64,000 nucleotides of DNA from an uncultured Bacteroidales bacterium (GCA_964646255.1 CAZYDI010000008.1:2184-66183), one strand, 5' to 3'. Counted from the first letter of the stretch, positions 1-64,000 are shown. A program made the numbers and translations. The notes: generated by a model not told the origin, from the letters alone.

Positions 1-226
1 ACAACAAGCGAGCCGGAATTACTTTGGAATTATTGAAGAAAAGTTTGTTTCCTCCATTCAGGTATACCGGCAGGTTATGAAAATGATCGTCAAGGATTTC
101 TCCGTTTGCAAACCTTACAAGCAATCTCGAATGATCTCGCTTTTCAGCCGGGTACAAGGCTATCCTGTCATCCGGAAGAATATAGTTAAAATCCTGAATA
201 TTAATATTATCAATGGAACTAAACAT
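1..226 (-). CDS. queA: S-adenosylmethionine:tRNA ribosyltransferase-isomerase QueA, N-terminal fragment (gene runs off the left edge)
   Basis: Reverse-strand translation from the ATG at 226-224 reads MFSSIDNINIQDFNYILPDDRIALYPAEKRDHSRLLVRFANGEILDDHFHNLPVYLNGGNKLFFNNSKVIPARLL. This fits the conserved QueA N-terminus. It is absent from the ORF track because it is open at the window edge. Confidence 0.8.
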   Translation of the reverse strand, partial: MFSSIDNINIQDFNYILPDDRIALYPAEKRDHSRLLVRFANGEILDDHFHNLPVYLNGGNKLFFNNSKVIPARLL

Positions 227-252
227 ATTTAATATTGGGCGGTAAAAATAAC

Positions 253-260
253 TATTTTTG
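253..260 (+). promoter_or_regulatory. Bacteroidota-type -7 promoter box TATTTTTG (TAnnTTTG consensus) upstream of the Smr-domain gene
   Basis: TATTTTTG ends 27 nt before the ATG at 287. It is embedded in the 17-mer AAAATAACTATTTTTGC, which is repeated at 16633-16649. Confidence 0.45.
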
Positions 261-286
261 CGCTTTAATCCGGATAACCAATCTAT

Positions 287-1357
287 ATGAAATATAAAAC
301 AGGCGACAGGGTAAGGTTTTTGAATGATGTTGGCGGAGGTACCATAAACAGGATAGATGATTTGGGAACGATATATGTACTTACCGAAGACGGGTTTGAA
401 GTACCGGTAACCGAAAAAGATCTGGTTTTCAACAGGGGAATTTCCTATACCGGTAATGAAGATACTGAACCTCAACAGCGCAAGGTTTCACAACCGGGCA
501 ACACAGGAACCAAAAGCAAGGCAAAAGATGAAGTTAAACCAAGTTTGCCTGCCAATATCGGGCCTGATGAGTCGTTCAATCTTTACCTGGGTTTTGTACC
601 TGAAAAAAAAGGGCCTGTTTTTAACAGCGGCATATCCTGTTTTTTAATCAATGATTCTCCGTTTTTTGCGTATTTCATGGCTGGCACCAAAGAAGGTGGG
701 GCCATGTTTTACCTTAACTCCGGGTATATTGAGCCCAATACCAAAATATTGCTGAAATCGTTTGACCAGACATCACTGAGTAAAATCAGCGATGTAAATG
801 TTCAACTGATTTTGGTTAGCAAGGGAAGGTATTTCAGGAGAGAGCCCATTGATGCCATGTTTAACCTTAACCTGGTTAATTTCAGTAAAGAAAGCTATTA
901 TCGGGAGAATGACTACTTTAACGAGAAGGCAGTGTTGTTTAGTGTCAATGGTACCCGGGAAAACCCGATGGATTCACATCCTATCGAGATACCCGGAGAG
1001 GTTTTAAGGCAAAAGGATTTTGCCGACAAACGGCCTGTCAAGCCTAAAAAGCCGGAACCATCCCCGGATACCCTGGAAGTTGATTTGCACTATGATGAAG
1101 ACGAGCTCGCAAAAAGCAAACTCGAGCCTGGCGCGATTCTTGCTTTACAAATGAGCAGGTTTCATGCATCCATAGAGGAGGCAATTGGAAAGAAAATACG
1201 CCGGCTTGTTGTTATTCATGGCCTTGGACAGGGAACATTAAAGATGCAAATAAGAAATGAATTAAAGGAAAAATATCCTGATTTCGTTTTTCAGGATGCT
1301 TCATTTAAGGAATATGGTTTTGGAGCTACATTGATTCACATAGTGTTTAATAAATAG
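287..1357 (+). CDS. DUF2027-like N-terminus plus C-terminal Smr domain protein
   Basis: The N-terminus MKYKTGDRVRFLNDVGGGTI resembles DUF2027 proteins. The C-terminus LVVIHGLGQGTLKMQIRNELKE fits the Smr (small MutS-related) motif. Confidence 0.75.
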   Translation: MKYKTGDRVRFLNDVGGGTINRIDDLGTIYVLTEDGFEVPVTEKDLVFNRGISYTGNEDTEPQQRKVSQPGNTGTKSKAKDEVKPSLPANIGPDESFNLYLGFVPEKKGPVFNSGISCFLINDSPFFAYFMAGTKEGGAMFYLNSGYIEPNTKILLKSFDQTSLSKISDVNVQLILVSKGRYFRREPIDAMFNLNLVNFSKESYYRENDYFNEKAVLFSVNGTRENPMDSHPIEIPGEVLRQKDFADKRPVKPKKPEPSPDTLEVDLHYDEDELAKSKLEPGAILALQMSRFHASIEEAIGKKIRRLVVIHGLGQGTLKMQIRNELKEKYPDFVFQDASFKEYGFGATLIHIVFNK

Positions 1358-1704
1358 CAGTAAACCGCTCTGCCGCTGTTTTTCGTGCAAACGAAAAATG
1401 GAGGAAAGTCCGGACAACACAGAGCGCCGTGCTTCCGAAAGGGAAGATACCTGTGAGGGTATAGTAACGGAGAAGAGAATGACTTCCCCGGTTTACCGGG
1501 GTAAAGGTGAGAAGGCAGGGTAAGAGCCTGCCAGTTATGGTGGCGACATCATAAGCTGTCCGTCTTGCGGGTTGAAAGATCATGTATACCGGTTTTTAAG
1601 GATTGCTCGTCCGATGCCGGGGGGTAGATCGAGTAGATAAATGGCAGGGATCCTTCATTCTGAAAAGAATGAAGGAAACAGAATCCGGCTTACAGGTTTA
1701 CTGC
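1357..1704 (+). ncRNA. rnpB: RNase P RNA (bacterial type A)
   Basis: GGAGGAAAGTCCGGACAACACAGAGC (P4 5' strand region) and ACAGAATCCGGCTTACAGG (P4 3' strand) are present. The terminal P1 pairing is GCAGTAAACC (1357-1366) with GGTTTACTGC (1695-1704), followed by a T-run. Confidence 0.9.
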
Positions 1705-1789
1705 TTTTTTATTTCAGGTTTTCAATACTTTAAGGGGAAAAAACAAACACTTTAAAGCTTAAATGCGTAATCTACCATAAAGGACTTGT

Positions 1790-3925
1790 TTGCACCATAT
1801 AATAGTGACATCACGCATTAAAAAATTGCTGGCCTGTGTGCTGATTTCATACATTTCGTGTGGCATTGCTCACGCCAACGATGATAAATCAGGCAACCAG
1901 GTATTATTGGCTGCTGAAAAATCGAGAATTGAGATTTTACTCGAAAAGGCTTCCATATACACTTCGGCCAAAAGCGACAGTTGTATTATGTATGCCCGCG
2001 AAGCCCTGAGGCTGGCCGACGAAAAGAATGCGGTTGCCTACCAGATCCGTGCATTGGATATTATAACCGACCGGTTGTATGATATCGAAAACTATACCGG
2101 GCTCATCCCTGAAGTAAAAAGGCTTTTATATCTCCATAAACTCGCAGGCGATTCCTTAAATCGCGCATATGCCTATAATTTATACGGACTGGCATGCTAT
2201 AATACTGGCATATACGATGAAGCCATAAAGGCTTACCATCAATGCCGGAGGTTGGCAGAGGAACAAGAGGATAATTATTTGCTTGCCTTGTGTTATCAAA
2301 ATACCGGAGTTGTTTACGACGGACTCAAACGTCCTGATGAAGCAATGGAATATTATAAGAAGGCACTGGATATTTTTCGTGTTATCAAGGACAAGGATGG
2401 TGAAGCATCCATTTTACAGAACATAGGAATCATCCTGAGCGATAAAAAACAGTACCGCGAAGCGCTCGGTTACTATCTAACAGCGCTGAAGTTTTATGAA
2501 GAGCTAAAGGATAATGTTTCCATTGCCATGATGTACCTTAACCTTGGTTCATCATATGAAGAGCAGGGTTTCTATTCGCGTGCGCTGGGATATTACACCA
2601 AGGCGCTTGATTTGTCGACAAGGGAAAATTACAAGTATGGCATTGCCTATAGCCATATCAGCCTCGGAATGGTTTATAAATCAACCGGAGAATATGCCAA
2701 AGCGCTTGATCATCTGAAAAAGAGCCTGAGTTATTCCAGAATGATCGCCCTGGTAGAAAATGAGATTGATTGTCACTATGAATTGTCGGAGGCATACTTT
2801 GGATTAGGTGAATACAAGGAGGCTTACCAGGAATTGATGATATATAAAGAGCTTTATGATTCTTTGTACAATGAAAATGTGCAGCAAAATGTTGCCGAGG
2901 TCGAAATGCGCTTTAAGACCGAAATAAAGGACAGGGAAATTGAAAACCTGATAAAAGAACGCCAGGAAACGATCAGGGACATGATTCGAAGAACAATAGG
3001 CTTGTTTGCCATTGTTTTGTTAACCGTGATCATCATTGCAGTGAGTATTTATTACTCGCGTACACTCCGGAAAGCAAACTACAGCCTCACCGAAGAAATT
3101 AAGGAAAGAAAAAAGGCCGAGGAAGAGTTGATCAGTATAAAAGAAAACCTCGAGGAGAGGGTAGTGGAAAGAACGAAGGAATTGGAGAAAGCAAAGATCA
3201 GGGCAGAAGAATCCGACAGGCTGAAATCGGCCTTTATTGCCAACATGAGTCATGAAATACGTACACCCCTCAATGCCATAACAGGATTTTCCGGTCTTCT
3301 TTTAAGAGACGATATTTCTGCTGAAAAAAGAAAGGAATATAACCAGCACGTAGTGAAGAACAACAAAATTCTGGTTAATATGATTGAAGACCTTATTGAT
3401 ACATCGAAAATTGAATCTGGCAATTTACAGTTACACCCGTCATTATTTAATATAAAACAATTCCTTTACCGCATAAATGAACCCATAATAGAGAATATGG
3501 CCCGGAAAAACAAGACATACATTGATGTGGTTATAGATCCGGTTACCATAAGTACCGACGCCATAGTAGCCGATCCTGTCAGGCTGCAGCAAGTCATGTG
3601 GCATATACTTGACAACGCCGTGAAATTTACCCGAGAAGGCAAAATTCATTATGGGTGCAGGGAAACCGAAAATGACATTGTTTTTTATGTGGATGATACC
3701 GGTATTGGCATTCCCGATAACCAAAAAGAAGTGGTCTTCGAAAAATTCAGGCAAATTGATGAATCGGCAAAGCGAAAATTTGGAGGAACCGGTCTCGGAT
3801 TGTATTATGCGCGAAAAATTGCCGAAATGATGGGTGGTAAACTTTGGTTTGAAAGCAAAAATAGTGGTGGAACGGTTTTTTACTTTTCTGTACCCAAAAA
3901 TCACCATCAACCGCAGGCGCTTTAA
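1790..3925 (+). CDS. TPR-repeat sensor histidine kinase (TPR region, one TM segment, coiled coil, HisKA, HATPase_c)
   Basis: H-box SAFIANMSHEIRTPLNAI. The N and G boxes are HILDNAVKFT and DDTGIGIP...GGTGLGLYYARKIAEMMGG. There are repeated TPR-like A/Y-rich helices and a TM segment IGLFAIVLLTVIIIAVSIYY. The start is uncertain (TTG at 1790 or GTG at 1805). Confidence 0.85.
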   Translation: MHHIIVTSRIKKLLACVLISYISCGIAHANDDKSGNQVLLAAEKSRIEILLEKASIYTSAKSDSCIMYAREALRLADEKNAVAYQIRALDIITDRLYDIENYTGLIPEVKRLLYLHKLAGDSLNRAYAYNLYGLACYNTGIYDEAIKAYHQCRRLAEEQEDNYLLALCYQNTGVVYDGLKRPDEAMEYYKKALDIFRVIKDKDGEASILQNIGIILSDKKQYREALGYYLTALKFYEELKDNVSIAMMYLNLGSSYEEQGFYSRALGYYTKALDLSTRENYKYGIAYSHISLGMVYKSTGEYAKALDHLKKSLSYSRMIALVENEIDCHYELSEAYFGLGEYKEAYQELMIYKELYDSLYNENVQQNVAEVEMRFKTEIKDREIENLIKERQETIRDMIRRTIGLFAIVLLTVIIIAVSIYYSRTLRKANYSLTEEIKERKKAEEELISIKENLEERVVERTKELEKAKIRAEESDRLKSAFIANMSHEIRTPLNAITGFSGLLLRDDISAEKRKEYNQHVVKNNKILVNMIEDLIDTSKIESGNLQLHPSLFNIKQFLYRINEPIIENMARKNKTYIDVVIDPVTISTDAIVADPVRLQQVMWHILDNAVKFTREGKIHYGCRETENDIVFYVDDTGIGIPDNQKEVVFEKFRQIDESAKRKFGGTGLGLYYARKIAEMMGGKLWFESKNSGGTVFYFSVPKNHHQPQAL

Positions 3926-3936
3926 GGGCTGAATGA

Positions 3937-3969
3937 AGAAAGCCCTCACATGTAGTGTGAAGGCTTTCT
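3937..3969 (+). terminator. Hairpin after the histidine kinase gene
   Basis: AGAAAGCC (3937-3944) pairs with GGCTTTCT (3962-3969), with an inner TCACA/TGTGA stem. There is no clear T-run. Confidence 0.4.
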
Positions 3970-4121
3970 GTAAGTATGGGTTAATCGTTAGGGTTAAAGC
4001 ATAGTAAAAGTATAAAAAATGTTAATATAAGCAACACCTCGCCCAATAATTGTTGAAAAAATGATCTTATAAATTGCAACTAACTGTAAATAAGCATAAT
4101 ATCAGTTAAGGTTATGAACCA

Positions 4122-4958
4122 TCAGGGCATTTTGTCCATCTGGTTCACCACTGCTTTTAATTTTACCAGTTTATCAAGTATTCCTTCGAGCAAATCAAGC
4201 CGCAGCATATTGGCACCGTCGGACTTGGCAATCATTGGTTCGGGATGGGTTTCGATAAATAATCCATCAGCGCCAACAGCAATTGCAGCCCGGGCAATAG
4301 TTTCAATCATATCCGGCCTTCCACCGGCAACGCCCGTCTGTTGGTTGGGTTGTTGCAGGGAATGTGTAATATCCATAATGACCGGATAGCCGAACTTTCG
4401 CATTTCAGGTATGCCCCTGAAATCAACCATTAAATCATGGTAACCAAACATTGTACCCCTGTCGGTTATCATTACACGGGGGTTTCCGGATTGAACGATT
4501 TTTTCAGCAACAAATTTCATTGAATCAGGAGCAAGAAACTGCCCTTTTTTTACATTAACTACTTTTCCGGTCTTTGCTGCGGCAACAAGCAGGTCGGTTT
4601 GCCTGCATAAAAAGGCAGGAATTTGCAGAATATCAACATACTGAGAAGCAAAATAAGCTTCTTCGGGTGAGTGAATATCGGTAAGGACCGGAATGTTCAA
4701 CTCTTTTCTCAAATCGCGCAGCACCTCAAGACCCGCTTTATCTCCAATTCCTGTAAAGGAATCATGCTTCGACCGATTGGCCTTTTTATAGGAACTTTTA
4801 TAGATATAGGGAATTTTAAGCTTGTCGGTTATGGCAATCACTTTTTCTGCTATGCCGAAACACATTTCCCGGCTTTCAATAACACAGGAACCTGCAATCA
4901 GGAAGAAATTTCCGTTTCCGGAATGTCTTATCAGGGGAATTGATGAAATGATATCCAT
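4122..4958 (-). CDS. kdsA: 3-deoxy-8-phosphooctulonate (KDO-8-P) synthase
   Basis: Full-length match to the KdsA pattern: FLIAGSCVIES, YKSSYKKANRS, LQIPAFLCRQTDL, VNVKKGQF, ITDRGTMFGY, DITHSLQQP, GLFIETHP. The start is taken at MDIISS (internal Met of the listed ORF). Confidence 0.9.
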   Translation of the reverse strand: MDIISSIPLIRHSGNGNFFLIAGSCVIESREMCFGIAEKVIAITDKLKIPYIYKSSYKKANRSKHDSFTGIGDKAGLEVLRDLRKELNIPVLTDIHSPEEAYFASQYVDILQIPAFLCRQTDLLVAAAKTGKVVNVKKGQFLAPDSMKFVAEKIVQSGNPRVMITDRGTMFGYHDLMVDFRGIPEMRKFGYPVIMDITHSLQQPNQQTGVAGGRPDMIETIARAAIAVGADGLFIETHPEPMIAKSDGANMLRLDLLEGILDKLVKLKAVVNQMDKMP

Positions 4959-4968
4959 GTCGTTTGTT

Positions 4969-6261
4969 TTAGTACTTGTATTTATTGTTCCAAATGGCAG
5001 CAAGCCGGCTTTTTATTTCTTTCTCCCTTTGGTTTTCCTGGGGTTCATATAGTATATTGTTACTGATGGCCTCAGGCAGGAATTCTTCCTGTGTAAAATT
5101 TCCTTTATAATCGTGGGCATATTTATAGTCGGTTCCATACCCCAGGTTTTTCATCAATGAAGTTGGGGCATTCCTTAAATTAAGTGGTACCGGAAGGTCG
5201 CCTGTTTCCCTCACCAATTCAATGGCATTGTTTATTGCTTTATAAGCTGAATTGCTTTTGGGTGAGGTTGCAAGGTATATGGCTGTTTCCGAAAGAATAA
5301 TCCTTGATTCCGGCCAGCCGATCTGTGTAATGGCCTGAAAACACGAGGAGGCCAGCAATAACGCATTCGGGTTTGCCAGTCCGATATCCTCGGCAGCCAA
5401 AATAACCATCCTCCTTGCTATGAACTTCGCATCTTCTCCTCCCTCTACCATACGGGCTAACCAGTATACGGCAGCATTAGGGTCGCTGCCGCGAACCGAT
5501 TTTATAAAAGCCGATATAATATCGTAATGCTGTTCACCGCTCTTATCATATATGGCAATTTTTTCCTGTACAATATCCATCACCAGGCTGTCGGTAATGG
5601 TTATTGCACCATTATTTCCGGATGCAAGGGTATTAATGACCAGTTCAAGAATATTCATCAATTTGCGTGCATCACCTCCCGACAATTTAAACAATGCTGT
5701 TGATTCCTTTACATCAATAGATAATTGCTTAAGGTAGGGATCGTGGTGAAGGGCCCTGTTTAATATTTTTTCGAGTTCAGGTTTATCAAGAGATTTAAGT
5801 ACATATACCTGACATCTTGATAATAAAGGTGATATGACTTCGAATGATGGATTTTCCGTAGTTGCTCCTATCAGGGTAACCACACCCTGTTCAACCGAAG
5901 CAAGCAGGGAATCCTGCTGTGATTTATTGAACCGGTGAATTTCATCAATAAAAAGAATGGGTGAGGGCTTATTAAAAAATTGTTGCTGTCGGGCTTTTTC
6001 GATGGTTTCCCTGACGTCCTTAACACCCGCGTGCACAGCACTGAGCTGGTAAAAAGGCCGTTCAAGCTGATTAGCAATGATTCTTGCCAATGTTGTTTTA
6101 CCAACACCTGGTGGCCCCCAAAGGATAAAAGAGGGTAAGTTGCCGCTTTCGATGCTTTTCCTGAGAATGGACTTTTCACCAACAAGATGTTCCTGTCCAA
6201 TATAATCGTCCAGTTTAGAAGGTCTGAGTCTTTCGGCCAGTGGCTGGTTACTGCCTATCAT
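4969..6261 (-). CDS. rarA: Replication-associated recombination protein A (RarA/MgsA AAA+ ATPase)
   Basis: LAERLRPSKLDDYIGQEHL, Walker A GPPGVGKTTLA, Walker B LFIDEIHRFNKSQQD, C-terminal MgsA motif YDIISAFIKSVRGSDPNAAVYWLARM. Confidence 0.9.
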   Translation of the reverse strand: MIGSNQPLAERLRPSKLDDYIGQEHLVGEKSILRKSIESGNLPSFILWGPPGVGKTTLARIIANQLERPFYQLSAVHAGVKDVRETIEKARQQQFFNKPSPILFIDEIHRFNKSQQDSLLASVEQGVVTLIGATTENPSFEVISPLLSRCQVYVLKSLDKPELEKILNRALHHDPYLKQLSIDVKESTALFKLSGGDARKLMNILELVINTLASGNNGAITITDSLVMDIVQEKIAIYDKSGEQHYDIISAFIKSVRGSDPNAAVYWLARMVEGGEDAKFIARRMVILAAEDIGLANPNALLLASSCFQAITQIGWPESRIILSETAIYLATSPKSNSAYKAINNAIELVRETGDLPVPLNLRNAPTSLMKNLGYGTDYKYAHDYKGNFTQEEFLPEAISNNILYEPQENQREKEIKSRLAAIWNNKYKY

Positions 6262-6379
6262 AGCTGTTTTTATTCCTTGGTAAAATTACCATTAAGTTTT
6301 AAATACGCCTATAAAAATAACGCAGAACCACAATTAGTCCCGCTTAATTATTATTTTTATGCGCTCATACCTGATTCTG

Positions 6380-7186
6380 ATGAAAGATAAAGTAGTAATT
6401 ATAACCGGTGCATCATCGGGGATAGGTTTGGCTACTGCTCAATTATTTGCCCGCAAAGGAAATAAAGTTGTTCTGGCAGCCCGAAGCCATGCCCTCCTGG
6501 CAAAAACTGCACAAGACCTGCAATCATCCGGCTATGATGTTCTTACGGTTGTTACTGATGTTACCATCGAAGAAGATTGTAAAAATCTGATAGCCAAAAC
6601 CCTGGATAAGTACGGACAAATAGATATCCTGATCAATAATGCCGGGATCTCCATGCGGGCGATATTTAACGACGTAGATATAAGTGTTTTAAAAAGGTTA
6701 TTTGATGTTAATTTTTGGGGAGCAGTGGCGTGTACCAAGTATGCCTTGCCACACCTGATCCGGCAACACGGTTCGGTGGTCGGTGTGTCATCGGTAGCCG
6801 GATTTATTGGATTGCCCGGGCGAACAGGTTACTCTGCCTCAAAATATGCTTTGCATGGTTTTTTGGAGACCCTGCGTATCGAAAACCTGAAAAACGGATT
6901 ACATGTGCTGATCATGTGTGCCGGATTTACCAAATCCGATATCCGAAAAAAGGCTCTTACTGCAAATGGAACCCCGCAGGGATTTACACCCCGTGAAGAA
7001 GAAAAAATGATGCTACCCGAAGAAGTTGCACTCTCCATTTATAAAGCTGTAAAAAGAAGAAGAAATTACGTTATTCTTACCCTGGAGGGCAAGATGACGG
7101 CCCTGGTAAAACGCATTGCTCCACGCTTTCTGGAATATGCGGCCTATACCAAAATGGCCAATGAACCTGATTCTCCCTTACGCTAA
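6380..7186 (+). CDS. SDR family oxidoreductase
   Basis: TGASSGIG cofactor motif, NNAG, and the catalytic YSASK motif. The start is taken at MKDKVVIITG. Confidence 0.85.
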   Translation: MKDKVVIITGASSGIGLATAQLFARKGNKVVLAARSHALLAKTAQDLQSSGYDVLTVVTDVTIEEDCKNLIAKTLDKYGQIDILINNAGISMRAIFNDVDISVLKRLFDVNFWGAVACTKYALPHLIRQHGSVVGVSSVAGFIGLPGRTGYSASKYALHGFLETLRIENLKNGLHVLIMCAGFTKSDIRKKALTANGTPQGFTPREEEKMMLPEEVALSIYKAVKRRRNYVILTLEGKMTALVKRIAPRFLEYAAYTKMANEPDSPLR

Positions 7187-7199
7187 CAAACCGGAAACG

Positions 7200-7604
7200 A
7201 TGTACTGTACCGAAACAAAAATACGTGTCCGTTATGGTGAAACCGACAGGATGGGATACATGTATTATGGTCATTACCCTGAGTATTTTGAAGTGGGAAG
7301 AACCGAAATGATTCGTTCGCTTGGGTTGAGTTACCGTGAAATTGAGGATCTGGGCATAATCATGCCTGTTCGAAGCTTGCATGTTAATTATAAAACTGCC
7401 GCCTTGTATGATGAAATGCTCACCATAAAATCATGCCTGATGGAGCTTCCTTTAACCAAACTGAACATTGATTATCAAATTCTCAATGAACGCAATCAGA
7501 TCGTATGCACTGGCAATACCATCCTGGCTTTTGTCGACAGCAAAACACGCAAGATAAGGAGAGCTCCGGAGTTTTTTGTTGACGCTGTCAAACAATATTT
7601 CTGA
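7200..7604 (+). CDS. Acyl-CoA thioesterase, YbgC/4HBT hotdog family
   Basis: IRVRYGETDRMGYMYYGHYPEYFEVGR is the typical 4HBT N-terminal catalytic region. The start is taken at the internal MYCTETK (ATG 7200). Confidence 0.8.
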   Translation: MYCTETKIRVRYGETDRMGYMYYGHYPEYFEVGRTEMIRSLGLSYREIEDLGIIMPVRSLHVNYKTAALYDEMLTIKSCLMELPLTKLNIDYQILNERNQIVCTGNTILAFVDSKTRKIRRAPEFFVDAVKQYF

Positions 7605-7610
7605 AAAAAA

Positions 7611-7634
7611 GGCTGTCTTTCAGGTAAGACAGCC
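7611..7634. terminator. Bidirectional hairpin terminator between convergent genes
   Basis: GGCTGTCTT (7611-7619) pairs with AAGACAGCC (7626-7634). It has an A-run upstream and a further A-run downstream after a short spacer. Confidence 0.55.
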
Positions 7635-7658
7635 TCCGTAATTTAGTCAGAAAAAAAA

Positions 7659-8399
7659 TTATTCACCTTTGTATTTGAAAACATCATCAGAAATTTCTCC
7701 GTTGAGTTCAATGGTTGAAAATGTAATTGCCTGTACACTTTGTCCTCCGATGCGTGTGTCAATCTTAAAAGGCATTATTAGGCCATCACCTGCATCCTGA
7801 TAATCACTGTAATATACGCTCATTTCCTGACCAGCCATTTGCCCGCCTTTTGGTGTTTGCTTAACCAGCACAGGCAGGTAGGTCTCGCTATCAAAATAAT
7901 ACGTGTATTCTAATTCTTCCTCAGCATTGCCCTTGTTTTTAATAAGCTTTACGATATAACAATTGATGCCGTCCACATCTTCAGTTCCCTCATAGGAAAT
8001 GGTACTGCCTTTCTTTGCATAGTCAATAAATACATCTTCAAAATCTGCTTCTGACTTGATTGTAGTGTATTGATCTTCCGGAAGCTTTTGTGGTGTTGAA
8101 CTTCCCATAAATGGATTGATTGTCCATGCTATTTCGCCATCATATGCCTGGGGAATGAGTTTCTGCCCCATAACATCAATACTGAGAAGCAACTTGTTTG
8201 GCGCTTTGCGAAACATTTCGAATGCGAAATCACCCTGCGGGGTTGGCACCGTACCTGCCAGTCGTGCAGTTTTTAGGGATTTCCATTTTTCAACACCGCC
8301 AATGTTTTTTAGATAGGTATTTACAATTTCATCAGCGTTTTGCGACCAGGCAGAAAAGGCAAATACTGAACATAAGATTGCCAAAAGGAGTTTTTTCAT
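7659..8399 (-). CDS. Hypothetical secreted protein (possibly LolA-like lipoprotein-sorting fold)
   Basis: Signal peptide MKKLLLAILCSVFAFSAWSQ. Long clean ORF. The family assignment is only a recollection of similar Bacteroidota proteins. Confidence 0.45.
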   Translation of the reverse strand: MKKLLLAILCSVFAFSAWSQNADEIVNTYLKNIGGVEKWKSLKTARLAGTVPTPQGDFAFEMFRKAPNKLLLSIDVMGQKLIPQAYDGEIAWTINPFMGSSTPQKLPEDQYTTIKSEADFEDVFIDYAKKGSTISYEGTEDVDGINCYIVKLIKNKGNAEEELEYTYYFDSETYLPVLVKQTPKGGQMAGQEMSVYYSDYQDAGDGLIMPFKIDTRIGGQSVQAITFSTIELNGEISDDVFKYKGE

Positions 8400-8555
8400 T
8401 GTATACGTTTTGATTGGTTAATAAACCTTCAAAGTTAATATAATGGAAGAGTTAGCTATTGTTTATTTAAAAATTAATTATTGCTGTAATGAATTTGACC
8501 CCTGGTCGTCTACCTATACAAGAACACTTGTCATTCAATTCTAAAAAATAATAAT

Positions 8556-9071
8556 ATGAGAAAAGTATTTGTAGCATTTGCAGCTCTGCTGATTTGCGGA
8601 AGCACATTCGGCCAGAAAGATTTCTTATCCGGTGTATTTGCAAAATATGCGGGACAAGAAGGGATAACCATGATAAATATTACCGGTGATATGCTTAAGC
8701 TTTGGGCCAATGCAGAACAGGAGAGGAGAGATACTGTTTTTACCTCCAAACTGACGGATATTAAAGTGATGGCATTGCAAAAGAACTGTGATAAGCCGGT
8801 TAACATCGATTTAATAACCGAGGTATACGACAAGCTGGATAAATCGGTTTACAAGGAGATGATCAACATCAAACAGAATGATGAAGATGTTCACATTCTT
8901 GTTCGTGAAGCCGGAAATCGCATTTCAGAAATTATTGTCATTGTTGGCGGTTTGAAGGAAAATGCACTGATTCATGTACAGGGTGACATGTTACTTAGTG
9001 AAATGGCTGATATGGCAGGCAAATTCCAAATGAAAGGGTTTGACTTCTCAAAGAATTTTGAAAAACAGTAA
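8556..9071 (+). CDS. DUF4252 domain protein
   Basis: Signal peptide plus the FAKYAGQEGITMINITGDMLKL motif, and IIVIVGGLKENALIHVQGDM, typical of DUF4252. It is adjacent to an ECF sigma factor gene. Confidence 0.7.
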   Translation: MRKVFVAFAALLICGSTFGQKDFLSGVFAKYAGQEGITMINITGDMLKLWANAEQERRDTVFTSKLTDIKVMALQKNCDKPVNIDLITEVYDKLDKSVYKEMINIKQNDEDVHILVREAGNRISEIIVIVGGLKENALIHVQGDMLLSEMADMAGKFQMKGFDFSKNFEKQ

Positions 9072-9101
9072 TTTTGGACTGCATCCCGATTAGCGGCCAT
9101 T

Positions 9102-9641
9102 ATGGATATATCCGGTTATAAAGAAAAGATTCTGCCCCTGAATGGAAGGTTATACAGGTATGCATTGATGATGCTGAAGGATCATGGAGAAGCACAGGAT
9201 GCTGTTCAGGAAGTATGTCTTAAATTATGGAAAATAAAGGATACGCTTGAAAATTATCAGAATATTGAATCTTTTGCCATTAAAGTGACCAAAAACTGGT
9301 GCCTTGATCGAATTAAACTGAAAAAACCGGTATATGTCAACAGCTATACATTATTATCCCCCGGCGACCATGCCAATGATCCATATAAGCGCCTGGAAAA
9401 TGAAGATCAATTAAAGTTTTTATTCCGCATTATGGATAAATTGCCTGACCAACAGCGCGATATAATTCAGCTGCGGGAAATAGAAAACCTGGAATTTGAA
9501 GAGATTGCTGAAATCCTTGAAATGAACATTAATGCGGTTCGTGTTAATTTATCGAGGGCAAGGCACAGGATTAAAGAAGAAATGCTAAAGTTTGAATCAC
9601 ATGAACATGCAAATAAAACACCTGGCGGAAAGGTATTTTGA
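9102..9641 (+). CDS. RNA polymerase ECF-type sigma-70 factor
   Basis: Region 2 (AQDAVQEVCLKLW) and region 4 (LPDQQRDIIQLREIENLEFEEIAEILEMNINAVRVNLSRARHRIK). Confidence 0.85.
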   Translation: MDISGYKEKILPLNGRLYRYALMMLKDHGEAQDAVQEVCLKLWKIKDTLENYQNIESFAIKVTKNWCLDRIKLKKPVYVNSYTLLSPGDHANDPYKRLENEDQLKFLFRIMDKLPDQQRDIIQLREIENLEFEEIAEILEMNINAVRVNLSRARHRIKEEMLKFESHEHANKTPGGKVF

Positions 9642-10152
9642 GGGCAATACAAGCCTTAGTGAAGAAATCCTTTTTAGGAAATACCTTTCCGAAACCGATG
9701 ATGGTGATCCGGAAATGGCAGCTTTGAAAAGACAATTCAACTTGTATGAAAGCCTAAGGACCATGAAGCCGGATGAGCAACTTCTTAACGACCGCATATT
9801 GGTATCCATAGAAAATTCCGCTTCTGCCACGCCGGTTAAAAAAACCGTCTTCCGGCGCTGGATGGTTGCCGCCTCTTTTTTGCTGCTGATGGGTGCCGGA
9901 ATATTGTACCTGTCCGTTAAAAATAACGATCTTAAGGATACCTATTCCGATCCAAACCTGGCGTATGTTGAAACCCGGAAGGCTCTTTTGCTTGTTTCAG
10001 CTTCAATGAATAAAGGCATCGAACCTTTATCGAATATCAATAAAATTAATTCTTCAACCCAGGAACTGCAAAACATCAATAAACTGGATAAGAGTCTTGA
10101 AATGCTGCAACTGGTGTCATTTATAAACCATTCGTCAAACATGAAAAAATAA
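9607..10152 (+). CDS. Putative anti-sigma factor / membrane protein
   Basis: It overlaps the end of the sigma gene. It has a single TM segment (WMVAASFLLLMGAGILYLSV) after an N-terminal cytoplasmic segment. The start is ambiguous (9592 or 9607). Confidence 0.5.
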   Translation: MQIKHLAERYFEGNTSLSEEILFRKYLSETDDGDPEMAALKRQFNLYESLRTMKPDEQLLNDRILVSIENSASATPVKKTVFRRWMVAASFLLLMGAGILYLSVKNNDLKDTYSDPNLAYVETRKALLLVSASMNKGIEPLSNINKINSSTQELQNINKLDKSLEMLQLVSFINHSSNMKK

Positions 10153-10156
10153 TTAT

Positions 10157-10681
10157 ATGAAAAGATGTGCATTTATTTCCGTTCTTATTCTGTTAGCCTG
10201 TAATACAGGTGCCCAGAGTATAATTGACAAGCTTTTTGATAAATACTCCGGAACTGAAGGTTATACTTCGGTTTATATTTCGAAATACATGTTCGACATG
10301 TTCCGTAGCAATAACACAGCTGAATCGGCCAGCGACGAAAATATGAATGCGGTTATCAGCAAGTTAACCGGGATAAAGATACTTGTTACCGACGATGACC
10401 CTGCTACTCCTGCTCCCGTTAATCTTTACAATGAGATGATGAAGTTATTGCCATCCTCTCCTTACAAGGAAATTATGGTAGTTAAAGAAAAAGACAAAAA
10501 TATTAAGTTTTATGTAAAGGAAAACGGCAACCGGGTTGCTGAGTTGCTCATGGTAATTGGTGGCAGTGATGAAAATGTGCTGATCAGCATCCAGGGGGAT
10601 ATCGATATGAAAAATATTTCAAAGCTTGCCAAAGGAATGAATATAGAGGGTATGGAGAACCTTGAAAAAATGGAGAATTAG
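10157..10681 (+). CDS. DUF4252 domain protein (second copy)
   Basis: FDKYSGTEGYTSVYISKYMFDMF and LLMVIGGSDENVLISIQGDI are paralogous in pattern to 8556-9071. Confidence 0.7.
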   Translation: MKRCAFISVLILLACNTGAQSIIDKLFDKYSGTEGYTSVYISKYMFDMFRSNNTAESASDENMNAVISKLTGIKILVTDDDPATPAPVNLYNEMMKLLPSSPYKEIMVVKEKDKNIKFYVKENGNRVAELLMVIGGSDENVLISIQGDIDMKNISKLAKGMNIEGMENLEKMEN

Positions 10682-11604
10682 ACTTCTTCATCAAATGGAT
10701 CAGACTTACGAAAATCGGGCCGGTAGGTGGCCGCACTTTTGAAGTCCTGTATCCATCCCTTGTAAAACCCCAAATCCTCCATGGCCTTAACCACCATGGA
10801 GTATTCTTTTTCCGCCAGCGTCCGGCTTAACTCAGGATGATGGTTTACTTCACTCGTTGGATAATACTGCGACATTAAGGAAATATGCAAGGAAGTTGAC
10901 AGATATTCAGCTATCCACTCGAGCATTTTTACCGACTCGGCAGCTCTGCCAGGCAATACAAGATGCCTTACAATTAAACCCGTTACTGCATAGTTATTAT
11001 CATTGATAACAAGGGTGCTGCCTTTCTGATGATACATTTCCCTGACGGCAGCGGCAGAAATTTCAGGATAACGGTATGCATCTGACCATTGTAAGGATGT
11101 AATGGCGTTTATGTATTTCAGGTCGGGAAGGTATACATCAATCAATCCTTCTAACGATTTGATAGCGTCGACGTTATCAAAACAGTTTGAATTATATATG
11201 GTAATGGGACTGTAGCCGTCTTTGCGGAGTTGTTGTATAATTTCTTTTACATGAGGTGTAAAATGAGAGGGACTTACAAAGCCCAGCGACTCGATTCCGC
11301 AATCCAGGAAGTGCTTAATCCGTGATACTGCCTCTTCCAATGTAAGGATACTTGAAATGCTGTTTTTTCTGCTTATTTGATGGTTCTGGCAATATAGGCA
11401 CCTGAGGTTGCATCCCGAAAAAAAAACATTACAGATGCCGTATTTACCGCTTATTGCAGGTTCCTCTCCCATATGCCGGCAAATTGAGGCGATTTCGTAT
11501 TTATCGCTTCTTCCGCAATACCCCTTTTGACCGGCATTGCGATTAACACCACACTCGCGCGGGCATATGGTGCAAAATTCCAGCTCCTCAAACCTATTTT
11601 CCAT
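10678..11604 (-). CDS. Radical SAM protein (PflX-like putative activating enzyme)
   Basis: CNLRCLYCQN CxxxCxxC radical SAM cluster motif, plus an N-terminal Cys-rich segment CTICPRECGVNR. Confidence 0.8.
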   Translation of the reverse strand: MENRFEELEFCTICPRECGVNRNAGQKGYCGRSDKYEIASICRHMGEEPAISGKYGICNVFFSGCNLRCLYCQNHQISRKNSISSILTLEEAVSRIKHFLDCGIESLGFVSPSHFTPHVKEIIQQLRKDGYSPITIYNSNCFDNVDAIKSLEGLIDVYLPDLKYINAITSLQWSDAYRYPEISAAAVREMYHQKGSTLVINDNNYAVTGLIVRHLVLPGRAAESVKMLEWIAEYLSTSLHISLMSQYYPTSEVNHHPELSRTLAEKEYSMVVKAMEDLGFYKGWIQDFKSAATYRPDFRKSDPFDEEV

Positions 11605-11677
11605 GCAGGTAAAAATATGGTTTTGGTTTCAATTTTTGTATATCAATAAATTTATCTTGCAGTTTTCGAAATATTGT

Positions 11678-11685
11678 TAAATTTG
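11678..11685 (+). promoter_or_regulatory. -7 promoter box TAAATTTG upstream of tRNA-Lys
   Basis: Matches TAnnTTTG and ends 11 nt before the tRNA 5' end. Confidence 0.4.
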
Positions 11686-11696
11686 CACCCTCTTTA

Positions 11697-11769
11697 CGGT
11701 CCGTAGCTCAGTTGGTAGAGCAATTGACTCTTAATCAATGGGTCCAGGGTTCGAATCCCTGCGGACCGA
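11697..11769 (+). tRNA. tRNA-Lys (anticodon CTT)
   Basis: Hand-folded cloverleaf: acceptor CGGTCCG/CGGACCG, D arm GCTC-AGTTGGTA-GAGC, anticodon arm ATTGA-CTCTTAA-TCAAT, T arm CAGGG-TTCGAAT-CCCTG. Confidence 0.9.
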
Positions 11770-11775
11770 CAAATT

Positions 11776-11802
11776 AAAGCCGCTTCAACAGCGGCTTTTT
11801 TT
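11776..11802 (+). terminator. Rho-independent terminator after tRNA-Lys
   Basis: AAAGCCGCT / AGCGGCTTT stem followed by a T-run. Confidence 0.7.
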
Positions 11803-11883
11803 ATGCCATGATGCTCCTGTGCCTGAAGAACAAAAGGCGAGAAGGGTTGTTATCCATTGGTTGTTTAACCCCCCTGATAAACC

Positions 11884-13776
11884 ATGGAACAACCTGCCCA
11901 AAATTGGTATTTCCCGCCGGAAAACCTGAAGGAAGGCGCAAACGTGCCTGAATACGAACAAACATACTATGATTCAATAAGAAATAAACAGCAGTTCTGG
12001 GCTAAACAGGCTGAACAACTGCATTGGTTTAAAAAATGGGACAAGGTGATTGATGCTTCCAATCCCCCCTTTTATAAATGGTTTGCCGGGGGAAAAACCA
12101 ACATAGTATACAATGCCATCGACCGCCATCAGCAGACAGCCAACAGAAATAAACTGGCCTTCATTTGGGAAGGAGAGCCCGGCGATCTCCGGACCTTCTC
12201 GTATCATGCGCTGAACCGCGAGGTTAGCCAGTTTGCCAACATCCTCAAAAGTATGGGTGTTAAAAAAGGTGATGTGGTAACCGTTTACATGCCCCAGATT
12301 CCCGAACAAATTTTCGCCATGCTGGCGTGTGCCAAAATAGGTGCAGTTCACAGTGTGGTATATGGAGGATTTAGCCATGAAGCACTGGCTGACCGAATTA
12401 ATGATGCAGCCAGCAGGGTTGTTATCACTGCCGATGGAGGCTACCGCAGGGGCAAGATTGTTGAATTAAAAAGCGTGGTGAATAAAGCCATGGAATTGTC
12501 ACCTACCATGGAGATATGCATTACGGTTAAAAGAACAGGGCAGGAGGTTTACATGGAAAATGACCGTGATTACTGGTATCACGATTTGAAAGCTTTGCCC
12601 ATTGCCGGCCATCGATGCGAAACTGAAGTGATGGATTCCGATGATATGCTGTTTTTACTGTATACATCAGGTTCAACCGGCAAACCGAAGGCAATTATGC
12701 ATACCCATGGCGGCTATAGCGTATACACTGCAGCCACGCTGCGTATGGTTTTTGATCTGAAGCCGGAAGACCGGTATTGGTGTGCTGCCGATCCGGGTTG
12801 GATTACCGGCCACAGCTACATAGTATATGGACCATTGATCAACGGTGCTACAATTATGCTTTATGAAGGCGCACCCAATCATCCTTACCCCGACAGGTGG
12901 TGGAAAATCATAGAAAAATATGGCATTAACATTTTATATACATCACCTACGGCCATCAGGGGACTTATGCGCTTTGGTGATTCATGGCCCCGTCGGAACG
13001 ACCTTAGTTCGCTACGCATACTGGGTTCGGTAGGAGAGCCCATAAACCCGGAGGCCTGGAAATGGTATTACAAGCATGTAGGACAAGAACGATGTCCGAT
13101 TATGGATACATGGTGGCAAACAGAAACCGGGGGATTCATGATATGTCCCTTGCCTGTTACACCCCTTCGCCCGGGCTCAGCAACACGTCCATTTTTTGGT
13201 ATTGAGGCAGGAATTGTAAACGACAATGGAGATGAAGTTAAACCAGGTGAGGAGGGCAACCTGGTTATAAAGAATCCCTGGCCTGGCCTGGCAGCAGGCG
13301 TTTACAAGGATCCTGCGCGCTTTGTTGAAACATACTGGGAGAAATACAAAAGTAAGGGTTGGTATTTTACAGGAGATTCGGCTAAAAAAGATGAAGAAGG
13401 TTATTTCTGGATCATCGGCAGGGTGGATGATGTTATTAAGGTGAGCGGATACAGGCTGGGAACTGCCGAAATAGAAAGTATCATGGCAGGGCATCCGGCT
13501 GTGGCTGAAGCTGCTGCAGTTGCCATTCCGCACGACTTAAAAGGGAGTGCCATTCACATATTTGTGCTGTTGCGTAAGGGATATGAAGGGTCAAAAGAAC
13601 TGGAAACCGAACTCATTAAACACATCGTTGACCATCTTGGCCCGATTGCCCGGCCTGAAGCTGTAATGATCGCGGATACACTGCCCAAAACCCGCAGTGG
13701 AAAAATTATGAGAAGAATACTAAAGGCACGTTTACTTGGCCTTCCGGTAGGTGATATGAGTACCCTTGAAGAATAA
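11884..13776 (+). CDS. acs: Acetyl-CoA synthetase (AMP-forming acetate-CoA ligase)
   Basis: Full-length Acs pattern: FYKWFAGGKTN, YTSGSTGKPKA, WWQTETGG, YFTGDSAKKDEEGYFWIIGRVDDVIKVSGYRLGTAEIES, PKTRSGKIMRR. Confidence 0.9.
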   Translation: MEQPAQNWYFPPENLKEGANVPEYEQTYYDSIRNKQQFWAKQAEQLHWFKKWDKVIDASNPPFYKWFAGGKTNIVYNAIDRHQQTANRNKLAFIWEGEPGDLRTFSYHALNREVSQFANILKSMGVKKGDVVTVYMPQIPEQIFAMLACAKIGAVHSVVYGGFSHEALADRINDAASRVVITADGGYRRGKIVELKSVVNKAMELSPTMEICITVKRTGQEVYMENDRDYWYHDLKALPIAGHRCETEVMDSDDMLFLLYTSGSTGKPKAIMHTHGGYSVYTAATLRMVFDLKPEDRYWCAADPGWITGHSYIVYGPLINGATIMLYEGAPNHPYPDRWWKIIEKYGINILYTSPTAIRGLMRFGDSWPRRNDLSSLRILGSVGEPINPEAWKWYYKHVGQERCPIMDTWWQTETGGFMICPLPVTPLRPGSATRPFFGIEAGIVNDNGDEVKPGEEGNLVIKNPWPGLAAGVYKDPARFVETYWEKYKSKGWYFTGDSAKKDEEGYFWIIGRVDDVIKVSGYRLGTAEIESIMAGHPAVAEAAAVAIPHDLKGSAIHIFVLLRKGYEGSKELETELIKHIVDHLGPIARPEAVMIADTLPKTRSGKIMRRILKARLLGLPVGDMSTLEE

Positions 13777-13787
13777 GGGTTTAACGC

Positions 13788-14963
13788 TTATGATTTTACC
13801 AGGGCTTGTTCAATATCGGATATAAGGTCATCCACATTTTCGAGTCCAACCGATAACCTGAGCATTCCATCCGTAATGCCCGACAGTTTCCTTTCCTCGG
13901 GAGATAGTTTGGAATGCGTTGTGGTTGCCGGATGGGTTATAATAGTGCGGGTATCCCCCAAATTCGACGAAATAGACACCAACCTGAGTGCATTGATAAA
14001 GCGGTGAGCCCTTTTTGTTCCACCTTTCAGCTCAAATGAAATCATGTTACCACCCAAACGCATTTGTTTTCTGGCTATCTTGTACTGCGGATGTGAAGGC
14101 AATAGCGGATACTTTACCCAGTTCACCTGAGACTTGCTTTCAAGCATTTTTGCAACCTTAACTGCATTACTGCAGTGCCTGTCTAATCGCGCCGACAAAG
14201 TTTCGAGGCTCTTGGACAACAACCAGGCCGTATGGGGTGACATCACCGGACCGGTTATTTTTGTAAACATCCTTACCTCCTGCATGATTTCTTTGTTTCC
14301 AAGGATAGCGCCCCCAATGGTTCGGCCCTGGCCATCAATGAGCTTGGTTGTGGAATGTATAACCAGGTCGGCGCCAAAATCTATAGGATTTTGAATAAGT
14401 GGTGTGGCAAAACAATTATCAATTATCAGGTAAAGATCGTGCTTTTGTGCAAGTTTGGCCAGCCAGGTAAGATCAACAATGTCCATACCCGGATTGGTTG
14501 GGGTTTCAGCATATATTAACCGTGTGTTTGGCATAACACCGTTTTCCCACTCTTTCTTATTGTTAACATCGGCATAGGTATGGGAAATTCCCCATTTAGG
14601 TAATACCTGGGTAAGTAAAACATGGGTTGCCCCGAAAATTTGTCTCGCAGCAAGTATATGGTCACCCGGGCGTAACAGGGAAGCCAAACTTACAAAAACT
14701 GCTGCCATCCCTGAAGATGTAACAACTCCGTCTTCAGCATTTTCAAGTGCACATAGCTTTTCAACGAGTTCATCGGTATTAGGGTTGGCGAACCTTGTAT
14801 AGCTGTATCCTTTGCTCTCGTCCTTAAAAATCTCTTCAGCCTCCTCGGCGCTTGAAAAAACAAAACTTGATGTTTCATAAATGGATACGCTGTGCTCGCT
14901 GTGCGCAGATCTTTTAGCCTGAGTTCTGACTGCAGCAGTTTCTTTGTGGTTTTTGGAAGGCAT
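13788..14963 (-). CDS. Cys/Met-metabolism PLP-dependent enzyme (O-succinyl/O-acetylhomoserine sulfhydrylase-like)
   Basis: YTRFANPNT, SGMAA, and the PLP-lysine motif HSTTKLIDGQGR. The C-terminal LRLSVGLE is typical of the trans-sulfuration family. Confidence 0.8.
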   Translation of the reverse strand: MPSKNHKETAAVRTQAKRSAHSEHSVSIYETSSFVFSSAEEAEEIFKDESKGYSYTRFANPNTDELVEKLCALENAEDGVVTSSGMAAVFVSLASLLRPGDHILAARQIFGATHVLLTQVLPKWGISHTYADVNNKKEWENGVMPNTRLIYAETPTNPGMDIVDLTWLAKLAQKHDLYLIIDNCFATPLIQNPIDFGADLVIHSTTKLIDGQGRTIGGAILGNKEIMQEVRMFTKITGPVMSPHTAWLLSKSLETLSARLDRHCSNAVKVAKMLESKSQVNWVKYPLLPSHPQYKIARKQMRLGGNMISFELKGGTKRAHRFINALRLVSISSNLGDTRTIITHPATTTHSKLSPEERKLSGITDGMLRLSVGLENVDDLISDIEQALVKS

Positions 14964-15295
14964 TAAGCAGATTCTGATTTTTTAGGTTTCGATTCTTTTT
15001 TTGTTGCTGCAGCTTTGGGAGCTTTTGTGTTGCTTTTGGCTTCTTTCAAAGGCTTTGCTTGTTTGGGTTCTTTAATCTCCTTCACTTCTTTTATTTCTTT
15101 GGGCTCTTTTATTTCTTTAACGGGCTTGGCTTCCTTCACCGGTTTGGGTTGCTTAACTTCCTTTAGGGTATCTGCAGATTCCCTGGGTTTTATTGCTGAA
15201 AGACCTTTTTTGCTATTGGATTTTCTGCGTCTTCTAATACCATATGAACCCTGGAAGAGCTTTCCTCTTTTTGATTTTTTATCACCTTTTCCCAT
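14963..15295 (-). CDS. 30S ribosomal protein THX-like N-terminus with a long K/E/P-rich C-terminal extension
   Basis: MGKGDKKSKRGKLFQGSYGIRRRRK closely resembles bTHX (GKGD..T.RGK...G.YG..RPRK). The remaining ~80 aa are low-complexity KE(I/V)KEPK-type repeats. Confidence 0.6.
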   Translation of the reverse strand: MGKGDKKSKRGKLFQGSYGIRRRRKSNSKKGLSAIKPRESADTLKEVKQPKPVKEAKPVKEIKEPKEIKEVKEIKEPKQAKPLKEAKSNTKAPKAAATKKESKPKKSESA

Positions 15296-15421
15296 GTTAA
15301 AAAATTATTAGTGGTTGAAATTTGGTTGCAGATTCAGATGAACATTTATCTTTGCCCGCTGAATTGAAACCGGTAAATTATTCATAATTGATAAAAATAG
15401 CAAATTTGCGACAATTCACAA

Positions 15422-16075
15422 ATGAAAACAACTTATCAGCATATCATTTTCGATCTTGATGGGACACTATCTGATTCACGCGAAGGCATATTCAATGCCT
15501 ATGAGCATACCATTAAAACGCTTGGATTAATTGATCCCGGAAAAGAAAAGCTCAAATCGCTCATCGGTCCTCCTCTTCAGAAAGGGTTTACTGAGGTGTT
15601 CAACCTGAGGGATGAGCAACTCAGCGAAGCAGTGAAAGTTTTCAGGGAATATTATGCTACTAAAGGGTTGTTTGAGAATGAATTATATAATGATATAAAA
15701 ACGCTGCTGGAAAATTTATTCCTTTCCGGCGCTTCTTTGTATGTTGCGACATCAAAATACAACCTCTATGCCAATCAGGTTCTTGATTACTTTGGCATCA
15801 GAAAGTACTTCAAGGAGATAGCCGGTACTGATTACAAAGGAAGCGTTTCGAAGGTTGACCTCATAACCGGCATTTTAATGCGCAATGCAATTGCCGATCC
15901 AATGGATGTAGTTGTTATTGGTGATACAAAATATGATATCGATGCTGCTACAGAACTCGATATCGACTCAATTGGTGTAGCCTATGGCTTTAGCAACGAG
16001 GAAGAAATCTACGCTTGTAATCCCGATTATGTGGCAAAAAAGGTGAGTGACCTTCACCGGTTCCTTTTATTCTGA
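15422..16075 (+). CDS. HAD family hydrolase (phosphoglycolate phosphatase-like)
   Basis: The DxD motif IIFDLDGTL, the ATSK motif and the GDTKYD motif. Confidence 0.8.
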   Translation: MKTTYQHIIFDLDGTLSDSREGIFNAYEHTIKTLGLIDPGKEKLKSLIGPPLQKGFTEVFNLRDEQLSEAVKVFREYYATKGLFENELYNDIKTLLENLFLSGASLYVATSKYNLYANQVLDYFGIRKYFKEIAGTDYKGSVSKVDLITGILMRNAIADPMDVVVIGDTKYDIDAATELDIDSIGVAYGFSNEEEIYACNPDYVAKKVSDLHRFLLF

Positions 16076-16609
16076 TGATAACCGCAAATGATTCCTGATC
16101 TGAACCATTATTTTTAGCCCTCTCGACCGGAAACCTGCCGAGGCCCCGGGAAGCTGACTTTCCACCGTCTCATACAATTCTTTAAGCAGTTCAGGTATAT
16201 CAATACAATACGTGTAAAGAACGACCATGCTGTACATTTTGGTTCCAACCGTATTGTTTCCGTTTAACAAGTCGAAACAGTGATTGATCAGTTTCGCTTT
16301 AGCGTTTTGCCTGAGTATGAATTCATTGTCAACAAATATTTTGAGAAAATTGCGCTTTACCGATTCTGAACGGGTATTGATGATTTGGTTAATTAGCGTG
16401 TCAAGAAAGGGTTTTATCCTGCCGGGTTGCTCGCATCCATAAAGTGATACGATTCGTGCTGCACGCATATTCCATGGATATTCCCCGGATGCTGATAAAT
16501 CTAATAAATCATTGATCAATAGTGGTTTATCGTGTATCATTTTGACTGTCAGATCAGCCAGGGCTCTGCTGGAATCGGCCAGTTGTTGTTTCAGCAAAGG
16601 ATGCTTCAT
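16067..16609 (-). CDS. Hypothetical protein (helical)
   Basis: Clean 180-aa ORF with no motif I recognise. Confidence 0.45.
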   Translation of the reverse strand: MKHPLLKQQLADSSRALADLTVKMIHDKPLLINDLLDLSASGEYPWNMRAARIVSLYGCEQPGRIKPFLDTLINQIINTRSESVKRNFLKIFVDNEFILRQNAKAKLINHCFDLLNGNNTVGTKMYSMVVLYTYCIDIPELLKELYETVESQLPGASAGFRSRGLKIMVQIRNHLRLSSE

Positions 16610-16640
16610 TTTTGCATATTAAGTGAACGTCTAAAATAAC

Positions 16641-16648
16641 TATTTTTG
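16641..16648 (+). promoter_or_regulatory. -7 promoter box TATTTTTG upstream of the RelA/SpoT gene
   Basis: It ends 28 nt before the ATG at 16677 and lies inside the 17-mer AAAATAACTATTTTTGC, identical to 245-261. Confidence 0.45.
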
Positions 16649-16676
16649 CAAGATCAATTTATCTTCCCAAATCAAA

Positions 16677-18875
16677 ATGCGATCAATATACCCGGCTTAC
16701 ATACAGAAAATCAGAAACAGGTTTGATGTTCTTATCAGGCTTATCCGTAAAAGCAAGGAAGCGTTGGATTACTCAAAAATAAGAACAGCCTTTGACCTTA
16801 TGTTGGGAACCATAACCGGGGCCGATGACCAGGAAACACAACAGCAGGTAATTGCCGCCATTGACATTGCCAGGATCTCGGTGGAAGAAATCGGTTTGGG
16901 CAGAACTTCGGTGCTGAGCATATTTCTTCTTCATGTTGTTAAGAAAACAAGGATTGACCTGACTACCATTGAAGCAAAGTTTGGTAAGCCGGTGGCCATG
17001 ATAACTTCAGGTCTTAATTCCATACATGCCCTTGACAATGCACCCCTTGCCCCGCAGGCTGAGAACCTGCGCAACTTTCTGCTTAACCTGGCAGGTGATG
17101 TAAGGGTAATCCTGATAAAAATTGCCGAACAGTTATATAAAATGCGTTCGATGAAAGGATTGCCCCAGGAGGAGAAAATTCGGGTTTCCTCTGAAGCTTC
17201 GTATTTATATGCTCCTTTGGCACACAGGCTTGGATTTTATATAATAAAATCGGAGATGGAAGATCTTTCCTTAAAATTTTGCGACCGGAAAACCTACGAT
17301 TCGATAGCACGGAAGCTGGCGCAGAAAATGAAAGACCGGAAACAGTTCATCGAAGATTTTATCCGACCGGTTGATGATGCTTTGAAAAAGCTGGGTTTTG
17401 CCTTCGAAATAAAAGGAAGGCCCAAGTCGATTCATTCCATTTGGAATAAGATGGTCAACAAGGGTGTGGCGTTTGAAGACATCTACGACCTTTTTGCCAT
17501 CCGCATTATTCTCGACAGCGAACTGAAAAATGAAAAGGCCGATTGCTGGCAGGTATATAGTACGGTAACCGATATATACCAACCCAATCCCTTGAGGTTG
17601 CGCGACTGGATCTCAGTGCCAAAAACAAACGGATATGAATCTCTTCATACTACCGTTGTTGGACCGGAAGGCCGTTGGGTTGAAGTGCAAATCCGAAGCC
17701 GGCGCATGAATGAGATAGCAGAGAAGGGATTTGCTGCACATTGGAAATACAAAGGTCTCGAATCGGAACAAGGGCTTGAAGAGTGGCTTAAACATATCCG
17801 TGAGGTACTGGAAACGCCGGAGCCCGATGCCCGTGAGTTTTTAGATGATTTTAAACTGAGTTTATACTCAAAGGAAATATTTGTTTTTACCCCCAAGGGT
17901 GACCTTAAAAAATTTCCTTACGGGGCAACGGTGCTGGATTTTGCCTATGATATACACTCCGAAGTAGGGTCTATGTGTACAGGAGCTAAGGTAAACTCAC
18001 GGTTGGTTCCTATAAGGCATGTGATGCAAAACGGAGACAGGGTAGAGGTACTGACTTCAAAAAACCAGAGTCCGAAACTCGATTGGCTGAATTTTGTAGT
18101 TACCTCAAAAGCAAAAACCAAGATCAGGTTTAAGTTGAATGAGGAGCGTGTAAAAAGAGCTGAACAAGGAAAAGAATTGCTGTTAAGGCGATTGAAAAAC
18201 TGGAAAATTACATTCTCTGATGAAAACATTCGCAAACTGCTAAAGTTTTACAAGCTTAAAACCGCACAGGATTTATATTACCAGATTGCAGCTGAAGAGA
18301 TCGACCTTGCACAGATCAAGGTATTGTTGCAGGAACAGCCTGCTGCAATAGCCGAAAAGACAGTTCAGGATACTGAATTGGTAAGCTCACCGGCTGAACA
18401 TGGCATAAGGAAAGAAGATTACCTGATCATTGATGATAAGATTGCCAATGTGGATTTTAAACTGGCCAAGTGCTGCAATCCCATTTATGGTGATAGTGTT
18501 TTCGGCTTTGTTACAGTAGGCGAAGGAATAAAGATACACCGTATCAATTGCCCGAATGCTGCCCAGATGATCTCAAAATACGGTTATCGAATTGTAAAAG
18601 CACGCTGGAGTCCAGGAGGTAAGGAGCCTTTATTTACAGTAGAAATTAATCTCAGTGGAGCAAATGATCCCAATATTTTAGAGCATATTTCGTCGGTTAT
18701 TTCAAAAGACCTTAAGGTGTCATTGCGTACTATTAACATAGACACCGATGGAGGCATGTTTAAAGGAAGGATGAGGGTTACCGTTAAGGATACAGCCCAT
18801 CTGGATTCACTCATCGCAAGGTTATCGGCAATAAAAGGGGTATACCAGGTAAACCGGGTGGAAAAAACTTTTTAG
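16677..18875 (+). CDS. RelA/SpoT-homolog (p)ppGpp synthetase with TGS and ACT domains; the hydrolase HD motif appears degenerate
   Basis: Synthetase motifs RPKSIHSIWNKM, YDLFAIRIIL and GYESLHTTVVGPEGRWVEVQIRSRRMNEIAEKGFAAHWKYK. TGS region FVFTPKGDLKKFPYGATVLDFAY. The expected LLHDvvEDT reads LLHVVKKT. Confidence 0.9.
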   Translation: MRSIYPAYIQKIRNRFDVLIRLIRKSKEALDYSKIRTAFDLMLGTITGADDQETQQQVIAAIDIARISVEEIGLGRTSVLSIFLLHVVKKTRIDLTTIEAKFGKPVAMITSGLNSIHALDNAPLAPQAENLRNFLLNLAGDVRVILIKIAEQLYKMRSMKGLPQEEKIRVSSEASYLYAPLAHRLGFYIIKSEMEDLSLKFCDRKTYDSIARKLAQKMKDRKQFIEDFIRPVDDALKKLGFAFEIKGRPKSIHSIWNKMVNKGVAFEDIYDLFAIRIILDSELKNEKADCWQVYSTVTDIYQPNPLRLRDWISVPKTNGYESLHTTVVGPEGRWVEVQIRSRRMNEIAEKGFAAHWKYKGLESEQGLEEWLKHIREVLETPEPDAREFLDDFKLSLYSKEIFVFTPKGDLKKFPYGATVLDFAYDIHSEVGSMCTGAKVNSRLVPIRHVMQNGDRVEVLTSKNQSPKLDWLNFVVTSKAKTKIRFKLNEERVKRAEQGKELLLRRLKNWKITFSDENIRKLLKFYKLKTAQDLYYQIAAEEIDLAQIKVLLQEQPAAIAEKTVQDTELVSSPAEHGIRKEDYLIIDDKIANVDFKLAKCCNPIYGDSVFGFVTVGEGIKIHRINCPNAAQMISKYGYRIVKARWSPGGKEPLFTVEINLSGANDPNILEHISSVISKDLKVSLRTINIDTDGGMFKGRMRVTVKDTAHLDSLIARLSAIKGVYQVNRVEKTF

Positions 18876-18894
18876 TGACATTGTGAAAAATCTA

Positions 18895-18902
18895 TACATT
18901 TG
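18895..18902 (+). promoter_or_regulatory. -7 promoter box TACATTTG upstream of fabG
   Basis: Matches TAnnTTTG, 30 nt before the ATG at 18933. Confidence 0.4.
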
Positions 18903-18932
18903 TTCTCAATAAAAATTCTTAAAAATAAAAAC

Positions 18933-19679
18933 ATGAAGTTACTCGAAGGAAAAACTGCTATTGTAACCGGTGCAGCCAGGGGAATTGGAAAAGCAATAGC
19001 CCTGGCATTTGCAAAAGAAGGTGCTAATGTTGCTATCACTGACCTGCGTATTGATGATAATGCACTTGCCACCGAAAAGGAAGTTGTTGGGCTGGGCGTT
19101 AAGTGTAAAGTGTATGCATCTGATGCAAGCAATTTTGCAGATACGGACAATGTAGTAAAACAAATAGTATCGGATTTTGGCACCGTGGATATTCTCGTTA
19201 ATAATGCAGGAATAACCATGGATGCATTCTTAATGCGGATGACCGAGCAGCAGTGGGATACCGTGCTGAATGTTAACCTGAAATCGGTGTTCAACTTTAC
19301 CAAGGCGGTTCAGATGATTATGATAAAGAAGCTGGGCGGATCCATTATTAACATGAGTTCTGTTGTAGGTGTCGGAGGAAACATAAGCCAGGCAAACTAT
19401 TCAGCTTCAAAAGCCGGCATGATCGGCTTTACCAAATCAATTGCACTTGAACTCGGGTCACGCAATATCCGCTGCAATGCCATTGCCCCGGGTTTCATCA
19501 TTACTGAAATGACGCATAAACTTACCGAAGAGGTAAGAAAAGCATGGGAGGAAAAAATTCCTCTAAGACGTGGAGGAACTCCGGAAGAAGTGGCAAAAGT
19601 AGCCCTCTTCCTGGCATCTGATTTATCATCTTATGTAAATGGTCAGGTAATTGGTGTTTGTGGTGGCATGCGCACCTAA
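18933..19679 (+). CDS. fabG: 3-oxoacyl-[acyl-carrier-protein] reductase
   Basis: MKLLEGKTAIVTGAARGIGKAIA, NNAGIT, YSASKAG, GQVIGVCGGM. The start is taken at the internal MKLLEG. Confidence 0.9.
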   Translation: MKLLEGKTAIVTGAARGIGKAIALAFAKEGANVAITDLRIDDNALATEKEVVGLGVKCKVYASDASNFADTDNVVKQIVSDFGTVDILVNNAGITMDAFLMRMTEQQWDTVLNVNLKSVFNFTKAVQMIMIKKLGGSIINMSSVVGVGGNISQANYSASKAGMIGFTKSIALELGSRNIRCNAIAPGFIITEMTHKLTEEVRKAWEEKIPLRRGGTPEEVAKVALFLASDLSSYVNGQVIGVCGGMRT

Positions 19680-19768
19680 ATGCACAAAAATCCAATCATC
19701 CCCTTTTTTGGCAGGATTATTGTCGTATCAGAAAATCATCGACTTATGTGAAAAAACATACTCTATCC

Positions 19769-20749
19769 ATGAAGCATCATATTAAAACTGTTGTTCTTCT
19801 GATGTTCATGTTTTTAATATTGTATTGCTGCTCCAGGGAAATAATCGAAATCAGCGTTTTAAAGCCTGCAGATACAATAATCCCCCATGAAATTGAGACC
19901 ATTACAATTTTTCCGATAGCCGGCCGGCAGGAGGCCCCCGGGAATTTTTCCGGGGTGAAACATATTCCGCTTGACAAGGAAACCAATTATAATGCGGCTA
20001 AACTGAATTACGTGTATGGTATTTACGATGTTTTAATTGAATCGCCAAGGTTTCGCCGCGTGGTGATGGCCGATTCCAGCTATGTTGATTCTTTGCTTGC
20101 CGGTAAAATGGATATCAGGGATGTTCGTGAAATGTGCAAAGCTGATTCAACCGATGCCGCATTGCTCGTCACACGAATAGACAACCTCGACATGCTTGAA
20201 AGCATGGAGGAAAACCAGCAAACAGGGTTTATCTTCCATTTCTTTTCGAAGATTAAAATTGACCTTTATCAGCCTTTTCTGGTAAAGGGAAAGCTTTCCT
20301 ATTCCTTTAATGATGTTAAATACTATGATTCATACAAGGTGTGGTATTCTGACAGGGCATACAAGGTACTTTCTGATATGTGCTACTGGGCAGGGATTGG
20401 TGTTGGCAAACAGTTGGTACCCTACTGGGAAGAGGAAAAGCGATGCCTGCTCAACGGGTTGAATACCGACCTGAAAACATCAGTAAGGATAGCATCCAAA
20501 GGAAATTGGGATGAGGCGGCCGGTATGTGGAATTCACTGCTGGATAGTAACCTAAAGCGACTGGCCGCAAAATCATCGTACAACATAGCCTTAACATGGG
20601 AAAGGGCCGATAACTTGCAGCAGGCTTTGCAATGGATAAACTATGCCGACAGCCTCAGATCAATGAAGGCAATAGACCGGTATAAAGCAATATTAACCAG
20701 GAGGTTGCATGAACTGGATACCATACAAATGCAAATGCCGGTTTATTAG
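19769..20749 (+). CDS. Hypothetical lipoprotein with a C-terminal TPR-like region
   Basis: Signal/lipobox-like MKHHIKTVVLLMFMFLILYCCS. The start is taken at the internal Met, because the listed 5' extension overlaps fabG. Confidence 0.5.
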   Translation: MKHHIKTVVLLMFMFLILYCCSREIIEISVLKPADTIIPHEIETITIFPIAGRQEAPGNFSGVKHIPLDKETNYNAAKLNYVYGIYDVLIESPRFRRVVMADSSYVDSLLAGKMDIRDVREMCKADSTDAALLVTRIDNLDMLESMEENQQTGFIFHFFSKIKIDLYQPFLVKGKLSYSFNDVKYYDSYKVWYSDRAYKVLSDMCYWAGIGVGKQLVPYWEEEKRCLLNGLNTDLKTSVRIASKGNWDEAAGMWNSLLDSNLKRLAAKSSYNIALTWERADNLQQALQWINYADSLRSMKAIDRYKAILTRRLHELDTIQMQMPVY

Positions 20750-20788
20750 TGGCATCAATGCTTTCTCTTAATGTAAAAATTAAAAATA

Positions 20789-22015
20789 ATGTATAACACT
20801 GTATTCTTTATAATTATAATCATCCTGGTACTGGATTTTCTTCTGGAGCGCTTTCTTGAGTATCTGAATTCAAAATCCAGAAGCCAATCGCTGCCAAAAG
20901 AAATCAGTGATGTTTACGATAAAGAAAAATATCTTCAGCAACAGGCCTATAAAAGGGCAAATGAAAAACTAGGGATGCTATCGGGAACGGTGAGCTTTAT
21001 CATTATCATGCTTATGCTAATCTTTGGCGGCTTTAGTATGGTTAATGGCTGGGCCATGAATATAACTTCTCATCCCATACTCCTTATATTGGTATTTTTC
21101 GGCATTTTAGCCCTGGCTTCAGACTTTATCAGTACTCCTTTTACTATTTATGATATTTTCGTTATAGAGGAGCGGTTTGGGTTTAACCGCATGACACCAA
21201 AACTCTATGTTGCCGATAAAATAAAGGGATTGTTGTTGGGTGCTATAATTGGAGGCGGATTGCTGGCCCTGGTTGTATGGTTTTATTTTCAAACCGGGTC
21301 TGTGTTCTGGATATATGCGTGGGCCCTGGCGGTTGGTTTTTCGGTTTTTATGGCCATGTTTTATTCTTCGCTAATTGTACCGCTTTTTAATAAGCAAACC
21401 CCCTTACCCGAAGGTGAACTGCGTAATGCAATTCGTTCTTTTGCAGATAAAGTTGGATTCAGGCTTGTAAACATTTTTGTTATTGATGGTTCCAAGCGCT
21501 CTACAAAATCCAATGCTTATTTTACCGGCCTCGGACCAAAGAAAAGGATTGTACTGTATGATACGCTGATTAAAGATCTTACCACAGATGAAATTGTTGC
21601 CGTTCTGGCACATGAAATTGGTCACTATAAAAAAAAGCATATATATGTTGGGTTACTTGCCGGAATAGTGCAAACCGGTATTACACTGTTCATCCTTTCG
21701 TTGATGCTATCGCAGCCGGCTTTATCCAGAGCACTTGGTGGAGAGGAACCCAGTTTTCAGCTTGGACTTATTGCTTTTGGTATATTGTATAGTCCTATTT
21801 CATTGATTACGGGTATTATTATGAATCATATTTCACGCCGAAACGAATATGCAGCAGACCGCTACGTGAAAGAAAACAGCAATCCTGAACATCTCATCAG
21901 TGCATTAAAAAAACTATCATCAAAAAACTTGAGCAACCTCACACCACATCCTTTGTATGTCTTTTTTCACTATTCGCATCCAACACTGTTACAGAGAATA
22001 ATGGCCTTAAAGTAG
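20789..22015 (+). CDS. M48 family zinc metallopeptidase (Ste24/HtpX-like, multi-TM)
   Basis: HEIGHYKKKH zinc motif, several TM helices, and the C-terminal NEYAADRY and HPTLLQRI motifs. Confidence 0.85.
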   Translation: MYNTVFFIIIIILVLDFLLERFLEYLNSKSRSQSLPKEISDVYDKEKYLQQQAYKRANEKLGMLSGTVSFIIIMLMLIFGGFSMVNGWAMNITSHPILLILVFFGILALASDFISTPFTIYDIFVIEERFGFNRMTPKLYVADKIKGLLLGAIIGGGLLALVVWFYFQTGSVFWIYAWALAVGFSVFMAMFYSSLIVPLFNKQTPLPEGELRNAIRSFADKVGFRLVNIFVIDGSKRSTKSNAYFTGLGPKKRIVLYDTLIKDLTTDEIVAVLAHEIGHYKKKHIYVGLLAGIVQTGITLFILSLMLSQPALSRALGGEEPSFQLGLIAFGILYSPISLITGIIMNHISRRNEYAADRYVKENSNPEHLISALKKLSSKNLSNLTPHPLYVFFHYSHPTLLQRIMALK

Positions 22016-22056
22016 GTTGAAGTTTATTTTGGCTTTGTTCACATCGCATTTATTTA

Positions 22057-22064
22057 TATTTTTG
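22057..22064 (+). promoter_or_regulatory. -7 promoter box TATTTTTG upstream of the tRNA-Thr/tRNA-Gly pair
   Basis: Matches TAnnTTTG, 22 nt before the tRNA-Thr 5' end. Confidence 0.4.
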
Positions 22065-22086
22065 TGCCCCATTCGGTGGAATTAAC

Positions 22087-22160
22087 GCCTCTTTAGCTCA
22101 GCTGGTTAGAGCGGCGGTTTCGTAAACCGCAGGTCGGGGGTTCAAATCCCCTGAGAGGCT
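22087..22160 (+). tRNA. tRNA-Thr (anticodon CGT)
   Basis: Hand fold: acceptor GCCTCTT/GAGAGGC, D arm GCTC-AGCTGGTTA-GAGC, anticodon arm GCGGT-TTCGTAA-ACCGC, T arm GGGGG-TTCAAAT-CCCCT. Confidence 0.9.
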
Positions 22161-22164
22161 CGAT

Positions 22165-22236
22165 GCGGGAATAGCTCAGTTGGCAGAGCGAAAGCTTCCC
22201 AAGCTTTAGGTCGCGGGTTCGAATCCCGTTTCCCGC
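22165..22236 (+). tRNA. tRNA-Gly (anticodon CCC); CCA is encoded at 22237-22239
   Basis: Hand fold: acceptor GCGGGAA/TTCCCGC, D arm GCTC-AGTTGGCA-GAGC, anticodon arm AAAGC-TTCCCAA-GCTTT, T arm GCGGG-TTCGAAT-CCCGT. Confidence 0.9.
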
Positions 22237-22346
22237 TCCACTTCGCGGCTTCGCCATGGGCGGGGTCTCAGGCGCAAGGTGGTGTACCTGCCTGCAAGAA
22301 CGTTGTGCAGGCTGTATGCTTATCCAAACAGTTCAAAGCAGATTAT

Positions 22347-23591
22347 ATGCAAGCTGAAATCATAACCATTGGTGATGAAATATTAATTGGACAGGTTGTT
22401 GACACGAATTCGGCATGGTTGGCAACCCAATTGAACAGTATAGGCATTGAGGTTTTACGGATAACTTCCATTCACGACAAGCATGAAGATATTGTTAATG
22501 CTTTAAGCAATGCTTTTACCAGGGCCGACCTTATTGTTTGCACAGGAGGCCTCGGGCCTACAAGTGACGATGTTACAAAGTTAGCGTTGGCAAAATACTT
22601 CAACACTGAATTGGTTTCATACCCGGATGTAATCGAAAGAATTACCGCATTGTTGACATCCAGGGATGTTCAACTCAATGAAAGGAATATTAAACAGGCC
22701 GAACTTCCCCGCAATTGTGAAATCCTTCGAAACAGTTGCGGCACGGCACAGGGTATGTGGTTTAAGAAAGATGGAAAAGATTGCATTTCACTTCCCGGGG
22801 TTCCCTATGAAATGAAAGCTATTTTCAGCGAGGAAATTGAACACCGGCTCAAACAGCGTTTTATATTGCCGGCTATTCACCATATTACGCTCCTGACCCA
22901 AGGTGTTCCCGAATCGGTTATGGCAGATACCATTGGTGAATGGGAGAGGATGTTACCTCCTAACCTCAGGTTGGCTTACCTTCCATCGCCCGGAATTTTA
23001 CGGTTAAGGCTGTCGGGAAAAACCAATGGTGATATCGGGGAACTGAAGACGAGCATGGAAAATGAAATTGCAAAAATAAGTGCAATAATTGGCAAGCCGG
23101 TATTTGGCAGGGATGATGATAAACTTGAGGTAATAATAGGCAACATGTTGAATGACAAAAAGAAAACACTAGCCGTTGCGGAGAGTTGTACAGGAGGATG
23201 GCTTAGCGCGATGATCACCTCAGTTCCCGGTTCCTCTGCTTATTTTAAAGGAGGGGTGGTATCGTATTCCAATGACATCAAAATAAGCGAACTCAATGTA
23301 AGTCCGCAAACCCTTATGATAAACGGGGCTGTTAGCCAGCCGGTAGTTGAACAAATGGCCGATGGGGTACGACAACGTTACGCAACGGATTTTGCCATTG
23401 CAATTAGTGGTATTGCCGGACCGGGCGGAGGCTCGGATGAAAAACCGGTAGGTACCACATGGATTGCAGTGGCAACCAAAAAAAGAATTATTGCAAATGT
23501 GTATAACTTGGGCGAAGATCGTGGACGAAATATTCAAAAGGCAGCTATAACAGCACTTTTCATGCTCAGGGATGTTATGACAAACAGTTAA
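22347..23591 (+). CDS. cinA: CinA family protein (competence/damage-inducible; MoCF-binding domain plus nicotinamide-nucleotide amidohydrolase PncC domain)
   Basis: MQAEIITIGDEILIGQVVDTNSAWL, TGGLGPTSDD, and the C-terminal AVAESCTGGWLSAMITSVPGSSAYFKGGVVSYSN. The start is taken at the internal MQAEII. Confidence 0.9.
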   Translation: MQAEIITIGDEILIGQVVDTNSAWLATQLNSIGIEVLRITSIHDKHEDIVNALSNAFTRADLIVCTGGLGPTSDDVTKLALAKYFNTELVSYPDVIERITALLTSRDVQLNERNIKQAELPRNCEILRNSCGTAQGMWFKKDGKDCISLPGVPYEMKAIFSEEIEHRLKQRFILPAIHHITLLTQGVPESVMADTIGEWERMLPPNLRLAYLPSPGILRLRLSGKTNGDIGELKTSMENEIAKISAIIGKPVFGRDDDKLEVIIGNMLNDKKKTLAVAESCTGGWLSAMITSVPGSSAYFKGGVVSYSNDIKISELNVSPQTLMINGAVSQPVVEQMADGVRQRYATDFAIAISGIAGPGGGSDEKPVGTTWIAVATKKRIIANVYNLGEDRGRNIQKAAITALFMLRDVMTNS

Positions 23592-23679
23592 TAATTATTT
23601 TAGACAAGAATTTGAATTTCTGAAAAAAATTATCGTTCTTTGCAACCTGTTTTTAGAAAGCGAATAAATTGATTTAGAA

Positions 23680-23922
23680 ATGTCGAGAATTTGTCAGATT
23701 ACAGGAAAGACTGCGATGGTAGGGAATAATGTTTCACATTCCAAACGCAGGACAAAAAGGACTTTTGATGTTAACCTGTTTGATAAGAAAATTTTCCTGC
23801 CGGAAGAAAACCGCTGGGTTAGCCTCAGGGTATCTGCCGCCGGAATCAGGCTTATCAATAAAGTTGGTTTGAAAAAAGCCCTTGAAGAAGCCAGGAGTAA
23901 AGGTTATATTAAAAGTTTCTAA
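23680..23922 (+). CDS. rpmB: 50S ribosomal protein L28
   Basis: [33 protein letters not shown] is the conserved bL28 N-terminus. Confidence 0.9.
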
Positions 23923-23940
23923 CATAAAGCACATCAGGAT

Positions 23941-24123
23941 ATGGCAAAAAAAGGAAACAGAATTCAGGTAATTCTTGAGTGCACTGAACACAAGAACAGT
24001 GGTATGCCCGGAATGTCCAGGTATATTACCACCAAAAACAGAAAAAATACACCGGAGCGTCTTGAGAAGAAAAAGTATAACCCGGTTCTTAAAAAAGTAA
24101 CAGTACATCGCGAAATAAAGTAA
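23941..24123 (+). CDS. rpmG: 50S ribosomal protein L33
   Basis: [48 protein letters not shown] is the bL33 pattern. Confidence 0.9.
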
Positions 24124-24129
24124 AGTACC

Positions 24130-24285
24130 ATGGCAAAGAAAGTAATTGCAACACTAAAGACCGGCGCTGGAAAATCCTTTGCAAAGTGTATAAAAATGGT
24201 CAAATCACCCAAGACAGGTGCTTACCTGTTCAAAGAGGAAATTGTGCATGTTGATCATGTAAAAGACTTTTTCGGCCAAAAATAA
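24130..24285 (+). CDS. DUF4295 family small protein (51 aa; below the ORF-track length cutoff)
   Basis: My own translation: MAKKVIATLKTGAGKSFAKCIKMVKSPKTGAYLFKEEIVHVDHVKDFFGQK. This small gene conventionally follows rpmG in Bacteroidota. Confidence 0.7.
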   Translation: MAKKVIATLKTGAGKSFAKCIKMVKSPKTGAYLFKEEIVHVDHVKDFFGQK

Positions 24286-24310
24286 TGGCCTCTGTATGTA
24301 GAAAAAACTC

Positions 24311-24343
24311 GGCTTTCTTTTCATGAAGAAAGCCTTTTTTTTT
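24311..24343 (+). terminator. Rho-independent terminator of the rpmB-rpmG-DUF4295 unit
   Basis: GGCTTTCTT / AAGAAAGCC stem followed by nine T residues. Confidence 0.75.
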
Positions 24344-24372
24344 CATTATCATTAACTTAAAACTTACCTATC

Positions 24373-25323
24373 ATGGCAATCTTTGGCTTATTCGGAAAAA
24401 AAGAAAAAGAAGACCTGAACAAGGGTCTCGAAAAAACTAAGGAGAGCGTTATTTCCCGTATTTCACGTGCTGTAATTGGTAAATCATCAGTTGATGATGA
24501 GGTGCTTGATAACCTCGAAGAAGCATTGATTTCATCGGATGTTGGGGTAGCTACTACGTTGCGAATTATTGAAAGGCTGCAAACCCGTGTGAACCGCGAC
24601 AAGTATATGAGCACGAATGAACTCAACCACATTTTGCGCGAGGAAATCAGTTCATTGCTCGAGGAAAACAAATCGGCTCAGCCGGCCGATTTTACCCTGC
24701 CTCTTGACCATAAGCCATATGTGATTATGGTGGTTGGGGTGAATGGTGTGGGTAAAACCACCACCATTGGCAAACTTGCCTGGCATTATAAGCATGCCGG
24801 GAAAAAAGTTATTCTTGCTGCAGCCGATACTTTCAGGGCTGCTGCTGTAGAGCAGCTTACCATATGGTCGGAAAGAACCGGTGTACCCATTGTAAAACAA
24901 ATGATGGGCAGCGATCCTGCTTCTGTGGCCTTCGATGCCATTGCATCGGCCAAGGCTAACCAGGCAGATATTGTAATTGTTGACACAGCCGGAAGGCTAC
25001 ACAACAAGATTAACCTGATGAATGAACTCTCAAAAATAAAACGTGTTATGCAGAAGGTGGTTCCCGATGCACCGCATGAGGTTTTATTGGTGCTTGACGG
25101 ATCAACCGGGCAGAATGCTTTTGAACAGGCTAAACAATTTACGGAAGCAACCCAGGTAAATGCCCTGGCCATTACCAAACTCGACGGTACAGCCAAAGGA
25201 GGCGTGGTAATCGGTATTTCAGACCAGTTCAAAATTCCTGTCCGGTATATCGGAATCGGAGAAAGAATGGAGGATTTAAGAATATTCGATAAAAACGAGT
25301 TTGTGGAAACCTTGTTTCAGTAA
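24373..25323 (+). CDS. ftsY: Signal recognition particle receptor FtsY
   Basis: NG domain motifs GVNGVGKTTTIGKLA, AADTFRAAAVEQL, DTAGRLHNK, ITKLDGTAKGG. Confidence 0.9.
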   Translation: MAIFGLFGKKEKEDLNKGLEKTKESVISRISRAVIGKSSVDDEVLDNLEEALISSDVGVATTLRIIERLQTRVNRDKYMSTNELNHILREEISSLLEENKSAQPADFTLPLDHKPYVIMVVGVNGVGKTTTIGKLAWHYKHAGKKVILAAADTFRAAAVEQLTIWSERTGVPIVKQMMGSDPASVAFDAIASAKANQADIVIVDTAGRLHNKINLMNELSKIKRVMQKVVPDAPHEVLLVLDGSTGQNAFEQAKQFTEATQVNALAITKLDGTAKGGVVIGISDQFKIPVRYIGIGERMEDLRIFDKNEFVETLFQ

Positions 25324-25363
25324 AATATGCGGTATATTTGATTAAACACTCAAAACTATTCCG

Positions 25364-26809
25364 ATGAATTTGTTCAGGACCAAACCCATTGACCAGCTTC
25401 AGAGAGAAAGCAGTGACAAGGAACATGGCCTGAAAAGGGTGCTAAGCGGTCCCAGCCTCGTTTTCCTCGGCATCGGGGCGATCATCGGTACCGGAATTTT
25501 TGTGTTAACCGGTACGGTTGCCGCTAATTATGCAGGCCCTGCACTTGTTATTTCTTTTATCATATCTGCTATAGGATGTGTTTTTGCCGGTCTTTGCTAT
25601 GCCGAATTCGCGTCAATGATTCCCATTTCGGGAAGTGCATATACTTATTCGTATGCAACCCTGGGTGAGTTTATTGCATGGATCATTGGATGGGATCTTA
25701 TCCTGGAATACCTTTTTGCTTCATCCACTGTAGCTGTTGGGTGGTCGGGTTATGTGGTGAGCTTTCTGCATGATTATAACATTAACATACCCGCGCAAAT
25801 ATGCAATGCCCCCATTGATTATATCAAAGGTGAAGGCTGGGTGCTGACCGGCAGCATAATCAACTTTCCGGCGGTTTTTATCATCGCACTGCTATCTACC
25901 TTTTTGGTTATCGGAATCAGAGAAACTGCCGGGATCAACAATGTTATTGTTGCGGTTAAGGTTATTGTTATCCTGCTTTTCATCGGCTTTGGATTGTCTT
26001 TTATCGACACGTCGAACTGGAAACCTTTTATACCGCCTAACCCAACAGGAGAATTCGGTAATTTCGGATTTTCGGGAGTGCTGAGGGGTGCAGCAGTCAT
26101 TTTTTTCGCGTATATCGGTTTCGATGCAGTGTCAACGGCTGCACAAGAGGCCAAAAATCCGCAGCGTGATATGCCGATTGGAATATTGGGTTCATTACTG
26201 GTGTGTACTATCCTGTACGTATTGGTATCATTGGTTTTGACTGGTATCGTGCATTATACCAACCTGAGTGTTCCTGCTCCCCTGGCTCTTGCTATCGATT
26301 GGGCAGGTGATGGACTCAAGTGGTTGAGTCCATGGATTAAAATTGGTGCAATCGCCGGGCTCAGTTCTGTTATATTGGTGATGCTGATGGGCCAGCCCAG
26401 GATATTCTTTACCATGGCCAATGATGGACTCTTGCCTTCAAGTTTTTCGAAAATTCATCCGCGGTTCAGGACACCTTATATAACCACCATTATTACCGGA
26501 ATTGTTGCCTGTTTTTTTGCAGGGGTTTTACCCATTCACATTTTAAGCGAATTGGTATCTATCGGTACCTTGCTTGCATTCACCATCGTTTGCATCAGCA
26601 TTATTATCCTCCGCAAGGTCAAACCTGACGTTCACCGGCCTTTTAAGACACCATTAGTACCATGGTTACCGTTGCTTGGAGCCGCCATTTGCCTGATGCA
26701 AATGATGAGTCTGCCCTGGGAAACCTGGGAAAGACTGCTGATATGGATGGCTATCGGTTTGGTGATCTATTTCTCTTATAGTGTTAAGCGAAGCAAGTTG
26801 GCCAAGTAA
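25364..26809 (+). CDS. APC superfamily amino acid permease (cationic amino acid transporter-like)
   Basis: About 12 TM helices, with GIGAIIGTGIFVLTG and YAEFASMIPISGSAYTYSY motifs. Confidence 0.85.
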   Translation: MNLFRTKPIDQLQRESSDKEHGLKRVLSGPSLVFLGIGAIIGTGIFVLTGTVAANYAGPALVISFIISAIGCVFAGLCYAEFASMIPISGSAYTYSYATLGEFIAWIIGWDLILEYLFASSTVAVGWSGYVVSFLHDYNINIPAQICNAPIDYIKGEGWVLTGSIINFPAVFIIALLSTFLVIGIRETAGINNVIVAVKVIVILLFIGFGLSFIDTSNWKPFIPPNPTGEFGNFGFSGVLRGAAVIFFAYIGFDAVSTAAQEAKNPQRDMPIGILGSLLVCTILYVLVSLVLTGIVHYTNLSVPAPLALAIDWAGDGLKWLSPWIKIGAIAGLSSVILVMLMGQPRIFFTMANDGLLPSSFSKIHPRFRTPYITTIITGIVACFFAGVLPIHILSELVSIGTLLAFTIVCISIIILRKVKPDVHRPFKTPLVPWLPLLGAAICLMQMMSLPWETWERLLIWMAIGLVIYFSYSVKRSKLAK

Positions 26810-26822
26810 CCTTGTATGACTG

Positions 26823-28139
26823 ATGCGCACCAAAAGTTTACAGCATAATGGAATCAGGGTAATCACCCTGGGGTGTTCCAAAAACATTGTGGACTCTGAA
26901 GTACTGATGGGCCATATTGCGAAGAACAACATAAGTGTTTTTCACGACGATGAATCGGAGTCTCCAAAGGTGGTTATTATCAATACCTGTGGGTTTATTA
27001 AGGATGCCAAACAGGAATCCGTCAATACCATTTTAAATTTTATAAGGTCAAAAGAAGAGGGACATATTGATCATTTACTTGTGATGGGATGCCTTTCGGA
27101 ACGCTATAAAAAAGAGCTTGAAAAGGAAATTCCCGATGTTGATAAATATTTTGGTGTTAATGATTTAGAATCGATTATTAAACATCTTGGTTTAAATTAT
27201 AAAAAAGAATTGACCGGTGAACGAAGGCTAACCACTCCCTCACATTATGCTTACCTGAAAATTTCGGAAGGATGTGACCGCCATTGTGCCTTTTGTGCTA
27301 TCCCCCTAATAAGAGGTAACCATGTTTCACGGTCAATGGAAAACATCGTGCAGGAAGCACATGGTTTGGCTTCAAAAGGAACCAGGGAGCTTATCCTGAT
27401 TGCGCAGGACCTTACCAGGTACGGTGTTGATATATACCGGAAACAAGCTTTGCCTGAATTGCTGACTGACTTATCCGATATTCAGGGAATTGAATGGATA
27501 AGGTTGCATTATGCCTATCCTGCCGGTTTCTCCAGAAAGGTAATCCAGGTAATGAAGGAAAGGGATAATATTTGTAATTACCTTGATATACCATTCCAGC
27601 ATCAGAGTGACAAGGTTCTGAAAAAAATGCGCAGGGGCCATTCATCGGAACAAAATTTGCGGCTGATTGACTTTATCCGAAAAGAAATTCCAGAGATCAC
27701 CCTTCGAACAACTTTAATTACAGGGCATCCGGGTGAAACAGCCAAGGAATTCAACCTGTTGCGAAATTTTGTAGAATCGGTAGCGTTTGACCGATTGGGT
27801 GTTTTTACGTATTCACCGGAAGAAGATACCGTGGCAGCAAAATTATACCGCGATTCCATTCCCGAGAAAGTAAAAAAAGCACGGGCAGACGAATTGATGT
27901 CAATTCAGCAAACTATTTCTAAAAGAAAGAATGATAATAAAATAGGACGATTTTTTAAAGTTTTAATTGACAGGGTAGAGGGGGAGTATTATATCGGCAG
28001 AACGGAGGGGGATTCACCCGAAATTGACAACGAAATACTCATCAGGAAAAATAAAACAGCGCCTGTTATTGGCCAGTTTTACCAGGTAAAAATAACAGGC
28101 GCTGAGGAATTTGATCTATACGGTGACCTTGGAGGTTAA
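26823..28139 (+). CDS. rimO: Ribosomal protein S12 methylthiotransferase RimO
   Basis: N-terminal MTTase Cys motif (TLGCSKN...NTCGF), radical SAM CDRHCAFCAIP, and a C-terminal TRAM domain. Confidence 0.9.
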   Translation: MRTKSLQHNGIRVITLGCSKNIVDSEVLMGHIAKNNISVFHDDESESPKVVIINTCGFIKDAKQESVNTILNFIRSKEEGHIDHLLVMGCLSERYKKELEKEIPDVDKYFGVNDLESIIKHLGLNYKKELTGERRLTTPSHYAYLKISEGCDRHCAFCAIPLIRGNHVSRSMENIVQEAHGLASKGTRELILIAQDLTRYGVDIYRKQALPELLTDLSDIQGIEWIRLHYAYPAGFSRKVIQVMKERDNICNYLDIPFQHQSDKVLKKMRRGHSSEQNLRLIDFIRKEIPEITLRTTLITGHPGETAKEFNLLRNFVESVAFDRLGVFTYSPEEDTVAAKLYRDSIPEKVKKARADELMSIQQTISKRKNDNKIGRFFKVLIDRVEGEYYIGRTEGDSPEIDNEILIRKNKTAPVIGQFYQVKITGAEEFDLYGDLGG

Positions 28140-30709
28140 TCAGCTACTTCTTCAATGTCATCAACAGCTGCACTGGCTTCTTCCTCTGCATGCAACACTT
28201 TCATTACCACCTCTTCCTTCTTTTTGTTGAGTGATATAACAATAGTATCGCCCTCGTGCATATTTGACTTGATGATTACTTCAGCCATGGGATCTTCCAG
28301 GTATTTCTGGATTGCCCTTTTCAGAGGTCTTGCACCAAACTGAATATCGAAACCTTTCTCGGCAATAAAGTCTTTCGCAGCTTCCGACATTTTGATTTTA
28401 TACCCCATGGCAATTATCCTGGCGTATAATCCTTTAAGTTCGATATCTATAATTTGATGTATATCTTCACGGGTAAGGGTATTGAAGATAATCACATCAT
28501 CAATACGATTCAGGAATTCGGGAGAGAAAGCCTTTTTTAGCGCATTCTGAATAACGCTCTTTGTATATTCATTGGACGTCTCCTGCTTTGATTTTGTAGT
28601 GAATCCCACACCCTGGCCGAAATCCTTCAGCTGACGGGTACCGATATTGGAAGTCATAATAACAATGGTATTCCTGAAATCAACCCTTCGGCCTAAACTA
28701 TCCGTAAGCTGGCCTTCGTCGAGTACCTGAAGAAGAATATTGTAAACATCGGGGTGGGCCTTCTCTATTTCATCGAGCAGCACAACACTATAAGGACGGC
28801 GCCTTACTTTCTCGGTCAATTGTCCGCCTTCTTCATATCCGATATAGCCCGGAGGTGCACCAACAAGCCTCGATACGGAGAATTTTTCCATATACTCGCT
28901 CATGTCGATGCGTATGAGATTGTTAAAAGAATCGAATAAATAGGAAGCCAGTACCTTGGCTAGTTGCGTTTTTCCAACCCCGGTGGGACCGAGGAAAATA
29001 AATGTTCCTATCGGTTTATTGGGATCTTTTAACCCTGCGCGGTTACGCTGAATCGACTTTACCACCTTATCGATGGCTTCATCCTGTCCAATTACGCTTC
29101 CTTTGAGCTCTTCGCCCATTTTTAGCAGGCGTTGTCCTTCTTCGAGGGCTATACGCTGAACCGGAACTCCCGTCATCATAGCAACTACTTCAGCTACCTT
29201 TTCGGCATCAACGATTTGCCTGTTGCGGGTAAGTTCTTTTTCCCATTTCAGTTTTTCATCGTCAAGCAGTTCAAGCAATTCTTTCTCTTTATCCCTGAAA
29301 CTTGCTGCTTTTTCGAAATTCTGGTTTTTAACCGCCTTGATCTTTTCTTTCTTGGTTTCCTCGATTCTCTTTTCGAGTTCGATTATTTTCTCGGGAACAT
29401 GAATATTGCTGATATGAACCCTTGAACCCGACTCATCAAGCGCATCAATAGCCTTGTCAGGCAAATGCCTGTCTGAAATATAGCGGTTGGTTAATTTAAC
29501 ACATGCATCAATCGCTTCGGGAGTATAAATTACATTATGATGGTCTTCGTATCTTTCCTTTATGTTATTCAGTATTTCGGAGGTTTCTTCGGGTGAAGTG
29601 GGTTCAACCATAACCTTCTGAAAACGGCGTTCAAGTGCACCGTCTTTTTCGATATGCTGACGGTATTCGTCCAGCGTGGTTGCACCAATGCACTGGATAT
29701 CGCCACGTGCCAGGGCCGGTTTAAGCATATTGGCTGCATCGAGTGAGCCCGTTGCACCTCCGGCACCTACAATGGTGTGAATTTCGTCGATGAATAAAAC
29801 AATATTGGAAGTTTTGGAGAGCTCATTGAGAATAGCTTTCATCCTTTCCTCAAACTGGCCGCGGTATTTTGTGCCTGCAACAATGGCAGCCAGATCAAGC
29901 GTTACTACGCGTTTACCAAACAACACCCGGGAAACCTTTTTCTGGATAATTCTCAGGGCAAGCCCCTCTACAATGGCTGATTTGCCAACACCTGGTTCTC
30001 CAATAAGGATAGGATTGTTCTTTTTTCTCCTGCTGAGAATCTGTGCCAGCCTTTCAATTTCTTTTTCCCGGCCAACTATCGGATCGAGCCTGTCTTCCTC
30101 TGCGGCTTTGGTAAGGTCGGTTCCAAAATTATCGAGAACCGGCGTTTCAGAGTTCGATTTGGCTCCTGATTCCGGATTTTGACCTTTTCCACCCTGTGAA
30201 CCGAAAGAACCCATCGTTTCATCATCTTCGTGCGGATAATCAGCCCTTGGCTCATTGTCTTCGGAATCACTCATATGTTCATTGAGCAATTCTTTCCTGA
30301 CCTTATCATAATCGATATTATGGTCAAACAACATCCGTGAAACCGCCGCATTTTCATCTTTTATCAATGCCAGTAAAAGATGACCCGTATCGATGGTACT
30401 TTTTTTCAGTGATTTGGCTTCGAGATAAACCAATTTGAGAATTCTTTCCGATGTTTTAAGCAAGGGAACATTATCAGAGTCGGTAACTTTTATCGGGCCG
30501 CTGGGCGATATTATCGATTCAATATCTTTTTTTAACTGGTATAAATTGGCACCCAGTGAAACCAGTATATCTATAGCAACTCCTTCACCTTCACGCAATA
30601 TGCCAAGCAGCATATGCTCAGGAGCAATTTCATTGTTTCCCAGCCGAATTGCCTCTTCTTTACTGAAAGAAAGTACATCTTTTATTCTTTGCGAAAACTT
30701 GGCATCCAT
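28136..30709 (-). CDS. clpC: ATP-dependent Clp protease ATP-binding subunit (ClpC-type, two AAA+ modules, Clp_N repeats)
   Basis: Clp_N repeats, Walker [16 protein letters not shown] and [12 protein letters not shown], Walker B LFIDEIH and [10 protein letters not shown], and a UVR-like linker. Confidence 0.9.
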
Positions 30710-30899
30710 TTTTTTTCTTCAATCGTTTGTACTTAATTTATAACGCAAATATACGATTTATTGTTTTACGTTTTTAACAGCGGATGTTAATATAAACAAT
30801 CAAAAAAAAGCGTTTAAACCGCATTAAATGCCTACTTTAGCAACTTGAATCATGCAAGCTTTTCAGTATGATTAATACTTTAATTACAAGATATTTATA

Positions 30900-33398
30900 A
30901 TGGCCGACGGAGAAAAGATTATTCAGATAAACATAGAAGAGGAAATGAAATCAGCCTACATCGATTATTCGATGTCGGTTATTGTTTCAAGAGCATTACC
31001 GGATGTAAGAGATGGATTAAAACCTGTTCACAGAAGGGTTTTGTTTGGGATGCAGGATCTGGGTGTATTTTCAAATCGTCCCTATAAGAAGTCAGCACGT
31101 ATTGTGGGTGAAGTCCTGGGTAAGTATCATCCACATGGAGATACCTCTGTATATGATGCAATGGTACGAATGGCACAGGACTGGTCATTGCGCTACCCGT
31201 TGGTTGAAGGCCAGGGAAATTTCGGATCAATGGACGGTGATAGTCCGGCAGCCATGCGTTACACCGAAGCAAGGTTGAGAAAGATAGCAGAAGAAATGCT
31301 CAGCGACATCGAAAAGAATACGGTTGATATGCAGCTGAATTTCGATGATACGCTAAATGAACCAACGGTACTTCCATCAAAAATTCCAAATCTTCTTGTT
31401 AATGGCGCCTCTGGTATAGCCGTAGGTATGGCTACCAATATGCCGCCGCATAACCTTACCGAAGTTTGCAAGGGAATCATTGCATATATCGACAACAGTG
31501 AGATTACTACTGAGCAGCTGATGACCTATGTTAAAGGCCCGGATTTTCCTACCGGCGGAATAATATATGGTTACCAGGGCATTAAAGAAGCATTTGAAAC
31601 AGGGCGCGGCAGGATTGTCATGCGGGCCCGCACTGAAATTGAAATTACACCCTCGGGAAGAGAAGTTATCGTGGTAAAGGAAGTCCCTTACCAGGTGAAT
31701 AAAGCCGACATGATTAAAAAAATCGCCGAACTCATCAACGATAAAAAACTCGAAGGAATTTCATATATAAACGATGAAACCGACCGCAATGGTGTTCGGG
31801 TTGTAATTATTTGCAAAAAAGACGCTCAGTCGAGTGTGGTACTCAATAATCTTTTTAAACAAACACAACTTCAGACTACCTTTAATGTAAATAATATTGC
31901 CCTTGTCCATGGCAGGCCCAAACTGCTTTCACTCAGGCAAAGCATAAAGTATTTTGTGGAACACAGGCACGATGTTGTAATACGGCGTACAAAATTCGAA
32001 CTGGATGAATCGGAGAAAAAGGCCCATATCCTTGAAGGATTACTTATCGCTTTGGATAATCTGGATGCGGTAATTACCCTCATTCGGTCGTCAAAAACAC
32101 CGGACGAAGCCAAGGAAGGGCTAATTGCAACCTTTAACCTTAGCGAGTTACAGGCAAAAGCTATTCTTGAAATGCGACTTCAGCGGTTAACCGGGCTCGA
32201 AAGGGAAAAAATCAAAGCCGAATATGAAGAATTGCTAAAGACTATTGCCTGGCTAAAAAGTTTGCTTGCCGATGAGTCGTTAAGAATGCAAGTCATTAAG
32301 GATGAAATGCAGGAAATAATTGATCAGTATGGTGATGAACGCCGCACTACCATTATTCCTGATGAAGGTGAATTCAATCCTGAGGATTTTTATGCCGACG
32401 ATGAAATGATTATAACCATTTCACACCTCGGTTATATTAAAAGGACACCTTTAAGTGAATTCAAAACACAGGCAAGGGGAGGGAAAGGATCCAAAGGATC
32501 GGAAACCAGGGACGAAGATTACCTTGAATATATGTATAGTGCCACCATGCACAACACCATGCTTTTCTTTACCGAGAATGGCCGTTGTTTCTGGCAAAAA
32601 GTATATGAAATCCCTGAAGGCACAAAAACATCAAAAGGAAGGGCTATCCAGAATCTGCTCAATGTTGACCAAAATGATAAGGTAAAGGCTTTCATTAATT
32701 TGAAAAGCATTGTGGATACTGATTATATCCAAAACAACTATATAGTTTTATGTACCCGGAAAGGTGTTATTAAGAAAACATCGCTCGAAGCCTATTCAAG
32801 GCCGAGGCAAAACGGGATTAATGCCATAAGTATCCGTGAGGGCGACAGCCTGCTCGAAGCACAGCTGACCAACGGTAACAATGAGATAATCTTGGCAGTT
32901 CGTTCAGGAAAGGCCATTCGCTTTAATGAAAAAACAGTGCGGCCAATGGGTCGTAACGCATCGGGTGTTACCGGGGTAAGGTTCACCGAGCCTGACGATG
33001 AAGTAATCGGAATGATTTGCATCAACGACCCTTCAAAATCGGTGCTGGTGGTATCAGAAAAGGGTTACGGCAAACGTACTGAACTCGATGACTACCGCAT
33101 TACCAACAGGGGGGGCAAAGGTGTCAAAACCATTAACGTTACCGAGAAAACCGGAAATCTTATAGCCATAAAATCGGTTACCGACAAGGATGATATAATG
33201 ATTATCAATAAAAGCGGTCTTACCATCAGGCTGGCAGTTGCAAATTTAAGGCTGATGGGCCGTGCTACACAAGGAGTAAGGCTGATCAACATCAAAGCAG
33301 GTGACTCGATTGCCGCAGTTACGGATGTAGTAGGGGCAGGGGAGGAAACGGATGAGAAAGAAGGGCAGGGGAACGGTGAAGAAATTACAACTACTTAA
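30900..33398 (+). CDS. gyrA: DNA gyrase subunit A
   Basis: [39 protein letters not shown] (active-site Tyr region), C-terminal beta-pinwheel repeats and an acidic tail. Confidence 0.95.
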
Positions 33399-33495
33399 TA
33401 TTCTGCTTTTTTTGGTCAATATGCAAATTGAAATTATATTTGGCAGAATTTTTGTTTTCACTATAACGAAACATTTTTAACTACTTTAAAAAATA

Positions 33496-34821
33496 ATGAA
33501 AATGAAGCGAATTACTTTGTTTCTCCTTGCGATGATTTTTTTAGCAGGTGCCGGCATAAAAGCACAGACTGCAACCACCACCACTTCGGTAATGAATTAT
33601 GGAGGATTGGAGGCAAAACTGAAAAAAAGCAATGCTGACATAGAGAATCCTAAAAAAAATACCAAAGCAAAAACCTGGACAACCAGAGCCCAGACTTTAA
33701 TTGATATATATTCTGTTCATGATATTCTGCAGAAGGGCATGGATCCTGCCCGCGCAGAAGTATTCTTAGGTAAAGCCAAAGAAATACAGACCTCACAGGA
33801 AGGGCCCAACCAGGTTGAAACGTACATCTACGACCGGGTAAAGCTGAAATTTGTCAATGGAGCGCTGGATAGTTGGACAGATATCAACAAAATTCATGAG
33901 AATCCGCTTCCTGAAGTACAAAAGGCACTTGATGAAGCCATCAAATTGAATACGGATAGTAAAGCAGATAATGATATCCTTAATGTTATCAGGGGTTTAA
34001 AACGGGCATACCAGGCAGAAGCCATCAGGAACTATGAACTGGAAGAATATAAAGCTTCCTATGAAAACTTCTCCAGTATTCTTGATCTCAATAAGCTCCC
34101 CCAGATGAACAACAGGGTTGATACCATATTGATTTATTTTGCCGGTAGAGCTGCATTCGAAAACAAGGATTATGCCGAGGCCAGCCGGCTTTTTGAAGAA
34201 ACAGCTTCCTATAATTTCAAGGATCCCCTGTTATACGTTTTCCGCAAACAAGCATTGTTTGCAATAGGCGACACTGCAAAGGGTGTGGACGTTATTACCC
34301 AGGGTTTCACTGCATACCCCGAAGATCAGTCAATCATGATTGAATTGATCAACTATTACCTTGATACCGATAAGCCCGAAGACGCTCTAAAGCTTATTGC
34401 CAAAGCCAAGGAAGGTGATCCTTCGAATGTTTCCTACCTGTTTACCGAAGGAACCCTTTATGACAAGATGGGCCGGTTTGAAGATGCTGAAAACGCGTAT
34501 AAAGCTTGCATCGAAGCAAAACCAGACTATTATGATGCCCATTATAACCTTGGTGTACTATATTACAATAGGGCCGTGAATGTTTACGAAGAAGCTTCGA
34601 GAATATCAGATAACGCTGCTTTTGAGAAAAAGCAGGCCGAAGGTGATGAAATACTGAGGCAGGCTGTTCCGTATATGGAAAAAGTTGCCAATATGGAAGC
34701 TGCAACACAAACATCGTACGATACCAAGCGGTCGGCGCTGGAAACCCTTAAAACCATTTATTATCGACTGAAAATGGAAGATAACAGACAGGAAGTAATC
34801 AATAAACTAAATACCCTGTAA
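33496..34821 (+). CDS. Secreted TPR repeat protein
   Basis: Signal peptide MKMKRITLFLLAMIFLAGAGIKAQ, with TPR-like motifs (YEEAENAYKACIEAKPDYYDAHYNLGVLYYN). Confidence 0.7.
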   Translation: MKMKRITLFLLAMIFLAGAGIKAQTATTTTSVMNYGGLEAKLKKSNADIENPKKNTKAKTWTTRAQTLIDIYSVHDILQKGMDPARAEVFLGKAKEIQTSQEGPNQVETYIYDRVKLKFVNGALDSWTDINKIHENPLPEVQKALDEAIKLNTDSKADNDILNVIRGLKRAYQAEAIRNYELEEYKASYENFSSILDLNKLPQMNNRVDTILIYFAGRAAFENKDYAEASRLFEETASYNFKDPLLYVFRKQALFAIGDTAKGVDVITQGFTAYPEDQSIMIELINYYLDTDKPEDALKLIAKAKEGDPSNVSYLFTEGTLYDKMGRFEDAENAYKACIEAKPDYYDAHYNLGVLYYNRAVNVYEEASRISDNAAFEKKQAEGDEILRQAVPYMEKVANMEAATQTSYDTKRSALETLKTIYYRLKMEDNRQEVINKLNTL

Positions 34822-34829
34822 TAAACTTG

Positions 34830-34858
34830 AAAGGGGAGTCATTTTTTGATTCCCCTTT
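34830..34858 (+). terminator. Hairpin terminator after the TPR gene
   Basis: AAAGGGGA (34830-34837) pairs with TCCCCTTT (34851-34858), followed by T/A-rich sequence. Confidence 0.6.
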
Positions 34859-34978
34859 ATATTTATATTTTCTATTTAACATAATATTAATTATCGGACA
34901 ATTATTTTTTTATTGTTCGTAAACGGTTAATTTACAACCAAACAGAAAACGGTTTGTTATGCATCAAAACAAATTCGT

Positions 34979-35539
34979 ATGGCTGAGGTATTGTCAGATC
35001 AAAAACGTGATGCATTACTCCTGACTATAAGCAAGCGGTTTAAAAAGCACATGCACCGGCATGAAGCAATCGACTGGCCTTCCATTCAGGAAATCCTTGT
35101 CAATAATCCCCGGTATCTTTCTTCGGTATATGAAATGGAAAAGACCGGAGGTGAACCCGACATTGTATTCACCGGCAATGGATTTAAAGAAATTGCTTTT
35201 ATTGACTGTTCTGTTGAAACTCCAACCGGCCGTAGAAATACCTGCTATGATCGCCAGGCATGGGCGTCACGCAAGGAAAACAAGCCCGAAAACAATGCCA
35301 TCGACATGGCCGTTGATATGGGTATAGAACTGCTCACTGAAGATCAATACAGGCATTTGCAGCAATTGGGTGAATTTGATTTAAAAACTTCCAGTTGGCT
35401 GAAAACACCCGGGGACATACGCCAGGCAGGAGGCGCAATCTTTGGCGATCGCCGGTATGGCCATGTTTTTGTCTATCATAACGGAGCCCAGTCATATTAT
35501 TCTGTTCGTGGTTTTCGTGGTATCCTTACAATTAAATAA
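34979..35539 (+). CDS. DUF4256 domain protein
   Basis: KRFKKHMHRHEAIDWPSIQEILVNNP...MEKTGGEPDIV matches my recollection of the DUF4256 family. Confidence 0.65.
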   Translation: MAEVLSDQKRDALLLTISKRFKKHMHRHEAIDWPSIQEILVNNPRYLSSVYEMEKTGGEPDIVFTGNGFKEIAFIDCSVETPTGRRNTCYDRQAWASRKENKPENNAIDMAVDMGIELLTEDQYRHLQQLGEFDLKTSSWLKTPGDIRQAGGAIFGDRRYGHVFVYHNGAQSYYSVRGFRGILTIK

Positions 35540-35967
35540 CAGTGGTGAAAAAAAATTCAAAAAGTTTCGTTTATCGCAGTAGTCTCTCCCTGGCTGTTCT
35601 TTTCATTATGGCCTGTAAAAAAAAGGTGGTGTTTGGTTAAAACTATACAACCATTCCCTATCCACTGCTTTTTTAGTGCTTTTCGCCCTGAGTTTTTTAT
35701 TGCATTTGTATGGAAGTTTGAAAGATCATAATTTTGAAAGAACGCTTAAATAATTGCCACCTGAAACCTGTAATGCATATTATGTGCGACAATCCAGATT
35801 TTAGAGTGAATTTCTTTCCAATGCAGCCATTGTTTTATTGTCGGTATGGCTGCGGGAAAAAGGATCGCCGGAATCAAAACCTGTCGACATGCCGCACCTG
35901 GAGAATTAAAGGGTTGCTTTTTGCATTGGCATATTATTTGAACAAACTATCCAAATCTTATATCATC

Positions 35968-36693
35968 ATGAAAAACGCAATCGTATCTCATGCAATTTTG
36001 TTTGTTGCTCTCCTTCTGCCTTCCTGTAGCAGCGGACAATTTCTTGAAAAGGTGAATGAAGCCCTTAATACCACCGGAAGTGGTGGTTTTACCGAAGTTG
36101 AAGCCGCTAACGCTATTAAAGAAGCGCTCATCCAGGGAACCGGCAAAAGTGTTGACATTGTTTCTGCGCTTGACGGATATTTTAAAAATCCCGAAATAAA
36201 AATCCCTTTTCCACCAGAGGCCGCCAATGTTGAATCAAAACTAAGGGCAATTGGTTTGGGCAGCGAAGTGGACAAGGCAATACTTTCTATCAACAGAGCT
36301 GCTGAAGATGCAGCCAAGGAAGCGGCCCCTATATTTATTGCTGCCATTAAAAACATGACCATTGCCGATGCCATAGGCATTGTAAAGGGTAATCAAAATG
36401 CGGCGACGCTGTATCTAAGCAAAACCACAGGTGTTGAATTAAAGCGTAAGTTCAGCCCGGTGATAAAAAACTCCCTGGATAAAGTAAATGCAACACGCTA
36501 TTGGACTGATATTATGAACGCCTACAATAAAATACCGTTTGTACAAAAAATGAATCCCGATCTTTCAGCATATGTGACTGACAAAGCCATAGAAGGACTA
36601 TTTGTCATGGTAGCAAAGGAAGAGCTGAAAATCAGGAAAGATCCTGTTGCCCGCACAACGGAATTATTGCGAAAGGTATTTGGTAACCAATAA
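35968..36693 (+). CDS. DUF4197 domain lipoprotein
   Basis: Lipobox LLLPSCSS, with IKEALIQGTGKSV, PEIKIPFPPEA, INRAAEDAAKEAAPIFIAAIKNMTIADA and NAATLYL, typical of DUF4197. The start is taken at the internal MKNAIV (ATG 35968). Confidence 0.65.
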   Translation: MKNAIVSHAILFVALLLPSCSSGQFLEKVNEALNTTGSGGFTEVEAANAIKEALIQGTGKSVDIVSALDGYFKNPEIKIPFPPEAANVESKLRAIGLGSEVDKAILSINRAAEDAAKEAAPIFIAAIKNMTIADAIGIVKGNQNAATLYLSKTTGVELKRKFSPVIKNSLDKVNATRYWTDIMNAYNKIPFVQKMNPDLSAYVTDKAIEGLFVMVAKEELKIRKDPVARTTELLRKVFGNQ

Positions 36694-36699
36694 AAAAAA

Positions 36700-36722
36700 A
36701 CAGGCCGCATTTAGCGGCCTGT
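36700..36722. terminator. Bidirectional terminator between the DUF4197 gene and the csp gene
   Basis: ACAGGCCGC / GCGGCCTGT stem preceded by a nine-A run and followed by T/A-rich sequence. Confidence 0.7.
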
Positions 36723-36748
36723 TAATTAAAATATATACGTGATATACT

Positions 36749-36940
36749 TTAGCTCAATTTTACATTCACAGCATTGAGTCCTTTCCTACCCTGCTGTAAA
36801 TCATAAGTTACTTCGTCATCCTGACCAACCTGGTCAACCAGTCCACTAACGTGAACAAAATGCTCTTCACCGGATTCATTATCCTTAATAAATCCGAATC
36901 CTTTTGATGCATTAAAAAACTTAACTTTTCCTTCTTTCAT
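36749..36940 (-). CDS. Cold-shock protein (CspA family)
   Basis: MKEGKVKFFNASKGFGFIKDNESGEEHFVHVSGL contains the RNP1/RNP2 motifs (KGFGFI, FVHVS). Confidence 0.9.
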   Translation of the reverse strand: MKEGKVKFFNASKGFGFIKDNESGEEHFVHVSGLVDQVGQDDEVTYDLQQGRKGLNAVNVKLS

Positions 36941-37076
36941 AAAAAAAATAATAAATAATTAAAGCACGAAGATATATCAAATATTTTAAAACATTAACCC
37001 GAACCAAAATATAGTAAGGTTTCAGCAAAAATAAAGCTTTGTAAAAGTCATATCTTTATAGCGTAAACAAGGGTTA

Positions 37077-38798
37077 ATGAGAAGATCTTACTTGCTGCGC
37101 ACCAAATCACTGGAGCAAATCCTGCATGATTCAAAACAACAAGGGAGCGGAAATACACTCAGACGCACATTGGGAGTAAGGGACCTTACCGCATTTGGTA
37201 TTGCAGCCATTATTGGTGCCGGAATTTTTTCCACTATCGGAAATGCTGCGGCTAACGGCGGTCCGGCCATCAGTGTTCTTTTCATATTTACTGCCATCGC
37301 ATGTGGTTTTTCTGCTTTATGTTACGCTGAATTTGCTTCGAGGGTACCAATTTCAGGAAGTGCATACACCTATGCCTACTTTTCACTGGGTGAAATTGTT
37401 GCATGGATTATTGGTTGGGATTTACTGCTGGAATATGCCATCGGTAATATTGCCTGTGCTATTTCATGGTCAGATTACTTTACGGAATTTATTAAAGGCT
37501 TTGGGTGGTACTTTCCGGAATATTTATCGATGGACTATTTCAGTGCATCACGGGCACACCAAATGGTAATGACATCGCATAATCCTTCGTTGTTACCTGA
37601 AACAATCATCAATGCCAGCCATGCATGGAAGGATGCTCCTGCTTTTTTAGGAATAAAAGTCATTGCTGACCTGCCCGCGCTGTTCATTGTGTTTATCATT
37701 ACCTATATCGTGTTTATCGGAATCAGGGAATCCCGCACATTCAATAACATCATGGTAGCGATAAAACTGCTGGTAATATTTGGTGTAATCGTAGTTGGTT
37801 CCTTTTATGTGCATCCCGAAAACTGGAATCCGTTTGCACCTGAAGGCATTTCGGGGGTGTTAAAGGGGGTGAGCGCAGTCTTTTTTGCTTTTATCGGGTT
37901 TGATGCCATTTCCACCACTGCCGAAGAATGCCGCAATCCATCGAGAGATCTTCCCCGATCAATTTTCTATGCGCTGGCAATTTGTACCGTACTTTATGTT
38001 GTTGTTGCCCTTGTTTTGACTGGCATGGTGAATTATAAAAGCCTGGCTGTTGGCGATCCCCTGTCATATGTATTTAAAATTGCAGGCATCGAATGGTTTA
38101 GCGGAATTATTGCATTTTCGGCATTAATTGCCATGGGTGGTGTTATACTGATTTTTCAGCTGGGCCAGCCCAGGATATGGATGAGTATGAGCAGAGACGG
38201 ACTTCTTCCCGGAATTTTTTCCCGAATCAGTCCCAAATATAGGACCCCCTCGTTCTCAACCATTATTACGGGATTGGTTGTTGCCGTCCCGGCCTTGTTC
38301 ATGAACTTAACGGAAGTAACTGATCTTACCAGCATAGGCACGCTGTTTGCCTTTGTTGTTGTTTGTACGGGAGTGCTGGTAATACAAACCAGGGAGACTG
38401 CGCATCCCAGGGCCAAATACCAGGTGCCCTATATCAATGGTAAATACCTTGTGCCTTTGATCCTGGTACTTATTGTTGCAATAAGCTTTGCATACGACAG
38501 ATCTTTCTTTTATGGCTTTTTGATGGAAAGTGATATGATGTTTAAGGAGAAAATTCCCGTACTGTTGTTTATAATGGTATGTGCCGTAACAGTATGGTTA
38601 AGTTACCGGAAAAACTTATCACTTATTCCGGTATTAGGATTGTTAAGTTGTATGTTTCTGATGACCAAATTGGGATATACCAATTGGTTAAGGTTTTTGA
38701 TATGGTTAGGCGTTGGTCTGGTGTTATATTTCACCTATGGCAGGAAGAACAGTAAACTTAATAAGGCAATTAAAATTCCCGGTATTCAGGGGCGGTAA
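37077..38798 (+). CDS. APC superfamily amino acid permease (paralog of 25364-26809 with a longer C-terminus)
   Basis: GIAAIIGAGIFSTIG and YAEFASRVPISGSAYTYAY motifs, with 12 or more TM helices. Confidence 0.85.
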   Translation: MRRSYLLRTKSLEQILHDSKQQGSGNTLRRTLGVRDLTAFGIAAIIGAGIFSTIGNAAANGGPAISVLFIFTAIACGFSALCYAEFASRVPISGSAYTYAYFSLGEIVAWIIGWDLLLEYAIGNIACAISWSDYFTEFIKGFGWYFPEYLSMDYFSASRAHQMVMTSHNPSLLPETIINASHAWKDAPAFLGIKVIADLPALFIVFIITYIVFIGIRESRTFNNIMVAIKLLVIFGVIVVGSFYVHPENWNPFAPEGISGVLKGVSAVFFAFIGFDAISTTAEECRNPSRDLPRSIFYALAICTVLYVVVALVLTGMVNYKSLAVGDPLSYVFKIAGIEWFSGIIAFSALIAMGGVILIFQLGQPRIWMSMSRDGLLPGIFSRISPKYRTPSFSTIITGLVVAVPALFMNLTEVTDLTSIGTLFAFVVVCTGVLVIQTRETAHPRAKYQVPYINGKYLVPLILVLIVAISFAYDRSFFYGFLMESDMMFKEKIPVLLFIMVCAVTVWLSYRKNLSLIPVLGLLSCMFLMTKLGYTNWLRFLIWLGVGLVLYFTYGRKNSKLNKAIKIPGIQGR

Positions 38799-39022
38799 TT
38801 ACCAAATACCCAAGAACAAAAAGGGAAATTGCCGGAACCAGAACGAGAAGTAAAGTTGCCATATTCAATTTGTTTAGCTGATTACTTATATACCAAATAT
38901 ACGTGTTTTCGTCAAAGAAAGTTATAGGTTCGTCAAATTTTTTTCAATAATTGCTATAAATATTTCGCGAAATCACCTTAACAATCACATTATCAAAAAT
39001 GTAATAAATGTGTATACAACCC

Positions 39023-41203
39023 TTAATCTTTTACCAATAATTGCTGAATAATCCCGAACACTTTATCAAAGTTTGCCCTTGTTTCGTCGTCAAAGTCTTT
39101 GTACTGAAGATTATCCGCTTGCATTTTCTGATGAAAATCGCTTACCAGGATCATCCGTGATAAACTGTTTACATCGATGAACTCTGAATTCTTTACCGTA
39201 ATTCCTACCCGTTGTTTGAGGATGAAACGTTTGAAATCGATGGTTGAAAAGAGGTCCTCGACCGAAGCATATCCTTCAAGTACCTTAAAGCGTTTGCCAT
39301 TTCCGTCTCTTTGCGAATAAAGGGCAGTACTGTTGATAAATGTTATCAATTGTGCATTAGCCGGATTATCCATCAGGAGAACCGTAAAATCTATTTTCCA
39401 TCCCAGCATTATATTAGCGAGCAAAGGTACCTGTTCGGAACCCGAAGCAGGTATAAAATGCACAGGGTCTTTAAACCCGTATAAATGAGCCATTGCATCG
39501 AGGTAATGGAAAGTAATGGAATCTTCAACAATGAGGTTATTCTTTGGAAAAATAAACTGCCGGTCATTTAACCGTGTTCCCATAAGGGAATATATGGGTG
39601 AAAGGGTGTCAGCTGAAGCCTCATTCAGGCTCCGGGCATCCATTATTAACGTTTCGCTCTTCTCATCGGTTTCCTTTGCCCGTTGCACTGCGATAATCCT
39701 GTACAATTTTTTAAGATCGATCAGGTTAGGAGAATGGGTGCAATAAATAATCTGCATGCTCTCCCTTAAATCCTCAAAAACCTTAAGTACATCTTCCTGG
39801 GCCCTGGCGTGCAAACTTAATCCGGGTTCATCAATGAGCATAACCCTGTTGGCCCTTTTCTCTTTTGCTGTGGCTTTTAATTCAAGGTAAAATGAAAGAA
39901 ACCATCGAACACCACGGCTCCTTTGTTTAGGATAAAGGCGCTCCTGTTTATCCTTCACCCAAAACTCGAGGTAAGGTTTTCCGCTCTTTTCGGGGTGCGA
40001 ATAATCATAATGCTCAAGTTCAAAATTTATACGGATCTTGTCATTTTTACCAACGGTTTGTCTCCAGTAATCCTGGAAATCGATGGTAATTTCAGTATTC
40101 AGGTTCTCAATTTTTTGTTTAAGAATCCTGTGATTATCTTCCCTGAAGAAATCACCACTAAGTCCGGCCACCCGAAGGAAATTGCGGGCGGCTTTATACC
40201 CTTCGGCATGATTGTTTTCATTAAACAAATCGTCAAGGTCGATTTTATTGGGTAAGAGGCTGCTAAAATCCTCGAAAAACTCAAATATCGGGATATGCTG
40301 GAATACGGCATTACCAATATCTTCGGGTGATGCATAACCTCTTTCAATTGTATATTCCTGCACAGCCTCTTTCTCAGCATCCGTCATTTTTAAACCATCC
40401 AGCACTTTGCAGGCTGTTTTTCTGCTTATCAGCACCCGCTCGGAAATATGAACCAGTTCGGTGCTGATCTGTGCATTGATGCTGTTCAGCTTTTCAAGGT
40501 TTTTGGTTATTTTGCGGGCTAAGCGGTTATTCTTGCATACTTTTAACTGGTATTGGGCTTCCTTGATCTGTGAAATATTCACACCCAGTTCTTCCTTCAG
40601 TGTATTTTCCTGTGTCAGGAATGTCCGGAACTGTCTGCAAGCTTCCAGCTTTTCAGCAACCGACTGCAATTCTGCCTTTTTTTCGGCCAACAGGTTATCC
40701 GTTGAAACTGACATTTCCGGATCATTGATTTCCCTGGTTAACTTTTCGGCCTGCAATTCAAGTTGCGGAAAAATACTTTGAATTTTGTCGGTGTTTTCCG
40801 CTACGATATTGTTGAGCCGGATGAAAAAGTCAACCACCTGTTCTTCAGCCAGGGCAACAGAGCTATTCAAAGTGCTCTCCCACTTGCGTGAGACCGACAA
40901 CTCACTCATCGACCGAAATACCGGCTTCAATTCTTCAGGGATGGCGGTCAAATCCACATAATCAGCGAGGACTTTTCCATCATCCAGTTTGAAAGTGCAA
41001 ATAATTTCAGGAAAAGTAAGGTCGCTTCTCAGCACGTCATCGGTGATATTTCCTTCGTAGAAACTTCGTAATGCCTCAAGTACCGAGGTTTTACCCGATT
41101 CATTCTGTCCGATTAATGCAGTAATATAGTCGGGAGATAGAAAGCATTTCCGCGAATCAATGATAGAACGGTAGTTTTTAATCTGAAAAGCGATGATTTT
41201 CAT
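39023..41203 (-). CDS. ABC/SMC-like ATPase with a coiled-coil insertion and a C-terminal Toprim-like region (OLD-family-nuclease-like architecture)
   Basis: Walker A GQNESGKTS (res 32-40); a charged, heptad-like helical insertion at about res 120-290; signature-like QRSRGVRWFLSF (427-438); Walker B VMLIDEPG (454-461); CTHSP (488-492). The C-terminal region has LIVEDSITF, IPASGSEQ, VLLMDNP and VLEGYASVEDL, reminiscent of OLD Toprim motifs. Confidence 0.7.
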   Translation of the reverse strand: MKIIAFQIKNYRSIIDSRKCFLSPDYITALIGQNESGKTSVLEALRSFYEGNITDDVLRSDLTFPEIICTFKLDDGKVLADYVDLTAIPEELKPVFRSMSELSVSRKWESTLNSSVALAEEQVVDFFIRLNNIVAENTDKIQSIFPQLELQAEKLTREINDPEMSVSTDNLLAEKKAELQSVAEKLEACRQFRTFLTQENTLKEELGVNISQIKEAQYQLKVCKNNRLARKITKNLEKLNSINAQISTELVHISERVLISRKTACKVLDGLKMTDAEKEAVQEYTIERGYASPEDIGNAVFQHIPIFEFFEDFSSLLPNKIDLDDLFNENNHAEGYKAARNFLRVAGLSGDFFREDNHRILKQKIENLNTEITIDFQDYWRQTVGKNDKIRINFELEHYDYSHPEKSGKPYLEFWVKDKQERLYPKQRSRGVRWFLSFYLELKATAKEKRANRVMLIDEPGLSLHARAQEDVLKVFEDLRESMQIIYCTHSPNLIDLKKLYRIIAVQRAKETDEKSETLIMDARSLNEASADTLSPIYSLMGTRLNDRQFIFPKNNLIVEDSITFHYLDAMAHLYGFKDPVHFIPASGSEQVPLLANIMLGWKIDFTVLLMDNPANAQLITFINSTALYSQRDGNGKRFKVLEGYASVEDLFSTIDFKRFILKQRVGITVKNSEFIDVNSLSRMILVSDFHQKMQADNLQYKDFDDETRANFDKVFGIIQQLLVKD

Positions 41204-41224
41204 TCAATATCCTGGTTTATTTGG

Positions 41225-42049
41225 TTAGCTGGATTTAGGATAGCGAAAACCAAATATTAATACGTCATCTAATTGTTCCAGGTTGCCTTTCCAATTGTTA
41301 AAAGTTTGTTCGATAGTCTTTTTCTGTTCTTTCATGGGTAAAGAACTTATCTGAGTCAGCATTTCCCGGAAGGGTTTATACTTAAATTTTCGGTTGGAAG
41401 CACCACCAAATTGGTCAACAAACCCATCAGTAAACAAATAAATGGTATCCTCAGGATTTAACTCATATAAATGGGTTGTGAAACATAATTCCTCTTCAGC
41501 ACCAACACCCACGGGCATCATATCACCCGCAATTTCCATCAGGTTACCATCACGTACAATGTAAACCGGATTAAAAGCGCCGGCAAAACTTAAAAGATTG
41601 GCTTTCTGGTCGACAATGCACAGCGCCAGGTCGATTCCGTCCTTACGTTCAGAATCATCGCCAGTCTGGCACAATGCATCCATAACATGTTCCCGCATCT
41701 GGTTCAGAATGGAACCTGCACTTGAAAAAGATCCGTGCGCGATAATCTCGTTTAGGAAAGTAATACCAAGAATACTCATTAAAGCGCCGGGAACTCCGTG
41801 GCCGGTACAATCACCCACACATACGATAACCTGGTTATTTTTGCGCGAAACGAAATAAAAGTCTCCACTCACCACCTCACGGGGCTGATAAAACACAAAA
41901 TTTTCGGGAAGTATTCTGTTAATCTGATTTTCAGAAGGAAATATCGCCTGCTGAATATAACTGGCTACCCTTAAGCTTTCGGAATTATAATGCTCGGCTT
42001 TCCGGTCAACCACTTGATTTTCTTTTTCTTGTCTCCTATAACTTTTCAT
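41225..42049 (-). CDS. Stand-alone SpoIIE/PP2C-family serine/threonine phosphatase
   Basis: VSGDFYF, GDCTGHGVPGALMS, KDGIDLAL, LFTDGFVDQFGG. I see no TM, sensor or receiver domain. The stop is 21 nt from the ATPase start. Confidence 0.85.
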   Translation of the reverse strand: MKSYRRQEKENQVVDRKAEHYNSESLRVASYIQQAIFPSENQINRILPENFVFYQPREVVSGDFYFVSRKNNQVIVCVGDCTGHGVPGALMSILGITFLNEIIAHGSFSSAGSILNQMREHVMDALCQTGDDSERKDGIDLALCIVDQKANLLSFAGAFNPVYIVRDGNLMEIAGDMMPVGVGAEEELCFTTHLYELNPEDTIYLFTDGFVDQFGGASNRKFKYKPFREMLTQISSLPMKEQKKTIEQTFNNWKGNLEQLDDVLIFGFRYPKSS

Positions 42050-42168
42050 CTGAAACGATTTGGATATACAATATCTTATACTGAAATATCCAATAAATGT
42101 TTAGCTTTTCTTACAAAACGAAACAAGAAACGCAATATTATATAATCTCCCCCGGATAAACAGCCGCC

Positions 42169-44160
42169 TTAAAATTGAACTCCGCGGTTCTTAACCAGAA
42201 TAACTTCTTTATCACCCGAAACCAGCAGTAAGTTATTCTTCCGGTCGATGGCCATATCAGTGAAAGCACATCCATCGGGCAGCTGTGAAGCAGAAACCAG
42301 TTCACATGTTTGCGTGTTTACCCAATACAATAATTGTCGATTTTCATACGCAATTAACGCTACAAGTTGATTCCGGCCGGCAACAATAACATCAACAACC
42401 GTTGCCTGCATTACTGGAAGAGGTATGGTTTTTTCGGTAAGGGTTTTATTTTCACCTGATGTGCGGGTAACAACCACACTGTTTTTGTTGCGGTATCCCA
42501 GATAAACGATTTCACCGTTGGGCATGATATGGGCCGATACAATGCTATCAGCAGGATTAAAGGCCGATTCCCATAAAAGATAACCACGCGGGTCAATTTT
42601 TGCCCGCCAGTGATTACCTGCCAGCAGCATATTATGGTCAGCAAACTCAGCAATGTCAATAATTTCCCCTTTTCCGGTGTATGTTCTGCCCCATTGCCTT
42701 CTACCCTGCTTGTTAAGCACTACTATAGAATATAAACGCTGAAGAGAATCATTGACAACATAGCCACCAAGGAAAATATTCCCGGACCGGGCAGGAGCCA
42801 AATCATTAACGAAAAAACGACCCATTTTTTTGCTCCATATTTTGGTTCCATCAACACCAAGTTTAAAGATCCATGTTTCACGTGAGGATGAATCCATTCC
42901 GCTCCACGTATAGCCAGCGCCAATGATTTCATTCTGAAAATTGATATCCATCAGCGAAATTTCGTCATTATAACCCTCACCAATGGTTTTATTCCAAACC
43001 ATCTTCCCTTCGGCATCAGTTTTAATAATCCACACATCAGTAAAACCGGTATCCGGCTTGAATACAGTACTTGCAAGGTAATAAGCATTCAGGGAATCGA
43101 TTCCGGCGCATGCATTCAGTTCAACCAGTGCTTCATCCTCAAAACACCTTGCCCATTCTATGTTGGCAGAAGGCAATGTATGGGTAGCAATGAATCGCAT
43201 ACCTTTTTCCCGGGCTTTAAGGTTGAATATATCAATATATTGCTGACCGTCGGGGTATTTTCGTATAAACTCGTTGTAGGCCTCGAGGGATTGAATTCTT
43301 TTGGCATACTCATAAAGCAACTGCTTTTGAATAATTTTGGCCTCGGCAATTTCAAGGGCATCCGGATAAGATGCAATAAACCGATCGAATGCCTGCACTG
43401 TGTTTTCAGTTTTTGCCTGGCCAAAAGCAACTTTATGGAGGCTTTTAATGGCCTGGTTTATATCATCAGCATCAGGGTACTGATCCATATAATCCTCATA
43501 AGCCTTAACAGTGTTAATTTTCCTTGCATTGTCAAAAGCCAGGCGGTTCCGGTACCGGATTGCCTTTTCAACCTGGGCGGCTTCCGGAAATTTTTCAATA
43601 AAGGTTACATAAGCTTCAAGCGTATTTTGCTTTTCATATTTTCGGAATTCGAGCTGGTTACGAATGTGAATAACATTGTCATAATACCTGAAATCGGGGA
43701 ATTCTTTCAAAACAGCATATACCACATCGAGATTGTTTTCTTCCCTCACATACTTGATCAGCTTGGCCTCCACTGTTTCCAGCGCATATTCAATTTTCTT
43801 TTTAACCGGCCTACTGATATGCCTCGTCTCAGTGTTATAAAAATATTCGCCAATGTACTCCAGTTCCTCTGCAGAGAACTTTTCGACAAGCGGTTTAAGC
43901 TGACAGGCATATTTCCAGGCACCAATAAGATCGAAAAAAGATGAAGAATCATCGGCCATAATAAGGGTAAGGCCAAGGAGTGCAGCTGCATTATCATTGT
44001 TCTCAGCCAGTGCCGATTTAAACTGTTCCATTGATTTTTGATAATCGCTTTTCTCGAGCGTTTTAAATCCCCTCTTGGTATTCTGTGCAAAAGCAACGGA
44101 AGCGTTAATGGCTAAAAAACCTATTAAGAGACTAAAGATTCGTATACATCGGTAACGCAT
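42169..44160 (-). CDS. Secreted repeat protein: N-terminal helical TPR-like repeats and C-terminal beta-propeller-like repeats
   Basis: Signal peptide. There are four or more copies of a ~37-aa unit (..AY..FI..YP......A......LAF..A). The C-terminal half has repeated G..(I/V)W motifs (WIIKTDAEGKMVWNK, WIFKLGVDGTKIWSK, LNKQGRRQWGR, IDPRGYLLWES). Confidence 0.55.
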   Translation of the reverse strand: MRYRCIRIFSLLIGFLAINASVAFAQNTKRGFKTLEKSDYQKSMEQFKSALAENNDNAAALLGLTLIMADDSSSFFDLIGAWKYACQLKPLVEKFSAEELEYIGEYFYNTETRHISRPVKKKIEYALETVEAKLIKYVREENNLDVVYAVLKEFPDFRYYDNVIHIRNQLEFRKYEKQNTLEAYVTFIEKFPEAAQVEKAIRYRNRLAFDNARKINTVKAYEDYMDQYPDADDINQAIKSLHKVAFGQAKTENTVQAFDRFIASYPDALEIAEAKIIQKQLLYEYAKRIQSLEAYNEFIRKYPDGQQYIDIFNLKAREKGMRFIATHTLPSANIEWARCFEDEALVELNACAGIDSLNAYYLASTVFKPDTGFTDVWIIKTDAEGKMVWNKTIGEGYNDEISLMDINFQNEIIGAGYTWSGMDSSSRETWIFKLGVDGTKIWSKKMGRFFVNDLAPARSGNIFLGGYVVNDSLQRLYSIVVLNKQGRRQWGRTYTGKGEIIDIAEFADHNMLLAGNHWRAKIDPRGYLLWESAFNPADSIVSAHIMPNGEIVYLGYRNKNSVVVTRTSGENKTLTEKTIPLPVMQATVVDVIVAGRNQLVALIAYENRQLLYWVNTQTCELVSASQLPDGCAFTDMAIDRKNNLLLVSGDKEVILVKNRGVQF

Positions 44161-44164
44161 AACA

Positions 44165-45565
44165 TTATTTTTTTATCAGTAAAAATTCCACCCTGCGGTT
44201 TCGCGCCCGGCCTTCTTCAGAAGCATTGGTTTCTACCGGCCTGGATTCTCCATAACCAACCGAACGGAGCCTGTCACGATTAATGCCTTGCGATGCCAGG
44301 TAATTAATAACTTCAGCCGCCCTGCCTTCTGATAATTTTTGATTATACGCATCACTTCCTTCATTATCGGTATGCCCCGAAATTTCGATAAGGTCAATAT
44401 CTTCTTCGAGCATAAACTGAACAACCTTGTTGAGCTCAGCATATGAGGCAGGTAAAAGCACTGTTTTATTAAACTCAAAGAAAATGTTCTCGAGAACCAC
44501 CGCTGCTCCTTCATCAATGGCTTTTAGCCCTTCGAGAAAATCATCCTTTTCAATAACCGGTTCAACAAACACAACCGTATCCGATGACCTGCAATTAAAT
44601 TTATCAGACGCCCTGTAAATATATGTACCGGCAGGAAGGTTTTTAAGCTCATTGCCTGTCATCCGGTTATTCCAGGCAACTGAATAAGGAGGAGAGCCAC
44701 CCAGCAGGCCAACACGGATCATTCCATCGTTTACAATCCTTTTAACCTTCCCTGTAACCGGATCAAGACCACCGGAATACCGTGCCTCTATGATACGGCT
44801 TTCAAAATCGTGTTTAACACAGGGGCAATCGAGACAATTCTCAAGCGGAGAAACCGAGAAATCATCAAAAAAATAATAGGCATACGCTTTATTTCTCAGG
44901 TTAACCACATTTTTATCCGTCACCACATAATTGGTCTGGTCATAATTCCGGAAATTGCCAACCACCATAAAACGTTCATAACCCGAAGCAGTGTAAACAG
45001 TGCAGAACTCCTCCCATTCATCGATATTATCGAGAAAAAGACCAACCTTATTGGTAATCTGTGGCGTATAGGCCAGGTTCACATTGATATCGTTTTTAAT
45101 CTCCACATCACTGAAATACACACTCATCTGGTCAACCGCGAACCGCGAATAAGATGCAAGCTTATAATAGAACCTGACACAATACTGTTGGCCCTTAATT
45201 AATGGAACAGCAAGAGTTCCCTGTATATACTCACGATAACTCTCCTCCGTACCGCTTAAAATAGCCCCGACATATCCGTCACCACCGTGCGGCTCACTAA
45301 CGCCGGCGAAATTTTTAGGAACACCAACATTCCGCGGACTGCAGCGATTAAAATAATCAGGCGTTGCCCTGGTTGGATAAGTCCATCCAGGAACCAGTTT
45401 ATGGGTTAAATTTTCAGGCGTATAATCCTGCGGGCATTTCTCAAATTTTTCAAATCCCGGGTTTTGAACCAGGTTCTTTTCCTGGGCCTTAACCTGAATC
45501 ATGCAAAACAGCAGAATAAAAGCGATGGTTGAAAAGTAAAAATGCGACATAACCTTGAGATTCAT
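44165..45565 (-). CDS. OmpA-family protein with a SprB-like repeat and a C-terminal OmpA/MotB peptidoglycan-binding domain
   Basis: The C-terminus FEFNKTVLLP...ISGHTDNEGSDAYNQKLSEGRAAEV...GYGESRPV...NRRVEF is a canonical OmpA_C. GGSPPYSVAWNNRMTG...LPAGTYIYRASD resembles a SprB repeat. A signal peptide is present. Confidence 0.8.
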   Translation of the reverse strand: MNLKVMSHFYFSTIAFILLFCMIQVKAQEKNLVQNPGFEKFEKCPQDYTPENLTHKLVPGWTYPTRATPDYFNRCSPRNVGVPKNFAGVSEPHGGDGYVGAILSGTEESYREYIQGTLAVPLIKGQQYCVRFYYKLASYSRFAVDQMSVYFSDVEIKNDINVNLAYTPQITNKVGLFLDNIDEWEEFCTVYTASGYERFMVVGNFRNYDQTNYVVTDKNVVNLRNKAYAYYFFDDFSVSPLENCLDCPCVKHDFESRIIEARYSGGLDPVTGKVKRIVNDGMIRVGLLGGSPPYSVAWNNRMTGNELKNLPAGTYIYRASDKFNCRSSDTVVFVEPVIEKDDFLEGLKAIDEGAAVVLENIFFEFNKTVLLPASYAELNKVVQFMLEEDIDLIEISGHTDNEGSDAYNQKLSEGRAAEVINYLASQGINRDRLRSVGYGESRPVETNASEEGRARNRRVEFLLIKK

Positions 45566-46608
45566 TTTTGTAATAAATAGCGGGCTACTGCTTTATTTAT
45601 CCTTCTTACAAGGAATGGTCCATCATATATAAATCCGGTATATACCTGAACGAGCGAAGCACCAGCTTTAAGCATATCAATCGCATCACTGGCTTCCATA
45701 ATTCCACCTACCCCGATGACCGGCAATGTATTATTGGTTTGTTTACATATGTAACGTACTATTTCAAGGCTTCTGTTTTTGAGGGGTTGACCGCTTAATC
45801 CCCCTGCGCCGGTATTGAATATTGTATATTCATCTGTATTAAGGCATGTCCTGTCGGTGGTGGTATTGGTAGCAATTATCCCATCCAGGCCAGATGCTTT
45901 ACATAAATTGATTGTTTCGTCAATTTGTTTGAACGTCAGGTCGGGTGAAATTTTCAGGAAGACAGGTTTATACGGTGTTTTTAGCTTGCGGGCGTCAGTA
46001 AGCCTGAGTAAAATATCCCCAAGTGCTTCCTGGCTTTGCAGCAAATGCATATCCTTAATATTAGGACAACTCACGTTCACAGTAAAATAGTCGACATTAT
46101 TGTATAAGGCATCAAAGCACCGGAGATAATCATCCACTGCTTTATCGTTACCGGTAAGGGTATTTTTCCCGATATTCCCACCTATAACCAGGTTTTTAGG
46201 TTTTCCTTTACCAAGTTGTGCTGCTGCATGTTGAACCCCCTTGTTATTAAATCCCATCCGGTTAATCAGCGCCTTGTCAGCCGGCAGGCGAAATAACCTT
46301 GGAGATGGATTTCCCGGCTGGGCAACAGGGGTAACTGTTCCGACTTCAATAAAAGAAAACCCAAACATGGAAAATTCCCTGTAGAAATCCGCATTTTTAT
46401 CAAAACCAGCCGCCAGTCCCACCCTGTTACTGAAAGTAAGTCCGGCCACCGTGGTACCAAGAACAGGATGATGATAACTGATAAGCTTTCGCATAATAGT
46501 CAATGCACCTGGGAAATACGACAAAAACTTAACCATTACAACAACCAGGCCATGCACCTTTTCAGGATCAATCAGGAATAATACAGGTCTAATCAGTCTT
46601 TTATACAT
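45562..46608 (-). CDS. pyrD: Dihydroorotate dehydrogenase (quinone), class 2
   Basis: PVGLAAGFDKNA-like NRVGLAAGFDKNA, EVGTVTP, NRMGFNN, NIGKN, VNVSCPN, KISPDL, ATNTT, GGLSG, GVGGI. Confidence 0.9.
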   Translation of the reverse strand: MYKRLIRPVLFLIDPEKVHGLVVVMVKFLSYFPGALTIMRKLISYHHPVLGTTVAGLTFSNRVGLAAGFDKNADFYREFSMFGFSFIEVGTVTPVAQPGNPSPRLFRLPADKALINRMGFNNKGVQHAAAQLGKGKPKNLVIGGNIGKNTLTGNDKAVDDYLRCFDALYNNVDYFTVNVSCPNIKDMHLLQSQEALGDILLRLTDARKLKTPYKPVFLKISPDLTFKQIDETINLCKASGLDGIIATNTTTDRTCLNTDEYTIFNTGAGGLSGQPLKNRSLEIVRYICKQTNNTLPVIGVGGIMEASDAIDMLKAGASLVQVYTGFIYDGPFLVRRINKAVARYLLQK

Positions 46609-47069
46609 TACTTTCCAATCCGTTCATTAATGTTCCTTGGTTGGTCGAAAATTTCATAACCACCATCCGAATATAGTAAAATAATGCGGGTAACGTATGA
46701 TACATTTGTAACTTGATTGGTTGTTTCCATTTGTAACGCTGATTTGGGTGCATGGTTGGAAAAATTATCTGTTTTTTCTGAGAACAGGTTGCCCTGTAAG
46801 GCAGATTTACCATACACTGGGGGGGGGTCACTTTTAACAGTACTTTCATCAATGGTTGGTGATGAAAAAGCATTGCCTCTGCCCAGTAAAAGCCAATCTG
46901 CATTGATTTCAGGATATCGCACAAGCAATTTACTCAGAAAATCATACGATGGTTGATTGCGGCCACTTAGGATATGTGAAATTCCCGAACGTTGCACGTT
47001 AATCTCATCAGCCAACCGGGTTGCTGAAAGATTGAGTGCATTCAACAGATACTGGATACGGTCCTTCAT
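46608..47069 (-). CDS. XRE-type helix-turn-helix transcriptional regulator (HTH plus uncharacterised C-terminal region)
   Basis: LSATRLADEINVQRSGISHILSGRNQPSYDFLSKLL is an HTH_3-type motif. Its stop overlaps the pyrD start by 1 nt (TAATG). It contains a C9 run on the coding strand (G9 on the + strand at 46819-46827). Confidence 0.75.
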   Translation of the reverse strand: MKDRIQYLLNALNLSATRLADEINVQRSGISHILSGRNQPSYDFLSKLLVRYPEINADWLLLGRGNAFSSPTIDESTVKSDPPPVYGKSALQGNLFSEKTDNFSNHAPKSALQMETTNQVTNVSYVTRIILLYSDGGYEIFDQPRNINERIGK

Positions 47070-47458
47070 GTTACATATGTAATTTGGATTGGTGTTTACA
47101 GTTATAACGCTTACGGTTTACAATAGTAATATTAGTTATTTTTTACCCAATCACATAGGCAAGGGACTATTTTTTCGTTAGGCTCTGGTACAAGAAATGC
47201 ATAAATTAACTTAAACTAAAACTTATTTAAATGCAATAAAATAACTGATTATTAATTAAATATACAGTTATTGTTAACATTTAATTGATTGTTTATGGTT
47301 TAAATTGGATTTTGCTTAAATAAAAACTTTACCGGTGATATTTATAATATTGGTTATCAGAGGTATAACTACATAAAAATAGACGGTTTATAAATATGAA
47401 AAATGGCAGTATATGCTCATTTCAGGTTATGAACCTATAAATGCAGAGGGTAAAAATT

Positions 47459-48391
47459 TCAGGAAGGAAATTGCTCGTTATAAACCACGTTTATGCTTAG
47501 TGGTAGAATGCTGAATTCGATCGGTGAATGCCCCAGGGATTCACCATCGGCTTCAAGATGAATAAGTGGATCGGAATCGATGATAATATCTTTACCCCGA
47601 AAACCAACAATGCGTGGATGATTTAACAGGGTTCCATTATAAAGCATTTTAAGACTTTTGATTACATCCCCCTTGCTTATTTTTTTGATGATGGTGATAT
47701 CAAACAGTCCATCGTCGGGTATGGCATTTGGGGTTTGCATCATTCCCCCACCGGAATACTTTCCAATTCCGATGCTTATGGTAAATACATCGTCATGTAC
47801 AACGGATCCGTCGATTTCAACAGATACTTTTGTATGCGTGTATGCCAGCAGGCTTCGTAAAAGATTAACCATATAAACAAACTTTCCGTTTCTTCCTTTG
47901 TCTTTCTGGTTGTTGGTCCGCTTTACTACTACTGCATCAAATCCAAGCCCGGCTATATTGATAAAGTAACGTGATGTTCTTGTTGTTCCATGGTAGTAAA
48001 GTACCTTCCCTGCATCCTGAAGGCGATACAATCCCCTGCTGACTATTTTAACTGCACTCTCATAATGCTGAGGAATTCCAAACAGCTTGCCCCAGTCGTT
48101 CCCGGTACCAACAGGTATCATGGCAAGGGTAATGCTTTGGGTACTGCAATAATCCTGGGTGAATGCTCCATTTACCACTTCATTCATTGTACCATCACCG
48201 CCAACAACGATTATGTTGCGGTATCCTTTTGAGATATAAAGCCTGGTTAAGGCTATGGCATGACACCGGACCTCGGTAAATACTTCGGTAAAACTTATCT
48301 GATGTTGCCTGAGCAGCATCGAAATTACCTTCCAGTCTTTTCTTCCCTTGCCGTTGCCGGCGTTTGGATTTATAATGACAAGCCAGTCCAC
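47459..48391 (-). CDS. Diacylglycerol/lipid kinase family protein (YegS/BmrU-like)
   Basis: IINPNAGNGKG, VVGGDGTMNEVVNG, PVGTGNDW. It starts at GTG. Confidence 0.85.
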   Translation of the reverse strand: MDWLVIINPNAGNGKGRKDWKVISMLLRQHQISFTEVFTEVRCHAIALTRLYISKGYRNIIVVGGDGTMNEVVNGAFTQDYCSTQSITLAMIPVGTGNDWGKLFGIPQHYESAVKIVSRGLYRLQDAGKVLYYHGTTRTSRYFINIAGLGFDAVVVKRTNNQKDKGRNGKFVYMVNLLRSLLAYTHTKVSVEIDGSVVHDDVFTISIGIGKYSGGGMMQTPNAIPDDGLFDITIIKKISKGDVIKSLKMLYNGTLLNHPRIVGFRGKDIIIDSDPLIHLEADGESLGHSPIEFSILPLSINVVYNEQFPS

Positions 48392-48437
48392 GATATGGTT
48401 AATTTTGAATGAAAGTAAGCATTTTGTTGATAATCAC

Positions 48438-48470
48438 AAAAAAACCCTTTCGTAACGTACGAAAGGGTTT
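48438..48470 (-). terminator. Rho-independent terminator of the second csp gene
   Basis: CCCTTTCGTA / TACGAAAGGG 10-bp stem with a 3-nt loop. On the minus strand it is followed by a T-run (the A-run at 48438-48444 on the + strand). Confidence 0.7.
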
Positions 48471-48502
48471 AAGGATTAAAACTTTTTCCTTGTATTCGAA
48501 TC

Positions 48503-48694
48503 TTATATTCGTTTCACATTCACTGCATTCAATCCTTTTTTGCCTTGCTGGAGTTCAAATGACACATTGTCATCCTCTTTAATTTTGTCAATCAGGCCTG
48601 AAACATGAACGAAATACTCATTGCCTGATTCTGCATCTTTAATAAATCCAAATCCTTTGTTCTCATTAAAGAATTTTACTTTACCTTCTTTCAT
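48503..48694 (-). CDS. Cold-shock protein (CspA family), second paralog
   Basis: MKEGKVKFFNENKGFGFIKDAESGNEYFVHVSGL. Confidence 0.9.
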   Translation of the reverse strand: MKEGKVKFFNENKGFGFIKDAESGNEYFVHVSGLIDKIKEDDNVSFELQQGKKGLNAVNVKRI

Positions 48695-48798
48695 AGTATT
48701 AATTTAAAATATTTTACCAAAGGTATAACTAAATAATAAAATTATAAATACGATGGTTAAAAAAAACGAGGAAAGTTTAATTTTGCGGGAAAAGCAAT

Positions 48799-49575
48799 TT
48801 GGTGAACAGTAAGTTTTTATATTGGCTCTACCAACCATATAAATGGTTGTTCTTCTTTCCTTTTGCATTAATCAATACATTGATTTTTGGCGTTATAGCA
48901 GTTGTTGTGTCAGCCCTGGTCAACCAGCGCGTTGGCAGTTATTACGGAGGTGTGGTTTGGTCGAAGGTGAACGGTTTCTTAACACCAATGTTTGTTGAGG
49001 TAACAGGCCGGGAGCATATCGATGCTTCCAAATCGTATGTTATTATTTCCAATCACCAGAGCATTTATGACATTTTTTTGATATACGGATGGTTAGGCAT
49101 CGACATTAAATGGGTAATGAAAAAAGAACTTGCTAAAATTCCCGGTGTTGGATTTGGAAGCAAGAAGGTAGGACATATTTTTTTAGATCGTTCCAACAGT
49201 CGCACAGCCCTGGAATCTTTAAACGATGCCAAAAAAAAGCTGGTAAACGGGACTTCGGTGGTTATTTTTCCTGAGGGTACCCGCAGCACCAATGGTCAGC
49301 TGGGCACCTTTAAAAAAGGAGCTTTTAAACTTGCCTTTGATCTGCATTTGCCTATTTTGCCCGTAACCATTATAGGAACGAAAAATATCCTGAGAAACGG
49401 CACCACAGACTTGCGCCCCGGAAAGGCCCGAATGATCATCCATAAGCCTCTTGATATCGGCAAGTACTCCGAAGACAATATTCGCTTACTCATGGAGGAA
49501 TCAAGGAATATAATAGCCGGCCCGGTTGAAGGGGTAATTACACCACCATTGCATTCAGGCGTTTCTGCCGGATAA
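48799..49575 (+). CDS. plsC: 1-acyl-sn-glycerol-3-phosphate acyltransferase family protein
   Basis: The HX4D motif NHQSIYD and the FPEGTRS motif. It has a non-ATG start (TTG 48799 or GTG 48802). Confidence 0.8.
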   Translation: MVNSKFLYWLYQPYKWLFFFPFALINTLIFGVIAVVVSALVNQRVGSYYGGVVWSKVNGFLTPMFVEVTGREHIDASKSYVIISNHQSIYDIFLIYGWLGIDIKWVMKKELAKIPGVGFGSKKVGHIFLDRSNSRTALESLNDAKKKLVNGTSVVIFPEGTRSTNGQLGTFKKGAFKLAFDLHLPILPVTIIGTKNILRNGTTDLRPGKARMIIHKPLDIGKYSEDNIRLLMEESRNIIAGPVEGVITPPLHSGVSAG

Positions 49576-52500
49576 ATGCCATGATGGCCGTTACTGCAAC
49601 GGTACCAATTGAATAATATATAAAAGCAGGAACGGGTATAGCATCACCGCTCGCATAAGAGTGTAAGCCCGACAGATAGTAATTAACCCCGAAATAGGTC
49701 ATTATTACCGAGCTGATACCCAGAAGGGAAACAAGGTTAAACGCGAAAAGACCCTTTAATCCGGGAATTAACCTCATATGAAGAATGAAGGCATAAACAA
49801 TAACGGTAATGAGTGCCCAGGTTTCCTTTGGATCCCATCCCCAATAACGTCCCCATGATTCATTTGCCCATACCGCACCCAGGAAAACACCGATGGTAAG
49901 TAAATACAGGCCAATGGTTAAGGCCATCTCAATGGTATTCGTAAAAAGTCTTATGTGCAGGTTAAGGTAATCCTTGTTGGTATTTGTTTCTAATATCATC
50001 AGCATCAGGTTGATAAAAGCCAGCAAAGCCCCCATGGCCAAAAAACCATAGCTTGCCGTAATGATGGCAACATGAAAAATAAGCCAGTAAGAACGCAAAA
50101 CCGGAGCAAGATTGGTAATCTGGGGATCCATCCACCCAAGATGGGCAACAAACAGGATCAGGAAAGCCAGTATGGCGGTAATGCTCAGGGTAATGGATGC
50201 ACGCCTGCTAAAAATAAGCCCTGCCAGAATACTTGCCCAGGCTACATAGGTAAGTGCTTCATAACCATTACTTAATGGGGCATGCCCGGATACATACCAT
50301 CGCAATCCCAAGCCTAAGGTATGCAGTATGAACAAGCTAAATAACAAGACTTTCGTAATCTTTACCGGAACATTTACTTTAAGTTTTCGATAAAAGATGC
50401 CTGTGAATTGAACTATGAGAAGAATAAACCCCAGAATACCGTAGTAACGTGACACAAATGAAAAGATGTCGTATTTATTCAGCAAGGTTTCTGTCTTTTG
50501 TTTTTGAACCGCAGGAATAATGTCGGCAGCGTACTTCTCCTGGTATAAACTGATGGCATCAATAATCTGATTAGGAGATGACCAGTCGCCCGACTGGCTG
50601 CTTGATGCAACCTGCTGTATATAATAGATCAGTATGTTTTCGACAAAAGCAGAGTCGGCCGTTTTTACCAATCCACTGATGGTATTATGGTTATACCACT
50701 TGTTGAGTGAATCGCCGGGTACGGGAAACAACCGTAAAAAATCACCTGCAAATATCATATAGCAGATATTGATCCGCTCGTTTAGCCGGATGATCTCGTT
50801 ATCAAATTTGCTACGTTTAGCGGGCTTTTTCCGGAATGCCATTTCAACCCTATCGTTGAGCACGTAATCATTGTTTTTGAAAAAGTCGGCGTAAGCATAA
50901 TACCTGGCATCAGAACCCATGAGGGCTCTGATTTCGGGATTTGAAGCACGAATGATTGGTTCATACTGCCAATGAGAAGCATGGGCAAGCATACCCAAAA
51001 AAACCTGATCGGGATTTAGCCCCTTGTAATTTGTTTTACGGCTAACCTTTCTTAATATATCTGAACTGAGGGAACTAACCGGTGATATCCTGTCCTTGTT
51101 ATTTTGTATAAGCAACCGGCCAAACCTTTCAGCATGCTCCTTGTCTATTGCGGGTATCTGCGACGGTGCCTGAGCATTCACTGTCCATGTAAATCCAGAT
51201 AGCATAATCGTCAGTGCAACAGAATAAGAGACAAGTTTCCTGTTTATGGCTTTGTTGTCCGCTGCTATTGTTTGGAACCGGCTACGCCGGCTAAATAAAC
51301 TTATAATCATGCCGAGGGTAAGCAAAAGATAACCCGAATAGCTTATAAACGTTCCCGTAAAATCCTTGTTTACAGTAAGCACGGTTCCCATTTCATCATT
51401 GTCGTAAGAACTCTGGTATATGCGATATCCCCTGTAACGCAGGATATTATTCATATAAATGGTATACTGTTTTTCCAACTTCCGTGTGCTGTCCCTGAGA
51501 ACAACGTGGCTTTCGAAGGCAGACGGACTGCCGGAACCTGCATAACGCTCTATGTTAAAATCTTCGAGTATAATTTCAAATGGCATGGTCTTGTATACAG
51601 AACCATAATTAATTAACAATGGCTGGTCATTAATCCGGAATGAAACATACTGCCCTGGCTTTCCCTGCATTCCACAGACGGTAATCAGCTTATGTTCTTT
51701 CCCTGAAGTTACTTCCAGCACAACTGCATCGGGGAAGATGCCTTCGGATGCAGGAACAGAACGGTGAACAACCTTGCCCGAATGCTGGTAGTTCGCCAGT
51801 ACGATCATTTGGCTGTTAAAGGTATATAACTGCCGGGGAATAAACCTGTGCGGTATATTCTCTTTAAGAATTGCAAAAGACTCACCGTTCATGCCGGCCG
51901 CACTAACAGGATATGGAGCAATAAAACTCAAAGAATCCGGCGAAGCCATTAACAATACAACATTGGTGCCGGTGTCATGGATTTCAAATGAAAATGCAAC
52001 CCGGGGGGTGCGCTGGAGTTCACCGGTGGTAACAACAAGTCTGTTTCTTCCGGAGGAATCTGCATAGAACAATTCGGCCACAGGCACGCCACCATTTTCC
52101 GGTTCGATGGTTTTAACGGCATTGGGTATAAAAGCTTTTACATTAAGCTGCACACGTGTACCACCGTGGATATCGAATTGCTTTTTAAACCTTGTTGAAC
52201 CTGCAACACTGAAGGTAACCGGGTAGTGATGAATGGCAGTTTTCCGGTTCTTCTCACCACTTACACTGATATAGGCCTGGCCTGTAATAAAACGATCGCT
52301 GCTCTTACCCTCCCTTATCGACAGAATCCCTTCGATACCGGTATAGCGGGTAACAGCAGCGCCTCCTATTATTAATATAAAAGCAAGGTGGAAAATGAGA
52401 ACGGGCAACTTTTCCCTGGTAAACATATTTTGCGTGAACATTCGACCCACCAGGTTCAATGCGCCCAGCAAAAGAAGAATTTCAAACCAGCGGGCATTAT

Positions 52501-52633
52501 ACACAAAAGCCCGGGAAGTCTCGCTGCCGAAATCATTCTCAATAAATGTTGCAAAGGCCATGGAAACTGCAAACACAATAAAAATCACAGCCATTAGCCT
52601 GGATGAAAAAAGAAATTCTGCAATTTTCTTCAT
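49538..52633 (-). CDS. ccsBA: Cytochrome c biogenesis protein, fused ResB/CcsB and CcsA (CcsBA, system II)
   Basis: N-terminal ResB-like TM/periplasmic domain. The C-terminal CcsA has the WWD motif WANESWGRYWGWDPKETWAL and multiple TM helices. Confidence 0.85.
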   Translation of the reverse strand: MKKIAEFLFSSRLMAVIFIVFAVSMAFATFIENDFGSETSRAFVYNARWFEILLLLGALNLVGRMFTQNMFTREKLPVLIFHLAFILIIGGAAVTRYTGIEGILSIREGKSSDRFITGQAYISVSGEKNRKTAIHHYPVTFSVAGSTRFKKQFDIHGGTRVQLNVKAFIPNAVKTIEPENGGVPVAELFYADSSGRNRLVVTTGELQRTPRVAFSFEIHDTGTNVVLLMASPDSLSFIAPYPVSAAGMNGESFAILKENIPHRFIPRQLYTFNSQMIVLANYQHSGKVVHRSVPASEGIFPDAVVLEVTSGKEHKLITVCGMQGKPGQYVSFRINDQPLLINYGSVYKTMPFEIILEDFNIERYAGSGSPSAFESHVVLRDSTRKLEKQYTIYMNNILRYRGYRIYQSSYDNDEMGTVLTVNKDFTGTFISYSGYLLLTLGMIISLFSRRSRFQTIAADNKAINRKLVSYSVALTIMLSGFTWTVNAQAPSQIPAIDKEHAERFGRLLIQNNKDRISPVSSLSSDILRKVSRKTNYKGLNPDQVFLGMLAHASHWQYEPIIRASNPEIRALMGSDARYYAYADFFKNNDYVLNDRVEMAFRKKPAKRSKFDNEIIRLNERINICYMIFAGDFLRLFPVPGDSLNKWYNHNTISGLVKTADSAFVENILIYYIQQVASSSQSGDWSSPNQIIDAISLYQEKYAADIIPAVQKQKTETLLNKYDIFSFVSRYYGILGFILLIVQFTGIFYRKLKVNVPVKITKVLLFSLFILHTLGLGLRWYVSGHAPLSNGYEALTYVAWASILAGLIFSRRASITLSITAILAFLILFVAHLGWMDPQITNLAPVLRSYWLIFHVAIITASYGFLAMGALLAFINLMLMILETNTNKDYLNLHIRLFTNTIEMALTIGLYLLTIGVFLGAVWANESWGRYWGWDPKETWALITVIVYAFILHMRLIPGLKGLFAFNLVSLLGISSVIMTYFGVNYYLSGLHSYASGDAIPVPAFIYYSIGTVAVTAIMAFIRQKRLNAMVV

Positions 52634-52678
52634 TCGGTTACTGATAATGTAATACGATCCGAAATTTCCGGTAATGTA

Positions 52679-53338
52679 CTACTTTTCTCTGAGCTTGTCT
52701 GAAAACACCTTTTTGAATTTTTCGAGCTTGGGAGTAATAACCATCGTGCAGTAAGGCTGGGAAGTATTGTTAAAATAATACTCCTGATGATAATCTTCGG
52801 CCGGATAGAACTTTTCAAATGGAACTATTTCTGTAACAACGGGATTTGGCCATATTTTCTCCTTTTCGAGTGCGCTTTTTATATCTGCCGCCATTTGTTG
52901 CTGTTCAGCGTTGTGGTAAAATATAACGGAGCGGTATTGGGTTCCTACATCGGCACCCTGTCGGTTAAGGGTTGTAGGATCGTGTGTCTTCCAAAACACC
53001 TCGAGAATTTCGCTGAGGGAGACTTCCGCCGGATTCCAGGTAACCTGACACACCTCTGCATGACCGGTATTACCGGTACAAACTTCCTTATATGATGGGT
53101 TTTTAACATGCCCGCCCGAATAACCCGACACAACCGAAGTAACGCCCCGAAGTTGCTGAAAAACAGCTTCAACACACCAAAAGCATCCTGCACCGAGTGT
53201 GATTGTATCTGTTTGTTCAAGTGAATTAGCCATAGTATTTTTATTTAAGGCATTTCCTGTTTTTTCAGTACATGATGATGCCTGCAAAAATAAGGTAAAA
53301 ATAAACGACAGTCCTGCCCCTGTTAAAAAAGTCTTCAT
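52679..53338 (-). CDS. msrA: Peptide-methionine (S)-S-oxide reductase MsrA (with signal/lipoprotein peptide)
   Basis: GAGCFWCVEAVF active-site motif, GYSGG, GHAEVCQV, YHQEYY. Confidence 0.9.
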   Translation of the reverse strand: MKTFLTGAGLSFIFTLFLQASSCTEKTGNALNKNTMANSLEQTDTITLGAGCFWCVEAVFQQLRGVTSVVSGYSGGHVKNPSYKEVCTGNTGHAEVCQVTWNPAEVSLSEILEVFWKTHDPTTLNRQGADVGTQYRSVIFYHNAEQQQMAADIKSALEKEKIWPNPVVTEIVPFEKFYPAEDYHQEYYFNNTSQPYCTMVITPKLEKFKKVFSDKLREK

Positions 53339-53389
53339 GCTTTGGAATAATTACCGACACACAGGTTAACAAAACGCCTGAACAATTGT

Positions 53390-54634
53390 TTAGGGAATCA
53401 CCGATGCGGTATTGTTCATTTCATCCTCAAAAAACAACGGTGGCATAAATTTACTTACCTGGGAGGTATAATCCTGACTGACAATAATGGTATAGCAAGC
53501 TATGTATTGCCATTTCCTGCTTTCCTGGTTGAAATAAAAAGATGAATTTTTCAGTTTTGATTTATAGGGTATTATGAAGGAATAGCCAAATTTGAGGTCT
53601 TGTACCGATTGGCACAGCTTGTTTTTTTGCAGGTAGGTTGCCAGCATTTTATCGGCATGAATGATGGCCTCTCCCTTTTTTACATTTTCCATAGTAGAAG
53701 TAGGCATAAACTCATCAATAACGACAACCTGGTCGTGCCATTTGAATACACCACAGGGATTTAACGTATCATACTTGGCTATTACCGACTGATCGGTGTA
53801 TTTTGACAGTTCTTTTTCCCTGCCCTGCCTTTCGAGCATATCCGAATAGGCGGTGGTGAGAATCATTTCCTGTTTTTTAAAGAACTCGCCATTTAGGTTA
53901 GAACCCGTAAGCGATCCGAAATTTCTGCAATGTTCAAGCAGCTTTTCAGCCTCTTTTAAACCTTCAATGCTGTCACTTTCTACCAAAGGCATGAAAACGC
54001 TTCCAAAGCTTTTGGCATTTCCGGTTAATTCCTCCAGGTCATACTCCGATTCGAAATCAAATATATGTGCTCTCGTATATGATTCATATGTTTCAAGATA
54101 CTTCACGGTTTCAGAGAGGTTGTTTTCCTTTGCATATTTTATAGCCAACAAAACCATCCGCAATACCCGTTCATACGCAGCAGGTGTTTCCGAAGCCGTA
54201 TATTGCTCATACTCCTTCCTGAAATTCTTTTCCTTTATAAAAAGACGCTGATAGTGCATTTTCTGAAGCTTAATCAGGCTGTAAATATTGTCCTGATAAG
54301 AGCGGTAAAATTTTGATGATGCCTGGTCACGCCTGAAGTCGGCATACTCTATGCGTGATTCAACCAGCGATTTTGCCTTCTCAAGATCTTCATCAACGAT
54401 AAAGCTTTCATATTCCCTGACAAACAGGGTATGGTTCAGCTCGCGTTGCATATTGAGATATGAAACATCGCGTTTTTGTTTCAGCCTGTCAATTTGTGTC
54501 AGGAGATAAGAAATACGATGGTCTATGCTATCGAAAAAGGTTTTCGGTTTCGGTTCCGGTTGCTGGCCATTTGCTAAAGCTGCCAGTGCAAATATGCCCA
54601 ATATTATAATATATACTTTTCGGCTATAAACCAT
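53390..54634 (-). CDS. Hypothetical secreted protein
   Basis: Signal peptide MVYSRKVYIIILGIFALAALANGQ. Clean 414-aa ORF with no motif I recognise. Confidence 0.45.
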   Translation of the reverse strand: MVYSRKVYIIILGIFALAALANGQQPEPKPKTFFDSIDHRISYLLTQIDRLKQKRDVSYLNMQRELNHTLFVREYESFIVDEDLEKAKSLVESRIEYADFRRDQASSKFYRSYQDNIYSLIKLQKMHYQRLFIKEKNFRKEYEQYTASETPAAYERVLRMVLLAIKYAKENNLSETVKYLETYESYTRAHIFDFESEYDLEELTGNAKSFGSVFMPLVESDSIEGLKEAEKLLEHCRNFGSLTGSNLNGEFFKKQEMILTTAYSDMLERQGREKELSKYTDQSVIAKYDTLNPCGVFKWHDQVVVIDEFMPTSTMENVKKGEAIIHADKMLATYLQKNKLCQSVQDLKFGYSFIIPYKSKLKNSSFYFNQESRKWQYIACYTIIVSQDYTSQVSKFMPPLFFEDEMNNTASVIP

Positions 54635-54880
54635 TGATTAAGTGCATGCTGAATCTTACTTAAATATACGGCAAGTAAATGAATAAGGTTTGAAAGTTTG
54701 AACAAATCATCCAAACGATTCATGCAGAAATTCAATGATTTATAAAGCCCGGATTAGAACGGTAACAAGAAAATCCAAACCTGGTCAACCATCACGAAGG
54801 TTCATTTTCAGGGTCACGGAACAATCCATTTTGATCAACACAAGGTTTCCTTCCATGAGTGAAAAAGCGGACTTATGGCG

Positions 54881-55690
54881 TTATTTCTGTGACGTTCCCA
54901 TCCGGCGTTTAAGTAAATTCAGGTCCTTTTTAAGACCTGCAACAGTTCTGATTAATTCTTCGGGAGGTATCATTGGATCAGGTATTTCAGAACTGATGTA
55001 GTTTACGAATTTCCATATTTCCTTAATCTCACTGGCATGAACATCAAAGGGCTCATACATCGGATTCAGCGAGAAAAGGCGGAGCCTGTGTTCGGTTTCG
55101 AGGAGGTTCTCGGCGATCTTAAAAACAATACCCTCGTCGAGTGTCAGGACAATATAGCCGTGGCCGCTGATAATGGTATTCCAATCCTGCACGAATTCAC
55201 CGGTAACATATGAACCATCGGGAATCGGGAGCATGGAATCGCCATTGAGTTGGAAAGTACGGTATTTCTTTTGTTTCGATAAAAACGGAAGGTGAAACAC
55301 CGGCAGGTCCTTAATGAACTCCGGGTCGGCAAAGCCGGTGGCATAGCCGGCTTTGGCTTTCTCCGAAACCAGTTCGATGTTTTCCTCGTTGTTGCTGTTT
55401 ATGGTAGTGGCCAGTACACGCAGGTTACTGCCCTTTAAATACACATCGCCGCCTCTCTCAAGCTGAGAAAACTGGCTTTCGGTAAGTGTTTGCAAATCAA
55501 TTTTAACCAGCGTATCCATAGCCACCCCGTAATATTTTGAAAAAGCAACGAGAGCCGGAATGGTAGGCTGGCTAACTTCATTTTCGTACCCGCTGAGGGT
55601 TGACCGCTTCATATTGAGTGCGAATGCCACATCATCCTGGGTGCGGCCCTTGCGCTTCCGAAGAAGCTTGATGTTGGAGGAGAAGTACAT
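54881..55690 (-). CDS. LexA-like repressor: XRE-type HTH plus S24 self-cleaving peptidase domain
   Basis: HTH IKLLRKRKGRTQDDVAFALNMKRSTLSGYENE, a candidate Ala-Gly cleavage site (AKAGY), the S24 Ser motif NGDSMLP, and a downstream Lys (VFKIA). It is divergent from polymerase genes. Confidence 0.75.
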   Translation of the reverse strand: MYFSSNIKLLRKRKGRTQDDVAFALNMKRSTLSGYENEVSQPTIPALVAFSKYYGVAMDTLVKIDLQTLTESQFSQLERGGDVYLKGSNLRVLATTINSNNEENIELVSEKAKAGYATGFADPEFIKDLPVFHLPFLSKQKKYRTFQLNGDSMLPIPDGSYVTGEFVQDWNTIISGHGYIVLTLDEGIVFKIAENLLETEHRLRLFSLNPMYEPFDVHASEIKEIWKFVNYISSEIPDPMIPPEELIRTVAGLKKDLNLLKRRMGTSQK

Positions 55691-55899
55691 AATTTGAAGA
55701 TGGTGTTAATATTCGTCTAAACTTTGCTATTCATTATTCCTTGTTCCTTGTTCGGCGTTCCGGTTGAATATCGAACTCACCCGCCGAAGCCATCGCGAAG
55801 GAGGGCATCCGCCATCCAACTTTAACACTTTTTTCTTGCAAATATACTGTAATCTGATTATATTATCATCATAAAATATGATTATTTAATAATCATTTT

Positions 55900-57099
55900 A
55901 TGATTTTATCAACAATGGATGAAGGGAATGGTTCGGGTCGGAATATCATACATTTTGACCTCGATAGCTTTTTTGTGTCGGTGGAGCGGCTTATAAACAC
56001 CAGGCTCAACGGAAAGCCTGTGGTGATTGGCAGTTTATCGGGTCGCGGGGTTGTTTCAAGTTGCAGTTACGAAGCCCGAAAATATGGCGTTCATTCGGCA
56101 ATGCCTATGAAAATGGCCAGGCAGCTTTGTTCAGATGCCATCGTGGTGCGTGGCGACATGGATTTATACAGTAAATACTCCAACATTGTCACCGATATTA
56201 TTGCCGAACGCGCACCGGTGTACGAAAAGGCTTCGATCGATGAGCATTATATCGATCTTACAGGGATGGACAGGTTTTTTGGCTGCCTCAAATGGGCTCA
56301 GGAATTGCGTCGGGAAATCATCAAACAAACCGGCCTGCCTATTTCCTCGGGCCTATCGGTAAATAAGACCGTTTCAAAAATTGCTACCGGAGAGGCCAAG
56401 CCAAATGGCGAAAAGGAAGTTCCGGTCAAACTGGTGAAATCTTTTCTCGACCCCTTGCCCATCAGCAAAATACCGATGATTGGTGAAAAAACTTTTCACC
56501 TGCTCCGCTCGATGGGTGTTGGTACCATTGGCACCCTGGGGCAGATACCTCCCGAAATGATGGAAAAGGTGCTGGGGAAAAACGGCATTGAGATCTGGAA
56601 AAAGGCTAACGGCATCGACACCACTCCGGTAATTCCATACTGGGAGCAAAAATCAATCAGCGCAGAACGCACGTTTGACACCGACACCACCGACCTGGAA
56701 CTGTTGAACAACACCCTGGTGAGCATGGTGGAAAAAATCACCTATGAGCTGCGTAAAGAAGAACGGCTGGCATCGTGCATAACAGTAAAGATCCGCTATT
56801 CGAATTTCGATACACATACCCTGCAGGAAAGAATTCCTTATACCTCATTTGACCATAAGCTGATTACGCTGGCCAAATCGCTTTTTACCCGGCTGTACCA
56901 GCGACGTATGCTTATCCGCCTTATCGGCGTTAAACTCAGTCACCTTATACGGGGAACACCCCAGTTGAACCTGTTTGAAGACACCCCCGAAATGGTACGC
57001 CTTTACCAGGAAATCGACCGGATGAGAAAGCGATACGGAAAAACTGCCGTGGTAAGGGCTGTGGGTAAACAACTGAAACATAACGATGAAAAATATTAA
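55900..57099 (+). CDS. dinB: Y-family DNA polymerase (Pol IV/DinB-like, catalytic carboxylates retained)
   Basis: IIHFDLDSFFVSVE, ASIDEHYIDLT, SSGLSVNKTVSKIAT. The real start may be the Met at 55915. Confidence 0.85.
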   Translation: MILSTMDEGNGSGRNIIHFDLDSFFVSVERLINTRLNGKPVVIGSLSGRGVVSSCSYEARKYGVHSAMPMKMARQLCSDAIVVRGDMDLYSKYSNIVTDIIAERAPVYEKASIDEHYIDLTGMDRFFGCLKWAQELRREIIKQTGLPISSGLSVNKTVSKIATGEAKPNGEKEVPVKLVKSFLDPLPISKIPMIGEKTFHLLRSMGVGTIGTLGQIPPEMMEKVLGKNGIEIWKKANGIDTTPVIPYWEQKSISAERTFDTDTTDLELLNNTLVSMVEKITYELRKEERLASCITVKIRYSNFDTHTLQERIPYTSFDHKLITLAKSLFTRLYQRRMLIRLIGVKLSHLIRGTPQLNLFEDTPEMVRLYQEIDRMRKRYGKTAVVRAVGKQLKHNDEKY

Positions 57100-57117
57100 C
57101 ATCAAAAACACGAAACA

Positions 57118-57327
57118 ATGACAAGGCAACTGTTTTTTTTAAGCAATGGTGAATGGTTTGAAGAACCGCTTGATGGCAAAATGCTTCATGCTTCACATGA
57201 AGAACTTGTACTATGGGCTTACGCCATGATGGAACGTAAAAACTACCGTAATTACATGGTTACCGAAAACCCGAAACAATCTTTAAGGGCCATGCTTCCT
57301 TACAGGCGACTGGATGAAGCGGTGTAG
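57118..57327 (+). CDS. Hypothetical 69-aa protein between the dinB-like and dnaE2-like genes
   Basis: An ORF 18 nt after the dinB stop and 77 nt before the dnaE2 start. It has no motif I recognise, so coding status is unproven. Confidence 0.4.
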   Translation: MTRQLFFLSNGEWFEEPLDGKMLHASHEELVLWAYAMMERKNYRNYMVTENPKQSLRAMLPYRRLDEAV

Positions 57328-57404
57328 AAATTTAGTGGTGAACTTGCGCCTGCATTACATGCTGTTGTTTGAAAGTATGTCTGCATAGTAATTGTATAGT
57401 ACAA

Positions 57405-60344
57405 ATGTATCTCAACTGCCACTCATATTATAGTCTTCGCTACGGAACAATGTCCATTGACAAACTGGTGGCTGAAGCCGGGAAAAATAATGTAAGGGCC
57501 ATGGCCTTAACCGACATCAACAACTGTATGGGAATGATGGACTTTATTGCCGCATGCAGGATGGCACATATTAAGCCCATCGCCGGCATCGAGTTCAGGG
57601 ATGAAAAAAACCGTTTGCTGTTCATTGCACTTGCCAAAAACAACGAAGGCTTTCACGAAATTAATGAATTCCTCACCCGGCATAACCTCGAGGGCATCCC
57701 TCTCCCACTTCGTGCCCCGGCATTTAATCATGCTTATACCATATACCCCTTCGCCGCCAACATTCCCTTAAAGCCGGAGGAAAATGAATTTATCGGTATC
57801 AGGCCTGATGAGATTAACAAACTGGTAACATCCCGTTATCGCTACCATCAGCAACAACTGGTAGCTCTGTTGCCGGTAACCCTTGCCGGTTCTCAGGATT
57901 TTGAGCTACACCGGCATCTTCGCGCAATCGATAAGAATACACTGCTCAGCAAACTAACACCCCCTGATATGGCATCTCCAAAAGAGTATTTTATATCGCC
58001 TGATTTGTTATCGATTGCGTATTCCGATTATCCTCAGATTATCAGAAACACTGAAAGACTGACAGATGAGTGCTCAATCCTCATCGACTTTAACTCAGTA
58101 AAAAACCGACGCATCTTTACATCGAGCCGTTACGACGACCGGCTGCTTTTGGAAAAACTGGCCCTGGATGGCATGGCATATCGCTACGGAAAATCGAACA
58201 AAGAAGCACATAAACGCATTGATCACGAGCTTGAAGTCATTGACCGCCTTGGTTTTTCGGCGTATTTCCTTATCACCTGGGATATTGTCCGGTATTCGAT
58301 GAGCCGCGGCTTTTACCATGTTGGCCGGGGAAGCGGCGCCAACAGCATCGTCGCTTATTGCCTCAAAATTACCGATGTGGACCCTATTGAACTGAACCTG
58401 TATTTTGAGCGGTTCATCAATCCCAAACGCACCTCCCCGCCCGATTTTGATATCGACTTTTCGTGGCGCGACCGTGATGAGGTACAGGACTATATTTTTA
58501 AAAGATACGGCAATAAACACACTGCCCTTTTGGGAACAGTGACTACATTCCGCGATCGCTCTATTTTCAGGGAACTGGGAAAGGTTTACGGGTTGCCCAA
58601 GGAAGAAATCGATAAAATAGTGGATTATCCCGATGCCTCCCTGAACAAGGATGAAATTACCCAAAACTTGTATGCCACCGGTAACGAGTTAATGGATTTT
58701 CCCAACATCCGAAGCATTCACGCCGGCGGAATTCTTATTTCCGAAGAACCCATAACATGTTATACCGCCCTGGATTTGCCACCCAAAGGTTTTCCCACAA
58801 CACAATTCGATATGTACGTTGCCGAGGCAATTGGTTTTGAAAAACTCGATATTCTTAGCCAGCGGGGAATCGGCCATATCAACGAAAGTGTGGAAATCAT
58901 CGGTAATAACCGCGGCGTAAAAGTAGACGTTCACCGCATATCTGATTTTAAGAGGGATGAAAAAGTAAATAAAAGATTATACAGCGGTGAAGCCATTGGT
59001 TGCTTTTATATTGAAAGTCCCGCCATGCGCGGATTGCTTAAGAAACTTAAATGCGACAATTACCTTACCCTGGTAGCGGCCAGCTCAATTATCCGCCCGG
59101 GCGTTGCCAAGTCGGGTATGATGAAAGAGTACATCAGGCGGTTTCACGACCCTGAGAACATCAGATACCTTCATCCGGTTATGGAAGACCAGCTGAAAGA
59201 AACTTTTGGTGTAATGGTCTACCAGGAAGATGTGATCAAGGTTTGCCATCATTTTGCCGGACTCGACCTGGCCGATGCTGATATTCTCCGCAGGGCCATG
59301 GCAGGGAAGTTTCGCTCCAAGGGCGAATTTGAACGTATTCGTCAGCGGTTTTTTGACAATTGCACCGGAAGAGGATACCCCGAATCGCTCACTGCTGAAG
59401 TATGGCGGCAAGTAGCCTCGTTTGCGGGGTATGCTTTTTCAAAAGCCCATTCGGCATCGTATGCCGTTGAGAGTTACCAAAGCCTTTACCTTAAAACCTA
59501 TTACCCGCAGGAATTCATGGTGGCGGTCATCAATAACTTCGGAGGCTTTTACCATACATGGGTGTATTTTAACGAGGCCAAACGGTCAGGTGCATCCATT
59601 CACCTTCCTTGTGTAAATAACAGTACGGTTAAAACCTGCATATACGGAAGCGACGTGTTTATTGGTTTTGTACATATTGCCAACCTCGAAGGCAGAATTG
59701 CCGATACCATAGTTGCCGAACGCAAAAATAACGGAGCGTATAAAAGCCTGGATGATTTCGTTTGCCGGGTACCTGCCGGAATTGAACAACTGGTGATTCT
59801 CATACGCCTTGATGCGTTTCGCTTTACCGGTAAAACAAAAAAAGAACTGCTTTGGGAAGCACACCTTTTGCTTGGAAATTCAAGAGAACCGGATATGCCC
59901 ATGCTTTTTGCCGAAAAGCCAAAAGAATTCCGTCTTCCCCAGCTTGAGCAAACCCGGCTCGAAGATGCCTATGACGAAATGGAACTACTGGGTTTCCCGG
60001 TAACGCTTAGTAGTTTTGACATGCTTGAAACGAGCTACCGCAGCGATATAACGGCACACCAACTCCTGAAGTATACGGGTAAAAAAATCAGGTTGCTGGG
60101 CAACCTGGTAACCATAAAATATGTGCATACGGTTAAAGGAGAATGGATGCACTTTGGTTGTTTCCTTGATATGCAGGGTGAATTTTTCGATACGGTTAAT
60201 TTTCCAAATTCCTTGAAGCAATACCCATTCAGGGGATACGGTGTATACCTGATTTTGGGAACTGTTACCGAAGAATTTGGTTTCCCGAGTATTACTGTTG
60301 AAAAAATGGCCAGGCTTCCCTATAGGAAAGATCCCCGGTACTAA
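57405..60344 (+). CDS. dnaE2: DNA polymerase III alpha-like, error-prone DnaE2-type (PHP plus polymerase core)
   Basis: PHP start MYLNCHSYYSLRYG, with PDFDIDF, HAGG, FDMYVAE, KLDILSQRG, FAGYAFSKAHSASYA. About 980 aa with no tau-binding or long C-terminal region. The start is taken at the internal MYLNCHS. Confidence 0.85.
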   Translation: MYLNCHSYYSLRYGTMSIDKLVAEAGKNNVRAMALTDINNCMGMMDFIAACRMAHIKPIAGIEFRDEKNRLLFIALAKNNEGFHEINEFLTRHNLEGIPLPLRAPAFNHAYTIYPFAANIPLKPEENEFIGIRPDEINKLVTSRYRYHQQQLVALLPVTLAGSQDFELHRHLRAIDKNTLLSKLTPPDMASPKEYFISPDLLSIAYSDYPQIIRNTERLTDECSILIDFNSVKNRRIFTSSRYDDRLLLEKLALDGMAYRYGKSNKEAHKRIDHELEVIDRLGFSAYFLITWDIVRYSMSRGFYHVGRGSGANSIVAYCLKITDVDPIELNLYFERFINPKRTSPPDFDIDFSWRDRDEVQDYIFKRYGNKHTALLGTVTTFRDRSIFRELGKVYGLPKEEIDKIVDYPDASLNKDEITQNLYATGNELMDFPNIRSIHAGGILISEEPITCYTALDLPPKGFPTTQFDMYVAEAIGFEKLDILSQRGIGHINESVEIIGNNRGVKVDVHRISDFKRDEKVNKRLYSGEAIGCFYIESPAMRGLLKKLKCDNYLTLVAASSIIRPGVAKSGMMKEYIRRFHDPENIRYLHPVMEDQLKETFGVMVYQEDVIKVCHHFAGLDLADADILRRAMAGKFRSKGEFERIRQRFFDNCTGRGYPESLTAEVWRQVASFAGYAFSKAHSASYAVESYQSLYLKTYYPQEFMVAVINNFGGFYHTWVYFNEAKRSGASIHLPCVNNSTVKTCIYGSDVFIGFVHIANLEGRIADTIVAERKNNGAYKSLDDFVCRVPAGIEQLVILIRLDAFRFTGKTKKELLWEAHLLLGNSREPDMPMLFAEKPKEFRLPQLEQTRLEDAYDEMELLGFPVTLSSFDMLETSYRSDITAHQLLKYTGKKIRLLGNLVTIKYVHTVKGEWMHFGCFLDMQGEFFDTVNFPNSLKQYPFRGYGVYLILGTVTEEFGFPSITVEKMARLPYRKDPRY

Positions 60345-60419
60345 GCCAATCAGGTGTGTTGATAAGCATCAGAACCCTAATGTTTATTTTACGTAAGAGG
60401 GGATATAAACATTTACGCA

Positions 60420-61163
60420 ATGAAAAGGATATTTTTTGTAATCGCATGTTTAATTGGCCTGAACTTGTGTGCACAACAGTATGAAATTCCGGCAGCCGGA
60501 GCCCGTGAGCAACTGGTAAAACATACCTTATTTTCACTGTCGTGGAACGAAGGATACGAATTACCCTCCTGGGTTGCATACCAGTTAACCCCTGAGCAGG
60601 CAAAAGCCACAGGTACATTTAAGGAAAAGTATGCGGAAGACCCGTCAGTATCCACCGGAAGCGCATCGCCAAAAGATTATAAAGACGCCGGTTTTATTAT
60701 CGGGCAATTGGTTCCTCCTGAAGATATGTTCACATCACCAAAAGCAGTTGAAGAAACTTTTCTTATGTCCAATACAGTGCCGCAAAAACCCTCTTTCAAT
60801 AAGTATGTATGGAAGAATCTCGAAAAACTTATCAGGGAATGGGCTAAAGAGGGAAATACATTATACATTGTAACCGGTCCGGTATTAACAGATGCCCCGT
60901 TTGGAACCTTTGGAGGCAACAAAATCAGTATTGCCACCCGTTATTACAAAGCAGTGCTTGATGTGACAGGTGAGAGGGCTATAGCCTTTATTATCCGCAG
61001 TAACATAGCTACCGGAGCACCCAAATCGTTTGCCATTTCGGTGGATGAACTGGAAAAAATTACCGGAATAGATTTCTTTCCCTCCCTTGAGGATAATCTC
61101 GAAGAAAAAACAGAAGCCAGCACCGATTTTAGCAGGTGGAATTTCAAAGCATTGGCACAATAA
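60420..61163 (+). CDS. DNA/RNA non-specific endonuclease (Endonuclease_NS/NucA) family homolog, secreted; the catalytic DRGH motif is not conserved
   Basis: Signal peptide, then SLSWNEGYELPSWVAYQLT, DYKDAGFIIGQLVPPEDM (in place of GYDRGHLAP..DM), and SNTVPQKPSFNKYVWKNLE (the metal-binding Asn and the Glu are retained). Confidence 0.75.
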   Translation: MKRIFFVIACLIGLNLCAQQYEIPAAGAREQLVKHTLFSLSWNEGYELPSWVAYQLTPEQAKATGTFKEKYAEDPSVSTGSASPKDYKDAGFIIGQLVPPEDMFTSPKAVEETFLMSNTVPQKPSFNKYVWKNLEKLIREWAKEGNTLYIVTGPVLTDAPFGTFGGNKISIATRYYKAVLDVTGERAIAFIIRSNIATGAPKSFAISVDELEKITGIDFFPSLEDNLEEKTEASTDFSRWNFKALAQ

Positions 61164-61219
61164 AACAGGAATAAGGGACAAGCATAAAATAATGATTTGC
61201 CCTGTCCCTTGTCACATTT

Positions 61220-61777
61220 TCACTGCCAATGAAAGTGTATCTCGGTTGAAGGATCCCCTTTAGAGAGGAACGTCTTAATTTCATAGCGCGGAGAGGGGCA
61301 ATTGGCAAGTTCGAGTGCCTTCCTTGTCCAACCTGCTATTCTGTACTCAACCGATTCATCTATCTGATCAAATTTCGTTATTCTTAAAATTGCATCATTA
61401 GATCCGATAATGGAAGCCTCAACTTCACTGGGTTCATAAAAAGTTGTAAAAATCTTCGATGCCCTCTGCAGCAAAAACTGGGGAGAGGCAATAAGCAGAA
61501 AAACCTTATAGAATCCTTTTAAACCGGTTTCCGCACTCCAGCTTCCCAATTCATCGCCACCGGTTTTAAGGTCACCGCGATAGCATATTTTCATGATACT
61601 ATCAACGGGAACAGAATAACCTTCTTTGTAAGGATACCAGGCAGTGGCATCAATGGTTGAAGTGAAAAGTTTTTTTGAATCGGGAGTAAGTGATGCCAGC
61701 CATTGATCATAATGATCGGGGAATTTTGTTTTTACAAAATCCCGGGTGGTTCTTAACGCTGTACCTTTAACCTGCAT
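61220..61777 (-). CDS. Hypothetical protein (possibly DUF2378/H-NOX-like ligand-binding fold; weak recollection)
   Basis: The start is taken at [15 protein letters not shown] (ATG 61777-61775). It overlaps the sucD 3' end by 11 nt. Confidence 0.45.
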
Positions 61778-62654
61778 ATGATTTGTTTTTAAGTGCCAGA
61801 ACCATAGTAGCAGCAATGTTTGCAGGCGATTCAACAACATGAATGCCACATTCCTGCATAATTTTCATCTTTGCTGCAGCCGTATCTTCTGCACCTCCAA
61901 TAATTGCACCTGCGTGACCCATCCTCCTTCCCTTTGGAGCCGTTTGCCCTGCAATAAAACCAACCACCGGTTTGGTTCCATGTTCTTTAACCCACCTGGC
62001 AGCATCAGATTCCATGCTTCCTCCAATTTCACCTATCATAATAATTCCTTCGGTGTCCTTATCAGCCATAAATAATTTCATTGCATCGAGCGTAGTGGTT
62101 CCAATGATTGGATCACCCCCTATCCCAATGCAGGTTGATTGACCCATACCCGCTTTTGTTACCTGGTCAACTGCTTCATAGGTCAATGTACCTGATCGCG
62201 AAATAATCCCTATGGTGCCCTTCTTGTGAATAAAGCCGGGCATAATGCCAACCTTTGCCTCCCCGGGAGTAATAATTCCCGGACAGTTTGGTCCGATTAA
62301 CCTGGTAATTTTGCCTTCAAGAAACTGTTTAACCTTAACCATATCAAGCGTGGGGATTCCTTCCGTAATACACACCACTACTTTAATACCTGCGTCTGCG
62401 GCTTCCATAATGGCATCTGCGGCAAAAGCTGCAGGCACAAATATTACCGAGGTATCGGCACCTGTATTTATAACTGCATCGGCGACCGTGTTAAACACTG
62501 GTCTGTCAAGGTGTTTCTGCCCACCCTTGCCAGGGGTTATTCCACCAACAACCTGTGTGCCATATTCTATCATTTGCTGTGCATGAAACGTACCTTCACC
62601 ACCCGTAAAACCCTGCACAATTACCTTTGAATGCTTATTTACAAGAATGCTCAT
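61767..62654 (-). CDS. sucD: Succinate--CoA ligase [ADP-forming] subunit alpha
   Basis: [34 protein letters not shown], the phosphohistidine motif MGHAGAII. Confidence 0.95.
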
Positions 62655-62844
62655 CGATATTTTTTATAATCACAAAGCCAAAAATAATATAAAAATGTTG
62701 CAAAAGTCGACCGTGTTAAAAAATATACCCTGTTTACATTTTTACCCGGACACTTCAACAAAATTTTTACCCATGTGCATATTGCGCCAATGATCTTCCA
62801 TTTTACCGGGCAATCAATCCCGCCCGTTCTAACCGAAATATAAC

Positions 62845-62852
62845 TATTTTTG
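62845..62852 (+). promoter_or_regulatory. -7 promoter box TATTTTTG upstream of mnmE
   Basis: It ends 23 nt before the ATG at 62876 and lies within ATAACTATTTTTG, which is shared with the 245 and 16633 elements. Confidence 0.45.
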
Positions 62853-62875
62853 GTGCAAATAAATTTGTCGTAAAA

Positions 62876-64000
62876 ATGTATTTCGCCGATACCATCTGTG
62901 CCATTTCCACACCTGCCGGCAAAGGAGCCATTGCGGTTGTCCGGTGCAGTGGCAACGACGCTCTGTCAATTTGCCAAAAGATTATTAAACTCCACTCATC
63001 AGGTCAGTCGCTTCAAGACCTTCCTGCCAATACCATGCATTATTCCAGGGTTGTTGAAGGCAGTGAAATCATCGATGAGGTTGTGACCGGTATATTCCGG
63101 AAGCCACACTCCTACTCCGGTGAAGATACTGTTGAAATAAACTGTCATGGATCGGTTTATATTCAAAAGAGAATCCTGGAACTCCTTGTAAAAGCCGGGG
63201 CCCGTATTGCCAAACCGGGAGAATTTACCATGCGCGCTTTTTTAAACGGCAAGCTCGACCTTACCCAGGTGGAAGCGGTTGCCGATTTGATAGCATCAGG
63301 ATCCGAAGCTGCACACAGAATTGCCATTAGCCAGATGCGCGGCGGATTTACCAAAGAAATAAAGAAACTGCGCGATAAACTGCTCACTTTTATTTCGCTC
63401 ATTGAACTCGAGCTTGATTTCAGTGAGGAAGATGTAGAATTTGCCGACCGTAATGCCTTAAAGAAACTCATTGACGAAATTGCCGGAACGCTTGAAACCC
63501 TTAGTGGTTCGTTTGCTCTGGGAAATGTTATTAAACAGGGAATTCCTGTTGCCATTGTAGGCAAAACCAATGCAGGTAAATCAACCCTGCTGAATTTATT
63601 GCTTCGGGAAGAACGGGCCATTGTATCTGAAATTGAAGGCACAACACGTGATTCCATCGAAGATGTCATCAGCATTCGTGGCGTGCATTTCAGGCTGACA
63701 GATACAGCCGGACTAAGGCACACCGAGGATGAAATCGAAAAGCTGGGCATTGAGCGAACCTGGCAAAAAATGGACCAGGCATCGGTTGTCATTCACGTAC
63801 TCGACCCTGCCAGCAAAGCAGAGGAATTAACCGGGGTGATGAACAGGTTAAGGAGTGCGGGAAACGGACTACCTAAAAAGCAAATCATTGTTTTAAATAA
63901 AATCGATAAATTATCCGAAACGGACCAAACTGCCATATTGGACGAGCTTAACCAGCATTTAAAAGGTGAAGCACCTGTGATTGGGCTGTCGGCCCTTAAT
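62876..64000 (+). CDS. mnmE: tRNA modification GTPase MnmE (TrmE), C-terminally truncated by the window edge
   Basis: My own translation: MYFADTICAISTPAGKGAIAVVRCSG...HSYSGEDTVEINCHGS...GEFTMRAFLNGKLDLTQVEAVADLI...AIVGKTNAGKSTLLN...TTRD...DTAGLR. It is absent from the ORF track because it is open-ended. Confidence 0.9.
   Translation, partial: MYFADTICAISTPAGKGAIAVVRCSGNDALSICQKIIKLHSSGQSLQDLPANTMHYSRVVEGSEIIDEVVTGIFRKPHSYSGEDTVEINCHGSVYIQKRILELLVKAGARIAKPGEFTMRAFLNGKLDLTQVEAVADLIASGSEAAHRIAISQMRGGFTKEIKKLRDKLLTFISLIELELDFSEEDVEFADRNALKKLIDEIAGTLETLSGSFALGNVIKQGIPVAIVGKTNAGKSTLLNLLLREERAIVSEIEGTTRDSIEDVISIRGVHFRLTDTAGLRHTEDEIEKLGIERTWQKMDQASVVIHVLDPASKAEELTGVMNRLRSAGNGLPKKQIIVLNKIDKLSETDQTAILDELNQHLKGEAPVIGLSALN

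Follow-up and report, generated by a model that had tools for sequence, protein, structure and literature searches.

The window, by which we mean the whole 64,000-nt stretch of Bacteroidales DNA analysed here, carries on its minus strand a genuine conserved two-gene module, and not a chance pairing, of a PP2C phosphatase and an OLD-like ABC ATPase. Among species-representative genomes with sequence upstream of the ATPase (n=77), the gene immediately 5' of the ATPase gene, on the same strand, is the PP2C gene in 77/77, and one metagenomic lineage (L102/L098) has neither gene but a clean spacer of 325 nt in their place, with synteny otherwise kept. The initial annotation had taken the two genes for a candidate module, and the neighbour count together with this joint absence bears it out. 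With a probability of roughly 45%, we propose that a domesticated OLD-derived ATPase acts as the sensor or switch and signals through the phosphatase. ORF calls place the two co-directional genes 21 nt apart, as had been annotated, at 41225..42049(-) (274 aa) and 39023..41203(-) (726 aa), and the locus is organised as follows:

42050..42168, minus strand: spacer 5' of PP2C, 119 nt (sequence)
41225..42049, minus strand: PP2C (SpoIIE/RsbU/SiaA-type) phosphatase, 274 aa (ORF and Pfam SpoIIE)
41204..41224, minus strand: spacer from PP2C stop to ATPase start, 21 nt (sequence)
40850..41203, minus strand: ATPase N-terminal lobe, aa 1-118, with Walker A GQNESGKTS (K38) (AAA_15, SMC_N and AAA_23 matches; G32-S40 invariant)
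40301..40849, minus strand: coiled-coil insertion, aa ~119-301 (AF2 helices, alignment gaps)
39719..40300, minus strand: ATPase C-terminal lobe, aa 302-495 (AAA_15 and AAA_21 matches, invariant columns)
39548..39718, minus strand: conserved linker, aa 496-552, with ASxDTLSPIYSLMG (conservation and outgroup alignment)
39023..39547, minus strand: putatively Toprim-derived alpha/beta domain and C-terminal helical bundle, aa 553-726, and stop codon (AF2, hhalign)

Across the family, the gap between the two genes has a median of 32 nt and stays below 90 nt in 62 of 75 loci. A scan of the 21-nt spacer gave terminator and promoter signals no better than chance, and the two genes are probably co-transcribed. 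The scan found no terminator in the 119-nt spacer upstream of PP2C, which may contain an internal promoter. Since the gene upstream of PP2C is oppositely oriented in at least 16 other loci, the pair can be transcribed as a unit of its own. The Bacteroidota -7 motif TAnnTTTG is present in 13 of 67 PP2C upstream regions (7.6 +/- 2.7 expected); given this weak enrichment, and sigma-70 and terminator scans at chance, a conserved promoter 5' of PP2C was rejected. At least 77 environmental Bacteroidales species representatives carry the pair, ATPase relatives are present in more than 400, and the pair also occurs in many sediment and wetland metagenomes.

For the phosphatase, the description as a stand-alone 274-aa PP2C with intact metal motifs but neither sensor, transmembrane nor receiver module proved correct. 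Residues 72-269 match Pfam SpoIIE (E=2.4e-21, 77 bits against a curated cutoff of 25 bits), and the metal-binding Asp motifs, at least 95% conserved among 76 orthologues, read GDFYF (D63), GDCTGHG (D80), DGID (D137/D139), TDG (D208) and LDD (D261/D262). The protein consists of this catalytic domain and an N-terminal linker helix with no further domains; in the sequence and in Pfam, signal peptide, transmembrane segment, sensor and receiver domain are all absent. The linker helix, also annotated initially, is backed by homology to sensor-PP2C proteins that reaches query residues 2-10. The NCBIfam SiaA model (NF038263) is matched at profile positions 406-657 only (E=1.9e-51, score 175 against an equivalog cutoff of 700); with the N-terminal membrane/HAMP region unmatched, we rejected a full-length SiaA equivalog. 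Relatives at E<=1e-30 fill 20,392 representative clusters, and outside the orthologues the closest sequences are C-terminal domains of sensor proteins of the TPR and Reg_prop/Y_Y_Y types (44-50% identity). By its sequence relationships, the phosphatase is thus an output domain with linker helix from a very large sensor-phosphatase family, its own sensor missing. PADLOC gave no match to it, and no conserved STAS, RsbW or Ser/Thr kinase partner was found among the window neighbours and conserved flank clusters.

The 726-aa partner has the split, OLD-like ABC ATPase head that had been recognised by eye. Residues 1-495 match Pfam AAA_15 (E=5.4e-26), AAA_21 is matched as well, and the best PADLOC matches are AriA (4.2e-26, over the whole AAA_15 head) and Old (2.8e-22, aligned to residue 599), followed by weaker ones including PtuA and GajA (1e-10 to 1e-15, only around Walker B and the signature motif). 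A 21-sequence alignment shows no variation in Walker A G32-S40, the signature-like QRSRGVRWFLSF, Walker B D458/E459 or H490. The C-terminal lobe comprises a very highly conserved FEFFEDFSSLLPNKIDL...QRSRGVRWFLSF block, Walker B VMLIDEPG and the H-loop THSP; its PDB sequence matches are AriA 8ux9 and OLD 6p74, with AriA chains on top. Because the full-length AF2 model is poor in this second lobe (pLDDT 30-50), Foldseek returned only generic SMC/cohesin/Rad50/OLD matches to the head.

The coiled-coil-like insertion that had been seen to interrupt the head is likewise supported, spanning about residues 119-301 (~180 aa) with long AF2 helices at 121-159, 169-222, 226-268 and 273-288 (pLDDT near 90). 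It is poorly constrained, with a column conservation of ~0.35 against 0.8-0.9 in the head. The family's insertion is 125-200 aa longer than in PP2C-less relatives, and the spacing between Walker A and Walker B is 471 aa in the family median, 268-346 aa in PP2C-less outgroups and 420 aa in the window protein, whose insertion is the shortest in the family and has two deletions flanking the hairpin apex (gaps in alignment columns 160-190 and 202-222).

The Toprim-like C-terminus of the initial annotation may hold as a remote homology, and the direct assignments fell away. The AF2 model of this domain (pLDDT 78) has a beta-alpha-beta-alpha-beta-alpha-beta topology, and hhalign aligns the domain with 92% probability to the OLD-like_TOPRIM region of an Exiguobacterium plasmid OLD-like protein, a region that itself matches Pfam OLD-like_TOPRIM at 25 bits (cutoff 23.2). 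This single link, together with weak Pfam matches in relatives, suggests a Toprim-like domain. A direct assignment was rejected: Pfam gave no match at the C-terminus, including OLD-like_TOPRIM, the PDB sequence-profile search returned nothing, and Foldseek with the confident C-terminal model found no significant match, so that only bridging through the plasmid relative worked. A profile search with the domain for other architectures retrieved only fragments of the same family.

Its catalytic residues are largely altered. In comparison with the Thermus scotoductus (Ts) enzyme, the metal-A triad of Glu and DxD (Ts E377/D431/D433) is incomplete in the window protein: E560 and D561 follow beta-1, and the canonical DxD is replaced by M611-D612-N613. 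The proposed use of E560 as the catalytic Toprim Glu control mutant has to be qualified, as this residue is 84% conserved and the window protein lacks the canonical DxD. This motif is lost in 56/76 family members, the window protein included, and the triad E560+D611+D613 is retained in 20/76. Because the nuclease motif is mostly lost, the protein may signal rather than cut DNA; because 20/76 keep the complete triad, some members may still make use of a nuclease activity. At metal-B, T564 takes the place of an Asp (Ts D381), and S647 and E649 would correspond to Ts S478/E480 by the sequence alignment. K658 is plausibly equivalent to the catalytic Arg/Lys (Ts R487). It belongs to the conserved motif E649-D650-x2-S653-x2-D656-x-K658, in which E649, D650, D656 and K658 hardly vary and might sustain an altered catalysis despite the absence of DxD. 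The residue S/T587 (in IPA[ST]G) was considered, by analogy to STAS proteins, as a PP2C-specific phosphosite and rejected, as PP2C-less phage relatives also read ATG there.

Outside the clade, the nearest PP2C-less relatives of the ATPase (24-36% identity, 575-695 aa) are solitary genes on plasmids and inside phage genomes, the closest outgroups being phage morons and plasmid accessory genes. No PP2C gene was found near these plasmid and phage relatives; most of them keep the Toprim motifs vEGxxD and DxDxxG, and they share the linker motif ASxDTLSPIYSLMG with the family. The pair would accordingly be a lineage-fixed two-gene operon of environmental Bacteroidales, derived from solitary, mobile class-1-type OLD-like ATPase-Toprim genes by three changes: the gain of a sensor-less PP2C gene directly upstream, the lengthening of the coiled-coil insertion by ~125-200 aa, and the decay of the metal-A DxD in about three quarters of the lineages, including that of the window.

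AriA, GajA and PtuA are ATP-driven sensors or switches in their own systems, and by analogy the ABC ATPase may do the same here. It would give the PP2C a regulatory input in trans, as sensor domains do in cis for the closest PP2C relatives, and probably acts on the N-terminal linker helix or on PP2C dimerisation. As the output, the PP2C would remove phosphate from a Ser/Thr phosphoprotein whose gene lies elsewhere in the genome, a partner-switching (STAS-type) component being the most plausible substrate, or else from the ATPase. With a PP2C as output, the module in the window lineage would therefore signal and not cleave DNA, and its OLD ancestry makes a cue from nucleic acid or infection the most likely trigger. 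The coupling of the two proteins, the direction of signalling, the substrate and the trigger are what we infer in this scheme. A domesticated role in stress or infection signalling is, in our view, more likely than that of a classical abortive-infection nuclease. A more far-reaching formulation, which we put forward tentatively, is a so far undescribed fifth kind of OLD-family system, in which an immune-type ABC ATPase sensor has a phosphatase output instead of a nuclease, converts infection or DNA perturbation into dephosphorylation and has become a fixed core locus, vertically inherited, of a large bacterial clade.

We consider it unlikely that the pair serves as a classical OLD-type system of anti-phage defence or abortive infection, which would amount to a fifth OLD class. 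In such a system the ATPase-Toprim protein would be the nuclease effector and the PP2C its regulator, for example by holding the nuclease inactive through dephosphorylation until it is phosphorylated by a kinase of phage or host. The best PADLOC matches (AriA, Old, PtuA, GajA), the mobile outgroups and the two-gene operon layout typical of defence systems fit such a system, and PP2C is known in defence within the TerY-P triad (PMC10542128), but the operon here contains no kinase and the PP2C itself is not matched by PADLOC. The complete metal-A triad of the 20 members argues for a nuclease; the loss of DxD in the other 56 and the strong constraint on the rest of the protein argue against it. 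Dispensability of the pair in one lineage would suit a defence locus, as would a type II R-M pair and a HEC-04-like ATPase found in one lineage at the same site, downstream of TPR663. Against these observations, the flanks of the pair in 80 genomes are free of defence and mobile genes, and the locus is stable across lineages in which PyrD is only ~47% identical, the ATPase evolving at a housekeeping-like rate.

The defence reading of the initial annotation finds no support in the genomic context. Absence of a tRNA or integrase flank, noted at the outset, holds (nearest tRNA >16 kb away), and the impression that the pair is more AT-rich than its neighbours does not: its GC of 0.41-0.42 falls within the window range of 0.38-0.47 and its composition profiles match the neighbours, so that AT-richness and foreign origin were rejected. 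Flanking genes are housekeeping in every lineage, in at least six lineage-specific contexts, an outcome that the initial annotation had itself named as refuting, namely homologues without a preference for defence islands. Pairwise identities of the ATPase correlate with those of the flank genes (Spearman 0.46-0.83), mean identities being 0.54 for the ATPase, 0.47 for PyrD and 0.57 for RlmN, and on these correlations the pair looks vertically inherited in a housekeeping-like manner. In place of the generic genomic marks of defence (islands or mobile elements, patchiness), we found housekeeping flanks in 80 genomes, native GC, divergence that follows the flank genes, a single clean loss and one lineage with R-M genes at that site. 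With such flanks, native composition, vertical-looking inheritance and DxD loss, a defence role is therefore possible by ancestry and unsupported by genomic context.

The same inheritance pattern fits a fully domesticated housekeeping module unrelated to phage, in which an SMC/Rad50-like coiled-coil ATPase monitors the state of DNA or nucleoid, possibly of the envelope, and the PP2C relays to sigma-factor partner-switching; we regard this as rather improbable. The PP2C does come from a signalling family and the ATPase head structurally matches SMC, cohesin and Rad50, but its profile matches are specifically OLD/AriA-like, not SMC/Rad50-like, and its closest outgroups are mobile elements. An operon-like linkage with HTH-pyrD-OmpA466-TPR663, in the window with stop and start codons that overlap or nearly abut, is seen in ~42/77 loci, but almost half of the lineages no longer have this link to envelope genes and still keep the pair. 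Moreover, the pair is not essential, because one lineage has lost it cleanly.

The alternative in the initial annotation, that the PP2C works together with the envelope genes upstream and has nothing to do with the ATPase, a solitary class-1-like OLD protein, is refuted to the point of having next to no likelihood: OmpA466 and TPR663 do lie directly upstream on the same strand in the window and accompany the pair in ~42/77 loci, but the PP2C stays with the ATPase in 77/77, including the 35 in which the genes upstream of PP2C differ or are oppositely stranded, L102/L098 retain OmpA466 and TPR663 while PP2C and ATPase are missing, and TPR663 carries a signal peptide, whereas the PP2C has neither signal peptide nor transmembrane segment. 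A split TPR-sensor phosphatase formed by TPR663 and PP2C was rejected as well, since TPR663 is secreted and the PP2C keeps the ATPase where TPR663 is absent; no genome with TPR663-PP2C but without the ATPase was found.

To return to the proposed domesticated sensor that signals through a phosphatase, the classification of OLD proteins follows the partner gene, and a PP2C as strictly conserved partner would mean one more class as well as an output chemistry new to the family. The ATPase motifs stayed invariant as the nuclease motif decayed, and the family offers a natural series for the recruitment of an immune module into host physiology, from solitary phage and plasmid genes with intact Toprim through chromosomal PP2C-linked genes with DxD to PP2C-linked genes without it. 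If true, the reading as a fifth kind of OLD system would be a documented case of a defence gene domesticated into cellular signalling. The pair also offers a handle on the trans regulation of sensor-less PP2C phosphatases, and the proposal would point to a function for a gene pair without an assigned one.

To our knowledge, the output enzyme acts on nucleic acids or nucleotides in every known OLD class. The described classes are 1, solitary; 2, with a UvrD-like helicase (GajB); 3, with a retron RT and ncRNA; and 4, split into AriA/AriB (PMC10568477). With a PP2C as partner in 77/77 loci, the pair fits none of them, and no helicase, RT or AriB-like gene was found among the window neighbours and conserved flank clusters. 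The parts of the literature available to our search contain no OLD/AAA_15 and PP2C pairing, a PADLOC candidate system with PP2C being named in a figure legend; together with classes 1-4, this agrees with the earlier statement that no OLD class with a PP2C partner had been described.

Class 1 OLD proteins (P2 Old, Thermus scotoductus OLD, E. coli YbjD/OldB) resemble the ATPase in combining ABC ATPase, helical dimerisation insert and a C-terminal domain, Toprim-type in class 1 and putatively so here, in a single polypeptide; PADLOC Old (2.8e-22) and PDB 6p74, the latter by sequence and fold, are matched, and the outgroups from plasmids and phages have the appearance of ordinary solitary class 1 genes. 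In contrast to class 1, which is solitary by definition, the ATPase here is always accompanied by a PP2C, its insertion is 125-200 aa longer, Ts D431/D433 and D381 are changed to M611/N613 and T564, and there is no Pfam OLD-like_TOPRIM match. A precedent for the proposed reading is E. coli YbjD, a chromosomal class 1 OLD whose phage phenotypes require the ATPase and not the Toprim domain, so that a chromosomally fixed OLD protein can act without the latter (PMC13261556).

PARIS (AriA ABC ATPase and AriB Toprim nuclease) is similar in that AriA is closest to our ATPase (PADLOC, PDB sequence) and, in the proposed logic, in having an ABC ATPase as the sensor that governs an effector enzyme from a separate gene. 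However, in place of a DUF4435/Toprim nuclease the partner here is a PP2C, the ATPase itself carries a putative, degenerate Toprim domain in cis, and the locus is chromosomal and apparently inherited vertically, whereas PARIS resides in phage and satellite hotspots. Gabija (GajA/GajB) and Septu (PtuA/PtuB) also pair an AAA_15-type ATPase, which in GajA carries a Toprim domain, with an adjacent partner gene, but a UvrD-like helicase or HNH partner is missing here. The TerY-P triad (vWA, PP2C and Ser/Thr kinase) places a PP2C within nucleic-acid-targeting conflict systems (PMC10542128); it shares the phosphatase with our module, which differs in that no vWA or kinase gene lies near it (window neighbours and conserved flank clusters) and its PP2C has no PADLOC match. 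Finally, the sensor phosphatases RsbU, SpoIIE and SiaA share the SpoIIE-family catalytic domain, the intact metal site and the linker-helix homology with the PP2C described here, which in contrast to them lacks sensor, transmembrane and HAMP regions as well as an adjacent STAS or kinase gene, and has as its constant neighbour an OLD-like ATPase.

The two open reading frames of the initial annotation were borne out in coordinates, strand, lengths and spacing, with only 21 nt separating the two genes:

41225-42049, minus strand: PP2C gene, 274 aa
39023-41203, minus strand: OLD-like ATPase gene, 726 aa

For the PP2C, SpoIIE is the sole Pfam match (E=2.4e-21, above cutoff), and its closest NCBIfam model is SiaA, of which only the C-terminal third is hit (E=1.9e-51, far below the equivalog cutoff). 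The ATPase matches AAA_15 across residues 1-495 (5.4e-26) as well as AAA_21, and its top PADLOC matches are AriA (4e-26) and Old (2.8e-22), with PtuA and GajA scoring weaker; a PADLOC search with the PP2C gave no match. Among homologues, no variation occurs at the residues of Walker A, the signature-like motif, Walker B and the H-loop, and alignment columns of the ATPase head are 0.8-0.9 identical within the PP2C-linked family. A block reading FEFFEDF...NFELEHYDY is conserved as well. In the window, the pair is surrounded by core genes, among them gyrA, clpB, pyrD, a DAG kinase and an amino-acid permease, with no tRNA within 16 kb. The early impression of higher AT content than in the neighbours proved wrong, as the pair has a GC content of 0.41-0.42 against a window range of 0.38-0.47. 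The lowest GC nearby (0.34-0.35 at 46500-47500) belongs to the HTH/DAG-kinase intergenic region outside the pair. Ordinary housekeeping RNAs lie far from it:

1357-1708, plus strand: RNase P RNA, class A, 199 bits
11697-11770: tRNA-Lys(CTT)
22087-22240: tRNA-Thr(CGT)/tRNA-Gly(CCC) pair

The window ATPase has 1755 database relatives, the closest of which (about 775 aa, 46-67% identity) all come from Bacteroidales metagenome-assembled genomes. Scanning one genome per GTDB species, we found an ATPase relative in at least 411 species and fetched 80 loci, three of which begin at a contig edge and thus fall outside the pairing count. In all 77 loci with sequence ahead of the ATPase, its immediate upstream neighbour is a PP2C orthologue on the same strand, at a median intergenic gap of 32 nt. 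Clustering of the neighbouring genes left PP2C-ATPase as the sole constant unit, with flanks falling into at least six lineage-specific contexts. In at least 16 loci, the PP2C is preceded by a gene on the opposite strand, so that the pair can form a transcription unit by itself. The PP2C-ATPase module is real and widespread.

Upstream of the pair, the window carries four operon-like genes:

46608-47069, minus strand: HTH gene, first of the four
45562-46608, minus strand: pyrD
44165-45565, minus strand: OmpA466, envelope protein with a weak match to the SprB repeat
42169-44160, minus strand: TPR663, envelope protein

Their stop and start codons overlap or nearly abut throughout 42169-47069 (minus strand). 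A pyrimidine-biosynthesis gene is here oddly combined with genes for envelope proteins, and the gene order recurs in the 15-20 fetched species loci nearest to the window. The alternative that the phosphatase belongs with these envelope genes was rejected, because only about 42 of the 77 loci have TPR663 and OmpA466 together with the pair. A scan of metagenomes, using TPR663 as query, showed that close relatives with room downstream all carry the pair, with a single exception: in locus L102 (Ga0105092_10001738, 7560-8320) and the 79%-identical L098, a clean 325-nt AT-rich spacer replaces the 3.7-kb pair, and the synteny is otherwise that of the window (csp, DAG kinase, HTH, pyrD, OmpA466, TPR663 and a convergent amino-acid permease). 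As both genes are absent together, the pair is gained or lost as one unit and is dispensable; its loss looks rare. The TPR663 gene of L102 contains an in-frame TAG codon at about 7612.

An exhaustive search with the PP2C returned 20,392 representative clusters at E<=1e-30, among which a handful of matches of about 275 aa are orthologues. The next-best matches (44-50% identity) are C-terminal domains of proteins of 400-1500 aa, and those sampled are TPR-PP2C and Reg_prop/Y_Y_Y-PP2C sensor proteins. Many of these alignments extend back to query residues 2-10, which supports the proposal that the protein begins with a linker helix. The window PP2C is thus a sensor-less output domain that belongs to a signalling family. 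The TPR- and Reg_prop/Y_Y_Y-sensor phosphatase family is very large (more than 20,000 clusters at 50% identity) and includes a giant relative of 1522 aa (P0197) with two PP2C domains and TPR repeats.

The Toprim-like C-terminus assigned to the ATPase fared less uniformly. Direct tests failed, as this region had no match in Pfam, the family profile had none among PDB sequences for the C-terminal domain, and Foldseek with a confident model of this region (pLDDT 78, with beta-alpha-beta-alpha-beta-alpha-beta topology and a helical bundle) gave no significant match to PDB or BFVD. Indirectly, Toprim homology is supported through plasmid relatives, which score 21-25 bits against Pfam OLD-like_TOPRIM (cutoff 23.2); hhalign aligned the family profile with one of them at 92% probability, pairing NNLIVEDSITFHYL with NNLLVEGPADLIYI and VLLMDN with CLLDSFTD. 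The catalytic set of OLD nucleases consists of E377/D431/D433 for metal A, D381/S478/E480 for metal B, and R487 (PMC7049728). In a joint alignment with the outgroups, the canonical DxD falls at window residues 611/613, where the window protein has Met and Asn, and it thus lacks the complete metal-A triad that defines a canonical OLD nuclease. Among 76 family members, E560 is kept in 84%, but E560, D611 and D613 are all kept in only 20, which read LDDDxxG like the phage outgroup, and the DxD is lost in the other 56. Orthologues of the LDDD type include those of L046 and L052. E649, D650, S653, D656 and K658 are near-invariant. With the rest of the protein so highly conserved, the hallmark Toprim metal site is dispensable for whatever constrains the ATPase.

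Distant ATPase relatives (24-36% identity) reside on plasmids of Bacillus, Lactococcus, Exiguobacterium and Streptomyces, where they adjoin recombinase, integrase or ssb genes, and in IMG/VR phage contigs. Two solitary OLD-like relatives of 35-36% identity come from high-GC phage genomes:

L084, 4779-6866: IMG/VR phage contig, OLD-like relative
L085, 1102-2982: IMG/VR phage contig, OLD-like relative

One phage relative sits moron-like between lambda-type portal and capsid genes; the other adjoins a tape-measure gene and follows a DUF4145 gene. No PP2C was found near the plasmid and phage relatives of 24-36% identity. These PP2C-less proteins are shorter (575-695 aa), with a Walker A-Walker B spacing of 268-346 aa, where the median for PP2C-linked proteins is 471 aa. 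From these shorter, mobile and PP2C-less relatives we conclude that the PP2C-linked clade arose from mobile, solitary, class-1-like OLD genes as a derived lineage on the chromosome, marked by gain of the PP2C and an insertion longer by 125-200 aa. The window protein has the family's shortest spacing (420 aa) because its coiled coil (40301-40849, minus strand), likewise the shortest, has lost 31 and 21 aa at two sites that flank the hairpin apex; shortening of both arms would leave them in register.

The initial annotation proposed that the pair may be a new defence module. What it saw in the sequence is largely confirmed, but this interpretation finds only partial support. No integrases, transposases or known defence genes were found in the flank clusters of the fetched loci. 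Kinase or STAS genes were likewise absent from these clusters, which encode RlmN, PurB, NfeD, a DnaQ-GIY-YIG protein, a sugar-binding protein and OmpA/TolB-like proteins, besides SSB, G6PD, a racemase and transporters. ATPase identity between pairs of genomes correlates with flanking-gene identity (Spearman 0.46-0.83), and in the same genome pairs mean identity is similar for the ATPase (0.54), PyrD (0.47) and RlmN (0.57), a pattern consistent with a constrained, vertically inherited gene. More distant TPR663 contexts hold ordinary genes at the site of the pair, except for locus L148 (Ga0209692_10002290). Here, a type II restriction-modification pair (methyltransferase plus restriction enzyme) and a HEC-04-like AAA_15 ATPase occupy 8071-12257. 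They follow directly on a distant TPR663 homologue, downstream of it and on the other strand, in the position held elsewhere by the pair. As an isolated case, this small defence cluster hints that defence cargo can be carried at the site.

In the characterised relatives AriA, GajA and PtuA, the ABC ATPase acts as sensor or scaffold and governs a partner enzyme, and the sensor-phosphatase relatives of the PP2C are regulated through the linker helix. As the PP2C keeps this helix, we favour a model in which the ATPase would regulate the PP2C in trans, and the PP2C would in turn dephosphorylate either the ATPase or a protein encoded at another locus. In most lineages, the output would have ceased to be nuclease chemistry. 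The trigger may be phage infection, as favoured by the ancestry from mobile OLD genes, or an endogenous DNA or stress cue, as favoured by long-term fixation and a housekeeping-like rate of evolution. These readings are not mutually exclusive, since YbjD of Escherichia coli, a class 1 OLD protein encoded on the chromosome, depends on its ATPase and not on its Toprim domain for its phage phenotypes (PMC13261556).

OLD proteins are classed by partner as solitary (class 1), with GajB (class 2), in retrons (class 3) or as split AriA/AriB (class 4) (PMC10568477), and an ATPase of the window type with a PP2C partner fits none of these. No OLD or AAA_15 ATPase paired with a PP2C was found in the literature searched, where the sole PP2C-containing defence module was TerY-P, a triad of vWA, PP2C and kinase (PMC10542128) that differs in architecture from the pair. 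A PP2C is also named, without further detail, in one PADLOC phage-defence candidate (10.1101/2024.01.29.577857). We describe the finding as an ATPase-(pseudo)Toprim protein of OLD descent whose PP2C partner is obligate. It falls outside the canonical OLD nucleases, as the window protein lacks the metal-A triad, and outside every described class. Strictly kept and apparently undescribed, the OLD-PP2C pairing lends itself to experiment.
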